Source: Candidatus Brocadiia bacterium
Lineage (GTDB): Bacteria; Planctomycetota; Brocadiia; CAIUPP01
Reading direction: 5' to 3'
Assembly (NCBI GenBank): GCA_050015075.1
Contig: JBEKCB010000007.1
Coordinates: 109,747 to 173,746 of the forward strand
DNA: 64,000 bases
The notes under the pieces were generated by a model. That model was not told the DNA's origin. It saw nothing but the letters and a program-made list of their open reading frames with translations, and searched no databases. Shown here one piece after another: positions 1-64,000 of this stretch. Both the position numbers and the translations under genes were made by a program. Each line of letters opens with the position of its first letter. Position 1 is the stretch's first letter.

Positions 1-216
1 CTCGTCCTCGAATAGCCGTAACGAGCGGCCGAAAAACGACCGAGGCGAGCGCGCGCCCAACGCTCCGCGCAAAATTCCGGTTGCGGGACTTGACTCGCAG
101 TGTCGGGCGGCGGTACATTCGAATAGAGTTGGGGCGGAGGCATGCGGGCGAATTTCAGCAACTGGGGTTGCCGGATTCCCGAATGAAGGGGCCCATTGAT
201 GGGAAGGATTCCTGCC

Positions 217-633
217 ATGAGAAAGAGTTGGATTGTCGCCGCATTCTGCGCCGGCCTCGTCGTCCTCGCCGCCGGTTGCGCCTCGTCGTGGCACAAGGGA
301 CGCGTGCAGCCGATGCTCTCCGGCATTCTCGACGGCAAGACTTTTGTCGGCGAAGTCGGCGTCGCGGAGGCGCCCTCGACGCGCGACACGTTGACCTTCA
401 AGGACGGCTACTTCCATTCGGCCGCCTGCGACCAGTTCCATTTCGGGAGCGGCGCGTACCTGGCCGTGGCGAGCGGCGACACGACGACGTTCCAGGCGAT
501 AACGCACAACCGGCAAGGCGCGGTGAATGTCTGGATGGGAACGGTCAAGGACAACAAACTCGAAGGCACGGCGACGTTGTACGAGAAAGGCAAAGAGCCG
601 TTCAAGCGCTGGGTGAGGGCAACGCTGCAGTAG
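217..633 (+). CDS. Putative lipoprotein, hypothetical
   Basis: ATG at 217 after GGGAAGGA. N-terminus MRKSWIVAAF...LAAGC has a hydrophobic segment and a lipobox. Confidence 0.65.
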   Translation: MRKSWIVAAFCAGLVVLAAGCASSWHKGRVQPMLSGILDGKTFVGEVGVAEAPSTRDTLTFKDGYFHSAACDQFHFGSGAYLAVASGDTTTFQAITHNRQGAVNVWMGTVKDNKLEGTATLYEKGKEPFKRWVRATLQ

Positions 634-689
634 CGTTGCAGTTCGGAGCGGGCTGAGGGACGTTTCATTTTTTTAGGGGGAAAGCGCAC

Positions 690-893
690 ATGGCGAAGGG
701 CAAGAAGCGGATGGTCAAAGCGCATGCGTTGGAGCAGTCGCACGCGGGTCACGCGAAGCACCTGTGCGACCTGGCGTCGCGCAAGCTGATGGACCAGGTG
801 GCGGACCTGGCGAAGAACTCACAATACGTCTGCCACTTCTGCGGCCGCGCGGCGGCCAAACCGGGCAATCTCTGCGAGCCGATCAAAATCTAG
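690..893 (+). CDS. Small Cys/His-rich, probably metal-binding protein
   Basis: AGGGGG RBS. Motifs HxxHxxHLC and YVCHFCGRAAAKPGNLCEP. Followed by a terminator. Confidence 0.7.
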   Translation: MAKGKKRMVKAHALEQSHAGHAKHLCDLASRKLMDQVADLAKNSQYVCHFCGRAAAKPGNLCEPIKI

Positions 894-907
894 TCGGCCG
901 GACCGAG

Positions 908-945
908 CAGGGCGGAGTTGATTCAGCGACTCCGCCCTGTTTCTT
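908..945 (+). terminator. Intrinsic terminator
   Basis: CAGGGCGGAGT...ACTCCGCCCTG stem followed by TTTCTT. Confidence 0.7.
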
Positions 946-984
946 CCCAACCCCCAAAAGAGACGCCGCGCTCCGCAGCGCCCC

Positions 985-1013
985 TTGACAGTCCATCCGG
1001 CGTCCTCCATACT
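985..1013 (+). promoter_or_regulatory. Sigma70-type promoter upstream of the rhodanese gene
   Basis: TTGACA-17 nt-CATACT. Confidence 0.55.
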
Positions 1014-1168
1014 TTTATTAAAGGAGTCGTCAAGGGCGTCATGGCTCCGGGGTGGAAGCGCAAAGACGACTCCACAAGTGATTGTATCACAAGACGTTAG
1101 CCTGAAAGACGTTCAATCGCACCACTCCGGACCGGACGCATGAATGTCGTTGATAGGAGGGCACAACC

Positions 1169-1681
1169 ATGGTCACAGAAATTGCCATGCTGCCGGTGAT
1201 CCTGATGGGAGTTTCGTTCTTTGGCAGGGGTAAATCCGGAAGCTCGGCGGGCGACAGTTCGTGTTCGTCGTGCGGCTCCAGCGAAAAGAACCTGCCCGAT
1301 GAGGCCAGGGAATCGGTGAAGACACTCCATGAGAACGGCATCGGATTCCTGACGGCGGATCAACTTCAACAGAAGTTGCTGTCCGGCGCGCCGCCGATCG
1401 TGGTGGACGTGCTGCCCGCGGACAACTACCGTGAGTCGCACATCAAAGGCTCCGTCAACATCCCGTATGACCAGGTCGAGCAGTGGGCCTCGCGCCTGAT
1501 TCCGGATATGAACGCCGAGGTGGTCGTCTATTGCGCGAACTACAAATGCCCGGCCAGCATTGAGGCGGGCAAGACGCTGAAACGGCTCGGTTACACCAAC
1601 GTGCATGACTTCAAGGGCGGAATGAAGGAGTGGCTGGACCGGAAGTACACGGTCGAAGGTCATAAGGCTAAAGCGGCGTAG
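1169..1681 (+). CDS. Rhodanese-like domain protein
   Basis: VVDVLPADNYRESHIKGSVNIP, VVYCANYKC active-site loop, FKGGMKEW. AGGAGG RBS. Confidence 0.85.
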   Translation: MVTEIAMLPVILMGVSFFGRGKSGSSAGDSSCSSCGSSEKNLPDEARESVKTLHENGIGFLTADQLQQKLLSGAPPIVVDVLPADNYRESHIKGSVNIPYDQVEQWASRLIPDMNAEVVVYCANYKCPASIEAGKTLKRLGYTNVHDFKGGMKEWLDRKYTVEGHKAKAA

Positions 1682-1861
1682 CAATTCCATCTGCGCCGGT
1701 CGGTTGTGCGGAGCGCCGCCCATCCGGCCGGCGTCGTCGTTGTAAGAAGTCGGCTTGATTTGCCGGCCGAATCACGATAATCTGAGCCAAACCGGGCTCG
1801 TCCTGGGACCCTTCGGTATCGTTTCAGGTTTCGAGCCCTTTCTCTCTCGTCGAGGAGCACC

Positions 1862-2155
1862 ATGTCCCCGTTTGAAATTCTCATGCTCGTCTGTTTCGGC
1901 GCCGCGTGGCCCTTCTCCATCGTCAAGGCGTATCGTTCCCGCGAGAACGGCGGCAAGAGCCTGCTGTTCCTCATCGTGATCTTCATCGGCTACCTGGCGG
2001 GCACGGCGAACAAGCTGTGGTACAAGCCCGACGCGGTCGCCGGAGTCGTTTACCTTTATATTCTGAACGGCATCATGGTCGCGGTGGACATCGCGATCCA
2101 TTTCCGCAACCAGCAGTTCGCCGCGCAGCCCGACAAGGATTTTCTGGGCGAATAA
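1862..2155 (+). CDS. Small PQ-loop/SemiSWEET-like membrane protein
   Basis: Three hydrophobic helices, FGAAWPFSIVKAYRSRENGGKS motif, GAGGAG RBS. Confidence 0.65.
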   Translation: MSPFEILMLVCFGAAWPFSIVKAYRSRENGGKSLLFLIVIFIGYLAGTANKLWYKPDAVAGVVYLYILNGIMVAVDIAIHFRNQQFAAQPDKDFLGE

Positions 2156-2196
2156 CGCATCGTCGCCCGGTTCGCCGAGAGGATTAGGAGCAATCC

Positions 2197-2280
2197 ATGG
2201 CTGATCTCCTGTACGTGGGAATCGTCATCGCGTTCTTCGCGGTCACCATCGTCGGCCTCAAGGCGCTCGACCGGATTTAG
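2197..2280 (+). CDS. 27-aa hydrophobic peptide preceding kdpF (MADLLYVGIVIAFFAVTIVGLKALDRI)
   Basis: AGGAG RBS, single TM helix. Absent from the ORF track because of its size. Confidence 0.6.
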   Translation: MADLLYVGIVIAFFAVTIVGLKALDRI

Positions 2281-2289
2281 GAAGAGACC

Positions 2290-2379
2290 ATGACCGCCAT
2301 CCACGCCGTCTGCGGCGCCGTCGCGCTCGGGCTGCTCATCTACCTCTTCGTGGCGCTGCTGAAGCCGGAGAAATTCTGA
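2290..2379 (+). CDS. kdpF: K+-transporting ATPase subunit F
   Basis: MTAIHAVCGAVALGLLIYLFVALLKPEKF with the YL-x-x-ALL-x-PEKF signature. TGATG overlap with kdpA. Confidence 0.9.
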   Translation: MTAIHAVCGAVALGLLIYLFVALLKPEKF

Positions 2380-4160
2380 TGACCGCCAATGCGTGGTTTC
2401 AGATCCTTCTCTACGTCGGCATATTGACCCTCCTCGCCATCCCGCTGGGCCTGTTCATGGCCAGCGTGTTCGAAGGCCGCGCCGGCCGGATGGAGAAAAT
2501 CCTGCGCCCCGTCGAGCGCCTCCTGTACCGTCTCTGCGGCGTCCGCGCCGACGAGGAGATGAACTGGAAGCAGTACGCGGTGGCGATGCTGCTCTTCAAC
2601 CTCTTCGGCTGCCTGCTCGTGTACGCCCTTCAGCGGATCCAGCTCTTCCTGCCGCTGAACCCGCACAAGCTCGGCGCCGTGTCGCCCGACTCGGCGTTCA
2701 ACACCGCCGTGAGCTTCGCCAGCAACACGAACTGGCAGGACTACGGCGGCGAGTCCACGATGAGCTACCTGACGCAGATGCTGGCGCTCACCGTGCAGAA
2801 TTTCGTCTCCGCCGCCACCGGCATCGCCGTCCTTGTCGCGCTGATCCGCGGGATCGTGCGGAAGGAGACCGAGCACATCGGGAATTTCTGGACCGACCTG
2901 ACGCGCAGCACGCTCTACGTCCTCATGCCGCTATCCATTGTGCTGGCGCTGGCGCTGGTCTGGCAGGGCGTGCCGCAGACGTTCGGCCCGTCGCGGACTG
3001 TGCCGTTCCTTCAGCCGACGCAGGACGACAAGGGCAAAGCGGTCGCCGAGCAGGCGCTGTCGGTCGGCCCGGTGGCCTCGCAGGTGGCCATCAAGCAACT
3101 GGGAACCAACGGCGGCGGCTTCTTCAACGCCAACTCCGCACACCCCTTCGAGAACCCGACTCCGCTCTCCAACTTCCTGGAACTCCTGGCGATCCTCCTC
3201 ATTCCGGCCGCGCTCTGTTTTACGTATGGAAAAATGGTCAAAGACATGCGCCAGGGCTTGGCCATTTTCGCGGCGATGATGGGCTTGTACCTCGTCTGCG
3301 CGATCGGGTGCGTGTGGGTCGAAGAGCGCGGCAACCCGATCCTGGCGAAGCTCGGCGTGGACCAGGCGCCGCACGACGGGGCATCGGCGCTCACGACGGC
3401 GGGCTCGAACAACGCCCTGTCCGGCGGGAACATGGAGGGCAAAGAGGTGCGCTTCGGCCCGGTCAATTCCGCCATCTGGGCCACCGCGACCACGGCGGCC
3501 TCGAACGGCTCGGTGAACTCGATGCACGACTCGTTCACGCCGCTCGGAGGGCTGATCCCGATGTGGCTCATCAAGGTGGGCGAAGTCATCTTCGGCGGCG
3601 TAGGCTCGGGCCTGTACGGCATGCTGGCGTTCGTCATCGTCACGGTCTTCGTCGCCGGCCTGATGGTCGGCCGCACGCCGGAGTACCTCGGCAAGAAGAT
3701 CGAAGCGAAAGAGATGAAGATGGCCTCGCTCGTCATCCTGATCGTCCCGCTGCTGGTCCTCATTGGCTCGGCCGCCGCCGCCGTCTGCGACGCCGGGACC
3801 AGCGGCCTGGGCAACCGCGGCCCGCACGGGCTCAGCGAAATTCTCTACGCGTACGCCAGCACCTCCAACAACAACGGCAGCGCGTTCGCCGGGCTGAACG
3901 TCAACACGCCGTACTATAACCTGACCACGGGCCTGGCCATGCTGCTCGGGCGGTACTGGCTGGCGGTGCCGATCCTGGCCATCGCCGGCTCGCTGGCGCG
4001 GAAGAAAATCGTCCCCGCCGGCGCGGGCACGCTCTCGACGCACACGCCGCTGTTCGTGGCGATGCTCGCCGGCGTCGTGGGGCTTGTCGGCGCGCTCTCC
4101 TTCATCCCGGCGTTGGCGCTGGGGCCCATCGCGGAATTTCTTCAGATGATCCGCTCATGA
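2379..4160 (+). CDS. kdpA: K+-transporting ATPase subunit A
   Basis: [22 protein letters not shown] and NNGSAFAGL selectivity loops. Confidence 0.97.
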
Positions 4161-6232
4161 GCGACAAGAAAACCGGAACGCGCCCGCTGTTCGACCCGCC
4201 GATCGTGAAACGGGCCGTGCTCGACTCGTTCCGCAAGCTCCATCCCGCGCTGCAAATCCACAACCCGGTCATGTTCACCGTGTTCATCGGCAGTGTGGTG
4301 ACGCTGGCGCTCTTCGTCCAGGCGGTGCTGGGCAAGGGCGAGGCGGCGCCCGGATTCATCCTCGCCGTCTCCGCCTGGCTGTGGCTGACGGTGCTGTTCT
4401 CGAACTTCGCCGAGGCGATGGCCGAGGGCCGCGGCAAGGCGCAGGCCGACACCCTGCGCAAGGCGCGGCGCGACATCCTGACGCGGAGACTCGCCGCGCC
4501 GAAGCGCGATGCCTTGTCGGTGCGCGTCGCCTCCGCCGACCTCCGCACCGGCGACTTCGTGCTCGTCGAAGCCGGCGAATTCATCCCCGGCGACGGCGAA
4601 GTGGTCGAGGGCGTCGCCTCCGTGGACGAGAGCGCCATCACCGGCGAGAGCGCCCCGGTGATCCGCGAGAGCGGCGGCGACCGCAGCGCCGTCACCGGCG
4701 GCACCCGCGTCCTCTCCGACTGGCTGATCGTCCGCGTCACCGCGAATCCCGGCGAGAGCTTCCTCGACCGCATGATCTCCATGGTCGAGGGCGCCAAGCG
4801 CCAGAAGACCCCGAACGAGATCGCGCTGAACATCCTCCTCGCGGCGCTGACGATCGTGTTCCTGGTCGTCTGCACCACGCTGCTGCCGTACTCCATCTAC
4901 AGCGTCAAGGAAGCCGGGAAAGGCGTCGTGGTCAGCATCACGGTGCTCGTCGCGCTGTTCGTCTGCCTGGCGCCGACGACCATCGGCGCGCTGCTCTCGG
5001 CGATCGGCATCGCCGGCATGGACCGCCTGATCCAGGCGAACTGCATCGCGATGTCCGGCCGCGCGGTCGAAGCCGCCGGCGACGTGGACGTGCTGCTCCT
5101 CGACAAGACCGGCACGATCACGCTGGGCAACCGGCAGGCGACGGAGTTCATCCCGGCGCCGGGCGTCAACCTGCCGGAACTGGCCGACGCGGCGCAGTTC
5201 GCCTCGCTGGCCGACGAGACGCCCGAGGGCCGCAGCATCGTCGTGCTCGCCAAGGAGAAATACGGCCTGCGCGGGCGCGACATCCATCCGCTGGGCGCGG
5301 CGTTCGTCCCGTTCACCGCGCAGACGCGCATGAGCGGCGTCAACCTCGAAGGCCGCCAGATCCGCAAGGGCGCCGCGGAGGCCATCGAGGCGCACGTCCA
5401 GACCCTTGGCGGCGAATTCCCCGCCGGCGTGCAGGAGAAAGTCCGCGCCATCTCGCTCGAAGGCGGCACGCCGCTGGTGGTCTCGGAAGGCGCGCGGGTG
5501 CTGGGGGTCATCCGGCTCAAGGACGTCGTCAAGGGCGGCATCCGCGAGCGGTTCCTCGAACTGCGCCGCATGGGGATCAAGACGGTGATGATCACTGGCG
5601 ACAACCCGCTGACGGCGGCTGCCATCGCGGCGGAGGCCGGGGTGGACGATTTCCTGGCCGAGGCCACGCCCGAGGCGAAGCTGAAGTACATCCGCGAATC
5701 GCAGGCCGGCGGCCGCATGGTCGCCATGACCGGCGACGGCACCAACGACGCGCCCGCGCTCGCCCAGGCCGACGTCGCCGTGGCGATGAACACCGGCACG
5801 CAGGCGGCCAAGGAAGCCGGAAACATCGTGGACCTCGACTCGAACCCGACGAAGCTCATCGAGATCGTGAGCATCGGCAAGCAGTTGCTGATGACGCGCG
5901 GCTCGCTGACGACGTTCAGCATCGCCAACGACGTGGCGAAGTATTTCGCCATCATCCCGGCGGCCTTCGCCGCGACGTATCCCGCGCTCAACGCGCTCAA
6001 CCTGATGCACCTGGCCACGCCGCAGAGCGCCATCCTCTCGGCGGTGATCTTCAACGCGCTGATCATCGTCTTCCTCATCCCGCTGGCCCTGCGCGGCGTC
6101 AAGTACCGTCCCGTCGGCGCCGAGAAGCTCCTCCGGTTGAACCTGCTGATTTACGGCCTCGGCGGCCTGGCGCTGCCATTCGTCGGCATCAAGTTGATTG
6201 ACATGATTCTCGTTCTGCTGCGGGTCGCTTGA
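4157..6232 (+). CDS. kdpB: K+-transporting ATPase subunit B (P-type ATPase)
   Basis: TGES, DKTGT phosphorylation site, [10 protein letters not shown]. Confidence 0.97.
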
Positions 6233-6242
6233 GGGAAAAGAC

Positions 6243-6860
6243 ATGTTCGCCGAAATCCGCCGTCAAATCCGCCCGGCGCTCGTCGCGCTGGCCCTGTCCT
6301 CGGCGCTGCTGGGGCTGGTCTATCCGGCGGTCATCACCGCCATCGCCCGCACGCTCTTCCCCGGCGCGTCGCATGGCGCCCTCATTGAAAAGGACGGCCG
6401 CGCGCTGGGCTCCCGGCTCATCGGGCAGCCCTTCACGGACCCGAAGTATTTCTGGAGCCGGCCTTCGGCGACCACGCCCTTTCCGTACAACGCGGAATCC
6501 TCCAACGGCTCCAATCTCGGCCCGACCAACCCGGACCTGGCGAAGGCGGTCCGCGAGCGGATCGCCGCGTTGCGCGCCGCCGATCCGGGCAATTCGGCGC
6601 CCGTGCCGGCGGACCTCGTGACGGCCTCGGCCAGCGGGCTCGACCCGGACATCACGCCGGCGGCGGCGGAGTTCCAGGTGCGGCGCGTCGCCCGCGCGCG
6701 GAAGCTCGACGAGAAGGAGGTCCGCGCCCTCGTCGCACGGTTCACCCAGGACCGCCAACTCGGCATCCTCGGCGAGGCGCGAGTGAACGTCCTCGAGCTG
6801 AATCTGGCTTTGGACGGGCGGATCCAGCAAGACCGCCTTAAGGAATCAAGCACAGATTGA
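6243..6860 (+). CDS. kdpC: K+-transporting ATPase subunit C
   Basis: [44 protein letters not shown]. Confidence 0.95.
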
Positions 6861-6894
6861 CAAAGCATCTTTTGATGGCCATAATATCATCAAA
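6857..6894 (+). promoter_or_regulatory. Sigma70 promoter of vapBC with an inverted-repeat operator candidate
   Basis: TTGACA(6857)-17 nt-CATAAT(6880). TTTGATG...CATCAAA inverted repeat flanks the -10 element. Confidence 0.6.
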
Positions 6895-6910
6895 TAGGAG
6901 GGCCCGAATC

Positions 6911-7126
6911 ATGCGGCTCACAATTGATATTGACGAGAAGGTGCTTCGCGGCATTCAAAAGGCAACGGGGAATCGTAAGCGCTCGCCGGCCGTCCGCGAG
7001 GCGCTTGTGCGGTATCTGCGCGAGCGGGAGAAGAGAGAGTTCTTGCGCAAAGTCCTCCGCGGCGAGACGGATTTCGGCATGACGAACGAAGAACTGGAGA
7101 AACTCGCGACCTATGATTCTGATTGA
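6911..7126 (+). CDS. vapB: VapB-family (RHH) antitoxin
   Basis: MRLTIDIDEKVL...AVREAL RHH pattern, AGGAGG RBS, overlaps the downstream PIN gene. Confidence 0.8.
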   Translation: MRLTIDIDEKVLRGIQKATGNRKRSPAVREALVRYLREREKREFLRKVLRGETDFGMTNEELEKLATYDSD

Positions 7127-7502
7127 CACATCGGCCTGGATTGAGTTCTTCCGGCGCAGCGGTAATGCCGCCATCAAGTCGCGCGTGGCCGGGTGGGTGG
7201 AAACGGGCGAGGCGGGTTTCTGCGGCCCCATCCTTTACGAACTAACACTTGGCGCGCGTCCGGCGGAGACGCATTTGATTCGAAAAGCCCTCGGGTTCTG
7301 CGGTTTCCTGGAGTTTCCGGCCGCCGCCTGGGAACTGGGAGCATCACTGGAAAGAGGGATGCGGCAGAATGGCGCCACGGTCCCCCGCGACGACATCCTC
7401 GTCGCAGCCGCTGCGCTGCACCATGATGTTCCCCTCTACTGTTGCGACAAGCACTTCCAGTTCATAGCAAAGCACGCGGCGCCGAAGCTGCGATTGGTCT
7501 GA
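7113..7502 (+). CDS. vapC: VapC-family PIN-domain toxin
   Basis: MILIDTSAWIEFF, ILYEL, DDILVAAAAL, DKHF conserved acidic residues. Confidence 0.9.
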   Translation: MILIDTSAWIEFFRRSGNAAIKSRVAGWVETGEAGFCGPILYELTLGARPAETHLIRKALGFCGFLEFPAAAWELGASLERGMRQNGATVPRDDILVAAAALHHDVPLYCCDKHFQFIAKHAAPKLRLV

Positions 7503-7573
7503 TGTTTTTTCGTTCTTAGCGCTCTGCGCGAGAGTATTTCTTTCTTCATGCGAACGTCAATGATGAGAAGGCG

Positions 7574-10225
7574 ATGGACCCGACCCGCGCCAATCCCGAC
7601 GAACTGCTCAAGCAGGTCAAGGCGGAGGAGCAGCGGCAGCGACGCGGCAAGCTGAAGATCTTCTTCGGTGCGGCCGCCGGCGTCGGCAAGACCTACGCCA
7701 TGCTCGAAGCGGCCCAGGCGCGCAAGACCGAAGGGCTGAACGTCGTCGTCGGGATCGTCGAAACCCATGGGCGCACTGAGACCGAGACGCTCCTCAAGGG
7801 GCTCGAAATCCTGCCGCCGCGTTTCGTGGAGTACCGCGGCACGAAGCTGCGCGAGTTCGACCTCGACGCGGCCCTGGCGCGCAAGCCGGAGCTGATCCTC
7901 GTGGACGAACTGGCGCACACGAACGCGCCCGGCAGCCGCCATGCAAAGCGATGGGAGGACACCAACGATCTCCTCGACGCCGGGATCAACGTCTACACCA
8001 CGCTCAACGTGCAGCACCTCGAAAGCCTCAACGACGTCGTCCAGCAGGTCACCGGCGTCGTCGTCCGCGAGACCGTCCCCGACTCCGTCGTCGAGCAGGC
8101 CGACGAGATCGAGCTGATTGACCTGCCGCCCGACGACCTGATCCGGCGCCTGAAAGAGGGAAAGATCTATCTTCCCGAGCAGGCGGGGTTCGCGGCCGAC
8201 AACTTCTTCCGCAAGGGCAACCTCATCGCGCTGCGCGAGCTGGCGCTGCGCTCGACCGCCGACCGCGTGAACCTGCAGGTGCGCGACTACCGCGAAGAGC
8301 AGGCGATCAGCCGCGTCTGGCGGACCTCCGAACGGCTCCTCGCCTGCGTCAGCCCCAGCCCGTTTTCCGCCCAACTGGTGCGCGCGGCGCGGCGGATGGC
8401 CGCCGGCCTGCACGCGGAATGGATTGCCATCACCGTCGAGCAGCCGAACCTCTCCGAGGCCGGCAAGGAGGCGCTGGCGGAGAACCTAAGCCTGGCGGAG
8501 CAACTCGGCGCCGAGACGGTGAGGGTGACCGGCACGGACGTGGTGAAAGAGGTCGTCGCCTACGCGCGCAAGCACAACGTCACCAAGATCATCGCCGGCA
8601 AGCCCGGCCCGCTCCGCCTTCACGAGCGGCTCTACGGCTCCTTCGTGGGCAACCTGATCCGCGCCAGCGGCGATATTGACGTTTACATCATCAAGGGCGA
8701 GCCGGAGCCGTTCGAGATCACGCGCGCGGTGCGCGTCGAAGCGCCCATCGAGTGGAGGCGGTACGCCTGGGCGGCGCTGACGGTGCTCGTCTGCACCCTG
8801 CTCGCCTGGGCCATGCGCAAGAAGTTCGATCCGTCAAACCTCGTGATGGTCTATCTCCTCGGAGTCGCGCTCATCGCCGCGCGGATCGGGTCCGGGCCGG
8901 CCATCCTCTGTTCCATCCTGAGCGTCGTCGCCTTCGACTTCGCTTTCGTCAAAGTCTATTTCAGCGTCACGGTCGCCGACATCCAGCACCTGGTGTCGCT
9001 GGGCGTCATGCTCGTGGTGGCCCTGATCATCAGCTCGCTGACCTCGCGGCTGCACGTGCAGGCGGAGGACGCCGGCGAACGCGAGCGCCGCACCGCCGCG
9101 CTCTACTCCATGAGCGGCCAACTGGCCAGCAACTGGGGCACGGCGAAGCTGCTCGACGTGGTCGTGCGCCACGTGGCGGAGGTCCTGCAGAGCGAGGTCG
9201 CCGCCCTGGTGCCGGACGAGACCGGCCGGCTGGTGATCCGGGCCGGAAACGATGCGGCCTTTCCGATGGACGCGCGCGAGCGCGGCGTGGCGCACTGGGT
9301 CTTCGACGTCGGCCGCGTCGCCGGCCTGGGGACCGACACCATGCCCGGCGCGGAGTGCCTTTACGTGCCGCTGAACGGCACGCGCGGCCCGGTCGGCGTG
9401 CTGGCTGTCCGGCCGCTCCACGCGGGCCGGCCGCTGACGCCGGACCTGCTTCAGCTTCTCGAGGCGTTCGGCACGCAGGGCGGCATGGCCGTCGAGAGCG
9501 ACCGCTTCGCCGACGAGGCCCGAAAGGCACAACTGGAAGCGGGAGTGGAGAAGTCGCGCAACGCGCTTCTGAACTCCGTGTCGCACGACCTGCGGACGCC
9601 GCTCTCCGCCATCACTGGCGCCGCCAGCACGCTGCTGGAGCACGACGAGCAAATGACGCCCGCCGCCCGCCGCGAGATGGCCGAGAGTATCAGCGAAGAG
9701 GCCGCCCATCTCAGCCGGCTGGTCACCAACCTGCTCGAAATGACGCGGCTGGAGTCCGGCGCCGCCAAGGTCAAGAAGGAGCCGTGCCCGATCGAGGAGG
9801 TCGTCGGCAGCGCCCTGACCCGAATGGAGAAGCAGTTGAGCGGGCATCCGGTGACCACGCATATTCCCGCCGATCTGCCGCTGGTGCCGCTGGACGTAAT
9901 CCTCACCGAGCACGTCTTCATCAACCTGCTGGAGAACGCGGCGAAATACACGCCCGCCGGCTCCCCGATCGAGATCTCCGCGACGGCGTCGGACCAGCAG
10001 GTGACCGTGGAGATCGCCGACCGCGGGCCGGGCATCAGCCCCGGCGACGAAAAGAAGATCTTCGAGAAGTTCTACCGCGGCAAGCTGGCCGGCAGCGCCT
10101 CGGGCGTCGGCCTGGGCCTGACCATCTGCCGCGCGGTCGTCGAGGCCCACGGCGGAAAAATCTGGGCGGAGAACCGCCCCGGCGGCGGCGCGTCGTTCCG
10201 GTTCACCCTGCCGCTGGCGACGTGA
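7574..10225 (+). CDS. kdpD: Sensor histidine kinase KdpD
   Basis: GAAAGVGKT, VDELAHTN, Usp domain, 4 TM helices, GAF, SHDLRTPL H-box, GLGL G-box. Confidence 0.97.
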   Translation: MDPTRANPDELLKQVKAEEQRQRRGKLKIFFGAAAGVGKTYAMLEAAQARKTEGLNVVVGIVETHGRTETETLLKGLEILPPRFVEYRGTKLREFDLDAALARKPELILVDELAHTNAPGSRHAKRWEDTNDLLDAGINVYTTLNVQHLESLNDVVQQVTGVVVRETVPDSVVEQADEIELIDLPPDDLIRRLKEGKIYLPEQAGFAADNFFRKGNLIALRELALRSTADRVNLQVRDYREEQAISRVWRTSERLLACVSPSPFSAQLVRAARRMAAGLHAEWIAITVEQPNLSEAGKEALAENLSLAEQLGAETVRVTGTDVVKEVVAYARKHNVTKIIAGKPGPLRLHERLYGSFVGNLIRASGDIDVYIIKGEPEPFEITRAVRVEAPIEWRRYAWAALTVLVCTLLAWAMRKKFDPSNLVMVYLLGVALIAARIGSGPAILCSILSVVAFDFAFVKVYFSVTVADIQHLVSLGVMLVVALIISSLTSRLHVQAEDAGERERRTAALYSMSGQLASNWGTAKLLDVVVRHVAEVLQSEVAALVPDETGRLVIRAGNDAAFPMDARERGVAHWVFDVGRVAGLGTDTMPGAECLYVPLNGTRGPVGVLAVRPLHAGRPLTPDLLQLLEAFGTQGGMAVESDRFADEARKAQLEAGVEKSRNALLNSVSHDLRTPLSAITGAASTLLEHDEQMTPAARREMAESISEEAAHLSRLVTNLLEMTRLESGAAKVKKEPCPIEEVVGSALTRMEKQLSGHPVTTHIPADLPLVPLDVILTEHVFINLLENAAKYTPAGSPIEISATASDQQVTVEIADRGPGISPGDEKKIFEKFYRGKLAGSASGVGLGLTICRAVVEAHGGKIWAENRPGGGASFRFTLPLAT

Positions 10226-10255
10226 CCGTCGGCGACTTGGGCAGGCCAGATCGAA

Positions 10256-10336
10256 TCGTCCTCGTCCTCGAACTGCTCGTTTCAACGGCCGAGGACAACG
10301 ACGAGGACGAGGACGAGCAGGGCAACGAGGACGAGT
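10256..10336. repeat. Imperfect inverted repeat of CTCGTC/GACGAG hexamers (REP-like)
   Basis: tcgtcctcgtcctcg faces gacgaggacgaggacgag in the kdpD-kdpE spacer. The same unit occurs at window positions 1-10. Confidence 0.5.
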
Positions 10337-10350
10337 AGGGGCTAAGCCTT

Positions 10351-11046
10351 ATGGCGGAAAACGCCGCGAGCATTCTGATCATCGAGGACGAGCCGCCGAT
10401 CGTCCGCTTCCTGCGGACGGCGCTCGGCGGCCACGGCTATTCGTTCCACGAGGCCGCGACCGGGCAGGAAGGCCTGTCGCTGGCCGCGAGTTGCCGGCCG
10501 GATATCCTGCTGCTGGACCTCGGCCTGCCGGACATGGACGGGCTCGAAGTGATCCATCGGCTGCGCGCATGGAGCGCTGTGCCGATCGTCATCATCTCCG
10601 CGCGCGGGCAGGAGAGCGACAAAGTCGCCGCGCTCGACGCCGGCGCCGACGATTACCTGACGAAGCCGTTCGGCGTCCCGGAACTCATGGCGCGCATCCG
10701 CGCGGCGCTGCGGCACGCCGGGCGTGTGGGCGACGACGCCGAAAGCGCCGTCTTCGTCTCGGGCGATCTGAAGGTGGACCTGGCCGGCCATCTCGTCTCC
10801 CTGCGCAACAAGCCGGTCAGCCTGACGCCGATCGAGTTCCGCCTGCTGGCGCTGCTGGTGAAGCACGCCGGCAAAGTCGTCACGCAGCGCCAGTTGCTCA
10901 AGGAAGTCTGGGGGCCGCACCTGACGGACGAAACGACCTACCTGCGCGTCTTCGTGCACCAGTTGCGGCACAAGCTCGAAGGCAACCCCGCGCGCCCCAA
11001 GTACATCCTCACCGAGGCCGGCATCGGCTACCGGTTCCGGCTCTGA
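10351..11046 (+). CDS. kdpE: Response regulator KdpE
   Basis: IIEDE, LLDLGLPDMDG, DDYLTKPF, OmpR winged helix (TEAGIGYRF). Confidence 0.95.
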   Translation: MAENAASILIIEDEPPIVRFLRTALGGHGYSFHEAATGQEGLSLAASCRPDILLLDLGLPDMDGLEVIHRLRAWSAVPIVIISARGQESDKVAALDAGADDYLTKPFGVPELMARIRAALRHAGRVGDDAESAVFVSGDLKVDLAGHLVSLRNKPVSLTPIEFRLLALLVKHAGKVVTQRQLLKEVWGPHLTDETTYLRVFVHQLRHKLEGNPARPKYILTEAGIGYRFRL

Positions 11047-11192
11047 CCGCACAGCCGGTTCTTCACGCCGCTCGATTTGCGGCGCGCCGACGCGCGTTCT
11101 ATAATCAGAGTACGTCGGCTTCGAGATTTCAACCAGCGGGCGGGCGATGACCTCGCTCGCTCTCTTTTTATAGGCATGCGTTCGCGCGACCG

Positions 11193-12428
11193 ATGGGCAT
11201 TTCCTGGAAAAAGACTCTCTATTCGGTCTGCATCGCCCAGTTCATCGCGATGGTCGGCTTCGGGTTCGTGTTTCCGTTCATGGCCTTCTACCTCCACGAC
11301 CTCGGCGTGCCGGCGGGGCCGCAGGCGGACAAATGGGCCGGCATCCTCGTGACGGCGATGGGGGTTCCCATGGCGATCTGCTCGCCGATCTGGGGCTGGC
11401 TCGCCGACCGGCATGGCCGCAAAAGCATGGTGCTCAGGGCCATGTTCGGCGGCGCGGTCACCGTGGCGCTGATGGCGTTCGTCCAGAATGTCCACCAGCT
11501 CTTCGTCCTGCGCATTCTCCAGGGCATCCTCACCGGCACCATCACGGCGAGCATGGCAATGGTCGCCAGCGCGACTCCGACGGAACACTCCGGCTATGCG
11601 CTCGGCCTGGTCACTGTCTCCGCGAGCGGCGGCAACTTCATGGGCCCGTTGCTGGGCGGCTACGCGGCCAAATTCTTCGGCTACCGGCCCACCTTCATCA
11701 TCGCCGGCGCGATCCTCGTGGTCGGCGGCTTCATCGTGACGTACGGCACGGAGGAGAAATTCGAGCGCCACGCCACCAGCCGGGCGGGCGTGACCCGCGC
11801 GTTCCTGCCGTTGCTGGCGATCGGATCGTTCCTCGTGCCGCTGCTGACGCTCTGCCTGATCACCTTTGCCGCGACCGCGCCCACGCCGATCTTCCCCTAT
11901 TTCGTGCAGGACGTATCCGCGATGAACGACAAAGACGCCGCCGCGCTGACCGGTATCATCATCTCGGTGGTCGGGATCGTCGAAACGCTCTCCGCGTGGA
12001 TATTCGGCCGCTTCGGCGACCGGTGGGGGCACCGGCAAGTGCTCATGGCGGCGGTGGTCTGGGGCGGGATCATGGCGGGCCTGCAAGCTTACGCGCGGAA
12101 CATTCCGCAGCTCATGACGTTCCGCATCCTGTTCGCGTTCGGGATGGCGGGGGTTTTCCCCACCGCCAGCGCCATCATCCGCAAGGTGGTGCCCGAGCAC
12201 AGCCTGGGCAAGGCGTTCGGCCTCGTCGCCTCGCTGAACGCCCTGGGATGGGCGTTCGGCCCGCTCGCCGGCGCGTACCTCTCCGCGTACATGCGGGATT
12301 ATCGGCCGACCTTTACGTTTTCCGGAGTCGCGCTATGCATCGTCGCGCTGCTTATCGCTTGGCGCGTGAAGGAGCCGTCCGCGCCCGCCGAGAGAGTCCA
12401 GGCAAGCGCACCGGGCGCCGGGCCGTAA
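11193..12428 (+). CDS. MFS transporter (MdtG/DHA1-like)
   Basis: About 12 TM helices; motif A WGWLADRHGRK and FGRFGDRWGHR. Confidence 0.9.
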   Translation: MGISWKKTLYSVCIAQFIAMVGFGFVFPFMAFYLHDLGVPAGPQADKWAGILVTAMGVPMAICSPIWGWLADRHGRKSMVLRAMFGGAVTVALMAFVQNVHQLFVLRILQGILTGTITASMAMVASATPTEHSGYALGLVTVSASGGNFMGPLLGGYAAKFFGYRPTFIIAGAILVVGGFIVTYGTEEKFERHATSRAGVTRAFLPLLAIGSFLVPLLTLCLITFAATAPTPIFPYFVQDVSAMNDKDAAALTGIIISVVGIVETLSAWIFGRFGDRWGHRQVLMAAVVWGGIMAGLQAYARNIPQLMTFRILFAFGMAGVFPTASAIIRKVVPEHSLGKAFGLVASLNALGWAFGPLAGAYLSAYMRDYRPTFTFSGVALCIVALLIAWRVKEPSAPAERVQASAPGAGP

Positions 12429-12558
12429 GCAGCGGCCCCATGAGCGGCATATTATGGAACGGAACGCTTTTGGAAGAGTAGTTGTGACCACGTGCTTCGG
12501 CGTATAATGTTTGAGAGGGTTTTGAAACACATTATCCCTTCCGGGACCGGAGGTGGCC

Positions 12559-13470
12559 ATGCCGACCGTTATTGAGAACGTCCAGAAAGAAGGTCACGAC
12601 CTGCTGGTTCAGGTTGAGATTTTCCTGTATGTGCATTCCAACATTGAGTCCGGCCCTTCCAACGACCCAGGCCGTGCTCAGGCAGGGTCGGGATCATTTT
12701 GCAATTGGGGCAAACTCGAAGAGGTGGGATTGCAGGAACAGGCAAGGTTGCTTCAAAAGTCCGACGCTTTCTTTTCCGTGCTGGAAACGCTGCTCTCAGG
12801 CCGAACTGCGAGTTGCCGCAAAGAGGTGGAGACGGCGAGCGCGGAATTCCATGAACTCATCGCACAAGAAAAACGGTGCCCGTATAAGAGCGCTGATTCC
12901 GCCGTGCTGGCGGCCAAGAAGGCAATGCAGGTCGCCTTGAGCTGCCTGGCTCGACTCTACGACGGGAAGGGCGGCGAAGTGTGCTTCGTTCCCGACACAA
13001 ACGCCTTGCTTTACAACACGCAGCTCGATGCGTGGCAATTCGACCGCGTCCCAACGTTCACGGTTGTCCTGACCCCCGCAGTCCTTTCTGAACTCGAGGA
13101 CCTCAAAGTGCGGGGAAGTGACAGGAATAAGCCGAAGGCCGAAAACCTGGTGCGGCAAATAGAGGAGTATGCCGGCAGAGGCAACCTGAGCGAAGGCGTA
13201 ACTCTCGCCGAGGGCAGGAGCGTGGTGCGCTCGCTGGCGACAGAACCCGACATGGCCCATACGCTGTCGTGGCTTGACGCCGGCAGTAAGGACGACAGGT
13301 TCATCGCTTCCTTTCTCGAAGTGATGCGGCATCATCCCTGCTGCGAAGTGTTTCTGGTGAGCCGGGACGACAACGTCCGCAACAAAGCGAACTTTGCCTC
13401 GCTTCCGGTCATCGCCCCGCCAGACCCTCCTGCCCAACAAGGTCTTAGACTTCGCCCGAGACAGGGCTGA
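12559..13470 (+). CDS. Standalone PIN-domain protein with N-terminal helical domain
   Basis: FVPDTNALL, VLSELEDLK, DDRFIAS, LVSRDDNVRNKA. GGAGG RBS; TATAAT at 12503. Confidence 0.75.
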   Translation: MPTVIENVQKEGHDLLVQVEIFLYVHSNIESGPSNDPGRAQAGSGSFCNWGKLEEVGLQEQARLLQKSDAFFSVLETLLSGRTASCRKEVETASAEFHELIAQEKRCPYKSADSAVLAAKKAMQVALSCLARLYDGKGGEVCFVPDTNALLYNTQLDAWQFDRVPTFTVVLTPAVLSELEDLKVRGSDRNKPKAENLVRQIEEYAGRGNLSEGVTLAEGRSVVRSLATEPDMAHTLSWLDAGSKDDRFIASFLEVMRHHPCCEVFLVSRDDNVRNKANFASLPVIAPPDPPAQQGLRLRPRQG

Positions 13471-13929
13471 AGGCACATTGCCCGCGTGGCCGTGGCGCGC
13501 AAGCTGGTGGAGATTTGCTGGATTCTCCTGCGGCCCGGCATCGCGAGCGCGCCGCTGCATAGCGAGGAAAAGATTCCAGAACGCGCAGCGTACTGCGGGC
13601 GACGTGTGCCCAAGGCGGCGTTCGAGGCCCGGTCCAGGGGACTGGCGAGCGCCTCGCGTTGATGCCGGGGCGGATGCGCCGTTATTATGATTGGGCTGAC
13701 GCCGCGCGACGAGAATCATGCACGATCCGAGGATGGAATTCGGAGACGGTGCGAACCTGTCTGCCGTAGCTTCAGCGAACGCAGATGGGTGTCTGAACGG
13801 CACACGAACGGCACATTGAGAGTGAACGGCTTGGGCGAGGGACCGCCCTTGACAAGAAGACGGTTATGGATGTCGCCGGAGTCCTCAGTGAGGCGCTACC
13901 GACATCAGTCGGCAAGGACGCCGGACGGC

Positions 13930-14973
13930 CTATTTTCCGACGACCACGATCATGAAGCTATCCTTCACCATGGTCTGCGGGTGTCCCGATTTTGGCTCGA
14001 ATCGCGCCGTCGCCAGATAAACGTTGTGGGTCTTGAGGTCAAGCGCCATCGTTTGCGCGTTGTCTTCCGTCGGGATGTTCTCCGCCTCAAACTTGCCCGG
14101 CGCCGTTTCGCGGGCCACCGTCAGGGTGCCCTCGCCGTTTGAGCTGAAAGCCACGCCGGTGCCCGGATCGAACCCATTCGCGTCCACCCACCGGCCGATC
14201 GGCACGCAGGCGATCACTTTCCCCGCGCTCACGTCCAGGACGGTCATGATTTTGTTGCTGCACCCGGAGAAGACGAGATGATGCGCCGCGTCAAGGGCCA
14301 GGCCCGAAGGCTTCAGGCCCGGCGCGAGCGGGAAACGCTTCGTCACGACGAGTTTCGCGCTGTCAATTTCGACGACCTCGCTGGTGCTCACGATGTTCGC
14401 ATAGACCTTGCCCTGGCCGTCGGCAGAGGCATACTCCGGACAACCGCCGAGCGGGACCGTGCCGACGACTTCGCCGGAGGCGGCGTCGAACGCGGTGGCG
14501 TCATTAGCGTCGCCGTTGAAAGTGAAGACGCGTTTCGAGGCCGGGTCGTAGATGATGCAGTCGGGTCCTGCGCCCGTCTTCACTTCGCCGATCACCTTCA
14601 GCGTCTTCAAATCGAAAATGGTCGAGGTATTGGCGTCGCCGTTGCTGGTAAATCCGCGGCCCAATTCGGGCGCGAGCGCGATGCCGTGCACGCCTTGCGT
14701 GCCGGGGATGTCGCCGACCACTTTATCGGTCTCGAGGTCCACGACCATCACGTGGCTGCTGCGCGAGAGGTACAGCCGCCGCGCGGCGCTGTCAATCGTC
14801 AGGTAATCCCAGCGCCCCTCGCCGCCGAGCGTCACCTTCTTGATCACGTGATAGCCCGACGCCGCTCCGTTGCCGCCTTCCGGCGCCGCAATCGCCGGAC
14901 GCCACATACCGATCCACAGGCACGCCGCCGTCAGCGCCAATCCCGCTTTCAAGGTTCCAAGTCGCATGGACAT
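13930..14973 (-). CDS. Secreted YncE/YVTN-like beta-propeller protein
   Basis: Signal peptide, WDYLTID, GVHGIALAPELGRGFTSNG, repeated blade pattern. Confidence 0.85.
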   Translation of the reverse strand: MSMRLGTLKAGLALTAACLWIGMWRPAIAAPEGGNGAASGYHVIKKVTLGGEGRWDYLTIDSAARRLYLSRSSHVMVVDLETDKVVGDIPGTQGVHGIALAPELGRGFTSNGDANTSTIFDLKTLKVIGEVKTGAGPDCIIYDPASKRVFTFNGDANDATAFDAASGEVVGTVPLGGCPEYASADGQGKVYANIVSTSEVVEIDSAKLVVTKRFPLAPGLKPSGLALDAAHHLVFSGCSNKIMTVLDVSAGKVIACVPIGRWVDANGFDPGTGVAFSSNGEGTLTVARETAPGKFEAENIPTEDNAQTMALDLKTHNVYLATARFEPKSGHPQTMVKDSFMIVVVGK

Positions 14974-15278
14974 TGCTTCTTTCCTCAAAAGACGTTTTTC
15001 CCATTTGACCGTCCCTCCGAGGACGGCCGCCTCTCACAAGCGAAATTGTAAGCTCGAAACGACCGGTGTCAAGGCGACTTCCGACACTTTATCGCCCCTG
15101 CAGATCCCGCCGCGGCCTCGGTCAATGCTAGTGACCTCGATACGATTCCAGGCCTCTCGGATGGTCCACGGTCTCGCCCTCCGTGATACGGATTTGATGC
15201 GGAATTCCGTATCAGGGCAAGGCCGGGCTTTCATTCCACCCGCGTCAATCCACGGGTTTTCCTTACGGGTGCGAGAAA

Positions 15279-15360
15279 TGCGAGGGGCGGGAGTTGAACC
15301 CGCATGGATTTCTCCACTGGATCCTAAGTCCAGCGCGTCTGCCAGTTCCGCCACCCTCGC
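15279..15360 (-). tRNA. tRNA-Leu, anticodon UAG
   Basis: GCGAGGG/CCCTCGC-A acceptor stem, D arm GGAACTGGCAGACGC, CTGGA-CTTAGGA-TCCAG anticodon arm, variable arm, GGTTCAACTCC T arm. CCA not encoded. Confidence 0.95.
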
Positions 15361-15628
15361 GCTGGCGCGATTCTACTTGATTTTTCTTCGCTTCTCAATG
15401 CCCCGCTTGAAGTTGCGTCCTGTCCCTTGCCGTTCACATCGCATGGGCCCGGCGCCGGTCCGTCCTCTTCGACGGCCGGCATGGCATCGGCGAAAAAGGC
15501 TTGACAAGAGGAAAACGGAAGCGCAAACTACCTCCGGCCGGAGAAACGGAAGTGGGCTGCTCTGGAGAGAGTCTCTCGCCAGCGTGAGGCGTTTGTCCAT
15601 TTCACGCTGAACCAGGACGACAACCGCT

Positions 15629-17557
15629 TTGTATGGCATCTCGCACAAGGGTGGCCCGGAGGTTCAGACCATTGGGCATGGGACGGGTTCAGCGACGGTC
15701 CCGGTGCTTCTGAGAAGACTCTGCCCGCAGCATGTCTTCATGCCCGTCTTTTCCGCACTCTTCCTCATCTCGTTTTTCCTCTACCTCTGGTTACGCATTG
15801 ATCCCGCGCTGCTTTGGGGTTTCATGCGGTTCCGAGAGTTCCCTTGCTTCCGGAAGGGCGCGGAGTTCCTCGGAGACTTTCTGCCGTATCCGGGAGGACC
15901 GATCGGGTACCTGGCGGCGTTCCTCTCTCAGTTGTACTACTGGTCCTGGCTCGGCTCGTTGATCGTCACCCTGCTGGGCGGGCTGCTTTGCCTGGCCACT
16001 TACGGAGTATTCCAGGCGCTCGGCGGCACCCGCGTGCGCGCTCTTTACTTCGTTCCGGCAGTCCTCCTCCTGGCGCTTTATAACCTGTACGGCCATCTGC
16101 TTGCCGCCGCGCTGGCGTTGCTGGCCGCATTGCTTTTCGTGAATATCTACTCGCGGTGGGCGCCTCGATCTGCCTGGCTGCGGTTGCCTGCATTCCTGCT
16201 TCTGTCCGCCGCCGTCTACTATCTCACGGCGGGCGCGTATCTGGTTTTTGCGGCATTATGCGGAATCCTGGAACTCTTGACCCGGCGGCGGCCTTTCCTC
16301 GGCGCGTGCTATATCGCGTGTGTCGTGGGAGTTCCCTATCTGGCCGAGAGGTGCGTCTTCCCCGTCAGCACCGTCGAGGCATCTCTGCGCTTGATTCCCT
16401 TCTCTTTGGCGAAAACAGGGCCGATTCCAACTGTCGCGCTTGGCCTGTATCTTTTCTGCCCCGTTGTTGGATTAGTGATCGCCATCGTGCGCCGATTCGG
16501 CGGAGGGCGGTTGCGAGCGACCGAAGGCACGCTCTCTCCGTCCGGTCAACAGTCGCAGCCGCGCTCCCTGAGAGCGGGGTTCAGGCCGGCGCTCGAATCG
16601 CCGCTCCTTCTCATCCTGGCCGCCATCCCGATCTATTTCTCGTTGGACATGGGGGCGAGGAGATCCCTTCGAATCGAAAGCTGGGCGAGCCAGGGACGGT
16701 GGGATCAGATCCTTCGAGAAGCCGAGCACCTCTCGCGCTCGCAATACAATCCGACGATCAATTGGGAGGTCAAGCGGGCGCTCTACCACACCGGCCGGAT
16801 GCCCGAGGGCCTGTTTGAGTATGTCCAATACCCCGGGAGCCTTGTGAGCCTTGTGCCCACCGCGGGCGGCGAAGCCAGCGACATCTGGATTGAACTGGGA
16901 GACGTGGCCGAGGCCGAACACCTGGCGTATGAGACGTTGGAAATAGATGGCGAGCGGCCGCGGAACCTGCAACGGGTGGCGCTGATCAACATGGTCAAGG
17001 GTAAGACGGAGGCCGCGCGCGTCTTCCTGGGCGCCCTCGCGCTGGACCCGGTTTGCGGGCGCTGGGGAACGCTCGGCCTGGAGCGTTTGGAGGCCGACCC
17101 GCAACTCTCCACCGACCCGGAAGTCCAGCGCCTGCGTTTCTTCAGGCCCACACGAGACACCGTCAAGTTCAATTCCGTGGAAGACAAGCTGTTGGCGCTC
17201 CTGGAAGCCAACAGGCGAAATCGAATGGCGTTCGAATACCTGATGAGTCACTACCTCCTGTCCCGCCAGCTCGACAAGTTCGCCCTGAACATCCGCCGTC
17301 TCGATGATTTTGACTATCCCGCCGTCCCTCGCCTTTACGAGGAGGCAATACTGGTCTATACGGCCACGACCGGCAAGCAGATTGACCTGAACGGCCGGCG
17401 CATCAGGCCGGAGACGCTCGAACGGTTTCAGCGCGTCGGCAACATCCTCGCTTCTCACGGGAACGACCATGAGGGCGCCCTCAGAGACGTTGCCAGAGAC
17501 TACGGCGGCAGTTTCTTCTGGTGGTCCCTGGCCATGAGAGGACGGCAACCGGAATGA
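15629..17557 (+). CDS. Multi-pass membrane protein with C-terminal helical/TPR-like domain (DUF6057-like); start uncertain
   Basis: YPGGPIGYLAAFLSQLYY, NRMAFEYLMSHYLL, PRLYEEAILVY motifs. ATGA-coupled to the next gene. Confidence 0.7.
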   Translation: MYGISHKGGPEVQTIGHGTGSATVPVLLRRLCPQHVFMPVFSALFLISFFLYLWLRIDPALLWGFMRFREFPCFRKGAEFLGDFLPYPGGPIGYLAAFLSQLYYWSWLGSLIVTLLGGLLCLATYGVFQALGGTRVRALYFVPAVLLLALYNLYGHLLAAALALLAALLFVNIYSRWAPRSAWLRLPAFLLLSAAVYYLTAGAYLVFAALCGILELLTRRRPFLGACYIACVVGVPYLAERCVFPVSTVEASLRLIPFSLAKTGPIPTVALGLYLFCPVVGLVIAIVRRFGGGRLRATEGTLSPSGQQSQPRSLRAGFRPALESPLLLILAAIPIYFSLDMGARRSLRIESWASQGRWDQILREAEHLSRSQYNPTINWEVKRALYHTGRMPEGLFEYVQYPGSLVSLVPTAGGEASDIWIELGDVAEAEHLAYETLEIDGERPRNLQRVALINMVKGKTEAARVFLGALALDPVCGRWGTLGLERLEADPQLSTDPEVQRLRFFRPTRDTVKFNSVEDKLLALLEANRRNRMAFEYLMSHYLLSRQLDKFALNIRRLDDFDYPAVPRLYEEAILVYTATTGKQIDLNGRRIRPETLERFQRVGNILASHGNDHEGALRDVARDYGGSFFWWSLAMRGRQPE

Positions 17558-19149
17558 GGAAGCGGAAACTCTGCGTGCTGCTGTTCTGCGCCGGCCTGGC
17601 GCTATCGGCGGCCGTCCTGTCTTTCCGGCTGCGCCCGCGTGCGAGCGACGTCGCGAACTGCGCGCCCGTGAACCGGCTTCCGCACATACACCCCGATTAT
17701 TCCGGAGTCGTCATTCCGCCGAATATCGCGCCCATGAACTTCGTCGTGGAGGAGCCGGGTGCAGAATACTACGTCAGAATATCATCGAAGCGCGGAGAAG
17801 GTATTGACATTTCCTCCAGCACCCCGCGGATCGTGATCCCCTCAAGACCATGGAAAAGCCTCCTGGCGGCCAATCGCGGGGAGGAACTTCGTTTTGATCT
17901 CTGCGTGCGACCGGCCGGCGGCCGGTGGGAGAGGTTTGACAGCGTCATCAACAAGATCGCACAGGAGGAGGTGGACGGATACCTGGTGTACCGCCTGATC
18001 AACCCGGTGCACAACATTCATTCGGTGATGAGCATCCGTCAGCGGAACCTGCAGGACTTCGACGAATCGGTTCTTCTCGACAGCAGAGATTTCGGCGATC
18101 AATGCATGAACTGCCACACGTTCCTCAACAACAGGCCCGACAACATGATCGTGCAGACGCGCGGCGTCACAGGGGGCATGATCCTCCTGCGCGACGGGAC
18201 GCTCACGAAGGTGGATACCCGCACGAAGCTCAATCCCGCTCCCGCGGCATTCGTCTCGTGGCACCCGAGCGGACGCTTGATCGTTTTCTCGGTCAACACC
18301 CTGCGGCTGTTTTTCCATTCCGCCAGGACCGAACTCCGGGACGTTGTGGACCTGGATTCTCAACTGGCTGTGTACTCGGTCGAGTCGAACAGCATAACGA
18401 GCACATCCAAGATCACCCGGCCTGACCGCCTCGAGACATGGCCGACCTGGGCGCCGGACGGGCGTTACCTGTACTTCTGCTCCGCTCCCAAGTTATGGAC
18501 CAGCCGCGAGAAAGCGCCGCCGGACCGCTACGACCAGGTCCAGTACGACCTGATGCGCATCGGTTATGACCTGAGCACCGGCGCCTGGGGCGAAGTCGAG
18601 GCCGTGCTTTCCGCAGAGGAGACCGGCTTGAGCATCACGCAGCCCCGAATCTCTCCGGATGGAAAGTTTCTCGTGTTCTGCATGTCCGAATACAGCACTT
18701 TCCCCTGCTACCAGCCGAGCAGCGACTTGTACCTCATGGATCTCAGGACCGGCCGCTATGCTCCCATGGAGTGCAACAGCGACCAGGCGGACACGTGGCA
18801 CTGCTGGTCAAGCAACAGCCACTGGCTTGCCTTCACCAGCAAGCGGGGGACCGGCCTGCTGGGCAGAGTGTACTTCAGCTACATTGATGAAAACGGAAAG
18901 GCGCAGAAGCCGTTCATTCTGCCGCAGCGGAACCCGGCTTTCTATGATTCCTTCCCGAAGCTCTATCAGTTGCCGGAGCTTATCGTGGATCCTGTCCGGG
19001 TGAGCGAGCATGAGTTCGCCCGCGCCATTCTCGCCCCCAGCGGAGTCACCGGCCAACTGGCCGTCACGGGTGCGACCCCGAAGGCCGAAGCCGGGCCGAC
19101 GACTCCCATGTACGGCCCTCATCCGGAGACGGACAGCGATGGGCAATAA
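17554..19149 (+). CDS. TolB-like/PD40 beta-propeller protein with a CxxCH motif
   Basis: IHPDYSGVVIPPNIAPMNF, CMNCH, WAPDGRYLYF and ISPDGKFL PD40-type repeats. Confidence 0.75.
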   Translation: MRKRKLCVLLFCAGLALSAAVLSFRLRPRASDVANCAPVNRLPHIHPDYSGVVIPPNIAPMNFVVEEPGAEYYVRISSKRGEGIDISSSTPRIVIPSRPWKSLLAANRGEELRFDLCVRPAGGRWERFDSVINKIAQEEVDGYLVYRLINPVHNIHSVMSIRQRNLQDFDESVLLDSRDFGDQCMNCHTFLNNRPDNMIVQTRGVTGGMILLRDGTLTKVDTRTKLNPAPAAFVSWHPSGRLIVFSVNTLRLFFHSARTELRDVVDLDSQLAVYSVESNSITSTSKITRPDRLETWPTWAPDGRYLYFCSAPKLWTSREKAPPDRYDQVQYDLMRIGYDLSTGAWGEVEAVLSAEETGLSITQPRISPDGKFLVFCMSEYSTFPCYQPSSDLYLMDLRTGRYAPMECNSDQADTWHCWSSNSHWLAFTSKRGTGLLGRVYFSYIDENGKAQKPFILPQRNPAFYDSFPKLYQLPELIVDPVRVSEHEFARAILAPSGVTGQLAVTGATPKAEAGPTTPMYGPHPETDSDGQ

Positions 19150-19172
19150 GTCGCCGGCGTTCAAAAGAAGCC

Positions 19173-19376
19173 CTAAAAGATGGTGTAGATCAGCGGCGCG
19201 AGCGGCGATCCGCCCAGAACGACCAGGAGCGCCATAAGGAACAGGATGATGATGATCGGCAGCAGCCACCATTTCTTGTTGTGGGCGAGAAAGTAGAGAA
19301 ACTCGCTCAACAGGCCCGTGCGCTTCTTCCGGGTCTCTGACTCGAAGTCGTTTCTGTCCGGCTTGATCGTGCCCAA
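19173..19376 (-). CDS. Small membrane protein (DUF5989/SxtK-like)
   Basis: FLAHNKKWWLLPII...SPLAPLIYTIF signature. Confidence 0.8.
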   Translation of the reverse strand: MGTIKPDRNDFESETRKKRTGLLSEFLYFLAHNKKWWLLPIIIILFLMALLVVLGGSPLAPLIYTIF

Positions 19377-19388
19377 GGGGCCTCGCCT

Positions 19389-19817
19389 TCAGAACTGCCG
19401 AAAATAGTCTGCGGCCTTCGCCGGCAATCCTCGCTTGATCCAATAGCTCTCCGCCGCGCTGTCGAACCGCCGGTGCAAAAGGTCCCGTCCGATCAGACGA
19501 AAGATAAGGGCTATCGGCGTAAACACGAGGAAAAATATGATCGCGAGGGCCACGTGGCTCATGACCCATCCGAGCGGCCATGCAACGGCCATCCAGGCGA
19601 TGTAAAGCGGCCGAATCCACCTGGGAGCGGCCAGACCGATGGCCGCCAGCGCAACGCCGAGCGCCCATAACGCAATTGGCGCGGCGTGCCGAACCGTGCC
19701 CAGCTTCCAAGCCGCGAGCGCGCCGGCCAGCCCCAGGCTCAGCAGCAGGACAAGGGCGAACTGACGCAGCCTCCGGTCGTCCGGCCGCCAGTCTATTTCA
19801 ATCACGGCCACGGGCAT
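19389..19817 (-). CDS. SxtJ-family membrane protein
   Basis: LRQF, PLYIAWM...LGWV, IFFLVFTPI..IFRLIGRD.L, SYW, FRQF. Confidence 0.8.
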   Translation of the reverse strand: MPVAVIEIDWRPDDRRLRQFALVLLLSLGLAGALAAWKLGTVRHAAPIALWALGVALAAIGLAAPRWIRPLYIAWMAVAWPLGWVMSHVALAIIFFLVFTPIALIFRLIGRDLLHRRFDSAAESYWIKRGLPAKAADYFRQF

Positions 19818-19840
19818 ACTCCTGAGAAGCGCAAGGTTTG

Positions 19841-19926
19841 GTCATTCCGAGCGAAGCGAGGAATCTCATACGCCTCGCGCCGGTTATGGTTCAACGTGTG
19901 AGATACTTCGCTGCGCTCAGTATGAC
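19841..19926. repeat. REP-like palindromic element
   Basis: GTCATTCCGAGCGAAGCGAGGAATCTCA...TGAGATACTTCGCTGCGCTCAGTATGAC inverted repeat in an intergenic spacer. Confidence 0.6.
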
Positions 19927-19957
19927 GCGGGCTATAGTTATGTTCCGGCACAGTACG

Positions 19958-21796
19958 CTAGTCCAATTGAAACTTCGCAAGATACTCGTCCACCTCGTGA
20001 GGTTTTGCGTTGGGCTGACGCTCTTTGAGAAGCAGGCAGTGCGCAAGGACCAGCGCGTCCATGTTGGTGGCCATGAAACATCGGTACGCCTCTTCAGGGG
20101 TGCAGACAATCGGCTCGCCGCGCACGTTGAAGCTCGTGTTGATCAGGAGCGGGCAACCGGTCCGTTCCTTGAAACGCTTCACCAGTTGATAGTATCGCCC
20201 GTGGCGCTGAGCGTCAACCGTCTGCACGCGGGCCGAGAAGTCCACGTGAGTGATCGCGGGCACCACCGAACGTTGGACGGAAAGTTTCGCCAGGCCGCGC
20301 GCGGCCTTCAGGCGCTCGTCGCCGCCGGCGATCCGCTTGTCCTTTCGAACGTTCGCCACCAGGAGCATGTACGGACTGTCCTCGTTCGGCCGCATCTCGA
20401 AGTATTGAGCCACATCCTCGCGAAGGACCGACGGAGCAAACGGACGGAAGGACTCGCGGAACTTCACCTTGAGATTCATCACTTTCTGCATCTCGGAAGA
20501 GCGGGGGTCGCCGAGGATGCTGCGGCAGCCCAGCGCGCGCGGGCCGAACTCCATGCGGCCCTGGAACCAGCCGACGACCCGTCCCCCAAGGATGAGGTCC
20601 ACGACGCGGTCCATGAGCCGTTCGTCATCCGGGAAGGTCTCGTAGGGTGCGGCGGCCGAATCGAGGAAGGCCCGGACTTCATCGTCGCTGAACGCAGGAC
20701 CCAGGAGGCTTCCGCGCTGGCTGTCCTGCGCTGCAATCTCGCGCCCGTGCCCGAGGAGCTGGTGCCAGACGAACAAGGCTGCACCGAGCGCGGCGCCCGC
20801 GTCGCCGGAGGCCGGCTGAATCCAGATGTCTTTAAACGGCCCTTCGCGCAGGATGCGGCCGTTGCCGACGCAGTTCAAGGCGACGCCTCCGGCCAGGCAT
20901 AAATGATCCAGGCCGGTGAGCTGGTGCGCATGCCGGCAGATCCGCAGCATGATGTCCTCGGTCACTTGCTGTATGCTCGCCGCCACGTCCATGTGGAACT
21001 CGGTCAGCGCGCCTTCCGGCTTTCGAGGGGGCTGTCCGAACAGGCGGTGGAACCGGGCGTTCGTCATCGTCAGGCCTTGGGCATAGTTGAAATAGCGCAT
21101 GTTCATCCGGAAGGAGCCGTCTTCCTTGATATCCAGCAATTGCTTGCGGATCACGTCGGCGTACTTCGGCTCGCCGTAGGGCGCCAGCCCCATCATCTTG
21201 TACTCGCCGCTGTTCACCCGAAATCCCGTGTAATAGGTGAAGGCCGAATAGAGGAGACCCAGCGAATGGGGAAAGCGCAGCTCATGGGTCAACTCGAGCC
21301 GGTTGTCCCGTCCGGCCCCGATGGCCGCCGTCGCCCATTCGCCCACGCCGTCGAGCGTCACAATGGCGGCCTCACGGAACGGAGAGGGGAAGAATGCGCT
21401 GGCTGCGTGCGATTCGTGGTGCTGGACGAAGACGTACCGGCCCTTGAATCGGCGTCTCAGGCCGCGGTCCATGACGTGAGGCAGATAAAGCTTCTGCCGC
21501 AACCACGCCGGCATCGCAAGGCGGAAGCTGCGAAAACCGCCGGGCGCGTAAGCCAGGTACGTCTCGAGCAGGCGGTCGAATTTGAGGAGCGGTTTCTCGT
21601 AGAAGACGACGTGGTCCAGTTCAGCCGCGGTGATGCCCGCCTCACGGAGACAGTAATCAATGGCGCTCTGCGGAAAGCGGAAATCATGCTTCCTGCGGCT
21701 AAAGCGCTCCTCCTGGCTCGCGGCGACAATCCTCCCGTCCTGCACCAGCGCAGCTGCGGAATCGTGATAGAAGGCAGAGATGCCGAGGATATTCAT
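19958..21796 (-). CDS. Carbamoyltransferase (NodU/CmcH family)
   Basis: ILGISAFYHDSAA, HHESHAASAF, LDGVGE, GRMEFGPRALG, KFRESFRPFAP, NTSFNVRGEPIV. Confidence 0.95.
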   Translation of the reverse strand: MNILGISAFYHDSAAALVQDGRIVAASQEERFSRRKHDFRFPQSAIDYCLREAGITAAELDHVVFYEKPLLKFDRLLETYLAYAPGGFRSFRLAMPAWLRQKLYLPHVMDRGLRRRFKGRYVFVQHHESHAASAFFPSPFREAAIVTLDGVGEWATAAIGAGRDNRLELTHELRFPHSLGLLYSAFTYYTGFRVNSGEYKMMGLAPYGEPKYADVIRKQLLDIKEDGSFRMNMRYFNYAQGLTMTNARFHRLFGQPPRKPEGALTEFHMDVAASIQQVTEDIMLRICRHAHQLTGLDHLCLAGGVALNCVGNGRILREGPFKDIWIQPASGDAGAALGAALFVWHQLLGHGREIAAQDSQRGSLLGPAFSDDEVRAFLDSAAAPYETFPDDERLMDRVVDLILGGRVVGWFQGRMEFGPRALGCRSILGDPRSSEMQKVMNLKVKFRESFRPFAPSVLREDVAQYFEMRPNEDSPYMLLVANVRKDKRIAGGDERLKAARGLAKLSVQRSVVPAITHVDFSARVQTVDAQRHGRYYQLVKRFKERTGCPLLINTSFNVRGEPIVCTPEEAYRCFMATNMDALVLAHCLLLKERQPNAKPHEVDEYLAKFQLD

Positions 21797-21832
21797 CGGT
21801 GGAATCCGGACCTCCGGGCGGCTGGTATTCGT

Positions 21833-24442
21833 CTATGGAACATAGTTCGCCGGGCTCTCGCGAAAAGGTTTTTGCGCCTTGTAGGATTCCAACTGCTCTT
21901 CGATCCGTCCGGCCATCTGCGCGGAATGGGCCTTCCGCGCCAGGTCGAGCGCCTGGGTCGCCGCCGCGACCGCCTCGTCAAATCGCCCCTGCTCCGCGCA
22001 GGCCGCGCCGAGCGTACTCAAGGCTGTCGGATTCGCGCCGGCGGTTGCTTGGACGGCCTGTTCGGCCAGTCGCGCCGCTTCGGCTCCGTCGCGGAGACGG
22101 GCGTCCGGAATCGTCGCAAGGATCCACGCCAGGGCGCTCGCGATCTCCGCGGAACCCGGCATCAGTTTCGACGTCTCGCGCAGATGCTCAACCGCATCCG
22201 CCGGGCGGCCGAGCCTGCAGAGCACCCGCGCGAGGCGGATGTGCCCCTCGGCGTCCTTCGGCATCAGGCGCACGAACTCCCGGCATTGCGGCAGCGCTTC
22301 ATCCATCTTCCCGAGAGCGATCAGCGCGGTCGCCAGGCTCTTGTGCCCCGAGGCAAAATCCGGAGCGATTTGCGCGACCGCGCGAAACTGCGCGACGGCC
22401 TCCTTCAGGTCTCGTTCCTCGAAGAGGGCTTTTCCGAGATTGAAGTGCGCCTGCAAATAATCGGGCGAGATCCGCAACGCCTCGTGAAACTGTTGCATGG
22501 CCTCGGCCGGCTTTCCCATCTGCATAAGGACAGTCCCCAAATCATTGTGCGCTTCGCTCGAATCCGGCCTGACTTTAAGAGCCTCTTCGATGTATTGACA
22601 GGCAGCGTCGCTCTGTCCGGCTGCGGCAAGCTTGCGGCCCATCGTCAACGCCGCGAGCACCATGGCATCATGGATCCAAACGGCGCCGGCGGGCGCCTGT
22701 TCCAGGCAGATCTGAAATTGCTCCATGGCGCTCTTGAACTCGCCCCGATCAAACTCCAGTTCCGCAAAATCCTTGCGAAGGAGCAGGTCGTGGGGGTCTT
22801 TTTCGAGCGCGCTGCGGTACAGGTCCGAATCCGCTTTCAGGCCTTCCGGCGTGTTGCGTTTCCCCAATTCTTTCTTGGTCTCCTGCAGCCGCGCACGAAC
22901 CTCGGCCTGGTTGAGTTGAAACGTGAAAGGCGGCGTATTTTCTCTCTCCAACAGGATCTGCACGATTCCAGCCAGGCCCCAGTCGGTCAGGACAAGCGCC
23001 TTCACGCACTTCTCCATGGGCGGCGGCGAAACCGTCTCCGCAGGGTGGGCGTCCATCGAGAAGGCGGCAGGGGTCCGAGCCAGCTCTTCGAAGAGGGCGC
23101 TCGCCAGCAGGTAATTGCCGGCGAAGTTCATGTGCACATGGTCCCAGAACAGCTCAGCGCCGGGCGCCCCGTGCGCCGCCTTGTCCTCCTCACGAAAGAC
23201 CTGCTCGACGTCGAGAAGGTGAATCCCGCTCGGTTCCCGTCCGGCGGCCGCCTCGCGGATGATGCCGTTGATGCGCGTATCCGCGCGGAACCGCAGCACG
23301 TCCAGATCGCGCGCCAGAATGAATTCATCCCGCGCCTTGTCGAATTGCCTAAGCTCCCGGTCACACCGGCCCAGACGAAAATGCAAGTCGGCGAACCGGT
23401 CGTCGAGCGCGGCCGCCTCGCGATATTTCGCCGCCGCCTGCGCGCAGTCGCCCTTGGCCTCGAGCGCAACGCCTGCATTGTACGCCGCTTCCCATGCGGC
23501 CATCGTATCCCGGCCGAGGTCGGAGCGGTGCGCCGACCCGAACGGCGCGCAGTCTTCGAGATTCGTCGCGACCGTGCACAGGATCACGCTGGCGCCCGAC
23601 TTCCGCGCCGCCTCGCAGATGTCGGCCAGGTTTTTCCGAAAATAGCCGTACATCCTTTCCAAACGCGGATCATCGGCGGGCACGTGATTCCCGACAAACA
23701 TGTTCAGGGAGTCCCACCTCTTCGGCCCTCCCGATCCGCTCAAGAACCTCCACGAGGCGCTCTGAAGCAACTGCCCGATCTTCGTGGACCTGATCCAAAT
23801 GCTGCCGCGAATGAGCCAGAGGTTTCGTGAGAAGCGGTCGAACACCGTGCCGGGTCCGTAGGGCCCGATCGCCTCGTTGTTGCCCATATAGATGATGAAC
23901 AGATCGCCATGGAGCCTTGCGCAATCCCGGGCAATCGGAAGGATCACGTGAGAATTGATCGCGGCCAGGCCGGTGTTGATGACCTCGAATCGCAGCTCCG
24001 GGTGCTGGTCGCGCAGCATGACTTGGAGAATCCGGCTGAACCCGAACTCCGGCGCCGGATCGCCGATGGCCGCGGACTCGCCCAGCACGAAGATTCGGTA
24101 CGTTCCGGCGGGCTTGTCGGCTGCGAACGATATCGGGACGGCCGGGCTGCGGGCGATGGCCGGCCTGAAGAACCGCCACCCGAATTTGCCATTGCCGCTG
24201 AACTCACCACCCGGTCCGGCTTTGACAAAGAAATGCGAGGGATATCCATAACCGAACGCGCGCAGGCCGCCCTCGAGCAAGCCGAGGAGCAACGCCGGCA
24301 CGACGACCAGGGCCGCGAGCCGGAAGGCCCACCTGCGCCGGCGGGTGAGGCCGATTCTCGCGGGCCCTTCCTCTCTGGGGCCGCACGGGTTCGGACCCTC
24401 TCTTTCGCACCCTTCAAGATCTTCGGATCCTGCTGATCCCAT
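21833..24442 (-). CDS. SGNH-like hydrolase domain plus TPR protein (paralog 1)
   Basis: N-terminal TM helix, VLGESAA, YMGNNE, WDHVH, multiple TPRs, C-terminal LAWILAT...RDGAEA. GGGGGAAG RBS before the ATG at 24442. Confidence 0.85.
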   Translation of the reverse strand: MGSAGSEDLEGCEREGPNPCGPREEGPARIGLTRRRRWAFRLAALVVVPALLLGLLEGGLRAFGYGYPSHFFVKAGPGGEFSGNGKFGWRFFRPAIARSPAVPISFAADKPAGTYRIFVLGESAAIGDPAPEFGFSRILQVMLRDQHPELRFEVINTGLAAINSHVILPIARDCARLHGDLFIIYMGNNEAIGPYGPGTVFDRFSRNLWLIRGSIWIRSTKIGQLLQSASWRFLSGSGGPKRWDSLNMFVGNHVPADDPRLERMYGYFRKNLADICEAARKSGASVILCTVATNLEDCAPFGSAHRSDLGRDTMAAWEAAYNAGVALEAKGDCAQAAAKYREAAALDDRFADLHFRLGRCDRELRQFDKARDEFILARDLDVLRFRADTRINGIIREAAAGREPSGIHLLDVEQVFREEDKAAHGAPGAELFWDHVHMNFAGNYLLASALFEELARTPAAFSMDAHPAETVSPPPMEKCVKALVLTDWGLAGIVQILLERENTPPFTFQLNQAEVRARLQETKKELGKRNTPEGLKADSDLYRSALEKDPHDLLLRKDFAELEFDRGEFKSAMEQFQICLEQAPAGAVWIHDAMVLAALTMGRKLAAAGQSDAACQYIEEALKVRPDSSEAHNDLGTVLMQMGKPAEAMQQFHEALRISPDYLQAHFNLGKALFEERDLKEAVAQFRAVAQIAPDFASGHKSLATALIALGKMDEALPQCREFVRLMPKDAEGHIRLARVLCRLGRPADAVEHLRETSKLMPGSAEIASALAWILATIPDARLRDGAEAARLAEQAVQATAGANPTALSTLGAACAEQGRFDEAVAAATQALDLARKAHSAQMAGRIEEQLESYKAQKPFRESPANYVP

Positions 24443-24538
24443 CTTCCCCCGGCCTCCGGCGCCGAGAATCCATGGACGCACGACCTGCTTCCTTCGTCCG
24501 CCGCGCCCCCTCGAACCGCGCCCGAGTCACCCAGGCGG

Positions 24539-24567
24539 AATCTATCCGCCGGCAATGGGGTTGTCAA
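24539..24567 (-). promoter_or_regulatory. Sigma70 promoter, copy 1
   Basis: TTGACA-17 nt-TAGATT on the minus strand; duplicated upstream of paralog 2. Confidence 0.6.
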
Positions 24568-24587
24568 GGAAGGCGGCCGGCCGTCGT

Positions 24588-27206
24588 CTAAGGACCATAG
24601 CCTGCCGGGCTCTCGTGAAAAGGTTTTCGCGCCTTGTAGGATTCCAACTGCCCTTCAATCCATCCTGCCGCTTGCGCAGAATCGGCCTTCCGCGCCAGGT
24701 CGAGCGCCTCGGTCGCCGCCGCGATGGCCTCGTCAAAGCGCCCTTGCTCCGCGCAGGCCGCTCCGAGCGTGCTCAGAACCACCGGATTCGCGCCCCCGGT
24801 CGCCCGGTCGGCCTGTTCGGCCAGTCGCAGCGCCTCGGCGCCGTCGCGGACACGGGCGTCCGGATTCGTCGCAAGGATCCACGCCAGGGCGAGCGCGGTT
24901 CTCGCGGACCCCGGCGTCCGTTTCAAGCTCCCGCGCAGGTGCTCCACTGCTTCCGCGGGGCGGCCGAGCATGCAGAGCACCTTGGCGAGACGAGTGTGTC
25001 CTCCGGCGTCGTCCGGCGCCAGCCGCACGAACTCCTGACAGGGCGGCAGCGCCTCCTCTGTCTTCCCGAGCGCGATCAGCGCGGCTGCCAGGTTATCTTG
25101 CCCCTCGGCGGAATCCGGATCGCTTTTCACAGCCGCGCGAAACTGCGCGACGGCCTCCTTCAGGTTTCCTTCCTGGACGAGGGCTTCTCCGAGACTGAGG
25201 TGTGCCGACGAAGAGTCGGGGGAGATCCGCAACGCCTCGTGAAGCTGCCGCATCGCCTCGTCCGGCTTTCCCATCTGCAAAAGAACAGACCCCAGATCGC
25301 TGTGCGCTTCGCTCAAGTCCGGCCTGAGTTTAAGAGCTTCCTCGAAGTATTGACGGGCCGCGTCGTGCTGTCCGGTTGCCCAGAGCTTTCGGCCCATCCG
25401 CCCGATCGCGAAGACGACGCCGGCCGTGATCCAATCAGCGCCCGCGGGCGCCTTTTCCAGGCAGATGTGAAACTGCTCCAGCGCGCTTTTGAACTCGCCC
25501 CGATCGAACTCCAGTTCTGCGTAATTCTGGCGGAGGAGCAGATCCTGGGGAGCTTTTTCGAGAGCGCTGCGGTACAGGTCCGAATCCGCTTTCAGAACTT
25601 CCGGCGTGTCATGTTTTTCCCATTCCCTCTGATCCGCCAGCAACCGCGCACACCGCTCGGCGTGGTTGAGTTGAAACGTGAAAGGCGGCATATCCTCTCT
25701 CTCCAGCAGGATTCCCGCGATCCCCGTCAGGGCCCAGTCGGTCAGCACCAGAGCCTTCGCGCACTTTTCCATGGGCGGCGGCGAAACCGTCTCCGCAGGG
25801 CGGCCGTCCAGCGAGAAGGCGGCAGGGTTCCGGGCCAGTTCTTCGAAGACGGCGCTCGCCAGCAGGTAATTGCCGGCGAAGTTCATGTGGACATGGTCCC
25901 AGAACAGCTCGGCGCCCGGAGCCCCGTGCGCCGCCGGGTCGCCCTCCTCAAAGACCCGCACGAGGTCGAGAAGGTGAATCCCGTTCGGTTCCTGTCCGGC
26001 AGCCGCCTCGCGAATGATGCCGTTGATGCGCGTATCCGCGCGGAACCGCAGCACGTCCTGATCGCGCGCCAGAATAAACTCCTCCCGCGCCTTGTCGAAT
26101 TCCTTCAGATCCCGGTCACACCGGCCCAGGCGAAAGTGCAAGTCGGCGAATTGATCGTCGAGCGCGGCCGCCTCGCGATACTTGGCCGCCGCCTGCGCGT
26201 GGTCGCCCTTGGCCTCGAGCGCAACGCCGGCCTGATAAATCTCCTCCCATGCAGCCGTCTCGTCCGCGCCCAGGTTCGAACGGTGCGCCGACCCGAACGG
26301 CGCGCACTCCCCGAGATTCGTCGCGACGGTGCAAAGGATCACGCGCGCGCCTGACCGCCGCGCCACCTCGCAGATGTCGCTCAGGTTCTTCCGGAAATGG
26401 CCGTACATCCTTTCCAAACGCGGATCGCCGGCGGGCACATGATTCCCGGCGAACATCTTCAAGCCTTCCCACTTCTCCGGCTGCCCCGTTCCTCTCAGGA
26501 ACAGCCGCGAGGCGCTCTGAAGCAGTTGCCCGATCCTTGTGGACTTGCTCCAAATGCTGCCGCGAATGAGCCAAAGGTTTCGCGAGAAGCGGTCAAACGC
26601 CGTGCCGGGTCCGAAGGGTCCGACCACCTCGTTGTTGCCCATGTAGATGATGAACAAGTCGCCATGGAGCCTTGCGCAATCCCGGGCGATCGGAAGGATC
26701 ACGTGGGAATTGATCCCGGTCAGGGCGGTGTTGATGACCTCGAATTGCAACGCCGGGCGCTGCTCGCGCAACATCGCTTCGAGAATCCGACTGAACCCGA
26801 ACTGCGGCGCCGGGTCGCCTGCAGCCGCGGACTCGCCGAGGACGAAGATTCGATATGTTCCGGCCGGCTTTTCGGCTGTGAACGTCGTCGGGACGGCCGG
26901 GGTGCGGGCGATGGCCGGACTGAAGAACCGCCACGCGAACTTGCCATTGCTCGTGAGCTTCTCACCCGCTCCGGCTTTGACAAAGTAATGCGAAGGATAT
27001 CCATAGCCGAACGCGCGCAGGCCGCCCTCGAGCAAGCCGAGGAGCAACGCCGGCACGACGACCATGGCCGCGAGCCGGAAGGCCCACCTGCGCCGGCGGG
27101 TGAGGCTGCTTCTTGCAGGCGCGTCATCCCTCGGGCCGCGCCGGTCCGGACTCTCTCCTCCGCGCCCTTCAAGATATTCAGGGCTTCTTGATCTCAACTT
27201 CCGCAC
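24588..27206 (-). CDS. SGNH-like hydrolase domain plus TPR protein (paralog 2)
   Basis: Co-linear with and highly similar to 21833..24442 over its full length. Confidence 0.85.
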   Translation of the reverse strand: MRKLRSRSPEYLEGRGGESPDRRGPRDDAPARSSLTRRRRWAFRLAAMVVVPALLLGLLEGGLRAFGYGYPSHYFVKAGAGEKLTSNGKFAWRFFSPAIARTPAVPTTFTAEKPAGTYRIFVLGESAAAGDPAPQFGFSRILEAMLREQRPALQFEVINTALTGINSHVILPIARDCARLHGDLFIIYMGNNEVVGPFGPGTAFDRFSRNLWLIRGSIWSKSTRIGQLLQSASRLFLRGTGQPEKWEGLKMFAGNHVPAGDPRLERMYGHFRKNLSDICEVARRSGARVILCTVATNLGECAPFGSAHRSNLGADETAAWEEIYQAGVALEAKGDHAQAAAKYREAAALDDQFADLHFRLGRCDRDLKEFDKAREEFILARDQDVLRFRADTRINGIIREAAAGQEPNGIHLLDLVRVFEEGDPAAHGAPGAELFWDHVHMNFAGNYLLASAVFEELARNPAAFSLDGRPAETVSPPPMEKCAKALVLTDWALTGIAGILLEREDMPPFTFQLNHAERCARLLADQREWEKHDTPEVLKADSDLYRSALEKAPQDLLLRQNYAELEFDRGEFKSALEQFHICLEKAPAGADWITAGVVFAIGRMGRKLWATGQHDAARQYFEEALKLRPDLSEAHSDLGSVLLQMGKPDEAMRQLHEALRISPDSSSAHLSLGEALVQEGNLKEAVAQFRAAVKSDPDSAEGQDNLAAALIALGKTEEALPPCQEFVRLAPDDAGGHTRLAKVLCMLGRPAEAVEHLRGSLKRTPGSARTALALAWILATNPDARVRDGAEALRLAEQADRATGGANPVVLSTLGAACAEQGRFDEAIAAATEALDLARKADSAQAAGWIEGQLESYKARKPFHESPAGYGP

Positions 27207-27285
27207 GCCCTTCAGATCTCATGAGAATCCGGGAATCCCTGGGCGCACGCCCTGTTTCCTGTCCGTACCTATGTCGCCCCAGCGG

Positions 27286-27314
27286 AATCTATCAGCCGGC
27301 AGTGATGCTGTCAA
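27286..27314 (-). promoter_or_regulatory. Sigma70 promoter, copy 2
   Basis: TTGACA-17 nt-TAGATT on the minus strand. Confidence 0.6.
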
Positions 27315-27385
27315 GAAAAACAGGGGCGCGGGACGACCGGTTCGCTAAAAGAGCCGGTTTCTTCGCCGGGCTGAATGAGCCTGGA

Positions 27386-29500
27386 TCACGGAATTTGAGA
27401 TTCGGCCGCGCCATTCCCGGCCGGGTAGATGCTCTTTGTGGACAGCGTGCCGCCGAGCAATCGGTCGCATTCGGTCGCGACTTCCAGCGCGCCGGCGGGT
27501 CTGCGGCGCGGTTTCTTCTCCAACATCCGCATGATGAACCGTTGGATCTCCGCGGTCAGGTCCGGCCGGAAGTCCGCGATGGGCGCCGGCGGGCGCGTTG
27601 AAATGTCGCGGGCGATTTCTTCAAGACTCGCGCCCCGCGGGCGGAGCGGCCACGTGCCGGTCAGCCATTCGTAGGCGATCACGCCGAGCGCATAAATGTC
27701 GGCCTGTCCGGTGACTCGCGCGCCCGCCGCTTGCTCCGGCGCCATGTAGGGCAGCGTGCCGGTCATCTGCGGGATCGAGGTCTCCTGCTGACCGGCGACA
27801 TGGGCGATCCCGAAGTCCACCAGCACCGGGCCGCCGTCGTTGCGAATGAGGATGTTCTCGGGCTTCAGGTCGCGGTGCACCACGCCGGCTTCGTGCAGTG
27901 CGTGGAGGGCCTGCGCGATCCTGGAGAGTTGCGCGACGACCTGGTACGGGTCCGCCGTGGCGTCTCTGGGCATCAGGTTTCGCAAGGCGCCGCCGGAGAC
28001 GAGTTCTTGGATGATGTACGTGGCGCCGTCCGGCTCGGTCCCGATGGCCAGGACACGGACGACGCCGGGATGGCGCACGCGCGAGGCCGCCTCGAGTTCG
28101 GTCCGGGCCGACGCGAGGATGCTCTGCCGGGCGCGCGCGTCGTAGAGCTTCTCAAGGCGAAGCCGCTTGAGCACCACGTCTCTGCCGCGCTCGGGGTCGT
28201 AGACCTGGAAGACATCCCCGAATGCGCCGGCGCCCAACTGCCGGCGGATGACATAAGTGGTCCTCGCGGCGGAACCCGCATCGCCGACGCCGCGGCCTTT
28301 TTCGTCTATCGCGCCCTCGACCAATTCCAGGCCGGCCATGGCCTCGTTGAGGACCGGAAGGTAGCGGGCGAAACCGTCCGCGCGCGCGATGCGCAATCCG
28401 CGCAGCAGGCATTGCTCCGCAAGCGCCTTGTATCTCCATTGCAAGTACGCCTCGGCCAGAGAGATCCGCGCGGGAATTTCTTCGTCCGGAAGGTCCATCT
28501 CCTCGAACCCCTTGACCGTCTCGGCCAGGAGCGGGATGGCCTGCTCGTCCGCGCGCGCCCGGAGCAGCTCTCCTCGCGCGGCGCTGAGGAGCAAAGGGAA
28601 GTAAGCGTCGGCGTCGCGGGGCATCGCCTTTTCCGCCGCGGCAAGTTCCGACTCGGCCCGGTCCGGCTCACCCTGCGCCAGGCGCAGCAGCGCCAGGTCT
28701 TTCCGCGCGAAGAACACCAGGTCCCTGAAACCGGCTGCCTCCGCTTTTTCGATGCACTGGGTCAGGCAGCTCTCGGCCCTCGCATAGTTCTCCATCCCGA
28801 GGAAGGCGCGGCCGAGGTCTTCGAGCATCCGCGCCTGGCCGCGCCGGTCGCCGAGCGCGGCGGCGAGTTCCAGGTTCCGCTCGAAGCAAAAGACGGCCTG
28901 GCTGAAACGCCCGGCTTTCAGGTGGACCCTGCCCAGGTTGCCGAGGGTGATGGCGGTCCCGAAACGGTCCGCCGCCATCGTCTTGAGGACGAGAGAGAAG
29001 GCGTAGTCGTTGACGGCGAGGTCGAGCCGGCCGCGCGCGGCTTCCGCCATGCCCAATGTGTCGAGCACCTGGGCCTGCGCCAGGCGTTCGCCGAGGCCGT
29101 CATAGATTTCCGCGGCTTTCAGGAGGGCTTCGATCGAGGCCGCGGTGCGTCGGAGTTTTCCCTCGGCCAGCCCGATGATGTGCCATGCCCGCCCGGCCAG
29201 AACGGTCCCGGGCGCGACGCGGCTCAAAACGTCTTTCGCGGCATCCAGCGCTTTCGGGATATGGCTTCGTTCGCGGATGCCCAGCAGAGCCAGTTCCAGC
29301 GAGCAGGCGTCGCGGAGCGCGGGCGAGGCGGCCTCGAGGTCCTGGCGGGCCTCGGCTTCCCGGCCGACCAGCAGCCGGGCCTGCGCCCGCCCGAACAACG
29401 CCTCGGCGGAAGAAGCCGGTTCGTCGGACACCACAGCGGGAGTTTCCCGGTCCAACGCCGATCGGTAGGGCTCGGGAAGCGGCACGGTGCAAAAGAACAT
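27386..29500 (-). CDS. TPR-repeat Ser/Thr protein kinase
   Basis: N-terminal TPRs; GAGAFG, HRDLKPEN, DFG, YMAPE. Confidence 0.9.
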   Translation of the reverse strand: MFFCTVPLPEPYRSALDRETPAVVSDEPASSAEALFGRAQARLLVGREAEARQDLEAASPALRDACSLELALLGIRERSHIPKALDAAKDVLSRVAPGTVLAGRAWHIIGLAEGKLRRTAASIEALLKAAEIYDGLGERLAQAQVLDTLGMAEAARGRLDLAVNDYAFSLVLKTMAADRFGTAITLGNLGRVHLKAGRFSQAVFCFERNLELAAALGDRRGQARMLEDLGRAFLGMENYARAESCLTQCIEKAEAAGFRDLVFFARKDLALLRLAQGEPDRAESELAAAEKAMPRDADAYFPLLLSAARGELLRARADEQAIPLLAETVKGFEEMDLPDEEIPARISLAEAYLQWRYKALAEQCLLRGLRIARADGFARYLPVLNEAMAGLELVEGAIDEKGRGVGDAGSAARTTYVIRRQLGAGAFGDVFQVYDPERGRDVVLKRLRLEKLYDARARQSILASARTELEAASRVRHPGVVRVLAIGTEPDGATYIIQELVSGGALRNLMPRDATADPYQVVAQLSRIAQALHALHEAGVVHRDLKPENILIRNDGGPVLVDFGIAHVAGQQETSIPQMTGTLPYMAPEQAAGARVTGQADIYALGVIAYEWLTGTWPLRPRGASLEEIARDISTRPPAPIADFRPDLTAEIQRFIMRMLEKKPRRRPAGALEVATECDRLLGGTLSTKSIYPAGNGAAESQIP

Positions 29501-29597
29501 GACTGTCGCCCTATGGGCTTCTGCGCAGTTCCAATCTCGGGCTGCGACTGATCCCCGCCGCGCTCCTCGCTCGGCCGCGAGGAACGGTCGCGGAAGC

Positions 29598-31391
29598 TTA
29601 TTCGACGCGGAGGACGATGAGGCTGATGTCGTCGCTTTGCGGTGCGCCCGTGGCGAACTCGCGGACGGCGGCGCTGATGCGCTTCACAATCTCATCGGCG
29701 CCGGCATCGCCGACCCGGCGCACCAGGTGCAGCAGGCGCTTCAGGCCGAAGATTTCGCCCTGGGGGTTGAGCGCCTCGGTGACGCCATCGGTGTAGAAGA
29801 CGAGCAGGTCGCCTCGGCGCAACGGCACGTCGGCCTGCTCGTATTCCTCGCCCAGGTCGGCGCCGAGGACCATGCCGCCTTTTTCGAGCGGCTCGGCCCG
29901 GCCGCCGCGGATGACCAGCGGCGGGTTGTGCCCGGCGTTGGTGTACGAGACGATCCGCCGGGCCGGGTCCAGCACGCCGCAGAAGAGCGAGACGAACTGG
30001 CCGGAGCGCGAGTCGTGGCAGAGGTTCTTGTTCAGCCGCCGCATCAACTGGCGCGGCTCGGTGGTGCTTTCCAGGTGAGCGCGCAGCGCGGCGCGCGCCG
30101 AGGCCATCAGCAGCGCGGCCGGGACGCCCTTGCCGGCCACGTCGGCGATGACGAAGGCGACGCGGTCGCCTTTGACGCGGATGAAATCGTAAAAATCCCC
30201 GCCGACTTCGCTGCACGGGATGCTCTGCGCGGCGATGTCGAATCCGGTCACGGTCGGCGGGTGCTCCGGCAGGAGTTGCTCCTGGATCCTTCCCGCCCAG
30301 CGCAGTTCGCGGTCGAGCTTGCGCTTCTCGATGCTCTGCTGGTAGAGCTGCGCGTTCTCGATCGCCACGGCGGCCTGGTTGGCCAGCGACCGCAGCACCT
30401 GCACCTGGTCGGGGTCGAAATGCCGCTGGTCGGCGGTGTAAAGGTGCAGCGTGCCGATGGGCCGCTTCTTGCTGATCAGGCCGAGCGAGATGCCGGAGCG
30501 GATGCCTTCGGCCTGCGCCTCCTTCGGGTACGTCACGCGCGGGTCGTGGAGCATGTCGAAGGTCTGGACCACCTCGCCCTTGAGCGCGGCGCGGTCAATT
30601 TCGCTCCGCTCCACCAGCACGGGGCCTTTGTCGAGGTAGCGCTGGCTGAGGTTGTAGAACGACTTGATGACGAGGCGCTTGCCCTGCGCGTCGAGCAGGC
30701 GGATCGAGCAGCCCTTGGCGCCGGCCGCCTCGGTGGCGCTCTTGGCGACGAGCTTGAGCAGTTGGTTCAGGTCCAGCGTTCCGGCGAGGAGCTTGCTGAC
30801 CTCGTAGAGCGTGCTGATCTCGCGCAGCTTGGCGCGCAGCTCTGCGCCCTGGTAGCAAAGGCCCGCGACGCCGTTGGTGATCGAGACGAGCAGCGTGATC
30901 GCCTGGGTCATCTCCGCTTCCGACCACGGCCGGACGGTGTTCAGCGCCGAGCGGAGTTTTTTCTCCGGGATGCCGCTGCGTTGCGCCAGTTGGGCGATGC
31001 GCGCCGCCGAGACCTGGCCTTCCGGCTGGTCGCCGGTGACGATCGTCCCGACGCAGGTGTTCTCGACCTCGATGGGCGCGGCGAACTGCGAAAGGCCCGC
31101 GTGGCAGACGTACTTGACCACGCGATGCTCTTCGGCCGCGCGCGCCACGGCCCGGCGGTTGCTTTCGCGGCAGCACGTCTCGCCGTATTGCGAACCGGTC
31201 ATGAGCGAGCAGAACGTGTTCTGGCAGCTCGGCCGCGTGACCGGCCGGCCCTGCAGGTCGCGGATGACCACGGAGACGCCGGTGACTTCGGCGAACCGGT
31301 CCTGCATCCGCTGGAGGACGCCGACGTCCACCAGCTCCGCGAGAGGGGTCTCGCGGATGAGCTTGCGAAGCTGGGTGTCGGCTTTCGCCAT
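29598..31391 (-). CDS. PocR sensor-GAF-SpoIIE (PP2C) phosphatase
   Basis: LQRMQDRFAEVTG, YVCHAGL..FAAPI, GAF domain, VGGDFYD, IADVAGKG, NAGH, YTDGVTEA, DDISL. Confidence 0.9.
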   Translation of the reverse strand: MAKADTQLRKLIRETPLAELVDVGVLQRMQDRFAEVTGVSVVIRDLQGRPVTRPSCQNTFCSLMTGSQYGETCCRESNRRAVARAAEEHRVVKYVCHAGLSQFAAPIEVENTCVGTIVTGDQPEGQVSAARIAQLAQRSGIPEKKLRSALNTVRPWSEAEMTQAITLLVSITNGVAGLCYQGAELRAKLREISTLYEVSKLLAGTLDLNQLLKLVAKSATEAAGAKGCSIRLLDAQGKRLVIKSFYNLSQRYLDKGPVLVERSEIDRAALKGEVVQTFDMLHDPRVTYPKEAQAEGIRSGISLGLISKKRPIGTLHLYTADQRHFDPDQVQVLRSLANQAAVAIENAQLYQQSIEKRKLDRELRWAGRIQEQLLPEHPPTVTGFDIAAQSIPCSEVGGDFYDFIRVKGDRVAFVIADVAGKGVPAALLMASARAALRAHLESTTEPRQLMRRLNKNLCHDSRSGQFVSLFCGVLDPARRIVSYTNAGHNPPLVIRGGRAEPLEKGGMVLGADLGEEYEQADVPLRRGDLLVFYTDGVTEALNPQGEIFGLKRLLHLVRRVGDAGADEIVKRISAAVREFATGAPQSDDISLIVLRVE

Positions 31392-31436
31392 GATTGATGT
31401 TACCGAACAGAGCCTTGAATGACTCGTTTCCTGTTC

Positions 31437-31524
31437 ATCGTAATCTTACTCGTAATCGTAATCGCCGTCCATCCGTCGCCGTCCGGAAGGCGATTACGAG
31501 TAAGATTGCGATTGCGATTACGAG
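31437..31524. repeat. Imperfect inverted repeat of CGTAAT/ATTACG hexamers (REP-like)
   Basis: atcgtaatcttactcgtaatcgtaatcgcc faces ggcgattacgagtaagattgcgattgcgattacgag. Confidence 0.6.
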
Positions 31525-31573
31525 ACTTGTTGGATGGCGATCTCGCTGGCGAAACTCAGTGCGCGTGCCTCAG

Positions 31574-31622
31574 AAAAAAACGGGGAGAGCCTCCGCGGCA
31601 TGCGCCACGGCCGCTCTCCCCG
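31574..31622 (-). terminator. Intrinsic terminator after the corrinoid protein gene
   Basis: CGGGGAGAGC...GCTCTCCCCG stem followed by T7 on the minus strand. Confidence 0.75.
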
Positions 31623-31649
31623 CCGAACTCTTGCGCCGGCGTCCGCTGA

Positions 31650-32339
31650 TCAAGCGACCCCTAACAGTTCCTTGGCCTTGTCCACGGCGGATGCGGCGTC
31701 CGGAGCATAACCCTGCGCGCCGATCTCGTCGGCGTAGCTCTGCGTCACCGGCGCGCCGCCGATCATCACTTTCACGTCCTTCAGCCCGGCCTTGCGGACC
31801 GATTCGCACACGGCCTTCATCTGCGGCATGGTGGTCGTGAGCAGCGCGGAGAGGCCGATGAGCTTCACGCCCTGGGCCTTGGCGGCTTCCACGAACTTCT
31901 CCGCCGGCACGTCAATTTCGAGGTCAACGACTTCGAAGCCGGCGCCGCGGAGCATCATGCAGACGAGGTTCTTGCCGATGTCGTGCAGGTCGCCTTTGAC
32001 CGTGCCGAGGATCACCTTGCCGCGCGACTTCACGCCCGCCTTGGTCAGGTAGGGCTGCAGGATTTCCATCGCGCCCGGCTTGGTGGCGGCCTCTTTGGCA
32101 TTGGACATGGCGCGCGCCGCGATCAGCACCTCCGGCACGTAGAACTCGTTGGCCTTGAAGCGGCGGCCGACTTCGTTCATGCCGGCGATCAGCCCGTCGT
32201 TGAGGATCGTCGCGGGCGGCACGTTCGCCGCGAGCGCCTTCTTGACCAGCTCCACGACCACTTCCCGCTTGCCGTTGATGATCGCTTCCGCGAGCGGCTT
32301 CAAGTCCGCTTTCTGCCCGCCGGCCTGTGCCTTCGCCAT
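31650..32339 (-). CDS. Corrinoid (cobalamin-binding) methyltransferase protein, MtbC/MetH cap plus B12 domain
   Basis: FYVPEVLIAARAM, GDLHDIGKNLV (DxHxxG), SALLTTT, GGAPV. Confidence 0.93.
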   Translation of the reverse strand: MAKAQAGGQKADLKPLAEAIINGKREVVVELVKKALAANVPPATILNDGLIAGMNEVGRRFKANEFYVPEVLIAARAMSNAKEAATKPGAMEILQPYLTKAGVKSRGKVILGTVKGDLHDIGKNLVCMMLRGAGFEVVDLEIDVPAEKFVEAAKAQGVKLIGLSALLTTTMPQMKAVCESVRKAGLKDVKVMIGGAPVTQSYADEIGAQGYAPDAASAVDKAKELLGVA

Positions 32340-32471
32340 TTACGTCTCCTTCCCTAAGGATTGTTGGGGTCGGTTCGCGCCTCGTTTTCCGCCCGGAACG
32401 TGCGCCTTTCGGGAATTATGACTTGCGCAGCGTTCCCTGTCAACTGAACTCCAAACGCAAAATGTTCCCGC

Positions 32472-34724
32472 TCAATCCTTCGCGCCGGCGGCCGCCTCCG
32501 CCAGTCGGCGCGTGGCGGCGAGGTCCGGTTTCCCGCTCGGCAGGAAGGGCAGGCTCTCGACGCGGTGGAAGTCCCTCGGCGACGGCAGCCACAGGTTCGG
32601 CACGCCGCGCTCGGACATTCGATGGAGCAGCGCGCCGGCGTCCAGTTCGGGCCCGGAATAGACGACCACGACTTTTTCCCCGCGCACGCGGTCCGGGAGC
32701 GTCACCACGGCAAAGCTGCGCTCGGCCTCGGGCGACGCCGCGGCGAGGGCGGCTTCGATCACCATGTGCGGCACCATCTCGCCGCCGATCTTGCTGAACC
32801 GCGAGATGCGGTCATGAATGTGGAGGAACCCGTCCTCGTCCATCGCGCCGATGTCCGCCGTCACGTACCAGTCGAGCCGCCGCAGGCCCGGTTCCGGCGG
32901 AGGCGGACCCTCGCGAAACGCCGCCGCGGTGGCGCGCGCGTCATCCATGTAGCGCATCATCACGCTCGGCCCGCGGACGAGGATGACGCCGGGCGCGTTG
33001 CCGGCCGCCGGCCGGAGCGTCTCGCGGTCCGCGACGAGGATGCCCAGTCCCGGCAGCGGGCGGCCGACGGAGCCGACACGCGAGCCGATCTGCTTCACGG
33101 GGCCGTCGCGGACGTCCGGCACGTTGACGGACACGACCGGCGAAAGCTCCGTGCAGCCGTAGCCTTCGGTCAGCGGCAGGCCGAACCGCGCCTCGAACGC
33201 CTCCGCCACCGCCGGGACGAGCTTCTGCGCCCCGGCGACCGCCAGCCGCAGCGAGCGGAACTGCTCCGGCTCGCAGCCGCGCACGTAAAGCGCGAAGAAG
33301 GACGAGGTCCCGGCGATGACCGTCGCGCGGTATTTCGCCACCATGCGGCCGACGCCTTTCGCGTCGAGCGGGTTCGGGTGATAGACCACGCGCATGCGCA
33401 CCGTCAGCGGCGTCCAGAGCGTGGCGGTGAACCCGAACGAATGGAACGGCGGCAGCATGCCCATCATCGTGTCCGACGGGCCGAAGCGCATCACCTCCGA
33501 AAACGCCTCGATGTTGCTCACGATATTGTGATGCGAGAGCATCACGCCCTTCGGCTCGCCGGTGGCGCCGCTGGTGAACATCACCGTGGCCAGGTCGTCC
33601 ATCGCGCCGCGCCGCATCAGCAGGCGCTCGGCGATCGCGTTCGGCGTGATCGCCGCGAGGAGGTAGCACAGCACCCGGTCGCGCCGCGGCATGCCGCGCA
33701 TCACGTCCTCGAGATAAACGTATTCCGGCCGCTCCGGCAGCCCCGTCCGTTGCAGGAGCCCGCGCGAGGTGAAGACCGTCTTCAGCCCGCAGCGCCGGAT
33801 GGCGACGGCGATGGAGGCGCGCGCGCCGGTGAAGTTCAGGTTGACCGGCACGCGGCCGGAGATGAGCGTCGCCGCGTTCATCAGCGCCGCGCCGACCGAG
33901 GCGGGCATCATCATGCCGACGCTCTTCTGCCCGCGACAGCGCCGGTCCATCCAGCGCGAGAGCATCAGCGCGCCCGCGAGCGACGCGCCCCAGGTGAGCT
34001 CCTGGCCGGTCGAGTCGGCCATGCACAGCCGCCGCCATAAGAACGGGCTCGACCGCGCCGCGCGCCAGAACTTGACGTGCAGCGGAAGTTGGAATCGCTT
34101 CCGCAGCGCGAAGGCGTCCGACCCCAGGTCCAGGACCGCGCGGCGCACTTCCGCGGACGAGCTGTCCGGCGGCAGCGGCGCGCCGAACACCACCGTCAGC
34201 GGCCGCGGGATCCGCTTCGGCCGCTTGAAGAAGTAGCGGCCGCCTTCGAAGCTGAAGACGCTGCCCCAAAGCCCGTCCATGTACACCGGCGTGATCGGCA
34301 CGTCCGCCCGGCGCGCAATCAGTTCGAGGCCGCGCTTGAATCCGTGCACGTGGCCGGTGCGCGTCATGCCGCCTTCGGGAAACAGGCAGACGACTTCGCC
34401 CGCCTTGAGCGCCGCGACGACGCCCGCGATGGATGTCTTGATCGCCTCGGGCGCATCATCCGGGGCCACGGGGATCGCCCCGAACGCGCGCACCAGCGGG
34501 CCGGTGAACCACGCGTCGAAGAACTTCCGCCAGATCAGGAACCGAGGCGGCCGCTCCAGGGCGTAGCCGAGGATGATGCTGTCCACGTAGGAAACGTGGT
34601 TGCAGACCAGCAGCGCCGGGCCGCGCGCCGGCAGGTTCCGCGCCCCGATGACCGTGACGCGGTAGAACACCCGCACCAACGGCCGCAGCAGAAAGCGAAG
34701 AATCCGCCACCCGGTGAGATTCAT
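32472..34724 (-). CDS. Aas-like acyltransferase / acyl-ACP synthetase
   Basis: NHVSYVD and FPEG (PlsC); FTSGATGEPKGV, EGYGCTE and RFSKIGGEMV (AMP-binding). Confidence 0.9.
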   Translation of the reverse strand: MNLTGWRILRFLLRPLVRVFYRVTVIGARNLPARGPALLVCNHVSYVDSIILGYALERPPRFLIWRKFFDAWFTGPLVRAFGAIPVAPDDAPEAIKTSIAGVVAALKAGEVVCLFPEGGMTRTGHVHGFKRGLELIARRADVPITPVYMDGLWGSVFSFEGGRYFFKRPKRIPRPLTVVFGAPLPPDSSSAEVRRAVLDLGSDAFALRKRFQLPLHVKFWRAARSSPFLWRRLCMADSTGQELTWGASLAGALMLSRWMDRRCRGQKSVGMMMPASVGAALMNAATLISGRVPVNLNFTGARASIAVAIRRCGLKTVFTSRGLLQRTGLPERPEYVYLEDVMRGMPRRDRVLCYLLAAITPNAIAERLLMRRGAMDDLATVMFTSGATGEPKGVMLSHHNIVSNIEAFSEVMRFGPSDTMMGMLPPFHSFGFTATLWTPLTVRMRVVYHPNPLDAKGVGRMVAKYRATVIAGTSSFFALYVRGCEPEQFRSLRLAVAGAQKLVPAVAEAFEARFGLPLTEGYGCTELSPVVSVNVPDVRDGPVKQIGSRVGSVGRPLPGLGILVADRETLRPAAGNAPGVILVRGPSVMMRYMDDARATAAAFREGPPPPEPGLRRLDWYVTADIGAMDEDGFLHIHDRISRFSKIGGEMVPHMVIEAALAAASPEAERSFAVVTLPDRVRGEKVVVVYSGPELDAGALLHRMSERGVPNLWLPSPRDFHRVESLPFLPSGKPDLAATRRLAEAAAGAKD

Positions 34725-34998
34725 CTGTCCTAACTTATTATCACCATACGTGTTGCGATAACTATATCATAACATGCCTTAACACAGCATGTTATGATAA
34801 ATTGGATTCGTTTTTTCAAATAGCTTTTTACGTCTCAACCTCTTCCCCAAGTGCATCTTGCGATCTGTCAAACGCGAATATATTGTACCATGGCGTATGA
34901 TATCCTGTCAAATCTAACTCATAAGAATTCTAATATTGCGAGTGATCCTTTAGCCTTCAGCGCTATGCGCCGTTGCGCCGCCGAAATCGAGTCGGCCC

Positions 34999-36339
34999 TC
35001 ACTTCGCCGGGGCAACACGGAACTTATACCCGCCGACGTCGCTGAAGTAGATGCGGTCCTGGTTGGCGTCGAACCAGGCCTGCCATCGCTCCGGCGTCCG
35101 GAAGCTCTCCACCGTGTACCGTTTCAGCAGCAGGCGGCCCTTTTCCGCCGTCCGCGCGTCCTTGAGCAACGCAATCATCTGGCCCAGGGCGGCGACGGTG
35201 CGGTTCGACGGGATGTCGGCGGACTTGAGGTCATCGTCCACGCGATAGCCCTTGTCGTAGCAGACAAGCTCCAGGTTATCCTGAAAGTAGTTTACGAAAG
35301 CGTCGTGCTTGCCGAGATACTGCTTTATTAGCTCGGGCGGGAAGGTTCCGCTGAGCGTCTTCTCGGGATCCTTGATCTCGTCAATGATCGAGGCAATCCT
35401 AACCGCGTGCTCTCGCGCGAACTGCACGCGATGGACCAGCGGCGCCACGCCGTCGAACTTGCGGATGTAGCAGACGCAGTTCAGGAAAAGCGCGCGCCCG
35501 GCTTCGGTCATCTGCGAGGGCGGCGAAGAGTAGCCCCACTGTAAAAAGCTCGCATGTCGCCCGACGCCGACGTCGCCGTATTCCTTGCCTGTGTTGTAGC
35601 CTTGCGCCAGCACCTCCGCATCGGGCGAATCGGCGTAGCCGGAGCCATATGAAACAACGCTGCCGTAGTCCTTCCCGCTGTTCTGCACGCGCCAGACTTT
35701 AATCTTCGGAGGCAGCTCCTTGCCGGCCGGCGAGCGGCGGTAGTTTTCCGGCGTCGGCCACATCTCGAATGCGGGCTGAACGGGGAACGGCTTCTGGAAC
35801 ACCTCGTGATTGAGCGGCTCAAACTGAGCCGCGTCGCTCATGCAGTTTCACTCATACCCCGTCTTGAGCCGAAGCTGATTGCCGATCAATCCTCCGGCCA
35901 CGCCGACGGTCACCGTCGCATGGGCATAGTTCTGCGACAGCTTCGGCCGCGGCGCATGGAGGGCCTCCACGCCGTCACCGTCATAATCCAGGATCGCCAC
36001 GTCGAACCCATCGGCGCTCTTGTCGTCGAAGGTCGCCAGGTCGCCGGTCTGGACCTGCGTGAAATACTTGCCCAGGAACTCGACGAAATCCTTCTCGCGC
36101 GCCGAGCCCGGATGACCGGCATAGAGGATGCGCATGGCGATCTTCGCCGGCGGCGCGGGTTCCTCCGCCGCGGTCCCGACGGCGCTGACGATCTGGCTGA
36201 GGTTCATATTGCAGGCCTTGCGCGCGTCCTCATCGGCGGCGGAACGGATTGCCGGCAGGAGCAGAACGGCGACCAGGATGACCACGCTCACGACCACCAG
36301 CATTTCGACGAGCGTAAGACCGCCACGCGCAGTTTTCAT
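34999..36339 (-). CDS. Putative selenoprotein with a prepilin-type N-terminus. In-frame UGA at 35850-35848 joins ORFs 35848..36339 and 34999..35841
   Basis: Minus strand reads ...AAG ACG GGG TAT GAG TGA AAC TGC ATG AGC GAC..., i.e. KTGYE-U-N-C-MSD, in one frame. A hairpin follows the UGA. N-terminus GLTLVEMLVVV...CNMNLSQI. Confidence 0.6.
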
Positions 36340-36439
36340 GGGCGACCCTTTCCCCTGAATAATCGCGTTCATCCGGCGCCATTATACACGCTGGACCGAC
36401 GGAAATGTGTGAGAATCCGGAACGCGCCTATCCGGCTCT

Positions 36440-36646
36440 CTAATCTTCAAAGGTGAAGATGTCCTCAATCCCGCGCTTGAAAGTGCGGGCAATTCGGAAC
36501 GCAAGCCCCAGCGACGGTGTGTACTTGCCGCTCTCGATGGCGATGATGGTTTGCCGTGTCACCCCGACACGTCCGGCCAGCTCCTCTTGCGTCATCTCGC
36601 CGTGCTCGAAACGCAAGCGCCGGACGCAGTTGGATATCTCAGACAT
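36440..36646 (-). CDS. XRE-family HTH transcriptional regulator
   Basis: [29 protein letters not shown]. Confidence 0.9.
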
Positions 36647-37049
36647 CGTCGGCCTCCGCGTGGCGTCTGTAACCCACCAGTACGGCGATTGCGCGCACGA
36701 GGTAGCACGTCATCCAGCCCGACAACACGATAGCGGGAAGCACATGTACGGATACCTGCGAACGCCCATGAAACATGAAGGCCGCAAACCACACGCCCAT
36801 GAGACCCAGAACGAAAATCATGTAAGATGCCGCAAAGCCGGCTATTGTGGCCTTGCGCAAGATGCTTATGTCCCGCTCGTCAGGCTTCTCTCGGCGTCCG
36901 ATGAATACGGCGAAACCGTTAACCCCGAAGAACCCGAAGGCCGCTGTGGCTGCATGAACCCCGACGAACGGCGCCAGGGCGGCGAATAAAACGACGCACA
37001 CGGCGCAAGTTATCACAGCCAACCACGCGCGTTTCTGCTCTGCATTCAT
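36639..37049 (-). CDS. Membrane protein (DUF2178-like)
   Basis: Four TM helices with DERD motif; overlaps the XRE gene. Confidence 0.7.
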
Positions 37050-37063
37050 GGCTCCGCCCCTTA

Positions 37064-37111
37064 TGTAAAGGTAACTGTACATAGTGTAATGCATACTTTA
37101 CACGGTGTCAA
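37064..37111 (-). promoter_or_regulatory. Sigma70 promoter with two 18-bp palindromic operators
   Basis: TTGACA-17 nt-TACACT. TGTA-N10-TACA sites at 37064-37081 and 37085-37102. Confidence 0.65.
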
Positions 37112-37300
37112 GCAATTTCTCGGTCGCCTGCAGGTCTTAAACCAGCTTCACAGAGGCTCGCCGGCACGCCGAGTGAGGGCGCGTGAAATCGCTCTAAGAC
37201 AGCATAGGCATGATCCGGAAAACCGAGTGCCAGTTGAAAAATGAGCCGCAAGGGTATAGATTGCCGCGTGGCGAATGCCGGCACAGAGAGGCGGTTCGAA

Positions 37301-38251
37301 ATGAAGATCGTTGTGCTCGACGGCCATACGCTGAATCCCGGCGATTTGAGCTGGGACGAACTGAAGGCGCTCGGCCCGACCGAGGTTTATGACCGCACGC
37401 CGCCGGACCAGGTCGTCGCGCGCGCGAAGGACGCGGAGATCGTCCTCACCAACAAGACCGTGCTCGACGCGGCGGTCCTCCGGCAGTTGCCCCAACTGAA
37501 GTACATCGGCGTCCTCGCGACCGGGTACAACGTTGTGGACATCCGGGCGGCGCGCGAACGGCACGTTTCGGTGACGAACGTTCCGACCTACGGCACGCCG
37601 TCCGTGGCGCAGATGGTTTTCGCGCACCTGCTCGAGCTGACGCAGCACGTGGCGCACCACGCGCAGACCGTGCGCGATGGGCGCTGGACGAAGAGCGCGG
37701 ATTTCTGCTACTGGGATTTCCCGCTGATCGAGCTGAAGGGCCTGACGATGGGGATCGTCGGCTACGGCCGGATCGGCCGCGAGACGGCCGCCGTCGCGAA
37801 GGCGTTTGGGATGAAAGTGCTCGCGGTCGAAGAGGCCCCGAAGCCGGCCGAGCCCGGGGTGGAGTTCGTCTCGCTCGACGACCTCTTCCGCCGCAGCGAC
37901 GTGGTGAGCCTGCATTGCCCGCTCACGCCGGAGACGAAGGGCCTGGTCAACGCGCAGCGGCTGTCGCTCATGAAGAAGACGGCCTTCCTCATCAACACCA
38001 GCCGCGGCCCGCTCGTCGAGGAGCAGGCGCTGGCCGACGCGTTGAACTCCGGCCGCATCGCCGGCGCGGCGCTCGACGTGCTGGCCGTCGAGCCGCCTCC
38101 GCCGACGCACCCGCTCCTGAAGGCGAAGAACTGCCAGATCACGCCGCACATCGCCTGGGCCACCCGCGCCGCGCGCGAACGCCTGATGAAAGCCGCCGTG
38201 GACAACGTCCGCGTCTTCCTGGCCGGCGGCCGGCAGAATGTGGTGAATTAA
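37301..38251 (+). CDS. D-2-hydroxyacid dehydrogenase (glycerate dehydrogenase-like)
   Basis: MKIVVLDG, GYGRIG, SLHCPLT, INTSRG, LDVL..EPP, TPHIAW. Confidence 0.92.
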   Translation: MKIVVLDGHTLNPGDLSWDELKALGPTEVYDRTPPDQVVARAKDAEIVLTNKTVLDAAVLRQLPQLKYIGVLATGYNVVDIRAARERHVSVTNVPTYGTPSVAQMVFAHLLELTQHVAHHAQTVRDGRWTKSADFCYWDFPLIELKGLTMGIVGYGRIGRETAAVAKAFGMKVLAVEEAPKPAEPGVEFVSLDDLFRRSDVVSLHCPLTPETKGLVNAQRLSLMKKTAFLINTSRGPLVEEQALADALNSGRIAGAALDVLAVEPPPPTHPLLKAKNCQITPHIAWATRAARERLMKAAVDNVRVFLAGGRQNVVN

Positions 38252-38260
38252 GTCTTTAGT

Positions 38261-38350
38261 TCACCACCACGACACGACGAGCACGACGTACGGACTCGGA
38301 AGAGAAAATTCGTTTGGCCTTACGTCGTGCTCGTCGTGTCGTCGTGGTGA
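38261..38350. repeat. Long intergenic inverted repeat (about 30-bp arms)
   Basis: tcaccaccacgacacgacgagcacgacgta faces tacgtcgtgctcgtcgtgtcgtcgtggtga. Confidence 0.75.
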
Positions 38351-38385
38351 GCGCGTGCCTTTGTGGTGCGGGTTAGCGAGGAACT

Positions 38386-39609
38386 ATGACGCCCGCGACC
38401 GAGAAGAGACCTCCGATGCGGCTGCTCGAGATCGCGCTCGACCGGGGCATGATCACGGACGCGCAACTGGAGATGGTCCGCGCGGAGCACACGCAGGTCG
38501 CCGCGCAGGGCCGCAGCAAAACGCCCACGCGCATTGCGATCGAGCGCGGCATCCTCTCCGACCAGGACGCGCACGACCTGGAGACCGAGGCGTGGATCCG
38601 CGAGCTGCCCTCGGACCTGGACGAATACCGCCTGGTGCGGCTCGTCGGGCGCGGCGGCATGGCCGTGGTGTTCGAGGCGCAGGACGTCTCGCTCGGCAAA
38701 ACCGTCGCCATCAAGTTGCTCCTTCCGGAATTCTCGTCGAGCGATTCCTACCTGGCGCGGTTCCATCGCGAGGCGCGCATCGCCGCGCGGTTCACGCACC
38801 CGAACACGGTGCAGGTCTTCCGCGCCGGCGAGAAAGAGGCGGTGCAGTTCCTGGTGATGGAGTTCGTCGAGGGCGAGCCGATCTCCGCGGTCCTGCGGCG
38901 GCGCGGCCGCATCCCGGAACGCGACGCCTTCGACGTGGCCTTGCAGGTCAGCGGCGCGCTCGAGGAAGCCGCCAGCCTCGGCGTCATCCACCGCGACGTC
39001 AAGCCGGGGAACATCCTCATGTCGAAGTGGGGCGTCCCCAAGCTGGCGGATTTCGGCATCGCCAAGGAGTTCGCCGACATCCGCGACGCGCGCATCCAGC
39101 AGTCGCTCACGATGGGCGTCGTCGGCACGCCGACGTACATGTCGCCCGAGCAGGCGCGCGGCGCGCGGGACATTGATTTCCGGTCGGACATCTACTCGCT
39201 CGGCGCGACGCTCTACCACATGGCCGTCGGCGAGCTGCCGTTCCCGGCCTCCACGCCGCAGGAGACGATGGTGCGCGTCGTGGCCGAATCGCCGCGCCTG
39301 CCGCGCACCGTGTTCGCGAATCTCTCCGAATCCGCCGCGGCGGTCATCTGCAAAATGATGGCCAAGAACGCCGCGGACCGGCACGCCTCGTACCCGGAAC
39401 TGAAAGCCGACCTGGCCGCCGCGCGCGACGGCCAGCCGGCCTCGATCAGCTACGCGGAAGCGTGCCGCCTGATGACGCCGGCCGGCCGGCCCGAGGAAAT
39501 CCGCGCGCCCGCCGCCGGCGGCCGCCTGCTCCGAATGCTCGCCGTCGCCGGCGCCGTGGCCGCCGTCGGGCTGGCGCTGATGCTGCTGATGACGCGCGGA
39601 TGCGGTTAG
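38386..39609 (+). CDS. Ser/Thr protein kinase with C-terminal TM helix
   Basis: GRGGMA, VAIK, HRDVKPGN, DFG, YMSPE. Confidence 0.92.
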   Translation: MTPATEKRPPMRLLEIALDRGMITDAQLEMVRAEHTQVAAQGRSKTPTRIAIERGILSDQDAHDLETEAWIRELPSDLDEYRLVRLVGRGGMAVVFEAQDVSLGKTVAIKLLLPEFSSSDSYLARFHREARIAARFTHPNTVQVFRAGEKEAVQFLVMEFVEGEPISAVLRRRGRIPERDAFDVALQVSGALEEAASLGVIHRDVKPGNILMSKWGVPKLADFGIAKEFADIRDARIQQSLTMGVVGTPTYMSPEQARGARDIDFRSDIYSLGATLYHMAVGELPFPASTPQETMVRVVAESPRLPRTVFANLSESAAAVICKMMAKNAADRHASYPELKADLAAARDGQPASISYAEACRLMTPAGRPEEIRAPAAGGRLLRMLAVAGAVAAVGLALMLLMTRGCG

Positions 39610-39614
39610 AGCCG

Positions 39615-39771
39615 CTCGTAGTGTGCCCGTAAGGGCATACGTTTTTCCAATGCGCTTGACGGAAGCAGCGCCTGGCGGCGCCACTACAAGCGAGACGGCG
39701 ATTACCCGCCTTCGCCCCTTCGGCTGCGCTCAGGGCTGCGGCGGGCGAGCGATTACGAGCAAGACTACGAG
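39615..39771. repeat. Degenerate REP-like element
   Basis: ctcgtagtgtgcccgtaa faces gattacgagcaagactacgag, with internal cccttcggctgcgctcaggg resembling the 19841 element. Confidence 0.4.
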
Positions 39772-39794
39772 GTTTGGAAAAAGGAGGCGCGGCC

Positions 39795-40655
39795 ATGGAA
39801 CGCATCTCGTACACGTTCGACATGATGCGCTCGTCGTGGGAGGTGCTCAAGGCGGAGAAGCAGTTGGTGCTTTTCCCGCTGATCAGCGGCATCTGTTGTC
39901 TGCTCGTGCTGGCCTCGTTCGCGCTGCCGCTGTGGGCGGTCGGCTTCCCGAACTCGGAGCAGTTGCAGCAACGGCCGGTGCTGTATTACGGGCTGCTCTT
40001 CCTCTTCTATTTTATGAACTACTTCATCGTCATCTTCTTCAACAGCGCCGTCATCGCGTGCGCCATCGTGCGGATGCGCGGCGGCGAGCCGACGCTCTCG
40101 ACGGGCATCCACGCGGCGCTCTCGCGGCTGCCGCAGATCGCCGGATGGGCGCTCGTTGCGGCCACCGTCGGGCTGATTCTGCGGGCGCTGGAGAACGTGG
40201 CGCGCAAGCGCGGCAACTGGGTGGGCCAGATCGTCGCGGGCATGCTCGGAATGGCGTGGTCGGTCGTGACGTTCCTCGTCGTGCCGATCCTCGTCGTGGA
40301 GAAAAAGGGCCCCTTCGAGGCGCTGAAGGAATCGGTGACGCTTTTGAGGAAGACGTGGGGCGAGCAACTGGTCGGTGGGTTCAGCTTCGGACTGGTCTTC
40401 ATGCTGCTGGGTCTCGGCGGCTTCATCCCGCTTTTCCTGGGCTTCAATATTCTGCACACCGTCATGCCGCTGGGCGTGCTGCTGATCGCCGTCGGGGCGA
40501 TTTACCTGATCGGGCTGTCCGTGGTGCAGTCCACCCTGCAGACCATCTTCCAGGCCGCCGTTTACCTCTACGCCCGCGACGGCCGCGCCCCGAGAGGGTT
40601 CGACGAGTCCTGCCTGAGTTCCGCGATGGCCCCCGCGCCGCGGTCGGATGAGTGA
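39795..40655 (+). CDS. Membrane protein (DUF6159-like)
   Basis: SWEVLKAEKQLVLFPLIS, GPFEALKES..LLRKTWGE. AGGAGG RBS. Confidence 0.75.
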   Translation: MERISYTFDMMRSSWEVLKAEKQLVLFPLISGICCLLVLASFALPLWAVGFPNSEQLQQRPVLYYGLLFLFYFMNYFIVIFFNSAVIACAIVRMRGGEPTLSTGIHAALSRLPQIAGWALVAATVGLILRALENVARKRGNWVGQIVAGMLGMAWSVVTFLVVPILVVEKKGPFEALKESVTLLRKTWGEQLVGGFSFGLVFMLLGLGGFIPLFLGFNILHTVMPLGVLLIAVGAIYLIGLSVVQSTLQTIFQAAVYLYARDGRAPRGFDESCLSSAMAPAPRSDE

Positions 40656-40688
40656 GCCGGCAGACCGCCGCCGGCGCCCGTCTTGATT

Positions 40689-40773
40689 TGGGCGAGGAGG
40701 GGGTCGAACCCTCACGTCCCTAGCGGGACATCGGATTTTAAGTCCGATGCGTCTGCCATTCCGCCACTCGCCC
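40689..40773 (-). tRNA. tRNA-Leu, anticodon UAA
   Basis: GGGCGAG/CTCGCCC-A acceptor stem, TCGGA-CTTAAAA-TCCGA anticodon arm, long variable arm, GGTTCGACCCC. Confidence 0.95.
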
Positions 40774-40967
40774 GAGTGTCGGTTAGCATAGCCCAAGCAG
40801 AGGGCCAAATCAATTACGACCGGGAACTCGCGGTCGGTGTCGGCTCAACACGGGAATCGGCCCACAATTCCGGCTAAGCCGCGCGCCTCACGCAAAAGGA
40901 AAAGCCTGTCCAAGGCCGTGCCGACCCGCAGCAGCGACGTTCATTATGTTGCGCCGCCGTTTGCGCG

Positions 40968-42959
40968 TTACCGGGCGTATTTGAAGACGGCCACTCCATA
41001 GGGTTGAACTTCGAACGTCCCCTGGCAACGCCGACGGGTGAGCAACTCCACGGCCGGGCGCTGCAGCTTGAGCGTGGCCGGCTGGTTCGACAACTCGACG
41101 GCGATAAGACCTTCGGCCGCCCGGCCCTTGCGCGGGACAACGAGAAGGTTCGCCGAGGCCTCGGCGGCGGGGGCGACGCGCGCCTCAACTGCGGCGTCGA
41201 GGAGCAGCCGCTGCAGGTCCTGCTCGCCGGGGAGCGTGCCGAGGAGGATGATCCGCCCCTTGGCCATGCGCTTCTCGACCACGGCGGCCAAGCCTTTCAT
41301 CGGGCCTTCGACATAGGTCGCCAGCGGCTTCGCGCCGTGGAGTTCGTATGAGTCGTACCAGAGCGCGCCCTGCGACTTGTGCCCGTCATTCCACAGGAAC
41401 GAGAACGGCCGCGCGTCGCCCGGGATTTCATATTTGCAGCGTATGCCCGCCCACTCTTCCAGCGAACCATACGGCGCGTGAGAGAACTTGGCGGCGTGCC
41501 GGTCGCGGATGTCGGTGAAGGGCCCGGCAATCCAGGTGCCGCCGGCCTCGATCCATTTGCGCAACCGCTCGCGCAGGCTGCCTTCGTCGAGGTTCGGCAG
41601 GAAGGGCGAGAAGAGCAGCTTGTACGCCGACAGGTCCGCCTGTGCGTCGAGGAGGTCGGGCCGGAGTTGCGCCTGGATCATCGGGTGATAGATGTTGTTG
41701 ACCAGCGTATCGCAGTACTTGAACCCATTGACGATCGGCTGGAACTCGAACATCCAGTACGCCGGCCCCGAGTAATGCAGCGCCAGGCCCGTGCGCACGG
41801 GACGGGTGCCGTTGAGGAAGCCGGCGGCGGCCTTCAGCCCCGTGGCGATCTCCTGAACCTCGCCGAAGATGTGCAGCGGGCGCCCCGCGCTGGAGACGAC
41901 CGAGCCGTGCATGAGTTCCTGCCCGGCCCGGTGCGCGCGCCAGAGCCAGTAAAGGGTGGCCTCGCCGCCCAGAGCAAAAGGCAGCCACGAGTTCGCCCGG
42001 CAGAATCCCGGCTCGCGGTAACCGTTGGAAGCCGCCACACCGCCGTTCCAGCAGGTGGAGGTTTCCGTATTCCAGAAGGCCCGGTCCTTGAGCGACCGGC
42101 ACAGGTCCATCCAGAACGCCGCCCGCCACATGTTGTTCGGCTTGGTGTAGTGGTTGAACTGGACGATGTTGAGCTTCCGTTCGATGTCGAAGTAGTTCAG
42201 CCCGAAGGCGGGCATCATGTCGGTGCCCACAGGCTGCCGGACGAGCCGGTGGAGGATATCGGCCTGGTGGTGGCAGAATTCCACGACGGAATCGGACTGG
42301 AAGCACATCCACGCCGTCTGAAGCGACGGGTGGTGCCACGTGTCGCTGCGAGGGACGGGCAGTTGCGCGAAGGACTGGTAGGCCTGGCTCCACAGGTTAT
42401 TGCACCAGGCGGCGTTGAGGGCCTCGATCGTGCCGAACTTCGCCCGCAGGGCGTCCTGGAATTTCTGCAGGCAGATGGGGCAGCAGCACGCGCGCGTGCC
42501 ATAGGGGTACAGCTCGTTGTCAATCTGCCAGCCGATGACGTTGGGGTCCCGGCCGAACTCCTCGGCCATGCGCGTGACGATCCGCGCGCAATGACCGCGA
42601 TAGACGGGGCTGTTGGAGCAGACGTGCCGTCGCGCGCCGTGCTGGGCGCGCACGCCCTGCTCGGACATGACGAGTGATTCGGGATAACGCTCCGTCAGCC
42701 ACGCCGGCGGGGTGGGCGTCGGCGTGCCCAGGATCGTGGCGATGCCGGCCTTGGCCAGTTTCCGGACCACGACGTGGAGCCAGTCGAAATCGTACTGACC
42801 TTCCTGCGGCTCCATCCGGCTCCAGGCGAACTCGCCGATGCGCATCACATTCATGCCGGCCTGCTTCATCAGGGCGATGTCGTCATCCACCTGCGAAAAC
42901 GGCCAGTCCTCCGGATAATAAGCGGCGCCGAGGTAAGGGGGTTTGACTGTGTTGCTCAT
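40968..42959 (-). CDS. Beta-galactosidase, GH42 family
   Basis: YYPEDW, RIGEFAWSRMEP, WQIDNE, GQELMHG, trimerisation domain. Confidence 0.92.
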   Translation of the reverse strand: MSNTVKPPYLGAAYYPEDWPFSQVDDDIALMKQAGMNVMRIGEFAWSRMEPQEGQYDFDWLHVVVRKLAKAGIATILGTPTPTPPAWLTERYPESLVMSEQGVRAQHGARRHVCSNSPVYRGHCARIVTRMAEEFGRDPNVIGWQIDNELYPYGTRACCCPICLQKFQDALRAKFGTIEALNAAWCNNLWSQAYQSFAQLPVPRSDTWHHPSLQTAWMCFQSDSVVEFCHHQADILHRLVRQPVGTDMMPAFGLNYFDIERKLNIVQFNHYTKPNNMWRAAFWMDLCRSLKDRAFWNTETSTCWNGGVAASNGYREPGFCRANSWLPFALGGEATLYWLWRAHRAGQELMHGSVVSSAGRPLHIFGEVQEIATGLKAAAGFLNGTRPVRTGLALHYSGPAYWMFEFQPIVNGFKYCDTLVNNIYHPMIQAQLRPDLLDAQADLSAYKLLFSPFLPNLDEGSLRERLRKWIEAGGTWIAGPFTDIRDRHAAKFSHAPYGSLEEWAGIRCKYEIPGDARPFSFLWNDGHKSQGALWYDSYELHGAKPLATYVEGPMKGLAAVVEKRMAKGRIILLGTLPGEQDLQRLLLDAAVEARVAPAAEASANLLVVPRKGRAAEGLIAVELSNQPATLKLQRPAVELLTRRRCQGTFEVQPYGVAVFKYAR

Positions 42960-43005
42960 GAACGATTCTCCTTTTTAACTCAGCTGCCTGCGCCATGGCC
43001 TGCGG

Positions 43006-44481
43006 TTACGCGCGCGTGGCCAGTTCATGCGGCTGGACTCGGGGCGAGTGCGCGCCGCAGCTCTCCGCTTTTTCGGCCTCCGGCGTGGCCGCCGGGCTCG
43101 CGTAAAATCCGAACTCGCGCAGGAGCCGCAGTTTCGGCAGCACGTTGCCTTCCAGGTCAATGTGGAAGAACCCGGAGAAGATGTCCGGGTTGTCCGTGAT
43201 GAGCTGGAAATACCGCCGGTACCGCTCCGGGATGCGGATGCCGCCGTCCACGTACGTCTCGTGGCCGGTGCAGACGAACTCCGGCAGCAGCCAGGGCGAA
43301 AATTCGAGCTTCGCCTTCGCCGACCACTCGCGGTACACCTCCGTCTGCGGCAGAAGCGAGAGCAGGCTCGGCAGGATGCGCGCACCCATCATGCGGAACG
43401 AGATCATCTGGAAGAGCGACTGCCGGAAGTCCTCGATCGTCTCGAACGGGAATCCCCAGACGTAGAACGTGTCCACGCGCGGGAAGATCGGGATCGCCTT
43501 CGGGACGATCTCGAGCGCCTGCGCGGCGGTGAAGCCCTTGCGGATGATCTCCAGCACGCGGTCCGAGCCGGACTCGATGCCGAACCGCAACTCCAGGCAG
43601 CCGCACGCGGCCATCGCGCGCATCATCTCCTCGTCCACCAGGTTCACGCGGCCGAACGCCTTCCATTCCAGCTTCAGCCCCGTGCGCGCCAGCTCGTCGC
43701 AGAACGCCATCACCTGCCGTTTGCCGGAGACGAAGAACTCGTCCTGGAAAAGGAACATCTCCGCGCCGGCGCGCTCATGGATGAGCTTCATCTCCGCCAC
43801 GATGTTCCGCGGGCTGCGCGAGTAGCTCTCCAAGTTCCAGACCGGCGCCACCGAGCAGAACGTGCACGGATACGGGCAGCCGCGGCTGGTCATCAACCCG
43901 TAACCGGCGTACCGTTTCAGCTCGATCTTGTCGAAGGCGGGGAACGGGATGCTGTCGAGGTCGCGGATGCGCGCGCGGTCGGGATTGTGGCGGATTTTTC
44001 CCACGCCGTCGCGGTAAGAGATGCCGGCGACGCCGGAGAGGTCGCCGCCGGACTTCAGCGCGCGCAGGAGGTCCGGCCCGGTCAGCTCGCCTTCGCCGCG
44101 GCAGATGACGTCAATCCATGGAAAGCGCGCGAGCACTTTCTCTTCGACCGACTTCGACCCGACGCCGCCGAGGACCAGCGTGCGGCCGGGATAGCGCTTC
44201 TTCAGGGCCTGCAGCGCCAGGACGGTGAACGGCAGCAGGTTCGCCATGCACGAAAGGCCGATGACCGGCGCGGGCTCTTTCAGGAAATCGAGGAAGGCGG
44301 CGATGTCGAACGGATCGTCGGTCGGGCAGGTCTGGTAGTCGCGGAAGTCCACCTCGAAGCCGGCGTCCTCGAGCGCGCGAGTGAGATACAGGCAGCCGAG
44401 CGGCACGTGCAGCTCGCGCTCGACCTCCTCGCCGTAGCGCATGAAGAGCATGTTCAGGTTGATCAGCGTGATGTCGGCCAT
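43006..44481 (-). CDS. B12-binding radical SAM enzyme
   Basis: PLGCLYL, VLGG, GEGE, SRGCPYPCTFC (CxxxCxxC), QDEFF, FGIESGS, GFPFET. Confidence 0.9.
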   Translation of the reverse strand: MADITLINLNMLFMRYGEEVERELHVPLGCLYLTRALEDAGFEVDFRDYQTCPTDDPFDIAAFLDFLKEPAPVIGLSCMANLLPFTVLALQALKKRYPGRTLVLGGVGSKSVEEKVLARFPWIDVICRGEGELTGPDLLRALKSGGDLSGVAGISYRDGVGKIRHNPDRARIRDLDSIPFPAFDKIELKRYAGYGLMTSRGCPYPCTFCSVAPVWNLESYSRSPRNIVAEMKLIHERAGAEMFLFQDEFFVSGKRQVMAFCDELARTGLKLEWKAFGRVNLVDEEMMRAMAACGCLELRFGIESGSDRVLEIIRKGFTAAQALEIVPKAIPIFPRVDTFYVWGFPFETIEDFRQSLFQMISFRMMGARILPSLLSLLPQTEVYREWSAKAKLEFSPWLLPEFVCTGHETYVDGGIRIPERYRRYFQLITDNPDIFSGFFHIDLEGNVLPKLRLLREFGFYASPAATPEAEKAESCGAHSPRVQPHELATRA

Positions 44482-44491
44482 GCTGTTTTCC

Positions 44492-45202
44492 CTAGGGTTG
44501 GTCCGGACGCATGCCTGTAACCACCATCGGCGGCTTGGGCACCTGCGGCGTGACAGCGGCATCCGTGTCCGGCGGAGTCGCCGGCGGATTCGTAGTCGCC
44601 GGGCTGCCGGGCGGCGTCTCCGCGGGAAGCGACGGCGGCCGGTCCGGTCGAACGCCGCCGAAGTTGGTCGGGCGCTTCGGATTGTTCACGGCATCGGTAT
44701 CCGCCGGTTCTGCTACGAAGCCAAAGACCGCGTGGGAAAACACCGGAGCGCTCCCCGTCGTTGACTGCGCGGCGGAGGGCGGCTGGTCGGGTCTGCTGCC
44801 GGTCGGCGGAGGCGGCGCTGATTCGCCGCACCCGGCCAAATCCGCTCCGAGCGCGACGAGCATCACCGCCGCGGCCGCGCCCATGAGGACCGGCCGGAGT
44901 TTCGCGTCAACGTTGGTCCGGCTGATGATCGCTTCGAGCTGCGCATGCGGGATGCCCGCGAGCATCGCGATTTCCGAGGGGCGCAGTTCCAGCCCGATCG
45001 TCTTCGCCGCCTCGGCGCGCTGCTCCAGGAGCAATCGGCGGAACTGCGGGTCCACCGCCGCCTTTTTGATCAGCACCTCGACCCCGCGCGGCACGCCGCC
45101 CAGCGGCTTGCCCGCGCCCGGCGGCCGCCCGCCGACGATCGTCGTCCGCACCGACTCCTGCTCGATTCGGCGTCCGCCGCCCTTCTGGTCCGGAGCGCTC
45201 AT
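44492..45202 (-). CDS. Protein with NHLP-like leader, hydrophobic segment/lipobox and three GxRPD repeats; candidate RiPP-type substrate
   Basis: EVLIKKAAVDPQFRRLLL, VMLVALGADLAGC, TGSRPDQP/GGVRPDRP/TGMRPDQP. Confidence 0.65.
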   Translation of the reverse strand: MSAPDQKGGGRRIEQESVRTTIVGGRPPGAGKPLGGVPRGVEVLIKKAAVDPQFRRLLLEQRAEAAKTIGLELRPSEIAMLAGIPHAQLEAIISRTNVDAKLRPVLMGAAAAVMLVALGADLAGCGESAPPPPTGSRPDQPPSAAQSTTGSAPVFSHAVFGFVAEPADTDAVNNPKRPTNFGGVRPDRPPSLPAETPPGSPATTNPPATPPDTDAAVTPQVPKPPMVVTGMRPDQP

Positions 45203-45246
45203 CGTTGCGTTCTCCTTCCATCGGTTCGACACTCACATTCGGCAGG

Positions 45247-45366
45247 ATTCTACACCCGTTGAATGAAAAAGCAACTGAAATGTTACGTCCTGCGGCGAGA
45301 GGCGGCCATCATTGCCCTCCGAAAATGCGCCGGGCCGATTGACAGAATTACGGCTGCGTGTAGAAT
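45247..45366. promoter_or_regulatory. Divergent sigma70-like promoters
   Basis: Plus strand TTGACA(45339)-16 nt-TAGAAT; minus strand TTGCTT(45274)-16 nt-TAGAAT. Both contain GTGTAGAAT. Confidence 0.5.
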
Positions 45367-45404
45367 GGCGCAGGGCGAACGGCAACAGGAACGGGAAGGG
45401 TCCG

Positions 45405-46100
45405 ATGAAACCAGGATCGCGCGGCGCTTCGGCGGGTGCGGGCGGAAGCCGGCCCGAGCTGGAAAGTCTCGGTGAAGTCGGCATCCTCTTCGCCGACCTT
45501 TCCGGCTACACCCAGGTCGTCTATCAGTGCGTAGGCGATGAAGACCGGCTTCAGCGCCTGTCCATGGCGCTTTACCGGCTCTTCAATGCGCCCGGCCATG
45601 CGCATCCGGACATTTCCGTGGAAGGCTACGCCGGGGACGGCTTCCTGGCGTTCAGCCGCGGCCGGACGCCGGTCCGCACCATGTACGACTTCGCGCTGAC
45701 TTTGCACAGCCGTTTCGACGCGGAGACTCGGCCGCTGATGCTGAACCTGGGCTTTCGCGCCAGCGCGGCGCTGCGCACCGGGCTTCACATCGGGCGCGTC
45801 TGGCGCATGAAGTTGTCCGCAGAGCCGGAGCCGCCGCGCTATTCCAACATCTCCGACGCGATCAACGTGGCCAGCCGCGTGGTGGCCGGGCAGGTCTGCC
45901 GCCGGCGCGGCCTAGCCGTGACGCGCGACTGCTATCGCCGCCTGCTCTACGCCGGCCGCAAGGAAGTCCGCGAGCCGGACGAAGTCATCCAGGACCGCAA
46001 CCAGTATCCGGAGCCCATCGAGATCTATCACATCCGGCCGGAGGAGCATCAGCAGATCGTCACCCGCTCGGCCGGACAGGCGAAGAATCCGCCGGCGTGA
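45405..46100 (+). CDS. Class III nucleotidyl cyclase domain protein
   Basis: ILFADLSGYT, YAGDGFLA, RTGLHIG, DAINVASRV. Confidence 0.8.
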   Translation: MKPGSRGASAGAGGSRPELESLGEVGILFADLSGYTQVVYQCVGDEDRLQRLSMALYRLFNAPGHAHPDISVEGYAGDGFLAFSRGRTPVRTMYDFALTLHSRFDAETRPLMLNLGFRASAALRTGLHIGRVWRMKLSAEPEPPRYSNISDAINVASRVVAGQVCRRRGLAVTRDCYRRLLYAGRKEVREPDEVIQDRNQYPEPIEIYHIRPEEHQQIVTRSAGQAKNPPA

Positions 46101-46147
46101 GGCGTGCGCATTCGTTCTGAGACGTCCGCAGAGGTGAGGAGAGTGTG

Positions 46148-48436
46148 ATGGGACTGACGATCCGCTTCCAGGGCGGCGCGCGCGCCGGAGAAGTTCTCGA
46201 CTTCGGCGACCAGGTCGAGACCGTCGTCTTCGGCCGCGATGCCGACAGGTGCCAGGTGGTTTTTCCGCCGGAAGAGACGAAGGTCGGGCGCGAGCACTGC
46301 GCGCTCCGGCGCGTCCTGGGCCGCTACCGCCTGCAGCTCAACAAGGACAACCTCGTCCTGCTCGACGGCAAGCCGGCGATGGAAGACCAGGAACTCGGCG
46401 CGACGGCCGACCTGCAACTGGGGCCGGACGGGCCTCGGCTGATCGCCGAGACGACCGGGAAGGCCGGCCTGCTTCCGACGATGGACCAGGGGCGGCGCGC
46501 GGGCCAGGCGACGATGGTCCGCGATGCGGGCCGGACGGCCAGGAAGGGCCGGAACATCGCTCTTGCGGTGGCCGCGTTGCTCGTGATCCTCGGCGTCGTC
46601 GTCCTCACCGTGGCGCGGCGGCAGGAGGAGAAAATTCGCAGCGTCACCGAATTGACCCAGGCGGATAAGGCGCTGATCAACGACATGGCCGGCAAGCTCG
46701 CGACGGTCGCCGCCAAGTCCGAGGCGCTGCCGATGGCGCTGGCGAAAGCGCGGCCGTCGGTCTACATGGTCGTGCTGCGCTTCCAGCCCGAGGGGAAATC
46801 GTCCTACGAAGAGGTGCAGCTCGGCACGGCGTGGGTCATCGCCGACGGCGTGCTCGCCACCAACGCGCACGTCGCGGAGGTGTTCAACAACCTGGGCAAG
46901 ACAATGGAGGACCTCAAGCCGCTCGGCGTCCTCAAGGAGTACGTGGTCCGCTCGAACGCGCCTGAGCCGAAGACGCATCGCATCAAGTCCGTGCGCATTC
47001 ACCCCGGTTACGAGGAGTTCCAGAAGATCTGGGGCGAACTCAAGCCCGGCTACGGACAATCGCTCAGGACCCTGCGCATTGTGGACGCCGCCGGCCCGGC
47101 TTGCGACGTCGGGCTCCTGCAGGTGGACGAGGCGGACCAGGCCGGCCTGGCCGCGAAGCTGCCGGTCGCAACGCCGAAGGAACTCGGCGAGCTGCTCGCC
47201 GGCCGATCGGTCGGATACGTCGGTTACCCGGGCGAGAACCTGGCGCTCATCAGCCAGACGCATCCGAACCCCGTCACGCAGGTCGGCAGCATTACCGCCG
47301 TGACCGATTTTCTCGGCGTCAGCTCGAAGGACGGTCAACTGATCCAGAATTCGCTGCCGCTCGCCGGCGGCGCCAGCGGCAGTCCGGTCCTGAACGCGGA
47401 CGGACAGGTCATTGCCATCCTCAGCGCGGGCAACATGGTGGTGACGAGCGCGGGCCGGACTCCGTCGGCGGCCGGCATCAATTTCGCCCAGCGCGTTGAC
47501 CTGGTCACCGAACTGCTCGAGGGACGGGCCGCGAAAGCCCAGCCGGAACGCTCCGCCGCGTGGCGAAGGCAGATACCGGAGGTGTACGACACCGGGCTCG
47601 CCCTGCTGCACAAGGAACTGGTTCCTGAATACGTGAAGTTCCGGGAAGTCCAACTGGCCGGCGACGATCAGAACGTGGAAGTCCAGGCGCGGGAAATCTC
47701 CCACCAGGCCGGCAAGCTCACCGCATCCGCCGAAGCCGCCAATCCGGCGACGTATAAGCTGACGGCGACTCTTCCCTTGAACGCCGTGTGCCTGGTGGTG
47801 GTCGCCTCGAGCGACGACGCCTGCGATCTCGCCTTGAACGTGGTGGAAAAGGGCGGCGCCGCAACGGGCCAGGAGCATCCCGGACAGAAAATCCACGAGG
47901 AAGTTCCCTGGGCGAGCGTGACCCAGTTCGAAGTGCGCGACACGGAGCCGATCGAGATCACGGCCTCCGCCAGTTCGGCCAACGCGCCGGTGGAAGTGTA
48001 CGTGTACCAGCTCGAAAGGAAAGAGCCGACGCCGGAAAAGCGCCTTGGCAAGATCCTCGCCTCCTGGCAGAACGATCTCAAAGAGAACAAGGGCGGCGAA
48101 TTCACGACCGAGGAGGTGATCGCCCAGCAAGGCGAGTTAGGCGAACCGACCGCCGAATTGAAAACGGCGATCTACAAAATGGACCTGTCTATCGCCGCCG
48201 AGGGCCATTACATGGCGGTCGCCGCCGGATCGCCCGGCCAGAACGTCGCCATCCTCGTGGCTGCGGTCAACGGCGACGAGCGGACTGAGCTTGCGAAAGA
48301 CACGCGCGACCTTCCCTGCACCGCCTGCGCATTCGATGCGGACGGGAAGGTGAAGACCGAGATCTACGTCCTGGGCCAGACCGCCCGGACCAAGTTCAAC
48401 CTCTGGGTCTATCGAGCCGTGCCCAAGATGCCGTGA
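46148..48436 (+). CDS. FHA-TM-trypsin-like serine protease with C-terminal beta domains
   Basis: FGR...VGREHC (FHA), TM helix, TNAHV / DVGLL / GGASGSPV catalytic triad. Confidence 0.85.
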   Translation: MGLTIRFQGGARAGEVLDFGDQVETVVFGRDADRCQVVFPPEETKVGREHCALRRVLGRYRLQLNKDNLVLLDGKPAMEDQELGATADLQLGPDGPRLIAETTGKAGLLPTMDQGRRAGQATMVRDAGRTARKGRNIALAVAALLVILGVVVLTVARRQEEKIRSVTELTQADKALINDMAGKLATVAAKSEALPMALAKARPSVYMVVLRFQPEGKSSYEEVQLGTAWVIADGVLATNAHVAEVFNNLGKTMEDLKPLGVLKEYVVRSNAPEPKTHRIKSVRIHPGYEEFQKIWGELKPGYGQSLRTLRIVDAAGPACDVGLLQVDEADQAGLAAKLPVATPKELGELLAGRSVGYVGYPGENLALISQTHPNPVTQVGSITAVTDFLGVSSKDGQLIQNSLPLAGGASGSPVLNADGQVIAILSAGNMVVTSAGRTPSAAGINFAQRVDLVTELLEGRAAKAQPERSAAWRRQIPEVYDTGLALLHKELVPEYVKFREVQLAGDDQNVEVQAREISHQAGKLTASAEAANPATYKLTATLPLNAVCLVVVASSDDACDLALNVVEKGGAATGQEHPGQKIHEEVPWASVTQFEVRDTEPIEITASASSANAPVEVYVYQLERKEPTPEKRLGKILASWQNDLKENKGGEFTTEEVIAQQGELGEPTAELKTAIYKMDLSIAAEGHYMAVAAGSPGQNVAILVAAVNGDERTELAKDTRDLPCTACAFDADGKVKTEIYVLGQTARTKFNLWVYRAVPKMP

Positions 48437-48440
48437 GCCG

Positions 48441-51053
48441 ATGTCATGCCGGTGGTTGAGGAACCTGATGGACAACGGGCTTGCTTCCTGGTTCAGAATA
48501 TGGCACCCGCGGTATCGGGGCATTCTGGTTCAACTGGCCGTCGCCGCCGCGATTGCCGCCGCGCTCTTATACGTCCAGCAGGGTTTGCTCGACCTTCTGA
48601 CGCTGTCGCTGGCGTCCAACCCTGCGGCGCCCGCCGAGTCGGGCGAGCATGCGGACAAGGCGCTGACGGTCCTCTCGAATGATGCCGCCTCGCTGGGCCT
48701 CACGCCGGCATCGCTGCCGCTGCTCGTCCTGGGACTCTTCATCCTGGTGGCGGTCGTCGCGAGCGCAATAGACTACTGGAAAGTGCGCGTGACGGGCCGG
48801 CTGAGAGTCCGAAGCGAAGATGACCTGGAAGCCGAGATCCTCGCGCACCTGCTGCGGCAGGACGACGCGTTCTTCGCCCGCCATTCGCCCTCCGAGACGG
48901 TCAATCGCCTGGCGGTGGATGTGTACCGGACGACCGAAAACCGGCCGAACCTGATGCTCGCCGTGGCCTCGGTCGCCCTCATCGTCAGCAGCCTGGGCTA
49001 CTTTGTGCAGAAGGACTGGCGGCTGGCGGCGGTGGCTTTCGGAGGCTGCGTCGCGGGCGCCCTGTGGACCTTCCACATGACCAAGCGCGTCAAGGACATG
49101 GACGCCAGCTACCTCCGCTCCGACGACCGGGTCAAATCGCACTTCGAGGATTGCCTGAGAGCGTCTCCGGAGATCCAGGTCGGCGACCTCCATCGCAAGG
49201 TCCGCCGGCATTTTGAGGAGGTCCAGGAGGACCGCACGCAGACGTATCTGCGCTATGTGGGCCTCAACGCGGCGCTGAGCGTGGGCAGCACGGTGTGGTA
49301 CTTGCTGGCATTCATCGCCATGATCTTCGTCGCCCTGCACCTGCGAGGGAGCAGCGGCGAGAACTCGTCGCTGGCCCTGGTCCCGGTGGTGATCTGGGCG
49401 TTGCCGCGCCTGTTCAACAGCGCCTCGTCGCTGGTCTTCCTCAACCTGCAGTTCCAGCTCGCCCGGACCAGCATGAAGCGGCTGCTGGAATACGAGGCCC
49501 TCGCGTCGCCGCCGCCGGCGGGGCAGGCGCAGACGCGCGCCGGCGAGGAAATCGCTCGCGTGGAACCGATCCGCGCCGACCGGGTTACCTATCGGTACGC
49601 AGCCGCCGACGGCACGCAACAAGTCGGCCTGTCGGAGGTCAGCGCCACGTTCGTCCCCGGCCAGTGGACGGCGCTGGTGGGCACAGCCGGCTCGGGCAAG
49701 TCCACCTTGCTCAGGCTGCTGCTCCGGCGGGCCAAGCCGCATGAGGGCGAAATCTTTTACGGCGACCGGCCGCTTCAATCGCTTTCCGACCGGCAACTCG
49801 CCGATCTCCTATCCGTCATGCCCCAGTCGGTGGCGCTGCTGGATGCCGCGATTGGGGAGAACCTGCTGTTCGGCAGAGCCGCGCCCGCCGGCCGGACCTC
49901 GCCCGAGCTGACCGACGCGGACCTCGAAGTGGTGGAAAGCGCGGGCCTCGCAAAGGTCTGCCGGCTTAAAGCGCTCGACATGCTTCCGGAAAAGGAACGC
50001 GGTTGCGCGGAGTTGGCCGGAGGAATCGCGGAGACCCGGAACCGGCTTCGCGAGCGGCTGCGGAAGGAATGCGGCGCGGTCATTCTGCCGTTCGAGGAAG
50101 GCCGCGCGGACGCGAAACACTGGGTGCTCGAGCACCTGTTGAACGGGCGGTGCGACCGTGAAAAGGCCGCGCGGATCCTGCTGCATAAGACGCGCGCCGG
50201 CAGCTTGAAGGCGCTGCCCGGAACGCCGCTGGGCGTCGAACTCGTCCGCGCCGGGCGGGCGGTCCTGCAGCAAAACCGCCACCTGCTCCAGATCCCCAAC
50301 TTCCACGTCTACTGTCAACTGGCCCCGTCGGCGATTGACGAGAGGGTCTGGCAACTGCGGTCGTCCAGCGTCGCGCTCGCCGACGGCGCCGCGCTGTCAA
50401 CGGCGGAAACCCTGGCCTTCTGCGTGATCGCTTTGACGAGTTGCCCGTCCGAGTTCGCGGGCGCCGAAGGTTCCAGAGACTGGGGCAACCCGGACTTCAA
50501 GAACGAGTGCGCCGGGACGATCGCCGGGCTTAGAGAGATGCTCGGCGACGCCTGTAAGGGGTTCGACATCGGCGCGATTCATCCGAACCTGACCTGGCGC
50601 GAGAACCTCATCTTCGGCGTGGTGCAGTCGCAGAACGTCCGAACGCGCCGCCTGGCGGACGAGGCCGTCCTGAACTTCGTCGAGCAGGACGGGCTGCGGC
50701 AGGCGTTCACGCGGCTCGGGCTCGAATTCGGCATCGGCCGCCTCGGCGGCAACCTCTCGGGCGGGCAGCGGCAGCTCGTCGCCTTATGCCGCTCGCTCCT
50801 GCGGCGGACTCCGGTGCTCGTCCTCGACGAGCCGACCTCCGCCCTGGACCCGGCCAGTTGCTCCGCGGTCCTGGCGCTGCTTCACGCCTGGAAGATGAAC
50901 CGGATCCTCATCACGGTGAGTCATGACGTGGAGCTGATGCGGCATGCCGACGTCATCCAGGTGATGGATGGAGGCCGTTTGGTCGCGAAGGGTTCCTTCC
51001 CGGAATTGGAGGCGGGGTCCGACGTTTTCCGCAAGATCCTGCGACAGACATGA
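48441..51053 (+). CDS. ABC exporter (TMD plus NBD) with a large insertion inside the NBD
   Basis: TM domain, GTAGSGKS, MPQ Q-loop; LSGGQRQ, VLVLDEPT and VSH follow only after a long insert. Confidence 0.88.
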   Translation: MSCRWLRNLMDNGLASWFRIWHPRYRGILVQLAVAAAIAAALLYVQQGLLDLLTLSLASNPAAPAESGEHADKALTVLSNDAASLGLTPASLPLLVLGLFILVAVVASAIDYWKVRVTGRLRVRSEDDLEAEILAHLLRQDDAFFARHSPSETVNRLAVDVYRTTENRPNLMLAVASVALIVSSLGYFVQKDWRLAAVAFGGCVAGALWTFHMTKRVKDMDASYLRSDDRVKSHFEDCLRASPEIQVGDLHRKVRRHFEEVQEDRTQTYLRYVGLNAALSVGSTVWYLLAFIAMIFVALHLRGSSGENSSLALVPVVIWALPRLFNSASSLVFLNLQFQLARTSMKRLLEYEALASPPPAGQAQTRAGEEIARVEPIRADRVTYRYAAADGTQQVGLSEVSATFVPGQWTALVGTAGSGKSTLLRLLLRRAKPHEGEIFYGDRPLQSLSDRQLADLLSVMPQSVALLDAAIGENLLFGRAAPAGRTSPELTDADLEVVESAGLAKVCRLKALDMLPEKERGCAELAGGIAETRNRLRERLRKECGAVILPFEEGRADAKHWVLEHLLNGRCDREKAARILLHKTRAGSLKALPGTPLGVELVRAGRAVLQQNRHLLQIPNFHVYCQLAPSAIDERVWQLRSSSVALADGAALSTAETLAFCVIALTSCPSEFAGAEGSRDWGNPDFKNECAGTIAGLREMLGDACKGFDIGAIHPNLTWRENLIFGVVQSQNVRTRRLADEAVLNFVEQDGLRQAFTRLGLEFGIGRLGGNLSGGQRQLVALCRSLLRRTPVLVLDEPTSALDPASCSAVLALLHAWKMNRILITVSHDVELMRHADVIQVMDGGRLVAKGSFPELEAGSDVFRKILRQT

Positions 51054-51514
51054 ACACAACGGTCCTCAGCGTGGCCGAACGCATGCAGGCGCTCGGCAGA
51101 TGTCCCGCCTTCGCGCGGGTCCCGGCCGGCGACCTGAGCGTATTGGCGGAAATGGTCGAGACGGAGCGGCTCGCCGAGGGCGAAATCCTCTTCGAAACAG
51201 GCGAGCCGAGCACGAGCGTCTACGTGATCGCGGCCGGCGCGATGGGAGTCTGGCTTCCCGGCCGGCCCGAACCGGTGCGCAGGCTGGGCGCCGGCGACCT
51301 GCTGGGCGAATACGGGATGTTCTCGCGCCAGGGCCGCACCGCCACCGTCAAGGCTGAAACGCCGGCGGTGCTGCTCTCGCTGGACTACCCGCGCTTTCGC
51401 GCTTTCCTCGTGCAGTTTCCCGAGTCCGCGCTGGTGCTGCTGGAGATCGCCGTCCATCGTCTGACGGCGGCCGAAGCCGGCGACGGCGCCAATGGACGGG
51501 CCAGACATGAGTAG
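51050..51514 (+). CDS. Cyclic nucleotide-binding domain protein
   Basis: GEILFETGE, YVIAAG, GDLLGE, RTATVKA. ATGA-coupled to the ABC gene. Confidence 0.9.
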   Translation: MNTTVLSVAERMQALGRCPAFARVPAGDLSVLAEMVETERLAEGEILFETGEPSTSVYVIAAGAMGVWLPGRPEPVRRLGAGDLLGEYGMFSRQGRTATVKAETPAVLLSLDYPRFRAFLVQFPESALVLLEIAVHRLTAAEAGDGANGRARHE

Positions 51515-52187
51515 TTCGGAATCCATCCTTCAGACCTATCTCGGACTTCTTCCGGCTTCCCCGGAGAGCGGCGTTTTGCGCCTGCTGGTGCAACTGGGCA
51601 TCCAGGTCGTCGGCGCGGACGAGGGATCGCTGCTGGTGCTCGACGAGAAATCGCGTTCACTCGTCTTCGCCATGACCGCCGGCGACCGTGTCTCCGAAAA
51701 AACGCTCATGGGCCAGCGCGTGCCTCTGGGCAAGGGGATCACCGGCCTGGCGGCGGCCACGCACGAGGTGCAGATCGGCGCGCCGACCTACAAGGATATC
51801 CGGCAGACCCGCCGGCGCGGCCGCCCCGCGGGCGCGCCCGAGGCGGTGATCGCGGCGCCGATGCTCATCGGCGACACGCTCATCGGGGTCATCACCTGCG
51901 TCAGCTTCAAGAAGGGAAAGCGCTTCGGCGCTGACGACGCGCGGCTCTATGCGGGGCTCGCCTCCATCGCGGGAGTCGTGGTGGACCAGTGCAGGCGGTT
52001 GTCGGCCGCCGGCGCGGGCCGCGGCGCGCGGGCGTCGCTGAAAGCGTTGGGAGAAATCGGAACGGTCGAGCGGGAGATCGCGCAGTCCATCGCGCGACTG
52101 TCGCGGAAGCGCCCCGAGGCCTTGACGTGCGTCGCGCAGATTCTGAAGTCCGTCGAACGGATCTCTCTTTCCAGCGGCGGAGGATAA
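51507..52187 (+). CDS. GAF domain protein
   Basis: GSLLVLDEKSRSLVF, VPLGKGITG, IAAPMLIGDTLIGVI. Confidence 0.85.
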   Translation: MSSSESILQTYLGLLPASPESGVLRLLVQLGIQVVGADEGSLLVLDEKSRSLVFAMTAGDRVSEKTLMGQRVPLGKGITGLAAATHEVQIGAPTYKDIRQTRRRGRPAGAPEAVIAAPMLIGDTLIGVITCVSFKKGKRFGADDARLYAGLASIAGVVVDQCRRLSAAGAGRGARASLKALGEIGTVEREIAQSIARLSRKRPEALTCVAQILKSVERISLSSGGG

Positions 52188-52949
52188 GTGGCCAGATCGC
52201 GGGGATTGACGGCGGCGGTCCAGGTTCGGCCCGAGGCGCTCGGCAAGGTCAAGCTCAGGCCGGTTGAAGTGGCCATCCTCGACAGCGGGATTGACGCGGG
52301 CCACCCGGCGCTCCGCGGGCGGATCGTCGCGGCGTTCCGCGTGGAGGGCGGGCAGAGGAATCCCAAGGTCCGCCCGGCGCGGCGGAAGAACAATGACGAC
52401 TACGGCCACGGGACGGCGGTCGCCAGCATCATCGCGCGCATCGCTCCGAACGCGCGGCTGGTGGACGTCCGCGTCCTGGGGCCGGACAACCAGGGGTCCG
52501 GCGCGGCGCTGATCGAGGGGCTTCGCTTCGCCGTGGAACGCGGGTCGCGCATCATCAATATGAGCCTGGCCGCGACGGGCGAATTCGCCGCCGACCTGCA
52601 GGCCCTTTGCGAGACCGCGTATTACCAGAACCAGGTCGTCGTCGCGGCGAAAAGAAACATGCCGCTGGTGGACAACGGTTTCCCCGCGGAGTTCTCTTCC
52701 TGCATCGGCGTGGACAACCGCGCTTTTCCCTCGCCGTTCGTCTTCCGTTTCATGCCGGACCAGACCATCGAGTACGCCGCTCATGGAACCGCGGTCGCGG
52801 TCGCGGCCCCGGGCGGCGGCTACTCCACCAAGACCGGGACGAGCTTCGCCACTCCGACGATCACCGGGATCTGCGCCCGGATGCTGGGCGCTTACCCGGA
52901 TATGCGCCCGTTTGAGGTCAAGTCGCTGCTCAAGCTGTTCGCGCGGTGA
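52188..52949 (+). CDS. S8 subtilisin-family peptidase, no signal peptide
   Basis: ILDSGID, HGTAVA, GTSFATP catalytic triad. Confidence 0.92.
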   Translation: MARSRGLTAAVQVRPEALGKVKLRPVEVAILDSGIDAGHPALRGRIVAAFRVEGGQRNPKVRPARRKNNDDYGHGTAVASIIARIAPNARLVDVRVLGPDNQGSGAALIEGLRFAVERGSRIINMSLAATGEFAADLQALCETAYYQNQVVVAAKRNMPLVDNGFPAEFSSCIGVDNRAFPSPFVFRFMPDQTIEYAAHGTAVAVAAPGGGYSTKTGTSFATPTITGICARMLGAYPDMRPFEVKSLLKLFAR

Positions 52950-54172
52950 GTGGACGGACGCGGACGCGGGAACTCTTTTATCGGGACGCCGCCGTGGTCG
53001 CTGTGAACCGTTCGACTCGTTGCCGGTTCCTCTCTCGCACGCGGACCGTCATCCTTGCGGTCACGAACGACTGCAACATGGCCTGTTCGTACTGCTACCA
53101 GGACTCGCGGCTCATTCCGCGCGGAGGAAAGGCGCGACTCTTGCCCGCGGAGGTCGCCCGAGCGGCGCTTTCGGACATCGTCCGCACGACATCTTCCCGG
53201 CGCGTCGGCGTCATTTTTCACGGCGGGGAACCGACGCTGGCTCCGCAGGAATGGTATCGAGAGGTCATTGCGCCCGTTTCGCGGCTGGCCGCCAGGTCGG
53301 GCAAGAGCCTTCAGTTCCACATGCAGAGCAACGGGCAGTTGATTGACGATTCGTGGGCATCGTGTTTTCGCGCTCTGGCGATCAACGTCGGAATCAGCAC
53401 CGACGGCCCGGCCGAGGTGTCGCTGCCCTATCGGGCGGGCAGCGAGAACGCGGCGCGCGCGGTGCGCGTCATGCAGGCCTACGGACTGCGGCCCGGAGCG
53501 ATTGTGGTGGCCACGCCGCGCAACCTTCCGGTCATCGGCGATGTCATGAGCTATCTGGCCGATCTTCAGTTAGATGGTTTTCATCTCCTGCCATGGCTCG
53601 CCTTTGGACGTTCTCACGACGCCTCCGACGCCGCCTATCGGCAGATGCTCCTCGCCGGCTACATCCAGGTCGCCGAGACGCTCCTCGCAAATCCGGGCTA
53701 TCCGGTCGAGGCGCGCCTGGCTCTCTACGTTTCGCGATTTGTCGGAAAGCCGACGAGTTCGATCAAGGCCACCGGTTGTCAGAGCCTCAGAAAGCCTTGC
53801 GGCAGGCAACTGATCTACTTAGACGAAACGGGCGGCATCTATCCCTGTCAATCGCTCCATTCGGACGCCTTGGAATTCGGCCGGGCCACAGCGAATGGAA
53901 TCAGGTCGTGCACGCGGCCGGTTTTGCCTGAGGCGAGCCCGATGGCTGAGCGTCATCGCATCCGTTGCGCCCTGTGCGCGGCCGGCAGGATCTGCACTTA
54001 TGGTTGCGCTGCCGACGACGGTTCTGAGGCCGGACAGTGGCGCTGTGAATTGGCGCAAGGACTTTATGAGTACTTCCTGGCGAATACATCTCGCGCCGCG
54101 CGGCTGCACGATATCCTAAGTGAATCGCGAAACTACCGCCGGACTCGAGTCTGTAAGGACCAGGTCGCATGA
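52946..54172 (+). CDS. Radical SAM/SPASM-domain maturase 1
   Basis: CNMACSYC, FHGGEPTL, QSNG, GGIYPC, CALC...CTYGC. GTGA overlap with the S8 gene. Confidence 0.88.
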   Translation: MSGRTRTRELFYRDAAVVAVNRSTRCRFLSRTRTVILAVTNDCNMACSYCYQDSRLIPRGGKARLLPAEVARAALSDIVRTTSSRRVGVIFHGGEPTLAPQEWYREVIAPVSRLAARSGKSLQFHMQSNGQLIDDSWASCFRALAINVGISTDGPAEVSLPYRAGSENAARAVRVMQAYGLRPGAIVVATPRNLPVIGDVMSYLADLQLDGFHLLPWLAFGRSHDASDAAYRQMLLAGYIQVAETLLANPGYPVEARLALYVSRFVGKPTSSIKATGCQSLRKPCGRQLIYLDETGGIYPCQSLHSDALEFGRATANGIRSCTRPVLPEASPMAERHRIRCALCAAGRICTYGCAADDGSEAGQWRCELAQGLYEYFLANTSRAARLHDILSESRNYRRTRVCKDQVA

Positions 54173-54360
54173 AAATAAGAATCAAGGCCTTGGATGGTTC
54201 TTTCTATGAAGTCGAGGAATCGCGGCTTCAGGCGTATAAAGTTCCCGCCGAGGAAGTCGCGGGGCAGTTGCAACACTTGAAGGGTTCCTTGCGGCTGGAC
54301 CTGGCCAGGGAGTTAGATGCGCCGGTACCCAAACGGCCGCGGCGGCGCAAGAGGAGGTGA
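54169..54360 (+). CDS. Small peptide with leader-like N-terminus and EVAGQ motif; possibly a degenerate precursor
   Basis: AAGGA RBS, ATGA overlap, DGSFYEV..., EEVAGQ. Confidence 0.55.
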   Translation: MKIRIKALDGSFYEVEESRLQAYKVPAEEVAGQLQHLKGSLRLDLARELDAPVPKRPRRRKRR

Positions 54361-54434
54361 TCGCTTAGAAGCCATGCGAAGAAGAGGGTGGTGAGTGCGG
54401 TCCATGTACGATCATTTGGTTAGGAAGACAGGCC

Positions 54435-54620
54435 ATGTCATTGATTACGGTGGATGCGAAAGGCAACGTGTACCTCGTCCCCGATAATGTGCTGAAGAAG
54501 TATTGCAGGAAAGTCGGCCGGATCAGCGACAAGAAGCGCAAGGGAACCGCCCAGGTCGAAGGCCAGGACTGGTTGATTTGCCAGGCCTGGCTGAACTGTT
54601 CAGGAACCAAGGGCGGCTGA
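54435..54620 (+). CDS. Candidate RiPP precursor peptide A
   Basis: MSLITVDAKGNVYLVP...QVEGQ-DWLICQAWLNCSGTKGG. Paralog of 55855..56052. Confidence 0.8.
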   Translation: MSLITVDAKGNVYLVPDNVLKKYCRKVGRISDKKRKGTAQVEGQDWLICQAWLNCSGTKGG

Positions 54621-54640
54621 TTTCCACTGCGGAAGAACTC

Positions 54641-55819
54641 ATGGTAGCGCAGATCGCTGCGACGTCCGGAGCGTACATGAAGAAGGTGAACTGGCTTCAC
54701 CTCCGGGCGCACGACTCCTGCAACCTGTCCTGCTCGTACTGTGTCATGTCGGCGCGCCGCGGGCGCCCCGGCGCGGACGCCATGACGGCGGAACAGGCCG
54801 TTGAGATCCTGCGGCTGCTCCTGGAGCATTCGTCCGCGCCCAGGATTACGGTTGAGATTTCCGGCGGCGAGCCCCTTCTTTGCGGCAGCCGCTGGATCGC
54901 CGCCGTGTGCGGCGGGCTCCGCGCGATGGAGAGGCAGTACGCGAAGCGGCTCGATCTTTGGATCACCACGAACGGCACTCTCCTGACCGAGGAAATCATT
55001 GCGATCATCCGGGACTGCAAGGCCAAGCTTTCCGTGGGCGTGGACGCCCCGGCAGGCGTCTCGGGCGAGGTCAAGACGCTCGATCGCCGGGTCCGCAAGG
55101 GAATCGAGCTGCTCCAGAAGCTGTACGCGACGCCGGGCATCAATGCCGTGGCCACGCTGCCGGCGATGCGCCACGTCACGCGATTCATGGACGAGCTGAA
55201 GCAGATGAACATCCGAGTGTTCCGGCTCACCGCCGTCAACAGCCGGGGCCGCGCGTCGTCGGCGCCGGCGCTGCTCCCCACGGCCAAGGACGCCCTCGCC
55301 TGCACGATGCGGCTAATCCGGTACATGGACCGCTGCGGTTTCTCCATCGTTGAGGCGAGCGCGCTGGATCGCGTCTACCGTTATATGGGAGACGTGTACG
55401 AACCTAACTTCTGCAACGCTCCCGCTTGTCCGGCGGGGAGCGGATTCCTGGCGGTGGACGCAAACGGCGACGTCTATCCCTGCGGGAATGAAACGCGAGA
55501 CCGTTTCATCATGGGCAACATCTACGACGGCTTCGACGGACCGCGCAGCCGACGCGTTCTCTCCGCCTACCACGGCGAGCTTGCCCCGTTTGTCCGTTGC
55601 GTGTATTGTAAGGCCGGCCGGATATGCCATTATGGGTGTCCGGGATGCCTGCATGAAGGAGACACGAGGCATTTCGACGCGGAATGCCAATTGACGCAGA
55701 TGCTGTTCGAGCGTTTCGAGCGAAACCGCGTGGCGATTGGGGAGATATATCGAAAGGCAAAAAGCAACGCGCCGGCGTGCGGCCGCAAACAATCTTCGGG
55801 CGTTCAAGGTGAACGCTAG
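54641..55819 (+). CDS. Radical SAM/SPASM-domain maturase 2 (start may be 54677)
   Basis: CNLSCSYC, SGGEPLL, TTNG, CNAPACPAG...GDVYPC, CVYC...CHYGCP. Confidence 0.9.
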   Translation: MVAQIAATSGAYMKKVNWLHLRAHDSCNLSCSYCVMSARRGRPGADAMTAEQAVEILRLLLEHSSAPRITVEISGGEPLLCGSRWIAAVCGGLRAMERQYAKRLDLWITTNGTLLTEEIIAIIRDCKAKLSVGVDAPAGVSGEVKTLDRRVRKGIELLQKLYATPGINAVATLPAMRHVTRFMDELKQMNIRVFRLTAVNSRGRASSAPALLPTAKDALACTMRLIRYMDRCGFSIVEASALDRVYRYMGDVYEPNFCNAPACPAGSGFLAVDANGDVYPCGNETRDRFIMGNIYDGFDGPRSRRVLSAYHGELAPFVRCVYCKAGRICHYGCPGCLHEGDTRHFDAECQLTQMLFERFERNRVAIGEIYRKAKSNAPACGRKQSSGVQGER

Positions 55820-55854
55820 AGCTTCCTTAGAAAACTCGAGAAAGGAGACGTACA

Positions 55855-56052
55855 ATGGCCGGTGTCATTGCCGTTGATCGAAAAGGCATTGTCTATCTGA
55901 TTCCGCAGGCCATCCTGACCAAGCATTGTAAGAAAGTCGGGTGGCTGAGCGAGAAGAAACGGAAAGTGCCGGGCAGAGGTCAAGTCCAGGGACAGGGAGA
56001 TGATTGGCTCGCCTGCCAGGCATGGGTTAATTGTTCATTGCATCCTAAATGA
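55855..56052 (+). CDS. Candidate RiPP precursor peptide B
   Basis: AAGGAG RBS. MAGVIAVDRKGIVYLIP...QVQGQ-GDDWLACQAWVNCSLHPK. ATGA-coupled to the B12-rSAM gene. Confidence 0.82.
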   Translation: MAGVIAVDRKGIVYLIPQAILTKHCKKVGWLSEKKRKVPGRGQVQGQGDDWLACQAWVNCSLHPK

Positions 56053-58181
56053 GGATCGCCATACTTTCGCCGCCGCTGGGGTCACTCACTCAAGCGCCTT
56101 TGAGTCTGCCGAGCCTGACGGCTTTTCTTCGTGAATCAGGACATCAGGTGGCTCAGCACGACTTGGGTATCAAGTGCATTGACCTGATGCTCACGCCCGA
56201 TTACCTTGACAAGTTGCGCGCGCGCATCAACGCCCGGGCCTCTCACCGGCGTACTCCCCGCGGATTGTCGCCTAAGGATAAGACGCGATGGCGGATAGCG
56301 GTCACCTCGGCCCTGGCCGCGGGTGATTGGACGATCGCCCATATTGAAGAGGCCAAGCGCGTCATGCGCTCTCCGGAGCGTTTTTACCGCAGGGATGAGT
56401 ATGTAGGCGCGAAGAATGCCATTCGGAACGCCCTGCAAATTGTGACGGCGGCATATTTCCCTCTGGAATTAATCTTCAACGAAATCCGATACCCGTTTGT
56501 CGCCTCATTAGATGCAATCCTGGATATGGCGCCTGACAGGAGTCCTTTTACTGAGCCGATGCGGTCGGCCGTGGCCGCAACTCTGCCCCAGCTGCCGCCT
56601 TTAGTCGGCATTTCAATCACGTTCTACGACCAACTGGTCGCCGGGTTTCAACTGGCCGGAATGATCAAGAGGAGGAAGCCGGAAACACACGTCGTGTTAG
56701 GTGGGGCGGCCGTCGCCGCTTCAGAGGAAGCGATACGACGGCACGCGCGGGCGTTCGAGCGCGTGGACAGTTATGTCTTTGGTGAAGGCGAAGCCGGTCT
56801 GCTTGCGTTGGCGACGCTCCTGGAAGAACGCGAGCCGCGCGTCGCGATGCCGGGGAATGTGTACATTTCGCCTGAACTGCCTGCGAGCCGGTACGAGTCC
56901 GGCGACAAGGACCACTGTCAACGAATGAACGGCGACACGTTTCCAACTCCCGACTACACCGGGCTGAATGTTCAGGACTACCTGACGCCTGAGCCCATGT
57001 TCTCATTGTCGAACGCGCGGGGATGTTATTGGCGCAAGTGCGCATTCTGTAATGTCTCCCTGAGCTTCATGCGGGAGTTCCGGCAACGGAGCATGAAACG
57101 TGTTCAACAGGATATAGCGACACTTGTTTCCCGGCACAAAGCTAAGTGGATTTTCTTTGCCGATGATTGCGTGCCGCCTTCACGTTGCCGGGAACTGGCC
57201 GATTACTTAAGAGGGAAGAAACGCCCCGTTTATTGGGTCACGGAATGCCGTTTCGAGAAAGCGTTTTCGCCGAGGCTGCTGCGTTCGATGTATCGGGGCG
57301 GTTGCCGGCAGCTCACGTTCGGAAACGAGTCGGCGAACCAGCGCGTGCTCGACCGCATGCGGAAGGGAACCCGGGCTCCATGGAACAGAAAACTCATCCG
57401 GGCCGCGGCCAGAGCCGGCATCGCGGTGCATCTCCAGAACTTTTTGGGATTTCCCGGCGAGCGCGCGAGCGAAGCTCGAGAGACGGTGGCACTGCTTCTG
57501 GATGAACGCAAGCATATCGCTTCCACGGCGCTGGGATGCTTCCACGTCACGGCCGATTCTCCGGTCCATCGCTTTCCTTCGCAATTCGGTGTGACGAAGC
57601 TCAGGAGAGTCCAGAAAGAAGGCCTGGTGCCGGCGTTCGCTTTCTCATGCCGTACCGGAATGGGGCCGGAACACGTGAAGGAGATGTGGAACAATGCCGA
57701 GGCCGCGCTGAGGCGCGCTTACCCGCACTGGGATGCTTTTCTCGACGGGGTGTTAGGTTTGCACGCCGTTTTGTATATGGCGCGATTCCAGTGCAACAAG
57801 TTCGACGACATCTTCGGTGTGAGGCGAATGCCGCGGAATATCCTTTCGCTCTACCCGCGGGCGCATCCGGGCGTGGTGTGCAGTTTTTCCGCCGGCCGGA
57901 AACCGATGTGCGCGGTCTTCAGCACGCGCACCGGCGGCTGCATGCTCGTTCAGGGAGCATTGGCCGCCGTGTTGAAGGTGGCGGACGGCTCGCACAGCGT
58001 CGCTTCCCTGCTCGGGGCCGCGGCGTCCGTCAAATCGTTGAGAGGGAATCGAACTCGCATCGAGTGTGGCACGACGGTCGTCCTGGGGCTCATGGATTTG
58101 TACCGGAGCGGGTTGATTGACTTGAAGGCCGGCGCTTTTGAAACGCATGAAGCGAGGCCGCAGAAAGGAGGCGGAACTTAG
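56049..58181 (+). CDS. B12-dependent radical SAM enzyme with C-terminal RRE/PqqD-like domain
   Basis: VGISITF, VVLGG, GEGE, RGCYWRKCAFC, FADD, FGNES, GFPGE; C-terminal AVFSTRTG...VADGSHSVASLL...LYRSGLI. Confidence 0.88.
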   Translation: MRIAILSPPLGSLTQAPLSLPSLTAFLRESGHQVAQHDLGIKCIDLMLTPDYLDKLRARINARASHRRTPRGLSPKDKTRWRIAVTSALAAGDWTIAHIEEAKRVMRSPERFYRRDEYVGAKNAIRNALQIVTAAYFPLELIFNEIRYPFVASLDAILDMAPDRSPFTEPMRSAVAATLPQLPPLVGISITFYDQLVAGFQLAGMIKRRKPETHVVLGGAAVAASEEAIRRHARAFERVDSYVFGEGEAGLLALATLLEEREPRVAMPGNVYISPELPASRYESGDKDHCQRMNGDTFPTPDYTGLNVQDYLTPEPMFSLSNARGCYWRKCAFCNVSLSFMREFRQRSMKRVQQDIATLVSRHKAKWIFFADDCVPPSRCRELADYLRGKKRPVYWVTECRFEKAFSPRLLRSMYRGGCRQLTFGNESANQRVLDRMRKGTRAPWNRKLIRAAARAGIAVHLQNFLGFPGERASEARETVALLLDERKHIASTALGCFHVTADSPVHRFPSQFGVTKLRRVQKEGLVPAFAFSCRTGMGPEHVKEMWNNAEAALRRAYPHWDAFLDGVLGLHAVLYMARFQCNKFDDIFGVRRMPRNILSLYPRAHPGVVCSFSAGRKPMCAVFSTRTGGCMLVQGALAAVLKVADGSHSVASLLGAAASVKSLRGNRTRIECGTTVVLGLMDLYRSGLIDLKAGAFETHEARPQKGGGT

Positions 58182-58258
58182 GGGAAACGGCAATCGCACC
58201 GTGCGCAATTCTGTGGTCAGTGTTCCTGCAATCAATGCTTTTGTGAAAGGATCGCACG

Positions 58259-58438
58259 ATGGCCGAAACGATGATCATCGCCATCATCAAGGGGAAGAAG
58301 CTGAGCGCGAAAGAGCAGGCCGCCGTCCGCAAGAGAGTCCAGAAGGCGTTGGCCGGCACGTCTGAGGTGGCCGGGCAGGACGGCGAAACCTGCGTGGGCG
58401 TCAGTGTCGCGCCCGTGACGGTTTCTTATTGCAAGTGA
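58259..58438 (+). CDS. Candidate RiPP precursor peptide C (59 aa, missing from the ORF track)
   Basis: AAGGA RBS. MAETMIIAIIKGKKLSAKEQAAVRKRVQKALAGTSEVAGQ-DGETCVGVSVAPVTVSYCK. Confidence 0.7.
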   Translation: MAETMIIAIIKGKKLSAKEQAAVRKRVQKALAGTSEVAGQDGETCVGVSVAPVTVSYCK

Positions 58439-58458
58439 GCCAATTCGCGAGCCGATGT

Positions 58459-58512
58459 CATGGCGGCTGGGATGGAAGGCGCCGATAAGGCGACCGAAGT
58501 CCAGCCGCCGTG
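58459..58512 (+). terminator. Stem-loop closing the peptide/rSAM cassette
   Basis: CATGGCGGCTGG...CCAGCCGCCGTG. No clear U-tract. Confidence 0.35.
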
Positions 58513-58624
58513 CAGGCTAAACGATTTGTACGACCGGCGGCTGAAACTTACAATATTCGCCGCGCGGGATTCGCAAATCCGGGGCGCGCAGCGGGGAAAC
58601 TTAGGTCCTAATTAGAGAGCGGAA

Positions 58625-61600
58625 ATGGAGACGCAGTTCCATCGCGAGTACCTGTTGCGTCTTCCGCTGCCGGTGGCGCAATTGTATAGTCGGGCGTACA
58701 ACGCCAAGGACGCGCGAAGCCGGCACGATAACTGCTACTACCTGTTCGAAGTGCTCATCAAGCTCTCCGCGTGCCCGTTGACGGCGTGTTATGTGCAGGA
58801 AATACGCCGCGGCGGGCAGCGCGTCGCCAAGCTGGATCAGCTTCTTCTGCAACTGGCGTTTCCGTCGCTGGGGCAGTGGATGGCGATCCTGCGGGAGACC
58901 GCGCGGCATTACGGCTCGCTGCCGGATGCGGCGTCGCATCCGCTGGGGCAGATGTGGGGCCAGTTGAACCGTCCGCAGCATGATCCTTCCGCCCTCGCCG
59001 CGCTCTACCGCCGGATCAAGAACGGGCCGGACGGCCAGCCCGCGGGCGACAAGAGTTGCACGATCCTCCAATTGTTCGAGGCGCTGGTGCAGTACCGCAA
59101 TGGCGTGGTCGGGCACGGAGCGGGGCGCTTCGAATCGTTTTACGCCAATGACATGGGGCCGCTGCTCTTCCCGGCGGTGAATGAGATACTGGCGGAAGGA
59201 GTATTCTCGCCTCTGGGTCCGGCCGGGGCGCGGCTGGCGTACCTGACGGAGTTGCGCGCGGTGTCGGAGGACCGGTTCGAGCTGGGCATGCGGGAGCTGA
59301 CCGGCGCGCAGGGCGAGCGGATGGCGTCGCTGGCGCTGGAGGCGGGCGAGGCGGCGGGGCTGGCGCCGAACCGCGCGGCGGTGCTGTGGCCGGGATTGCG
59401 CGCGCCGCTGCGGCTGGACCCGCTGATGATCTTTCGGGAGAGCGAGGTCGCCGACGAAGTGCTGCTGCTCAACGGTGAGCGCGGCGGCCGGCAGGTGGAG
59501 TACCTGAGCTACACGACGGGTCGGACGGAGCGGACGAAGGACACGGCCGCGGAGCTGGCGGCCCTGCTCTCCATCCTGGCCGGCAAGGAGGTCACGGAGT
59601 CGAAGCTCCAGCAGTTGGCGGAGTTGAGCCGCGCCGCGGTCCCTTCCGTCGAGGCGCTGACGGAGCCGGCCGCGCCGGTGCGGCGGCAGTTGGGCGACTA
59701 CGAGATCCTGGCGGAGATCGGCCGGGGCGGAATGGGCGTGGTGTATCTCGCGCGCCAGTTGTCGCTCGGCCGCCTGGTGGCGTTGAAGACGCTTCCGGCC
59801 GACCTGGCGGGAGACGAGGTGGCGCTGGCGCGGTTCCGGCGGGAGATGCGCGCGCTGTCCCGGTGCGATCATCCGAACATCGTCAAGCTCCTCGACAGCG
59901 GCGTATTCGCGGACGGCCAGGTTTACTACACGATGGAGTACGTCGCAGGCTGCGACCTGGACCAGGTGTGGCACGAACTGTCTCGGTCGGGGTTGGCGCG
60001 GGAGTCGTCGAAGCTGGGGAACAGCACGTTTGCGCGAGCGGTGATCTCGGCGAGCGGGCGGCGGCGCAAGGAAGTGGAATCGCGCTGCGCGGCCTCCGGC
60101 GCGGGCGAGCCGAGACCCGCCGCGGACCAGGAGCCGCCTGCGGTGCCGAAGCTGCCGCTGCCGCCGTTGCCTCCTCTGCCGGAAGTGAGCGAGGACTCGG
60201 GCGGCTACGTGCGAAAGGTGGTGGCGCTGATCCGGGACGCGGCGCTGGCGCTACAGGCGGTGCATGACCAGGGCATCGTGCACCGCGATATCAGCCCGGC
60301 GAACCTGATGCTGACGCCGGACGGATCGCGCGTGGTGTTGATGGACTTCGGGCTGGTGAAGGGGCAGAACCTGTCGCGCTCGCTGACGGAAAAGGGCGGG
60401 TTCGTCGGCAAGCTCCGCTACGCCGCGCCGGAGCAACTGGCCGCGGCCATGCTGAAGGTGGGTCCTCAGGCGGACGTCCGAGGGCTGGGCGTGACGCTCT
60501 GGGAACTGCTGACGCGCCACCGGCTCTTCGAGGAGGCGCACGACGAACGGCAGTTGACGACGCTGGTGCATGAGAAGGACGTGCCGCGCCTTCGGCAGAT
60601 GGATTCGAACTTCGACCGGGACCTGGAGGCGATCGTCGCGCGGGCCACGGAACGGAACGCCGGCGACCGCATCGAGTCGGCCGGGCGGCTGGCGGAATAT
60701 TTGCAGCTTTACCTGGACGGGAAGCCGCTCCCGATCCGCACGCCGACGCTGCGGGAGATGGCCTGGCGCTGGAGCCGGGCGCATAAGCCGCTTGTGGGCG
60801 CGGCGGCGGTGGTGCTGGTCATAGCCGCGGCGGGCCTGGTCTGGTGGTGGCGCTTGCCCGGGACGCTGAGCCTGGACGTGTCGCCCGCCGACGCGCAGAT
60901 AGAAATCGCCGGCCGGACCATCCAGCCGGGTGAAATGCCTCTCCAGATGAAGCTCCCGGCGGGCGTTTACCAGGTGCGCATCCGCAAAGACGGCTTTGCG
61001 GACGAACAGCGCGAAGTCGCCGTGCTGCGCGGCGGTTTCAAGTCACTGCCGCGTGTGTCGCTCATACCTTATCGGGGCACGCTGGGCGTGCAGGCGTGGC
61101 CGCCGGGCACTACGATCGAATTCAACGGCGTGGACTACGCGGCGCCCATCAAGGAGCTTTCCGTTGACACGGGCGTCTACGACCTGCGCGCCCGGGCGGA
61201 CGAATGCTTTGACGCGCTTCACACGGTCCGGATCAATCGCGATCAGCGGACCGAGGACCGGTTCTCGCTCGAACGCGGCTTCCGGTGGAAAGAGCCCTAC
61301 ACCTCGCCGGCCATTCAGAGCGGGGTAGTGATCGTTCCCGGCCCGAAGCCCGGCGACCTCGCAGCTATCGTGCATAACGAAATCGGCCAGATCGTTTTCC
61401 TGTCCGCGGCCAGTGGAGAGCTCGTGGAGAGCATCCCGACGCCGGCCGGCAACATGCGGACATTCACGCAGCTCGACCTGGGCGGAGATGTCGGCAAGGT
61501 GATCGTATCGGGCTTCGAGGACGAGACGGCCGGGCCCAGCGTGCTCGCGATTGGGGCCCATTGGCCGGCAAAAACGCTGTGGGAGTGGCAGGGACCTGCC

Positions 61601-63742
61601 GTTCATTTCGGTCAGGCTCAAAGTCTGGCGATTATCGCAGTGCCCCGTCCGGGCGACGTCGCGCAGGTCGCCGTCGCCGGGCGCGACGGCCGCGTTCGCC
61701 TGCTCGACGGGCGCACCGGGACACAGCGTCAGGAACTCGTCTTGTCCGACGCGGCGCTGGATCTCCCGCCCATGCTGGCAGCGTGGACGGCCGGCGGCGA
61801 AACCTGCCTGGCAGGACTTTATCGGCTCGCGAACCCGAACGAACCGGGGACCGGCCACGGCAAATTGATCGGTGTTGTGATAAAGCCGGCGACAGGGGAC
61901 GTTCTGTGGCGCTGGGAACTGGGCGCCGGCCAGAACGCCTTCTTCGCCGATCTCGACCGCAAGGGCATCCCTCGGATCCTGCTGTGGAACGACAGGGCCT
62001 GGCAGGCGATTGACGCGACTACCGGCGCCGCGCAGGCCGGCGGCACGCTGAGCGGTCCGCTCGTCGGCGGGCCCGGCTTGGCCGATGCCGAAGGCCGCGG
62101 CGCTGACGACCTGATTTTCCAATTCGTTGATCCCTCGCAACCGATGCTCGCCGTGCGCCCGGACGATGGCGCCGTCATCTGGCAGGGGCCCTCCGGCCTG
62201 TATGCCAATCAGCCCCGAGGCGAAGGAGGCGCGCTCCTCCGCACCGCCGACGGCGCGCTGCTGGTTGCGCTCGACCAGGCGCTAGCCGCCGTGGATGCCC
62301 GGAGCGGAAAGGTGCTCTGGCAGGCGGAAGACAGGCCGAGCGGTGTGCTGGTGGACGATGCGCGGGAGAACATTTACGTCACCGTGCTGGACAAGGGCCT
62401 GGTCTGTCTGGATTCATCCGGCAAGACCCGCTGGACGCTGCGGCTGCGGCAGGACGTGACTCCGTGGGCGCTCGTTCCAAGCCAGGACGAGGCGGGAACC
62501 TATGACGTTCTCCTCCACCGCCACGCGGGCCTGATTACGCTGGTGCACGGGCCGCGGCTGCTCTGGGAGGCGGAAGCGACCGCCCCGCTTCAGGCCGCGC
62601 CGCTGGTGGCGACGGGTGATGACGGCAAGCCGGTCGTCATTCAGCTCGGCCCCTGGGGCGACGACGTGAACATGCGTTGGCTCGACGGCGCCTGCGGCAT
62701 CACACGCTGGTCGGATCGGGAATGGTTCTCGCCCAATCGCCCGCCGACCCTGGCGAAGATGGATGCGGACGGCGTGGCCTGCGTGGTTGCCTTCGGGCAT
62801 CCGCCGGCTTCCGACGGCATCTATCTGGTCATTCACCGCGCCTCCGACGGGAAGGTGATCCGGTCGCTGCGCACGGACCTGACCGGCTGGATGTCCTGCG
62901 CGCCGGCCGTGGCCGACTTCCGCGGCGTCGGCGCCTGCGATGTCGCCGTGAGCTGCTGGGACGCCCGGCGGATCGCGATGATTGACGGGCGTTCAGGCGC
63001 CACTCTTTGGTATCAGCCGACGGAACAGCCGAACATGGGCGGCATAGCCGCGGGCGACCTCGGCGGCGGAGGGTCGGCCGACGTCGTCGCCACTTCCCTG
63101 GACGGGCACGTCTACGCGCTGCGGGGCAAAGACGGCAAGCTGATCTGGAAAACCACCGGCAACCGCTGCGCCAGTTGGTCGCCGCCGACGATCGCTGCGC
63201 TGGACGACCAGGGCGCGCCGCAGGTGCTGGTGACCACGGTGACGGGCCAGCTGTTCGTGCTGGACGGACGCGACGGCAAAGAGCTTTGGTCTCCCGACGT
63301 GGCCGGCGGCGGCAAAGTCGGCGGGCGCGCCGTGGTTGCGGCGGTGGATGGGCGGAGCGTCATCCTGGCGCCCATGGGCAGCGCCGGCGTGGTCGCCTTC
63401 GATTGGCCGAGTCGGAAGGAATTGTGGCGCTCGCCGGAAGGCCACCCCGTCATCACCGCGTCGGTCGTCGCCGACTTTGCCCGCGACGGGAAAAGACAAG
63501 TGGTCGTCGCTGCGGCGGACGGCGATGTCTTCGTCCTGGACCTGGTGACTGGCAACCCGCTTTGGCATATGAAGGTCGCCCAGGGCCTGATTGAAGCCGA
63601 TCCCGTCGTCGCTGACCTCGATGGCGGCGGCGTTGACGACATCCTCATCGCCAGCCACGATTCTCATCTGTACGCCATCAGCGGGAAGAAGATTCTTGAC
63701 GCGATGCACCGGCGGGCAGCGGTCAGCCGGCCCGTGAAATGA
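58625..63742 (+). CDS. Large Ser/Thr kinase with N-terminal unknown domain, TM helix, PEGA domains and PQQ/FG-GAP-like beta-propellers
   Basis: GRGGMGVVY, VALK, HRDISPAN, DFG, YAAPE, TM helix, GVYQVRIRKDGF, repeated G-x-x-x-W and DLDGGGVDDI blades. Confidence 0.88.
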   Translation: METQFHREYLLRLPLPVAQLYSRAYNAKDARSRHDNCYYLFEVLIKLSACPLTACYVQEIRRGGQRVAKLDQLLLQLAFPSLGQWMAILRETARHYGSLPDAASHPLGQMWGQLNRPQHDPSALAALYRRIKNGPDGQPAGDKSCTILQLFEALVQYRNGVVGHGAGRFESFYANDMGPLLFPAVNEILAEGVFSPLGPAGARLAYLTELRAVSEDRFELGMRELTGAQGERMASLALEAGEAAGLAPNRAAVLWPGLRAPLRLDPLMIFRESEVADEVLLLNGERGGRQVEYLSYTTGRTERTKDTAAELAALLSILAGKEVTESKLQQLAELSRAAVPSVEALTEPAAPVRRQLGDYEILAEIGRGGMGVVYLARQLSLGRLVALKTLPADLAGDEVALARFRREMRALSRCDHPNIVKLLDSGVFADGQVYYTMEYVAGCDLDQVWHELSRSGLARESSKLGNSTFARAVISASGRRRKEVESRCAASGAGEPRPAADQEPPAVPKLPLPPLPPLPEVSEDSGGYVRKVVALIRDAALALQAVHDQGIVHRDISPANLMLTPDGSRVVLMDFGLVKGQNLSRSLTEKGGFVGKLRYAAPEQLAAAMLKVGPQADVRGLGVTLWELLTRHRLFEEAHDERQLTTLVHEKDVPRLRQMDSNFDRDLEAIVARATERNAGDRIESAGRLAEYLQLYLDGKPLPIRTPTLREMAWRWSRAHKPLVGAAAVVLVIAAAGLVWWWRLPGTLSLDVSPADAQIEIAGRTIQPGEMPLQMKLPAGVYQVRIRKDGFADEQREVAVLRGGFKSLPRVSLIPYRGTLGVQAWPPGTTIEFNGVDYAAPIKELSVDTGVYDLRARADECFDALHTVRINRDQRTEDRFSLERGFRWKEPYTSPAIQSGVVIVPGPKPGDLAAIVHNEIGQIVFLSAASGELVESIPTPAGNMRTFTQLDLGGDVGKVIVSGFEDETAGPSVLAIGAHWPAKTLWEWQGPAVHFGQAQSLAIIAVPRPGDVAQVAVAGRDGRVRLLDGRTGTQRQELVLSDAALDLPPMLAAWTAGGETCLAGLYRLANPNEPGTGHGKLIGVVIKPATGDVLWRWELGAGQNAFFADLDRKGIPRILLWNDRAWQAIDATTGAAQAGGTLSGPLVGGPGLADAEGRGADDLIFQFVDPSQPMLAVRPDDGAVIWQGPSGLYANQPRGEGGALLRTADGALLVALDQALAAVDARSGKVLWQAEDRPSGVLVDDARENIYVTVLDKGLVCLDSSGKTRWTLRLRQDVTPWALVPSQDEAGTYDVLLHRHAGLITLVHGPRLLWEAEATAPLQAAPLVATGDDGKPVVIQLGPWGDDVNMRWLDGACGITRWSDREWFSPNRPPTLAKMDADGVACVVAFGHPPASDGIYLVIHRASDGKVIRSLRTDLTGWMSCAPAVADFRGVGACDVAVSCWDARRIAMIDGRSGATLWYQPTEQPNMGGIAAGDLGGGGSADVVATSLDGHVYALRGKDGKLIWKTTGNRCASWSPPTIAALDDQGAPQVLVTTVTGQLFVLDGRDGKELWSPDVAGGGKVGGRAVVAAVDGRSVILAPMGSAGVVAFDWPSRKELWRSPEGHPVITASVVADFARDGKRQVVVAAADGDVFVLDLVTGNPLWHMKVAQGLIEADPVVADLDGGGVDDILIASHDSHLYAISGKKILDAMHRRAAVSRPVK

Positions 63743-63828
63743 ATGCTCCAACGGACTCCCACTTGACTGCGCCGCCGCGCGACAAGAGAATTCACCCATA
63801 AAGCCATTTCGTTCTGGAGGAGCGGTTT

Positions 63829-64000
63829 TTGAGCGCGAACCGTTACGATGAGCTGTTGGGGGAAGCCGCGGGAGCCGAACCGTTCGTCCGCCGTTCCCTG
63901 GCGTACCTGGAATCAGACTTCCGCGCCGTGGCGCTGCTGGCGCTGTCGGACTGGGAGCGTGCGGAGATCGTGTCGAGCGAGCTGTTCAGCGCGCTCGGAG
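63829..64000 (+). CDS. Start of a hypothetical protein (truncated by the window edge)
   Basis: GGAGGAG RBS, TTG start, frame open to the end of the window. Confidence 0.45.
   Translation, partial: MSANRYDELLGEAAGAEPFVRRSLAYLESDFRAVALLALSDWERAEIVSSELFSALG

Follow-up and report, generated by a model that had tools for sequence, protein, structure and literature searches.

A radical SAM/SPASM module with paired maturases and a tandem W-x-x-C precursor core in an uncultured peat bacterium of the class Brocadiia

The window, that is, the whole 64,000-nucleotide stretch of Candidatus Brocadiia DNA that was analysed, contains a run of forward-strand genes that overlap or abut from 48441 to 58181 (operon structure), and within this run lie two small genes for precursor peptides. 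Precursor A1 (54435..54620) has 61 residues, with a leader of about 44 residues that ends in QVEGQ and the core DWLICQAWLNCSGTKGG; precursor A2 (55855..56052) has 65 residues, a leader paralogous to that of A1 and the core (G)DDWLACQAWVNCSLHPK, and its stop codon overlaps the start of a gene for a B12-binding radical SAM enzyme. A Shine-Dalgarno-like sequence (AGGAAG or AAGGAG) lies 7-13 nt 5' of each open reading frame. An earlier note, made from the letters of this DNA, had described two paralogous precursors, and both reading frames indeed exist as described, their proteins being identical at 35 of 58 positions (60%; BLASTP, E 3e-23). The leader pattern that it had read as shared, VD-x-KG-x-VYL-x-P-x3-L-x-K-x-C-x-KVG-x2-S-x-KKRK, coincides with the positions that do not vary when A1 and A2 are aligned with each other. 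The back-translated leader pattern has two matches in the window versus none in 100 shuffles.

Aligned codon by codon, the two copies agree in 111 of 180 bases (about 62%). Synonymous differences have reached a saturated proportion of 0.79 (31.3 of 39.5 sites), versus 0.27 for non-synonymous differences (37.7 of 140.5 sites), which argues that the encoded peptide is under purifying selection and upholds the proposal that selection has kept it while the DNA drifted. Compared with a sister species, A1 is 98% identical and differs by eight synonymous codons and one non-synonymous codon, and A2 differs by nine and seven, respectively. Contigs assembled from four peat runs align to the locus without differences in A1 and A2, the variants being confined to the gene of one modifying enzyme (maturase 2, below) in two short contigs of low identity, and are uninformative about variation within the population. 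A1 and A2 are real, selected precursor peptides, a point that we regard as confirmed.

How widely is this peptide distributed? HMMER, run exhaustively against 1.84 billion representatives, yielded 15 proteins at E <= 1e-3, ten of which are small precursor-like proteins. When the precursor profile was run against 401 genomes of the phylum, it was significant in genome G000 only (remaining matches E >= 0.03), and among 61 relatives it found two, G000 and the only other species of the genus. A word-index homologue search with A2 returned nothing besides A2 itself. In genome and metagenome collections, a looser pattern taken from the family alignment hit 600 and 599 stretches, none of them confirmed; a more specific back-translated pattern located related loci where the family-alignment pattern had not. 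The leader has no relation to any curated Pfam or NCBIfam model. As a separate observation, its motif resembles the blades of SBBP/NHL propellers. The precursor family is rare, so far unnamed and without annotation, and could already be contained in the precursor lists of radical SAM RiPP surveys (e.g. PMC10288494).

The alignment of 11 family members has invariant columns at D7, G10, Y13, W46, C49, W52 and C55, and position 45 is nearly invariant (ten members read D-x3-C, and the eleventh has Q here). Every member carries exactly two core Cys, and position -3 of the core Cys is occupied by W in 21 of 22 units and by H in the remaining one; positions 47 and 48, between W46 and C49, vary freely. 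The tandem W-x-x-C repeat claimed for the two cores is thus present as two units per member in 11 of 11, and the homologues keep a motif whose conservation had been named beforehand as a point on which the idea could fail. The residue before the last Cys is N or D in all 11 members, with aromatic-x-(N/D) preceding that Cys in each. The conserved core holds two to three Trp across the family. Short forms have C-x5-C spacing and long forms C-x12-13-C; the long forms contain two aromatic-x-N/D motifs and have the same enzyme set as the short forms, and one member (P0016) reads W-K-A at the middle motif. From these features the precursor may be divided into three parts: a leader of about 44 residues, with a hairpin-like N-terminal I-x-V-D-x-x-G-x-x-Y-L-x-P motif, a short helix-like stretch up to K-[HY]-C-K-K, then a linker of basic character, to which the A1/A2 subgroup adds V-x-G-Q; a conserved core of 12 residues, D-W-x-x-C-x-x-W-x-N-C-S; and a short variable tail.

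The precursor genes are embedded in a module of constant order, namely a first radical SAM/SPASM maturase, a 63-residue protein (orf63), the precursor or precursors, and a second radical SAM/SPASM maturase. This order is found in the window, in the sister species (L025, 92% DNA identity to the window) and in a diverged metagenome locus (L022/L023), whose maturases share 75-76% protein identity with those of the window and which encodes a single precursor of the long form. Both the window and L025 thus pair two precursors with two enzymes, and L022 pairs one precursor with two enzymes. The loci read are of these three kinds, the contexts of six family members (P0007, P0008, P0010, P0011, P0013 and P0016) lying outside the set. 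With its scattered occurrence and low GC content, the module resembles a mobile biosynthetic island. Rfam gave no matches in 42000-64000, and neither promoter-like sites (one, versus a shuffle mean of 1.8) nor terminator-like sites (11, versus 9.8 in shuffles) were in excess. A 586-residue protein combining S8 protease and radical SAM parts (P0032) was taken as a gene-calling artefact rather than a fusion, because the maturase 1 frame of L025 is merely open upstream and there overlaps the S8 gene in another frame.

The small partner gene, orf63 (54169..54360, forward strand), encodes a conserved 48-residue domain followed by a basic tail. Its first codon and the stop codon of maturase 1 overlap, and it always lies between maturase 1 and the precursor, being present in L025, L022 and L023. 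Its relatives form 12 clusters that are 59-97% identical over the alignment, and AF2 predicts a beta-hairpin and two helices (pLDDT 76). The protein has no match in Pfam or NCBIfam, none in the PDB by Foldseek at E <= 0.001, no usable feature match in the ESM Atlas (structural TM <= 0.51) and no fold match in a wide VIA fold search (best Z 3.2). Its profile, run against the 401 genomes, found G000 plus one match at E 2.5e-4, which was taken as noise, lying as it does inside a 773-residue frame with a stop. Homology of orf63 with the precursor leader, as a paralogue that has no core, was considered and not supported: although both start with a hairpin-like D-G-x-x-Y motif, the profile-profile probability is 1.3%. 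We regard orf63 as a candidate accessory or leader-handling protein.

On its 3' side, the module is followed by the B12-binding radical SAM enzyme (56049..58181, forward strand, 710 residues; Pfam B12-binding and Radical_SAM), a candidate C-methyltransferase that reaches 137.6 bits with the RiPP C-methyltransferase model TIGR03975 for enzymes of the proteusin type, under the cut-off of 281.85. It is 91% identical in L025, absent from L022 and, not being next to the module there, is accessory. Beyond it lies orf59 (58259..58438, forward strand), a possible third precursor unrelated to A1 and A2 that reads EVAGQ / DGETCVGVSVAPVTVSYCK; it is single-copy in the genome and differs from the sister species by five synonymous codons and one non-synonymous codon over 45 codons. 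On the 5' side, a small subtilisin-type S8 protease (52188..52949, forward strand, 253 residues; Peptidase_S8, 9.4e-26) is a candidate leader peptidase, with D/H/S triad motifs in its translation, no obvious signal peptide, and QhpE as its best NCBIfam match (97.8 bits, under the cut-off of 165). An ABC exporter (48441..51053, forward strand, 870 residues; ABC_membrane and ABC_tran) matches the MsbA and NHLP-bacteriocin ABC models under their cut-offs and is a candidate for product export. Between the two, overlapping forward-strand genes encode a cNMP-binding protein (51050-51514; cNMP_binding, 2.4e-16) and a GAF protein (51492-52187; GAF_2, 4.7e-10); the pair (51050..52187) weakly matches the bacteriocin-type transport-associated protein TIGR03896, and both proteins are candidate regulators of export or processing. 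The same-strand run is headed by a cyclase-domain protein (45312-46100; Guanylate_cyc, 2.1e-06) and a trypsin-like peptidase (46145-48436; Trypsin_2, 3.2e-14), whose membership of the cluster is uncertain. In L022, a transposase fragment follows the module and the S8, ABC and B12-dependent genes are not adjacent, so their role is either host-specific or coincidental.

Both maturases, maturase 1 (52946..54172, 408 residues) and maturase 2 (54641..55819, 392 residues), are encoded on the forward strand and have the complete seven-Cys SPASM motif. In maturase 1, CxxxCxxC stands at 43, GGEP at 93 and CxxCx5Cx3C at 341, and there is no N-terminal domain of RRE size. Maturase 2, which matches Pfam Radical_SAM and SPASM, has the same motifs at 27, 75 and 320, with only 26 residues ahead of CxxxCxxC; its start at 54641 agrees with the L022 orthologue. 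The two enzymes are 26% identical to each other. The best NCBIfam matches of maturase 1 are DynA (110.1 bits, cut-off 450), which is the top model in four of four orthologues tested, AmcB (105.4, cut-off 425) and anSME (100.1), an order that recurs in three further orthologues. The further cyclophane models score lower, namely GrrM/OscB (74.7, cut-off 310), YhhB (66.4, cut-off 445), FxsB (56.4, cut-off 370) and XyeB (51.9, cut-off 450), as do the bamabactin models DarW (66.8) and DarE (58.8, both cut-off 650), the sactipeptide models StsB (54, cut-off 625) and RumMC (41.1, cut-off 720), and the thioether models PapB (93) and QhpD (79). For maturase 2, the best matches are PapB (100.8, cut-off 340), QhpD (82.9, cut-off 453) and the SCIFF maturase (72.2, cut-off 425); PapB is best in two of two orthologues, that of L022 ranking the models alike and scoring 97.4 with PapB and 70.4 with the SCIFF maturase. 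In PDB sequence searches, maturase 1 matches anSME, ChlB and CteB and maturase 2 finds CteB first, with ChlB at 1.2e-12 for maturase 1 versus 3e-6 for maturase 2, and CteB at 3.4e-10 versus 1.2e-13. Foldseek with the AF2 model of maturase 1 (pLDDT 72.8) returned anSME (1.8e-15), ChlB (2.9e-13) and CteB (5e-13).

All maturase scores lie 3-6 fold under the curated family cut-offs. By this measure, maturase 1 is outside the curated cyclophane families tested (XyeB, GrrM/OscB, FxsB, YhhB, AmcB), outside DarE and DynA and, by the StsB and RumMC cut-offs, outside the sactipeptide family, and maturase 2 is not a member of the PapB, SCIFF or QhpD families; because every score is under its curated cut-off, neither enzyme belongs to a characterised family. 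Judged by their nearest models, maturase 1 appears to lean to cyclophane formers and maturase 2 to thioether formers. This split is weakly based, because the gap for maturase 1 is small (110 for the best cyclophane model versus 93 for PapB).

What might these enzymes make? Genes, selection, family conservation, synteny and enzyme superfamily are established, and from them we infer all of the chemistry, the point of leader cleavage and the export of the product as follows. We favour, at a probability of about 45%, a scenario whereby A1 and A2 give rise to a radical SAM RiPP of a new family that carries mixed C-C and C-S cross-links, loses its leader to the QhpE-like S8 protease and leaves the cell through the ABC transporter. 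Both SPASM enzymes would act on one and the same core, because the diverged locus keeps both enzymes with a single precursor. Maturase 1 would most likely join an aromatic residue to a C-beta in a C-C cyclophane on aromatic-x-(N/D), that is, between Trp52 and Asn54, a role suggested by its nearness to DynA, AmcB and the triceptide synthase ChlB and by its anSME-like architecture without an RRE. Maturase 2, nearest to PapB, QhpD and CteB, would most likely install one or two Cys thioethers, most probably to Asp45 (D-x3-C49) or else to Asn or Gln. Conceivably, the B12-dependent enzyme adds C-methyl groups. The protease may cut near G-Q, the transporter may then export the product, and orf63 would serve as an obligatory accessory. 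The earlier proposal of a Trp-Asn cyclophane plus Cys links, with one chemistry per SPASM enzyme, thus survives in part: the enzymes do lean differently, but all scores are under the cut-offs. It had passed over orf63, the B12-dependent enzyme and the possible third precursor, orf59.

Parallels with known systems are consistent with this mixed chemistry, though each is incomplete. Triceptides are formed on aromatic1-X2-X3 motifs, where His may be the aromatic residue (available text of PMC11499958), and W-x-N, which the earlier note had put forward as a triceptide substrate motif, is well founded as such in the form W-V-N, xenorceptide A2 containing a WVN cyclophane of three residues among three cyclophanes in total (bioRxiv 10.1101/2024.12.16.628070, in the portion available). 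Like the triceptide systems (XyeB, ChlB, HaaB, HtkB; xenorceptides) and DynA, the locus has a SPASM maturase without an RRE domain, with DynA, AmcB and ChlB as its best matches, and cores with aromatic-x-X3 motifs (W-L-N, W-V-N), His replacing Trp in one family member. Unlike in those systems, however, maturase 1 is far under every family cut-off (from DynA, 110/450, to XyeB, 52/450), and the core with its two invariant Cys comes with a second, thioether-type SPASM enzyme, a conserved 63-residue partner and an unrelated leader. Maturase 2 in turn resembles the ranthipeptide enzymes (PapA/PapB, SCIFF/CteB), given its nearest relatives and the Asp four residues from a core Cys; PapB links Cys-S to the C-beta of Asp in CX3D with flexible spacing, according to the sections available of PMC9413430. 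Here, by contrast, the order is reversed (D-x3-C), there are two Cys instead of six, the PapB model reaches 101 bits versus a cut-off of 340, the N-terminus ahead of CxxxCxxC is short, and the core is Trp-rich and served by a second enzyme. The reversal, the Q that replaces D in one member and the W-K-A of P0016 count against the mixed reading.

Alternatively, the product may be linked by thioethers only, made by a cooperating SPASM pair in the manner of TrnC/TrnD in thuricin CD, with each Cys joined to Asp45, Asn54 or another carbon and the Trp residues needed for recognition or activity. We consider this possible, if on the unlikely side. Two core Cys and two enzymes occur at every locus read, the Trp number varies from two to three, and PapB and QhpD also score on maturase 1. 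[quoted passage not shown] Thuricin CD provides a precedent for a pair of cooperating thioether enzymes and shares with our locus two paralogous precursors (there TrnA/TrnB) and two radical SAM enzymes, all in one operon and the enzymes kept together (PMC12093266, in the text available); unlike there, sactipeptide models are weak here, the cores are rich in W, C and N, and one locus has two enzymes with a single precursor. Against a thioether-only product stand the consistently higher scores of DynA/AmcB and ChlB on maturase 1 than on maturase 2, the low identity of the two maturases, and the aromatic position three residues ahead of every core Cys: invariant, yet tolerating replacement of W by H, it looks more like an aromatic group that reacts than like a residue used for recognition alone.

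The same feature leads to a further alternative, that direct aromatic-sulfur links (Trp-Cys or His-Cys) close both aromatic-x-x-C units, with each enzyme making one link or a single enzyme making both. No feature of the core is more constant than its two copies of [WH]-x-x-C (all 22 units of the 11 sequences), the free variation between W46 and C49 would suit such a bond, and Trp-Cys links had been proposed in the earlier note. Such links are nevertheless unlikely, as they account neither for the constancy of N/D ahead of the last Cys nor for the near-constancy of D ahead of the first Trp. Moreover, the Cys-Trp cofactor CTQ requires the flavoprotein QhpG (sections available of PMC7876137), and the Pfam annotations of the cluster ORFs include no flavoprotein; the literature searched held no precedent of a Trp-Cys or WxxC link for radical SAM/SPASM enzymes. 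A bolder and comparably doubtful version is that the two SPASM enzymes close the 12-residue core into a compact, possibly interlocked polycycle with at least one aromatic-sulfur bond across aromatic-x-x-C, orf63 being a new stand-alone leader-handling partner that replaces the RRE domain. If true, that bond would be of a type not described for radical SAM enzymes in the literature searched.

Could the cysteines escape the enzymes altogether? If only W-x-N/D were linked enzymatically, the Cys might form a disulfide or bind metal after export, and the second SPASM enzyme might epimerise, hydroxylate or act similarly. The two Cys of the short forms, at the roughly constant distance of C-x5-C, could pair, and the two aromatic-x-N/D motifs of the long forms, with their unchanged enzyme set, fit one iterative cyclophane synthase of the xenorceptide A2 kind. 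The widening to C-x12-13-C in long forms speaks against pairing, however, and the nearest characterised relatives of maturase 2 are all Cys-thioether formers (PapB, QhpD, SCIFF maturase, CcpM, CteB), which renders this combination quite improbable.

Finally, the locus recalls the qhp set, in which QhpD forms thioethers, the subtilisin QhpE cleaves the leader and the ABC protein QhpF exports, so that, as far as the text available of PMC7876137 goes, both have a thioether-type radical SAM enzyme, a small cytoplasmic subtilisin-type peptidase and an efflux ABC transporter with a leader-bearing Trp/Cys polypeptide. Unlike qhp, the annotated cluster contains no QhpG-like flavoprotein and the scores are sub-cut-off; the precursors have 61-65 residues with a 12-residue conserved core, and TIGR03908 (QH_alpha) and TIGR03907 (QH_beta) have no matches at E <= 0.01 in the organism's own genome, which is 93.56% complete. 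That A1 and A2 are no secreted product at all, but small subunits or carriers of a protein-derived cofactor, matured in the way of QhpC in quinohemoprotein amine dehydrogenase, or else small proteins with a regulatory role, is therefore most improbable, even though the gene set mirrors qhp maturation and Trp and Cys are the cofactor residues of QhpC, given the missing QH_alpha and QH_beta, the QhpD and QhpE scores under their cut-offs, the lack of a flavoprotein and the sporadic, low-GC, island-like occurrence of the module.

New chemistry for cross-linking peptides comes chiefly from radical SAM/SPASM enzymes, and the BamA-targeting antibiotics darobactin, dynobactin and xenorceptide are among its products. 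Should A1 and A2 turn out to carry ordinary thioethers or cyclophanes, the locus would add one further orphan RiPP family to thousands. Uncultured Brocadiia from peat carry the locus, as do, probably, members of another phylum; hardly any natural products have been characterised from these lineages. With a 12-residue core, two divergent but co-retained maturases and a small obligatory partner, it offers a compact, well-delimited test case, in which the natural short and long core variants help to assign enzyme to motif. It could thus reveal how C-C and C-S cross-linking combine on one peptide, or a new type of bond.

The two precursor genes that the earlier note predicted are found exactly where it placed them, both on the + strand: A1 at 54435-54620 (61 aa) and A2 at 55855-56052 (65 aa). 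Judged from their sequences, they are genuine, translated genes under selection. The peptides share 35/58 identities (BLASTP, E 3e-23), and the leader motif described in that note coincides with the invariant leader columns of their pairwise alignment. Its suggestion that selection maintains a real peptide is borne out by the codon alignment (111/180 bases identical), in which synonymous differences reach saturation, at 0.79 of their sites, against 0.27 for non-synonymous ones. The cores retain D, W, C, Q, A, W, N, C and S, several despite altered codons, and the final 4-5 residues are entirely different. Compared with the sister species, A1 has 8 synonymous and 1 non-synonymous codon changes, and A2 has 9 and 7. 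Shine-Dalgarno-like sequences precede both genes, and 20 nt lie between the end of A1 and the start of maturase 2, which was set at 54641 because the orthologue in the related locus L022 begins at the same Met. The sole sigma-70-like site in 47500-59500 (55828-55856, +; TAGAAA-17-TACAAT, 9/12) ends 1 base past the A2 start codon; separate precursor transcription is only hinted at, since one such site does not exceed shuffles (mean 1.8). Among the matches listed, 52946-58438 occurs in 24 public runs (23 labelled peat metagenome, 1 wetland metagenome), and 16 of these contain half or more of the sampled words; A1 and A2 are identical in contigs of four runs.

A precursor family around A1 and A2 exists and is rare. 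The window's small ORFs match nothing in Pfam or NCBIfam, and a word-index search with A2 returned itself alone. Searched exhaustively by HMMER with a profile from these two sequences, 1.84 billion representatives yielded 15 proteins at E <= 1e-3, ten of which are small and precursor-like. Two long tandem-repeat proteins were discarded, and three matches (P0009, P0012, P0015; E 6e-9 to 4e-4) are SBBP/NHL beta-propeller proteins by Pfam, pulled in because the leader motif I-x-V-D-x-K-G-N-V-Y-L-x-P nears the blade consensus. The blade-like leader stretches lie at 54435-54480 (A1) and 55855-55905 (A2), and the same resemblance swamped an alignment-based search for related loci. One of the ten, the 33-aa fragment P0014 on a 321,215-base contig, starts like A1, leaves frame past the leader motif and after V-L-K-K continues as the window's alternative frame upstream of maturase 2; either an A1 homologue has undergone a frameshift here, or the assembly contains a sequencing error.

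In the 11-sequence alignment, leader D7, G10 and Y13 and core W46, C49, W52 and C55 are invariant, D45 is nearly so, every member has exactly two core Cys, and the residue before the last of them is always N or D. The cores take a short form, D-W-x-x-C-x-x-W-x-N-C, to which the window's belong, or a long form with a Lys-rich tail after D-W-x-x-C-Y-x-W-I-(N/D)-x4-5-W-x-(N/D)-C-P. The earlier note had made its proposal depend on W-x-x-C being kept in homologues; three residues before a core Cys we find Trp in 21 of 22 cases and His in one, so that aromatic-x-x-C is kept throughout the family. A G-Q is absent from the long forms and stands zero to two residues ahead of (D)W in all six short-form members, for which reason we propose it as their candidate leader cleavage site.

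Which genes belong with the precursors? A back-translated leader pattern, which matched the window twice and none of 100 shuffles, located four loci in public collections: L024, identical to the window; L025 from the sister species, with 92% DNA identity and the window's gene order from the ABC gene through orf59; and the diverged L022 and short L023. L022 comprises maturase 1 (76% protein identity), an orf63 homologue, the long-form precursor P0005, maturase 2 (75%) and a transposase fragment, and no S8, ABC or B12 genes adjoin this module. The conserved unit therefore comprises one or more precursors together with orf63 and the pair of SPASM enzymes, and because a lone precursor retains both enzymes, both are needed for one peptide. 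At L022 an integrase-core (rve_3) fragment (183-497, -) directly follows maturase 2, and the other flank carries a PadR regulator together with a MacB/FtsX-type permease of 910 aa, a neighbourhood thus unlike the window's. The 63-aa orf63 (54169-54360, +), whose start overlaps the maturase 1 stop, exceeds the precursors in conservation, with 24 columns invariant across 13 sequences; its model shows a beta-hairpin, a short and a long helix and a basic tail, without a match to known families or folds in Pfam, NCBIfam or structure searches. Our guess is a candidate accessory that handles the leader or bridges the maturases.

Maturase 1 (52946-54172, +) and maturase 2 (54641-55819, +) are 26% identical, and both carry GGEP and a full SPASM motif. 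Their CxxxCxxC begins at residue 43 and 27, respectively, so close to the N-terminus that neither has room for an N-terminal RRE domain. By NCBIfam cut-offs neither qualifies for a curated family: maturase 1 scores 110 bits with DynA (cut-off 450), 105 with AmcB (425), 100 with anSME and 93 with PapB, and maturase 2 scores 101 with PapB (340), 83 with QhpD (453), 72 with the SCIFF maturase and 69 with CcpM, against 61 and 47 on the cyclophane models DynA and AmcB. The ranking is the same in three further maturase-1 orthologues and one of maturase 2. In PDB sequence searches maturase 1 finds anSME (6.5e-14), the triceptide synthase ChlB (1.2e-12) and CteB (3.4e-10), an order repeated by its AF2 model (pLDDT 72.8), and maturase 2 finds CteB first (1.2e-13), with ChlB at 3e-6. 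Thus maturase 1 leans to cyclophane-type relatives, by a small margin, and maturase 2 to thioether-type ones.

We envision that the leader would guide both maturases to the core. Maturase 1 would join the aromatic ring of aromatic-x-(N/D) to the C-beta of N/D, the triceptide reaction, and would act two times on long-form cores; maturase 2 would form Cys thioethers. This C-C and C-S scheme is one that we infer as a whole. The triceptide motif is defined as aromatic1-X2-X3 with His usable as the aromatic (PMC11499958), a WVN cyclophane is documented in xenorceptide A2 (bioRxiv 10.1101/2024.12.16.628070), the dynobactin sequence is given (PMC10125368), and Asn serves as thioether acceptor for NxxcB and QmpB (PMC11851443). 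The C-x3-D chemistry of PapB and its tolerance are likewise described (PMC9413430); here the Asp/Cys order is reversed, the near-invariant Asp lying four residues before Cys49. Alternatively, both enzymes may make thioethers only, as a cooperating pair like that of thuricin CD (PMC12093266), a reading that the cyclophane-type lean of maturase 1 speaks against; we regard it as possible but rather unlikely. Direct Trp/His-Cys bonds spanning both invariant aromatic-x-x-C units are a doubtful prospect. A cyclophane plus an ordinary disulfide is, if anything, more doubtful still. A QhpC-like cofactor peptide is unlikely; the source genome contains neither QH_alpha nor QH_beta.

Leader removal and export would fall to the S8 protease (52188-52949, +; best match QhpE) and the ABC transporter, mirroring QhpE and QhpF in QHNDH maturation (PMC7876137). 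Pfam ABC_tran matches the exporter (48441-51053, +) in two stretches, best at residues 397-489, and in NCBIfam ABC models a second aligned block falls at about residues 720-870; an insert of some 230-270 residues thus appears to interrupt the ATPase domain. Its tightly packed gene run (45312-52187, +) also encodes a protein with a cyclase domain, a trypsin-like peptidase of 763 aa, and a cNMP-binding and a GAF protein, a content that suggests possible cyclic-nucleotide control of export or processing. Just upstream, on the opposite strand, lies a second B12-binding radical SAM protein (43006-44562, -; 518 aa). The B12 radical SAM enzyme (56049-58181, +) may methylate one of the peptides. Directly downstream of it, orf59 (58259-58438, +) looks like a different precursor, with a helical-looking leader ending E-V-A-G-Q, a V-x-G-Q-D junction shared with A1/A2 and a Val-rich core with one Cys on each side. 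It differs from the sister species by 5 synonymous and 1 non-synonymous codon changes and may be that enzyme's own substrate.

How widespread is the module? Maturase 1 has eight close relatives (57-100% identity; the next, among 8000 candidates scored, 37% and 24%), and orf63 relatives form 12 clusters. Five matches of each have longest contigs of equal size (321215, 673703, 22098, 93985, 11718), as do two precursor clusters and orf63 matches (1256, 911), from which co-location seems probable. The precursor profile occurs in 2 of 61 relatives, the source genome and the only further species in the genus; the family's two other genera and 57 further class/order genomes gave no match, nor, beyond the source genome, did 401 sampled genomes of the phylum. 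Module genes have a GC of 0.52-0.64 each, flanking genes 0.67-0.69; the dip at 53000-59000 (0.58-0.64, precursors 0.52-0.55; both flanks 0.67-0.70) spans maturase 1 to orf59 and leaves the S8, ABC and regulator genes outside, so the core module has the look of an insertion within an already resident run of genes. Sporadic occurrence, low GC, the L022 transposase fragment and 78-80% DNA identity to a locus with different neighbours (the PadR and MacB/FtsX-type permease pair) point to probable horizontal transfer.

Our search of a largely open-access literature found no publication on the family, also among work on Trp-Cys links in radical SAM chemistry, on thioethers combined with cyclophanes and on WxxC in RiPPs, and nothing relevant by title or abstract on Planctomycetes radical SAM RiPP precursors. 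The radical SAM/SPASM RiPP type is known; we rate the precursor family, enzyme pair and partner protein as new. Orphan radical SAM RiPP clusters are common, and we infer the chemistry here; the locus is clean and amenable to testing, and its chemistry has a real chance of proving unusual.
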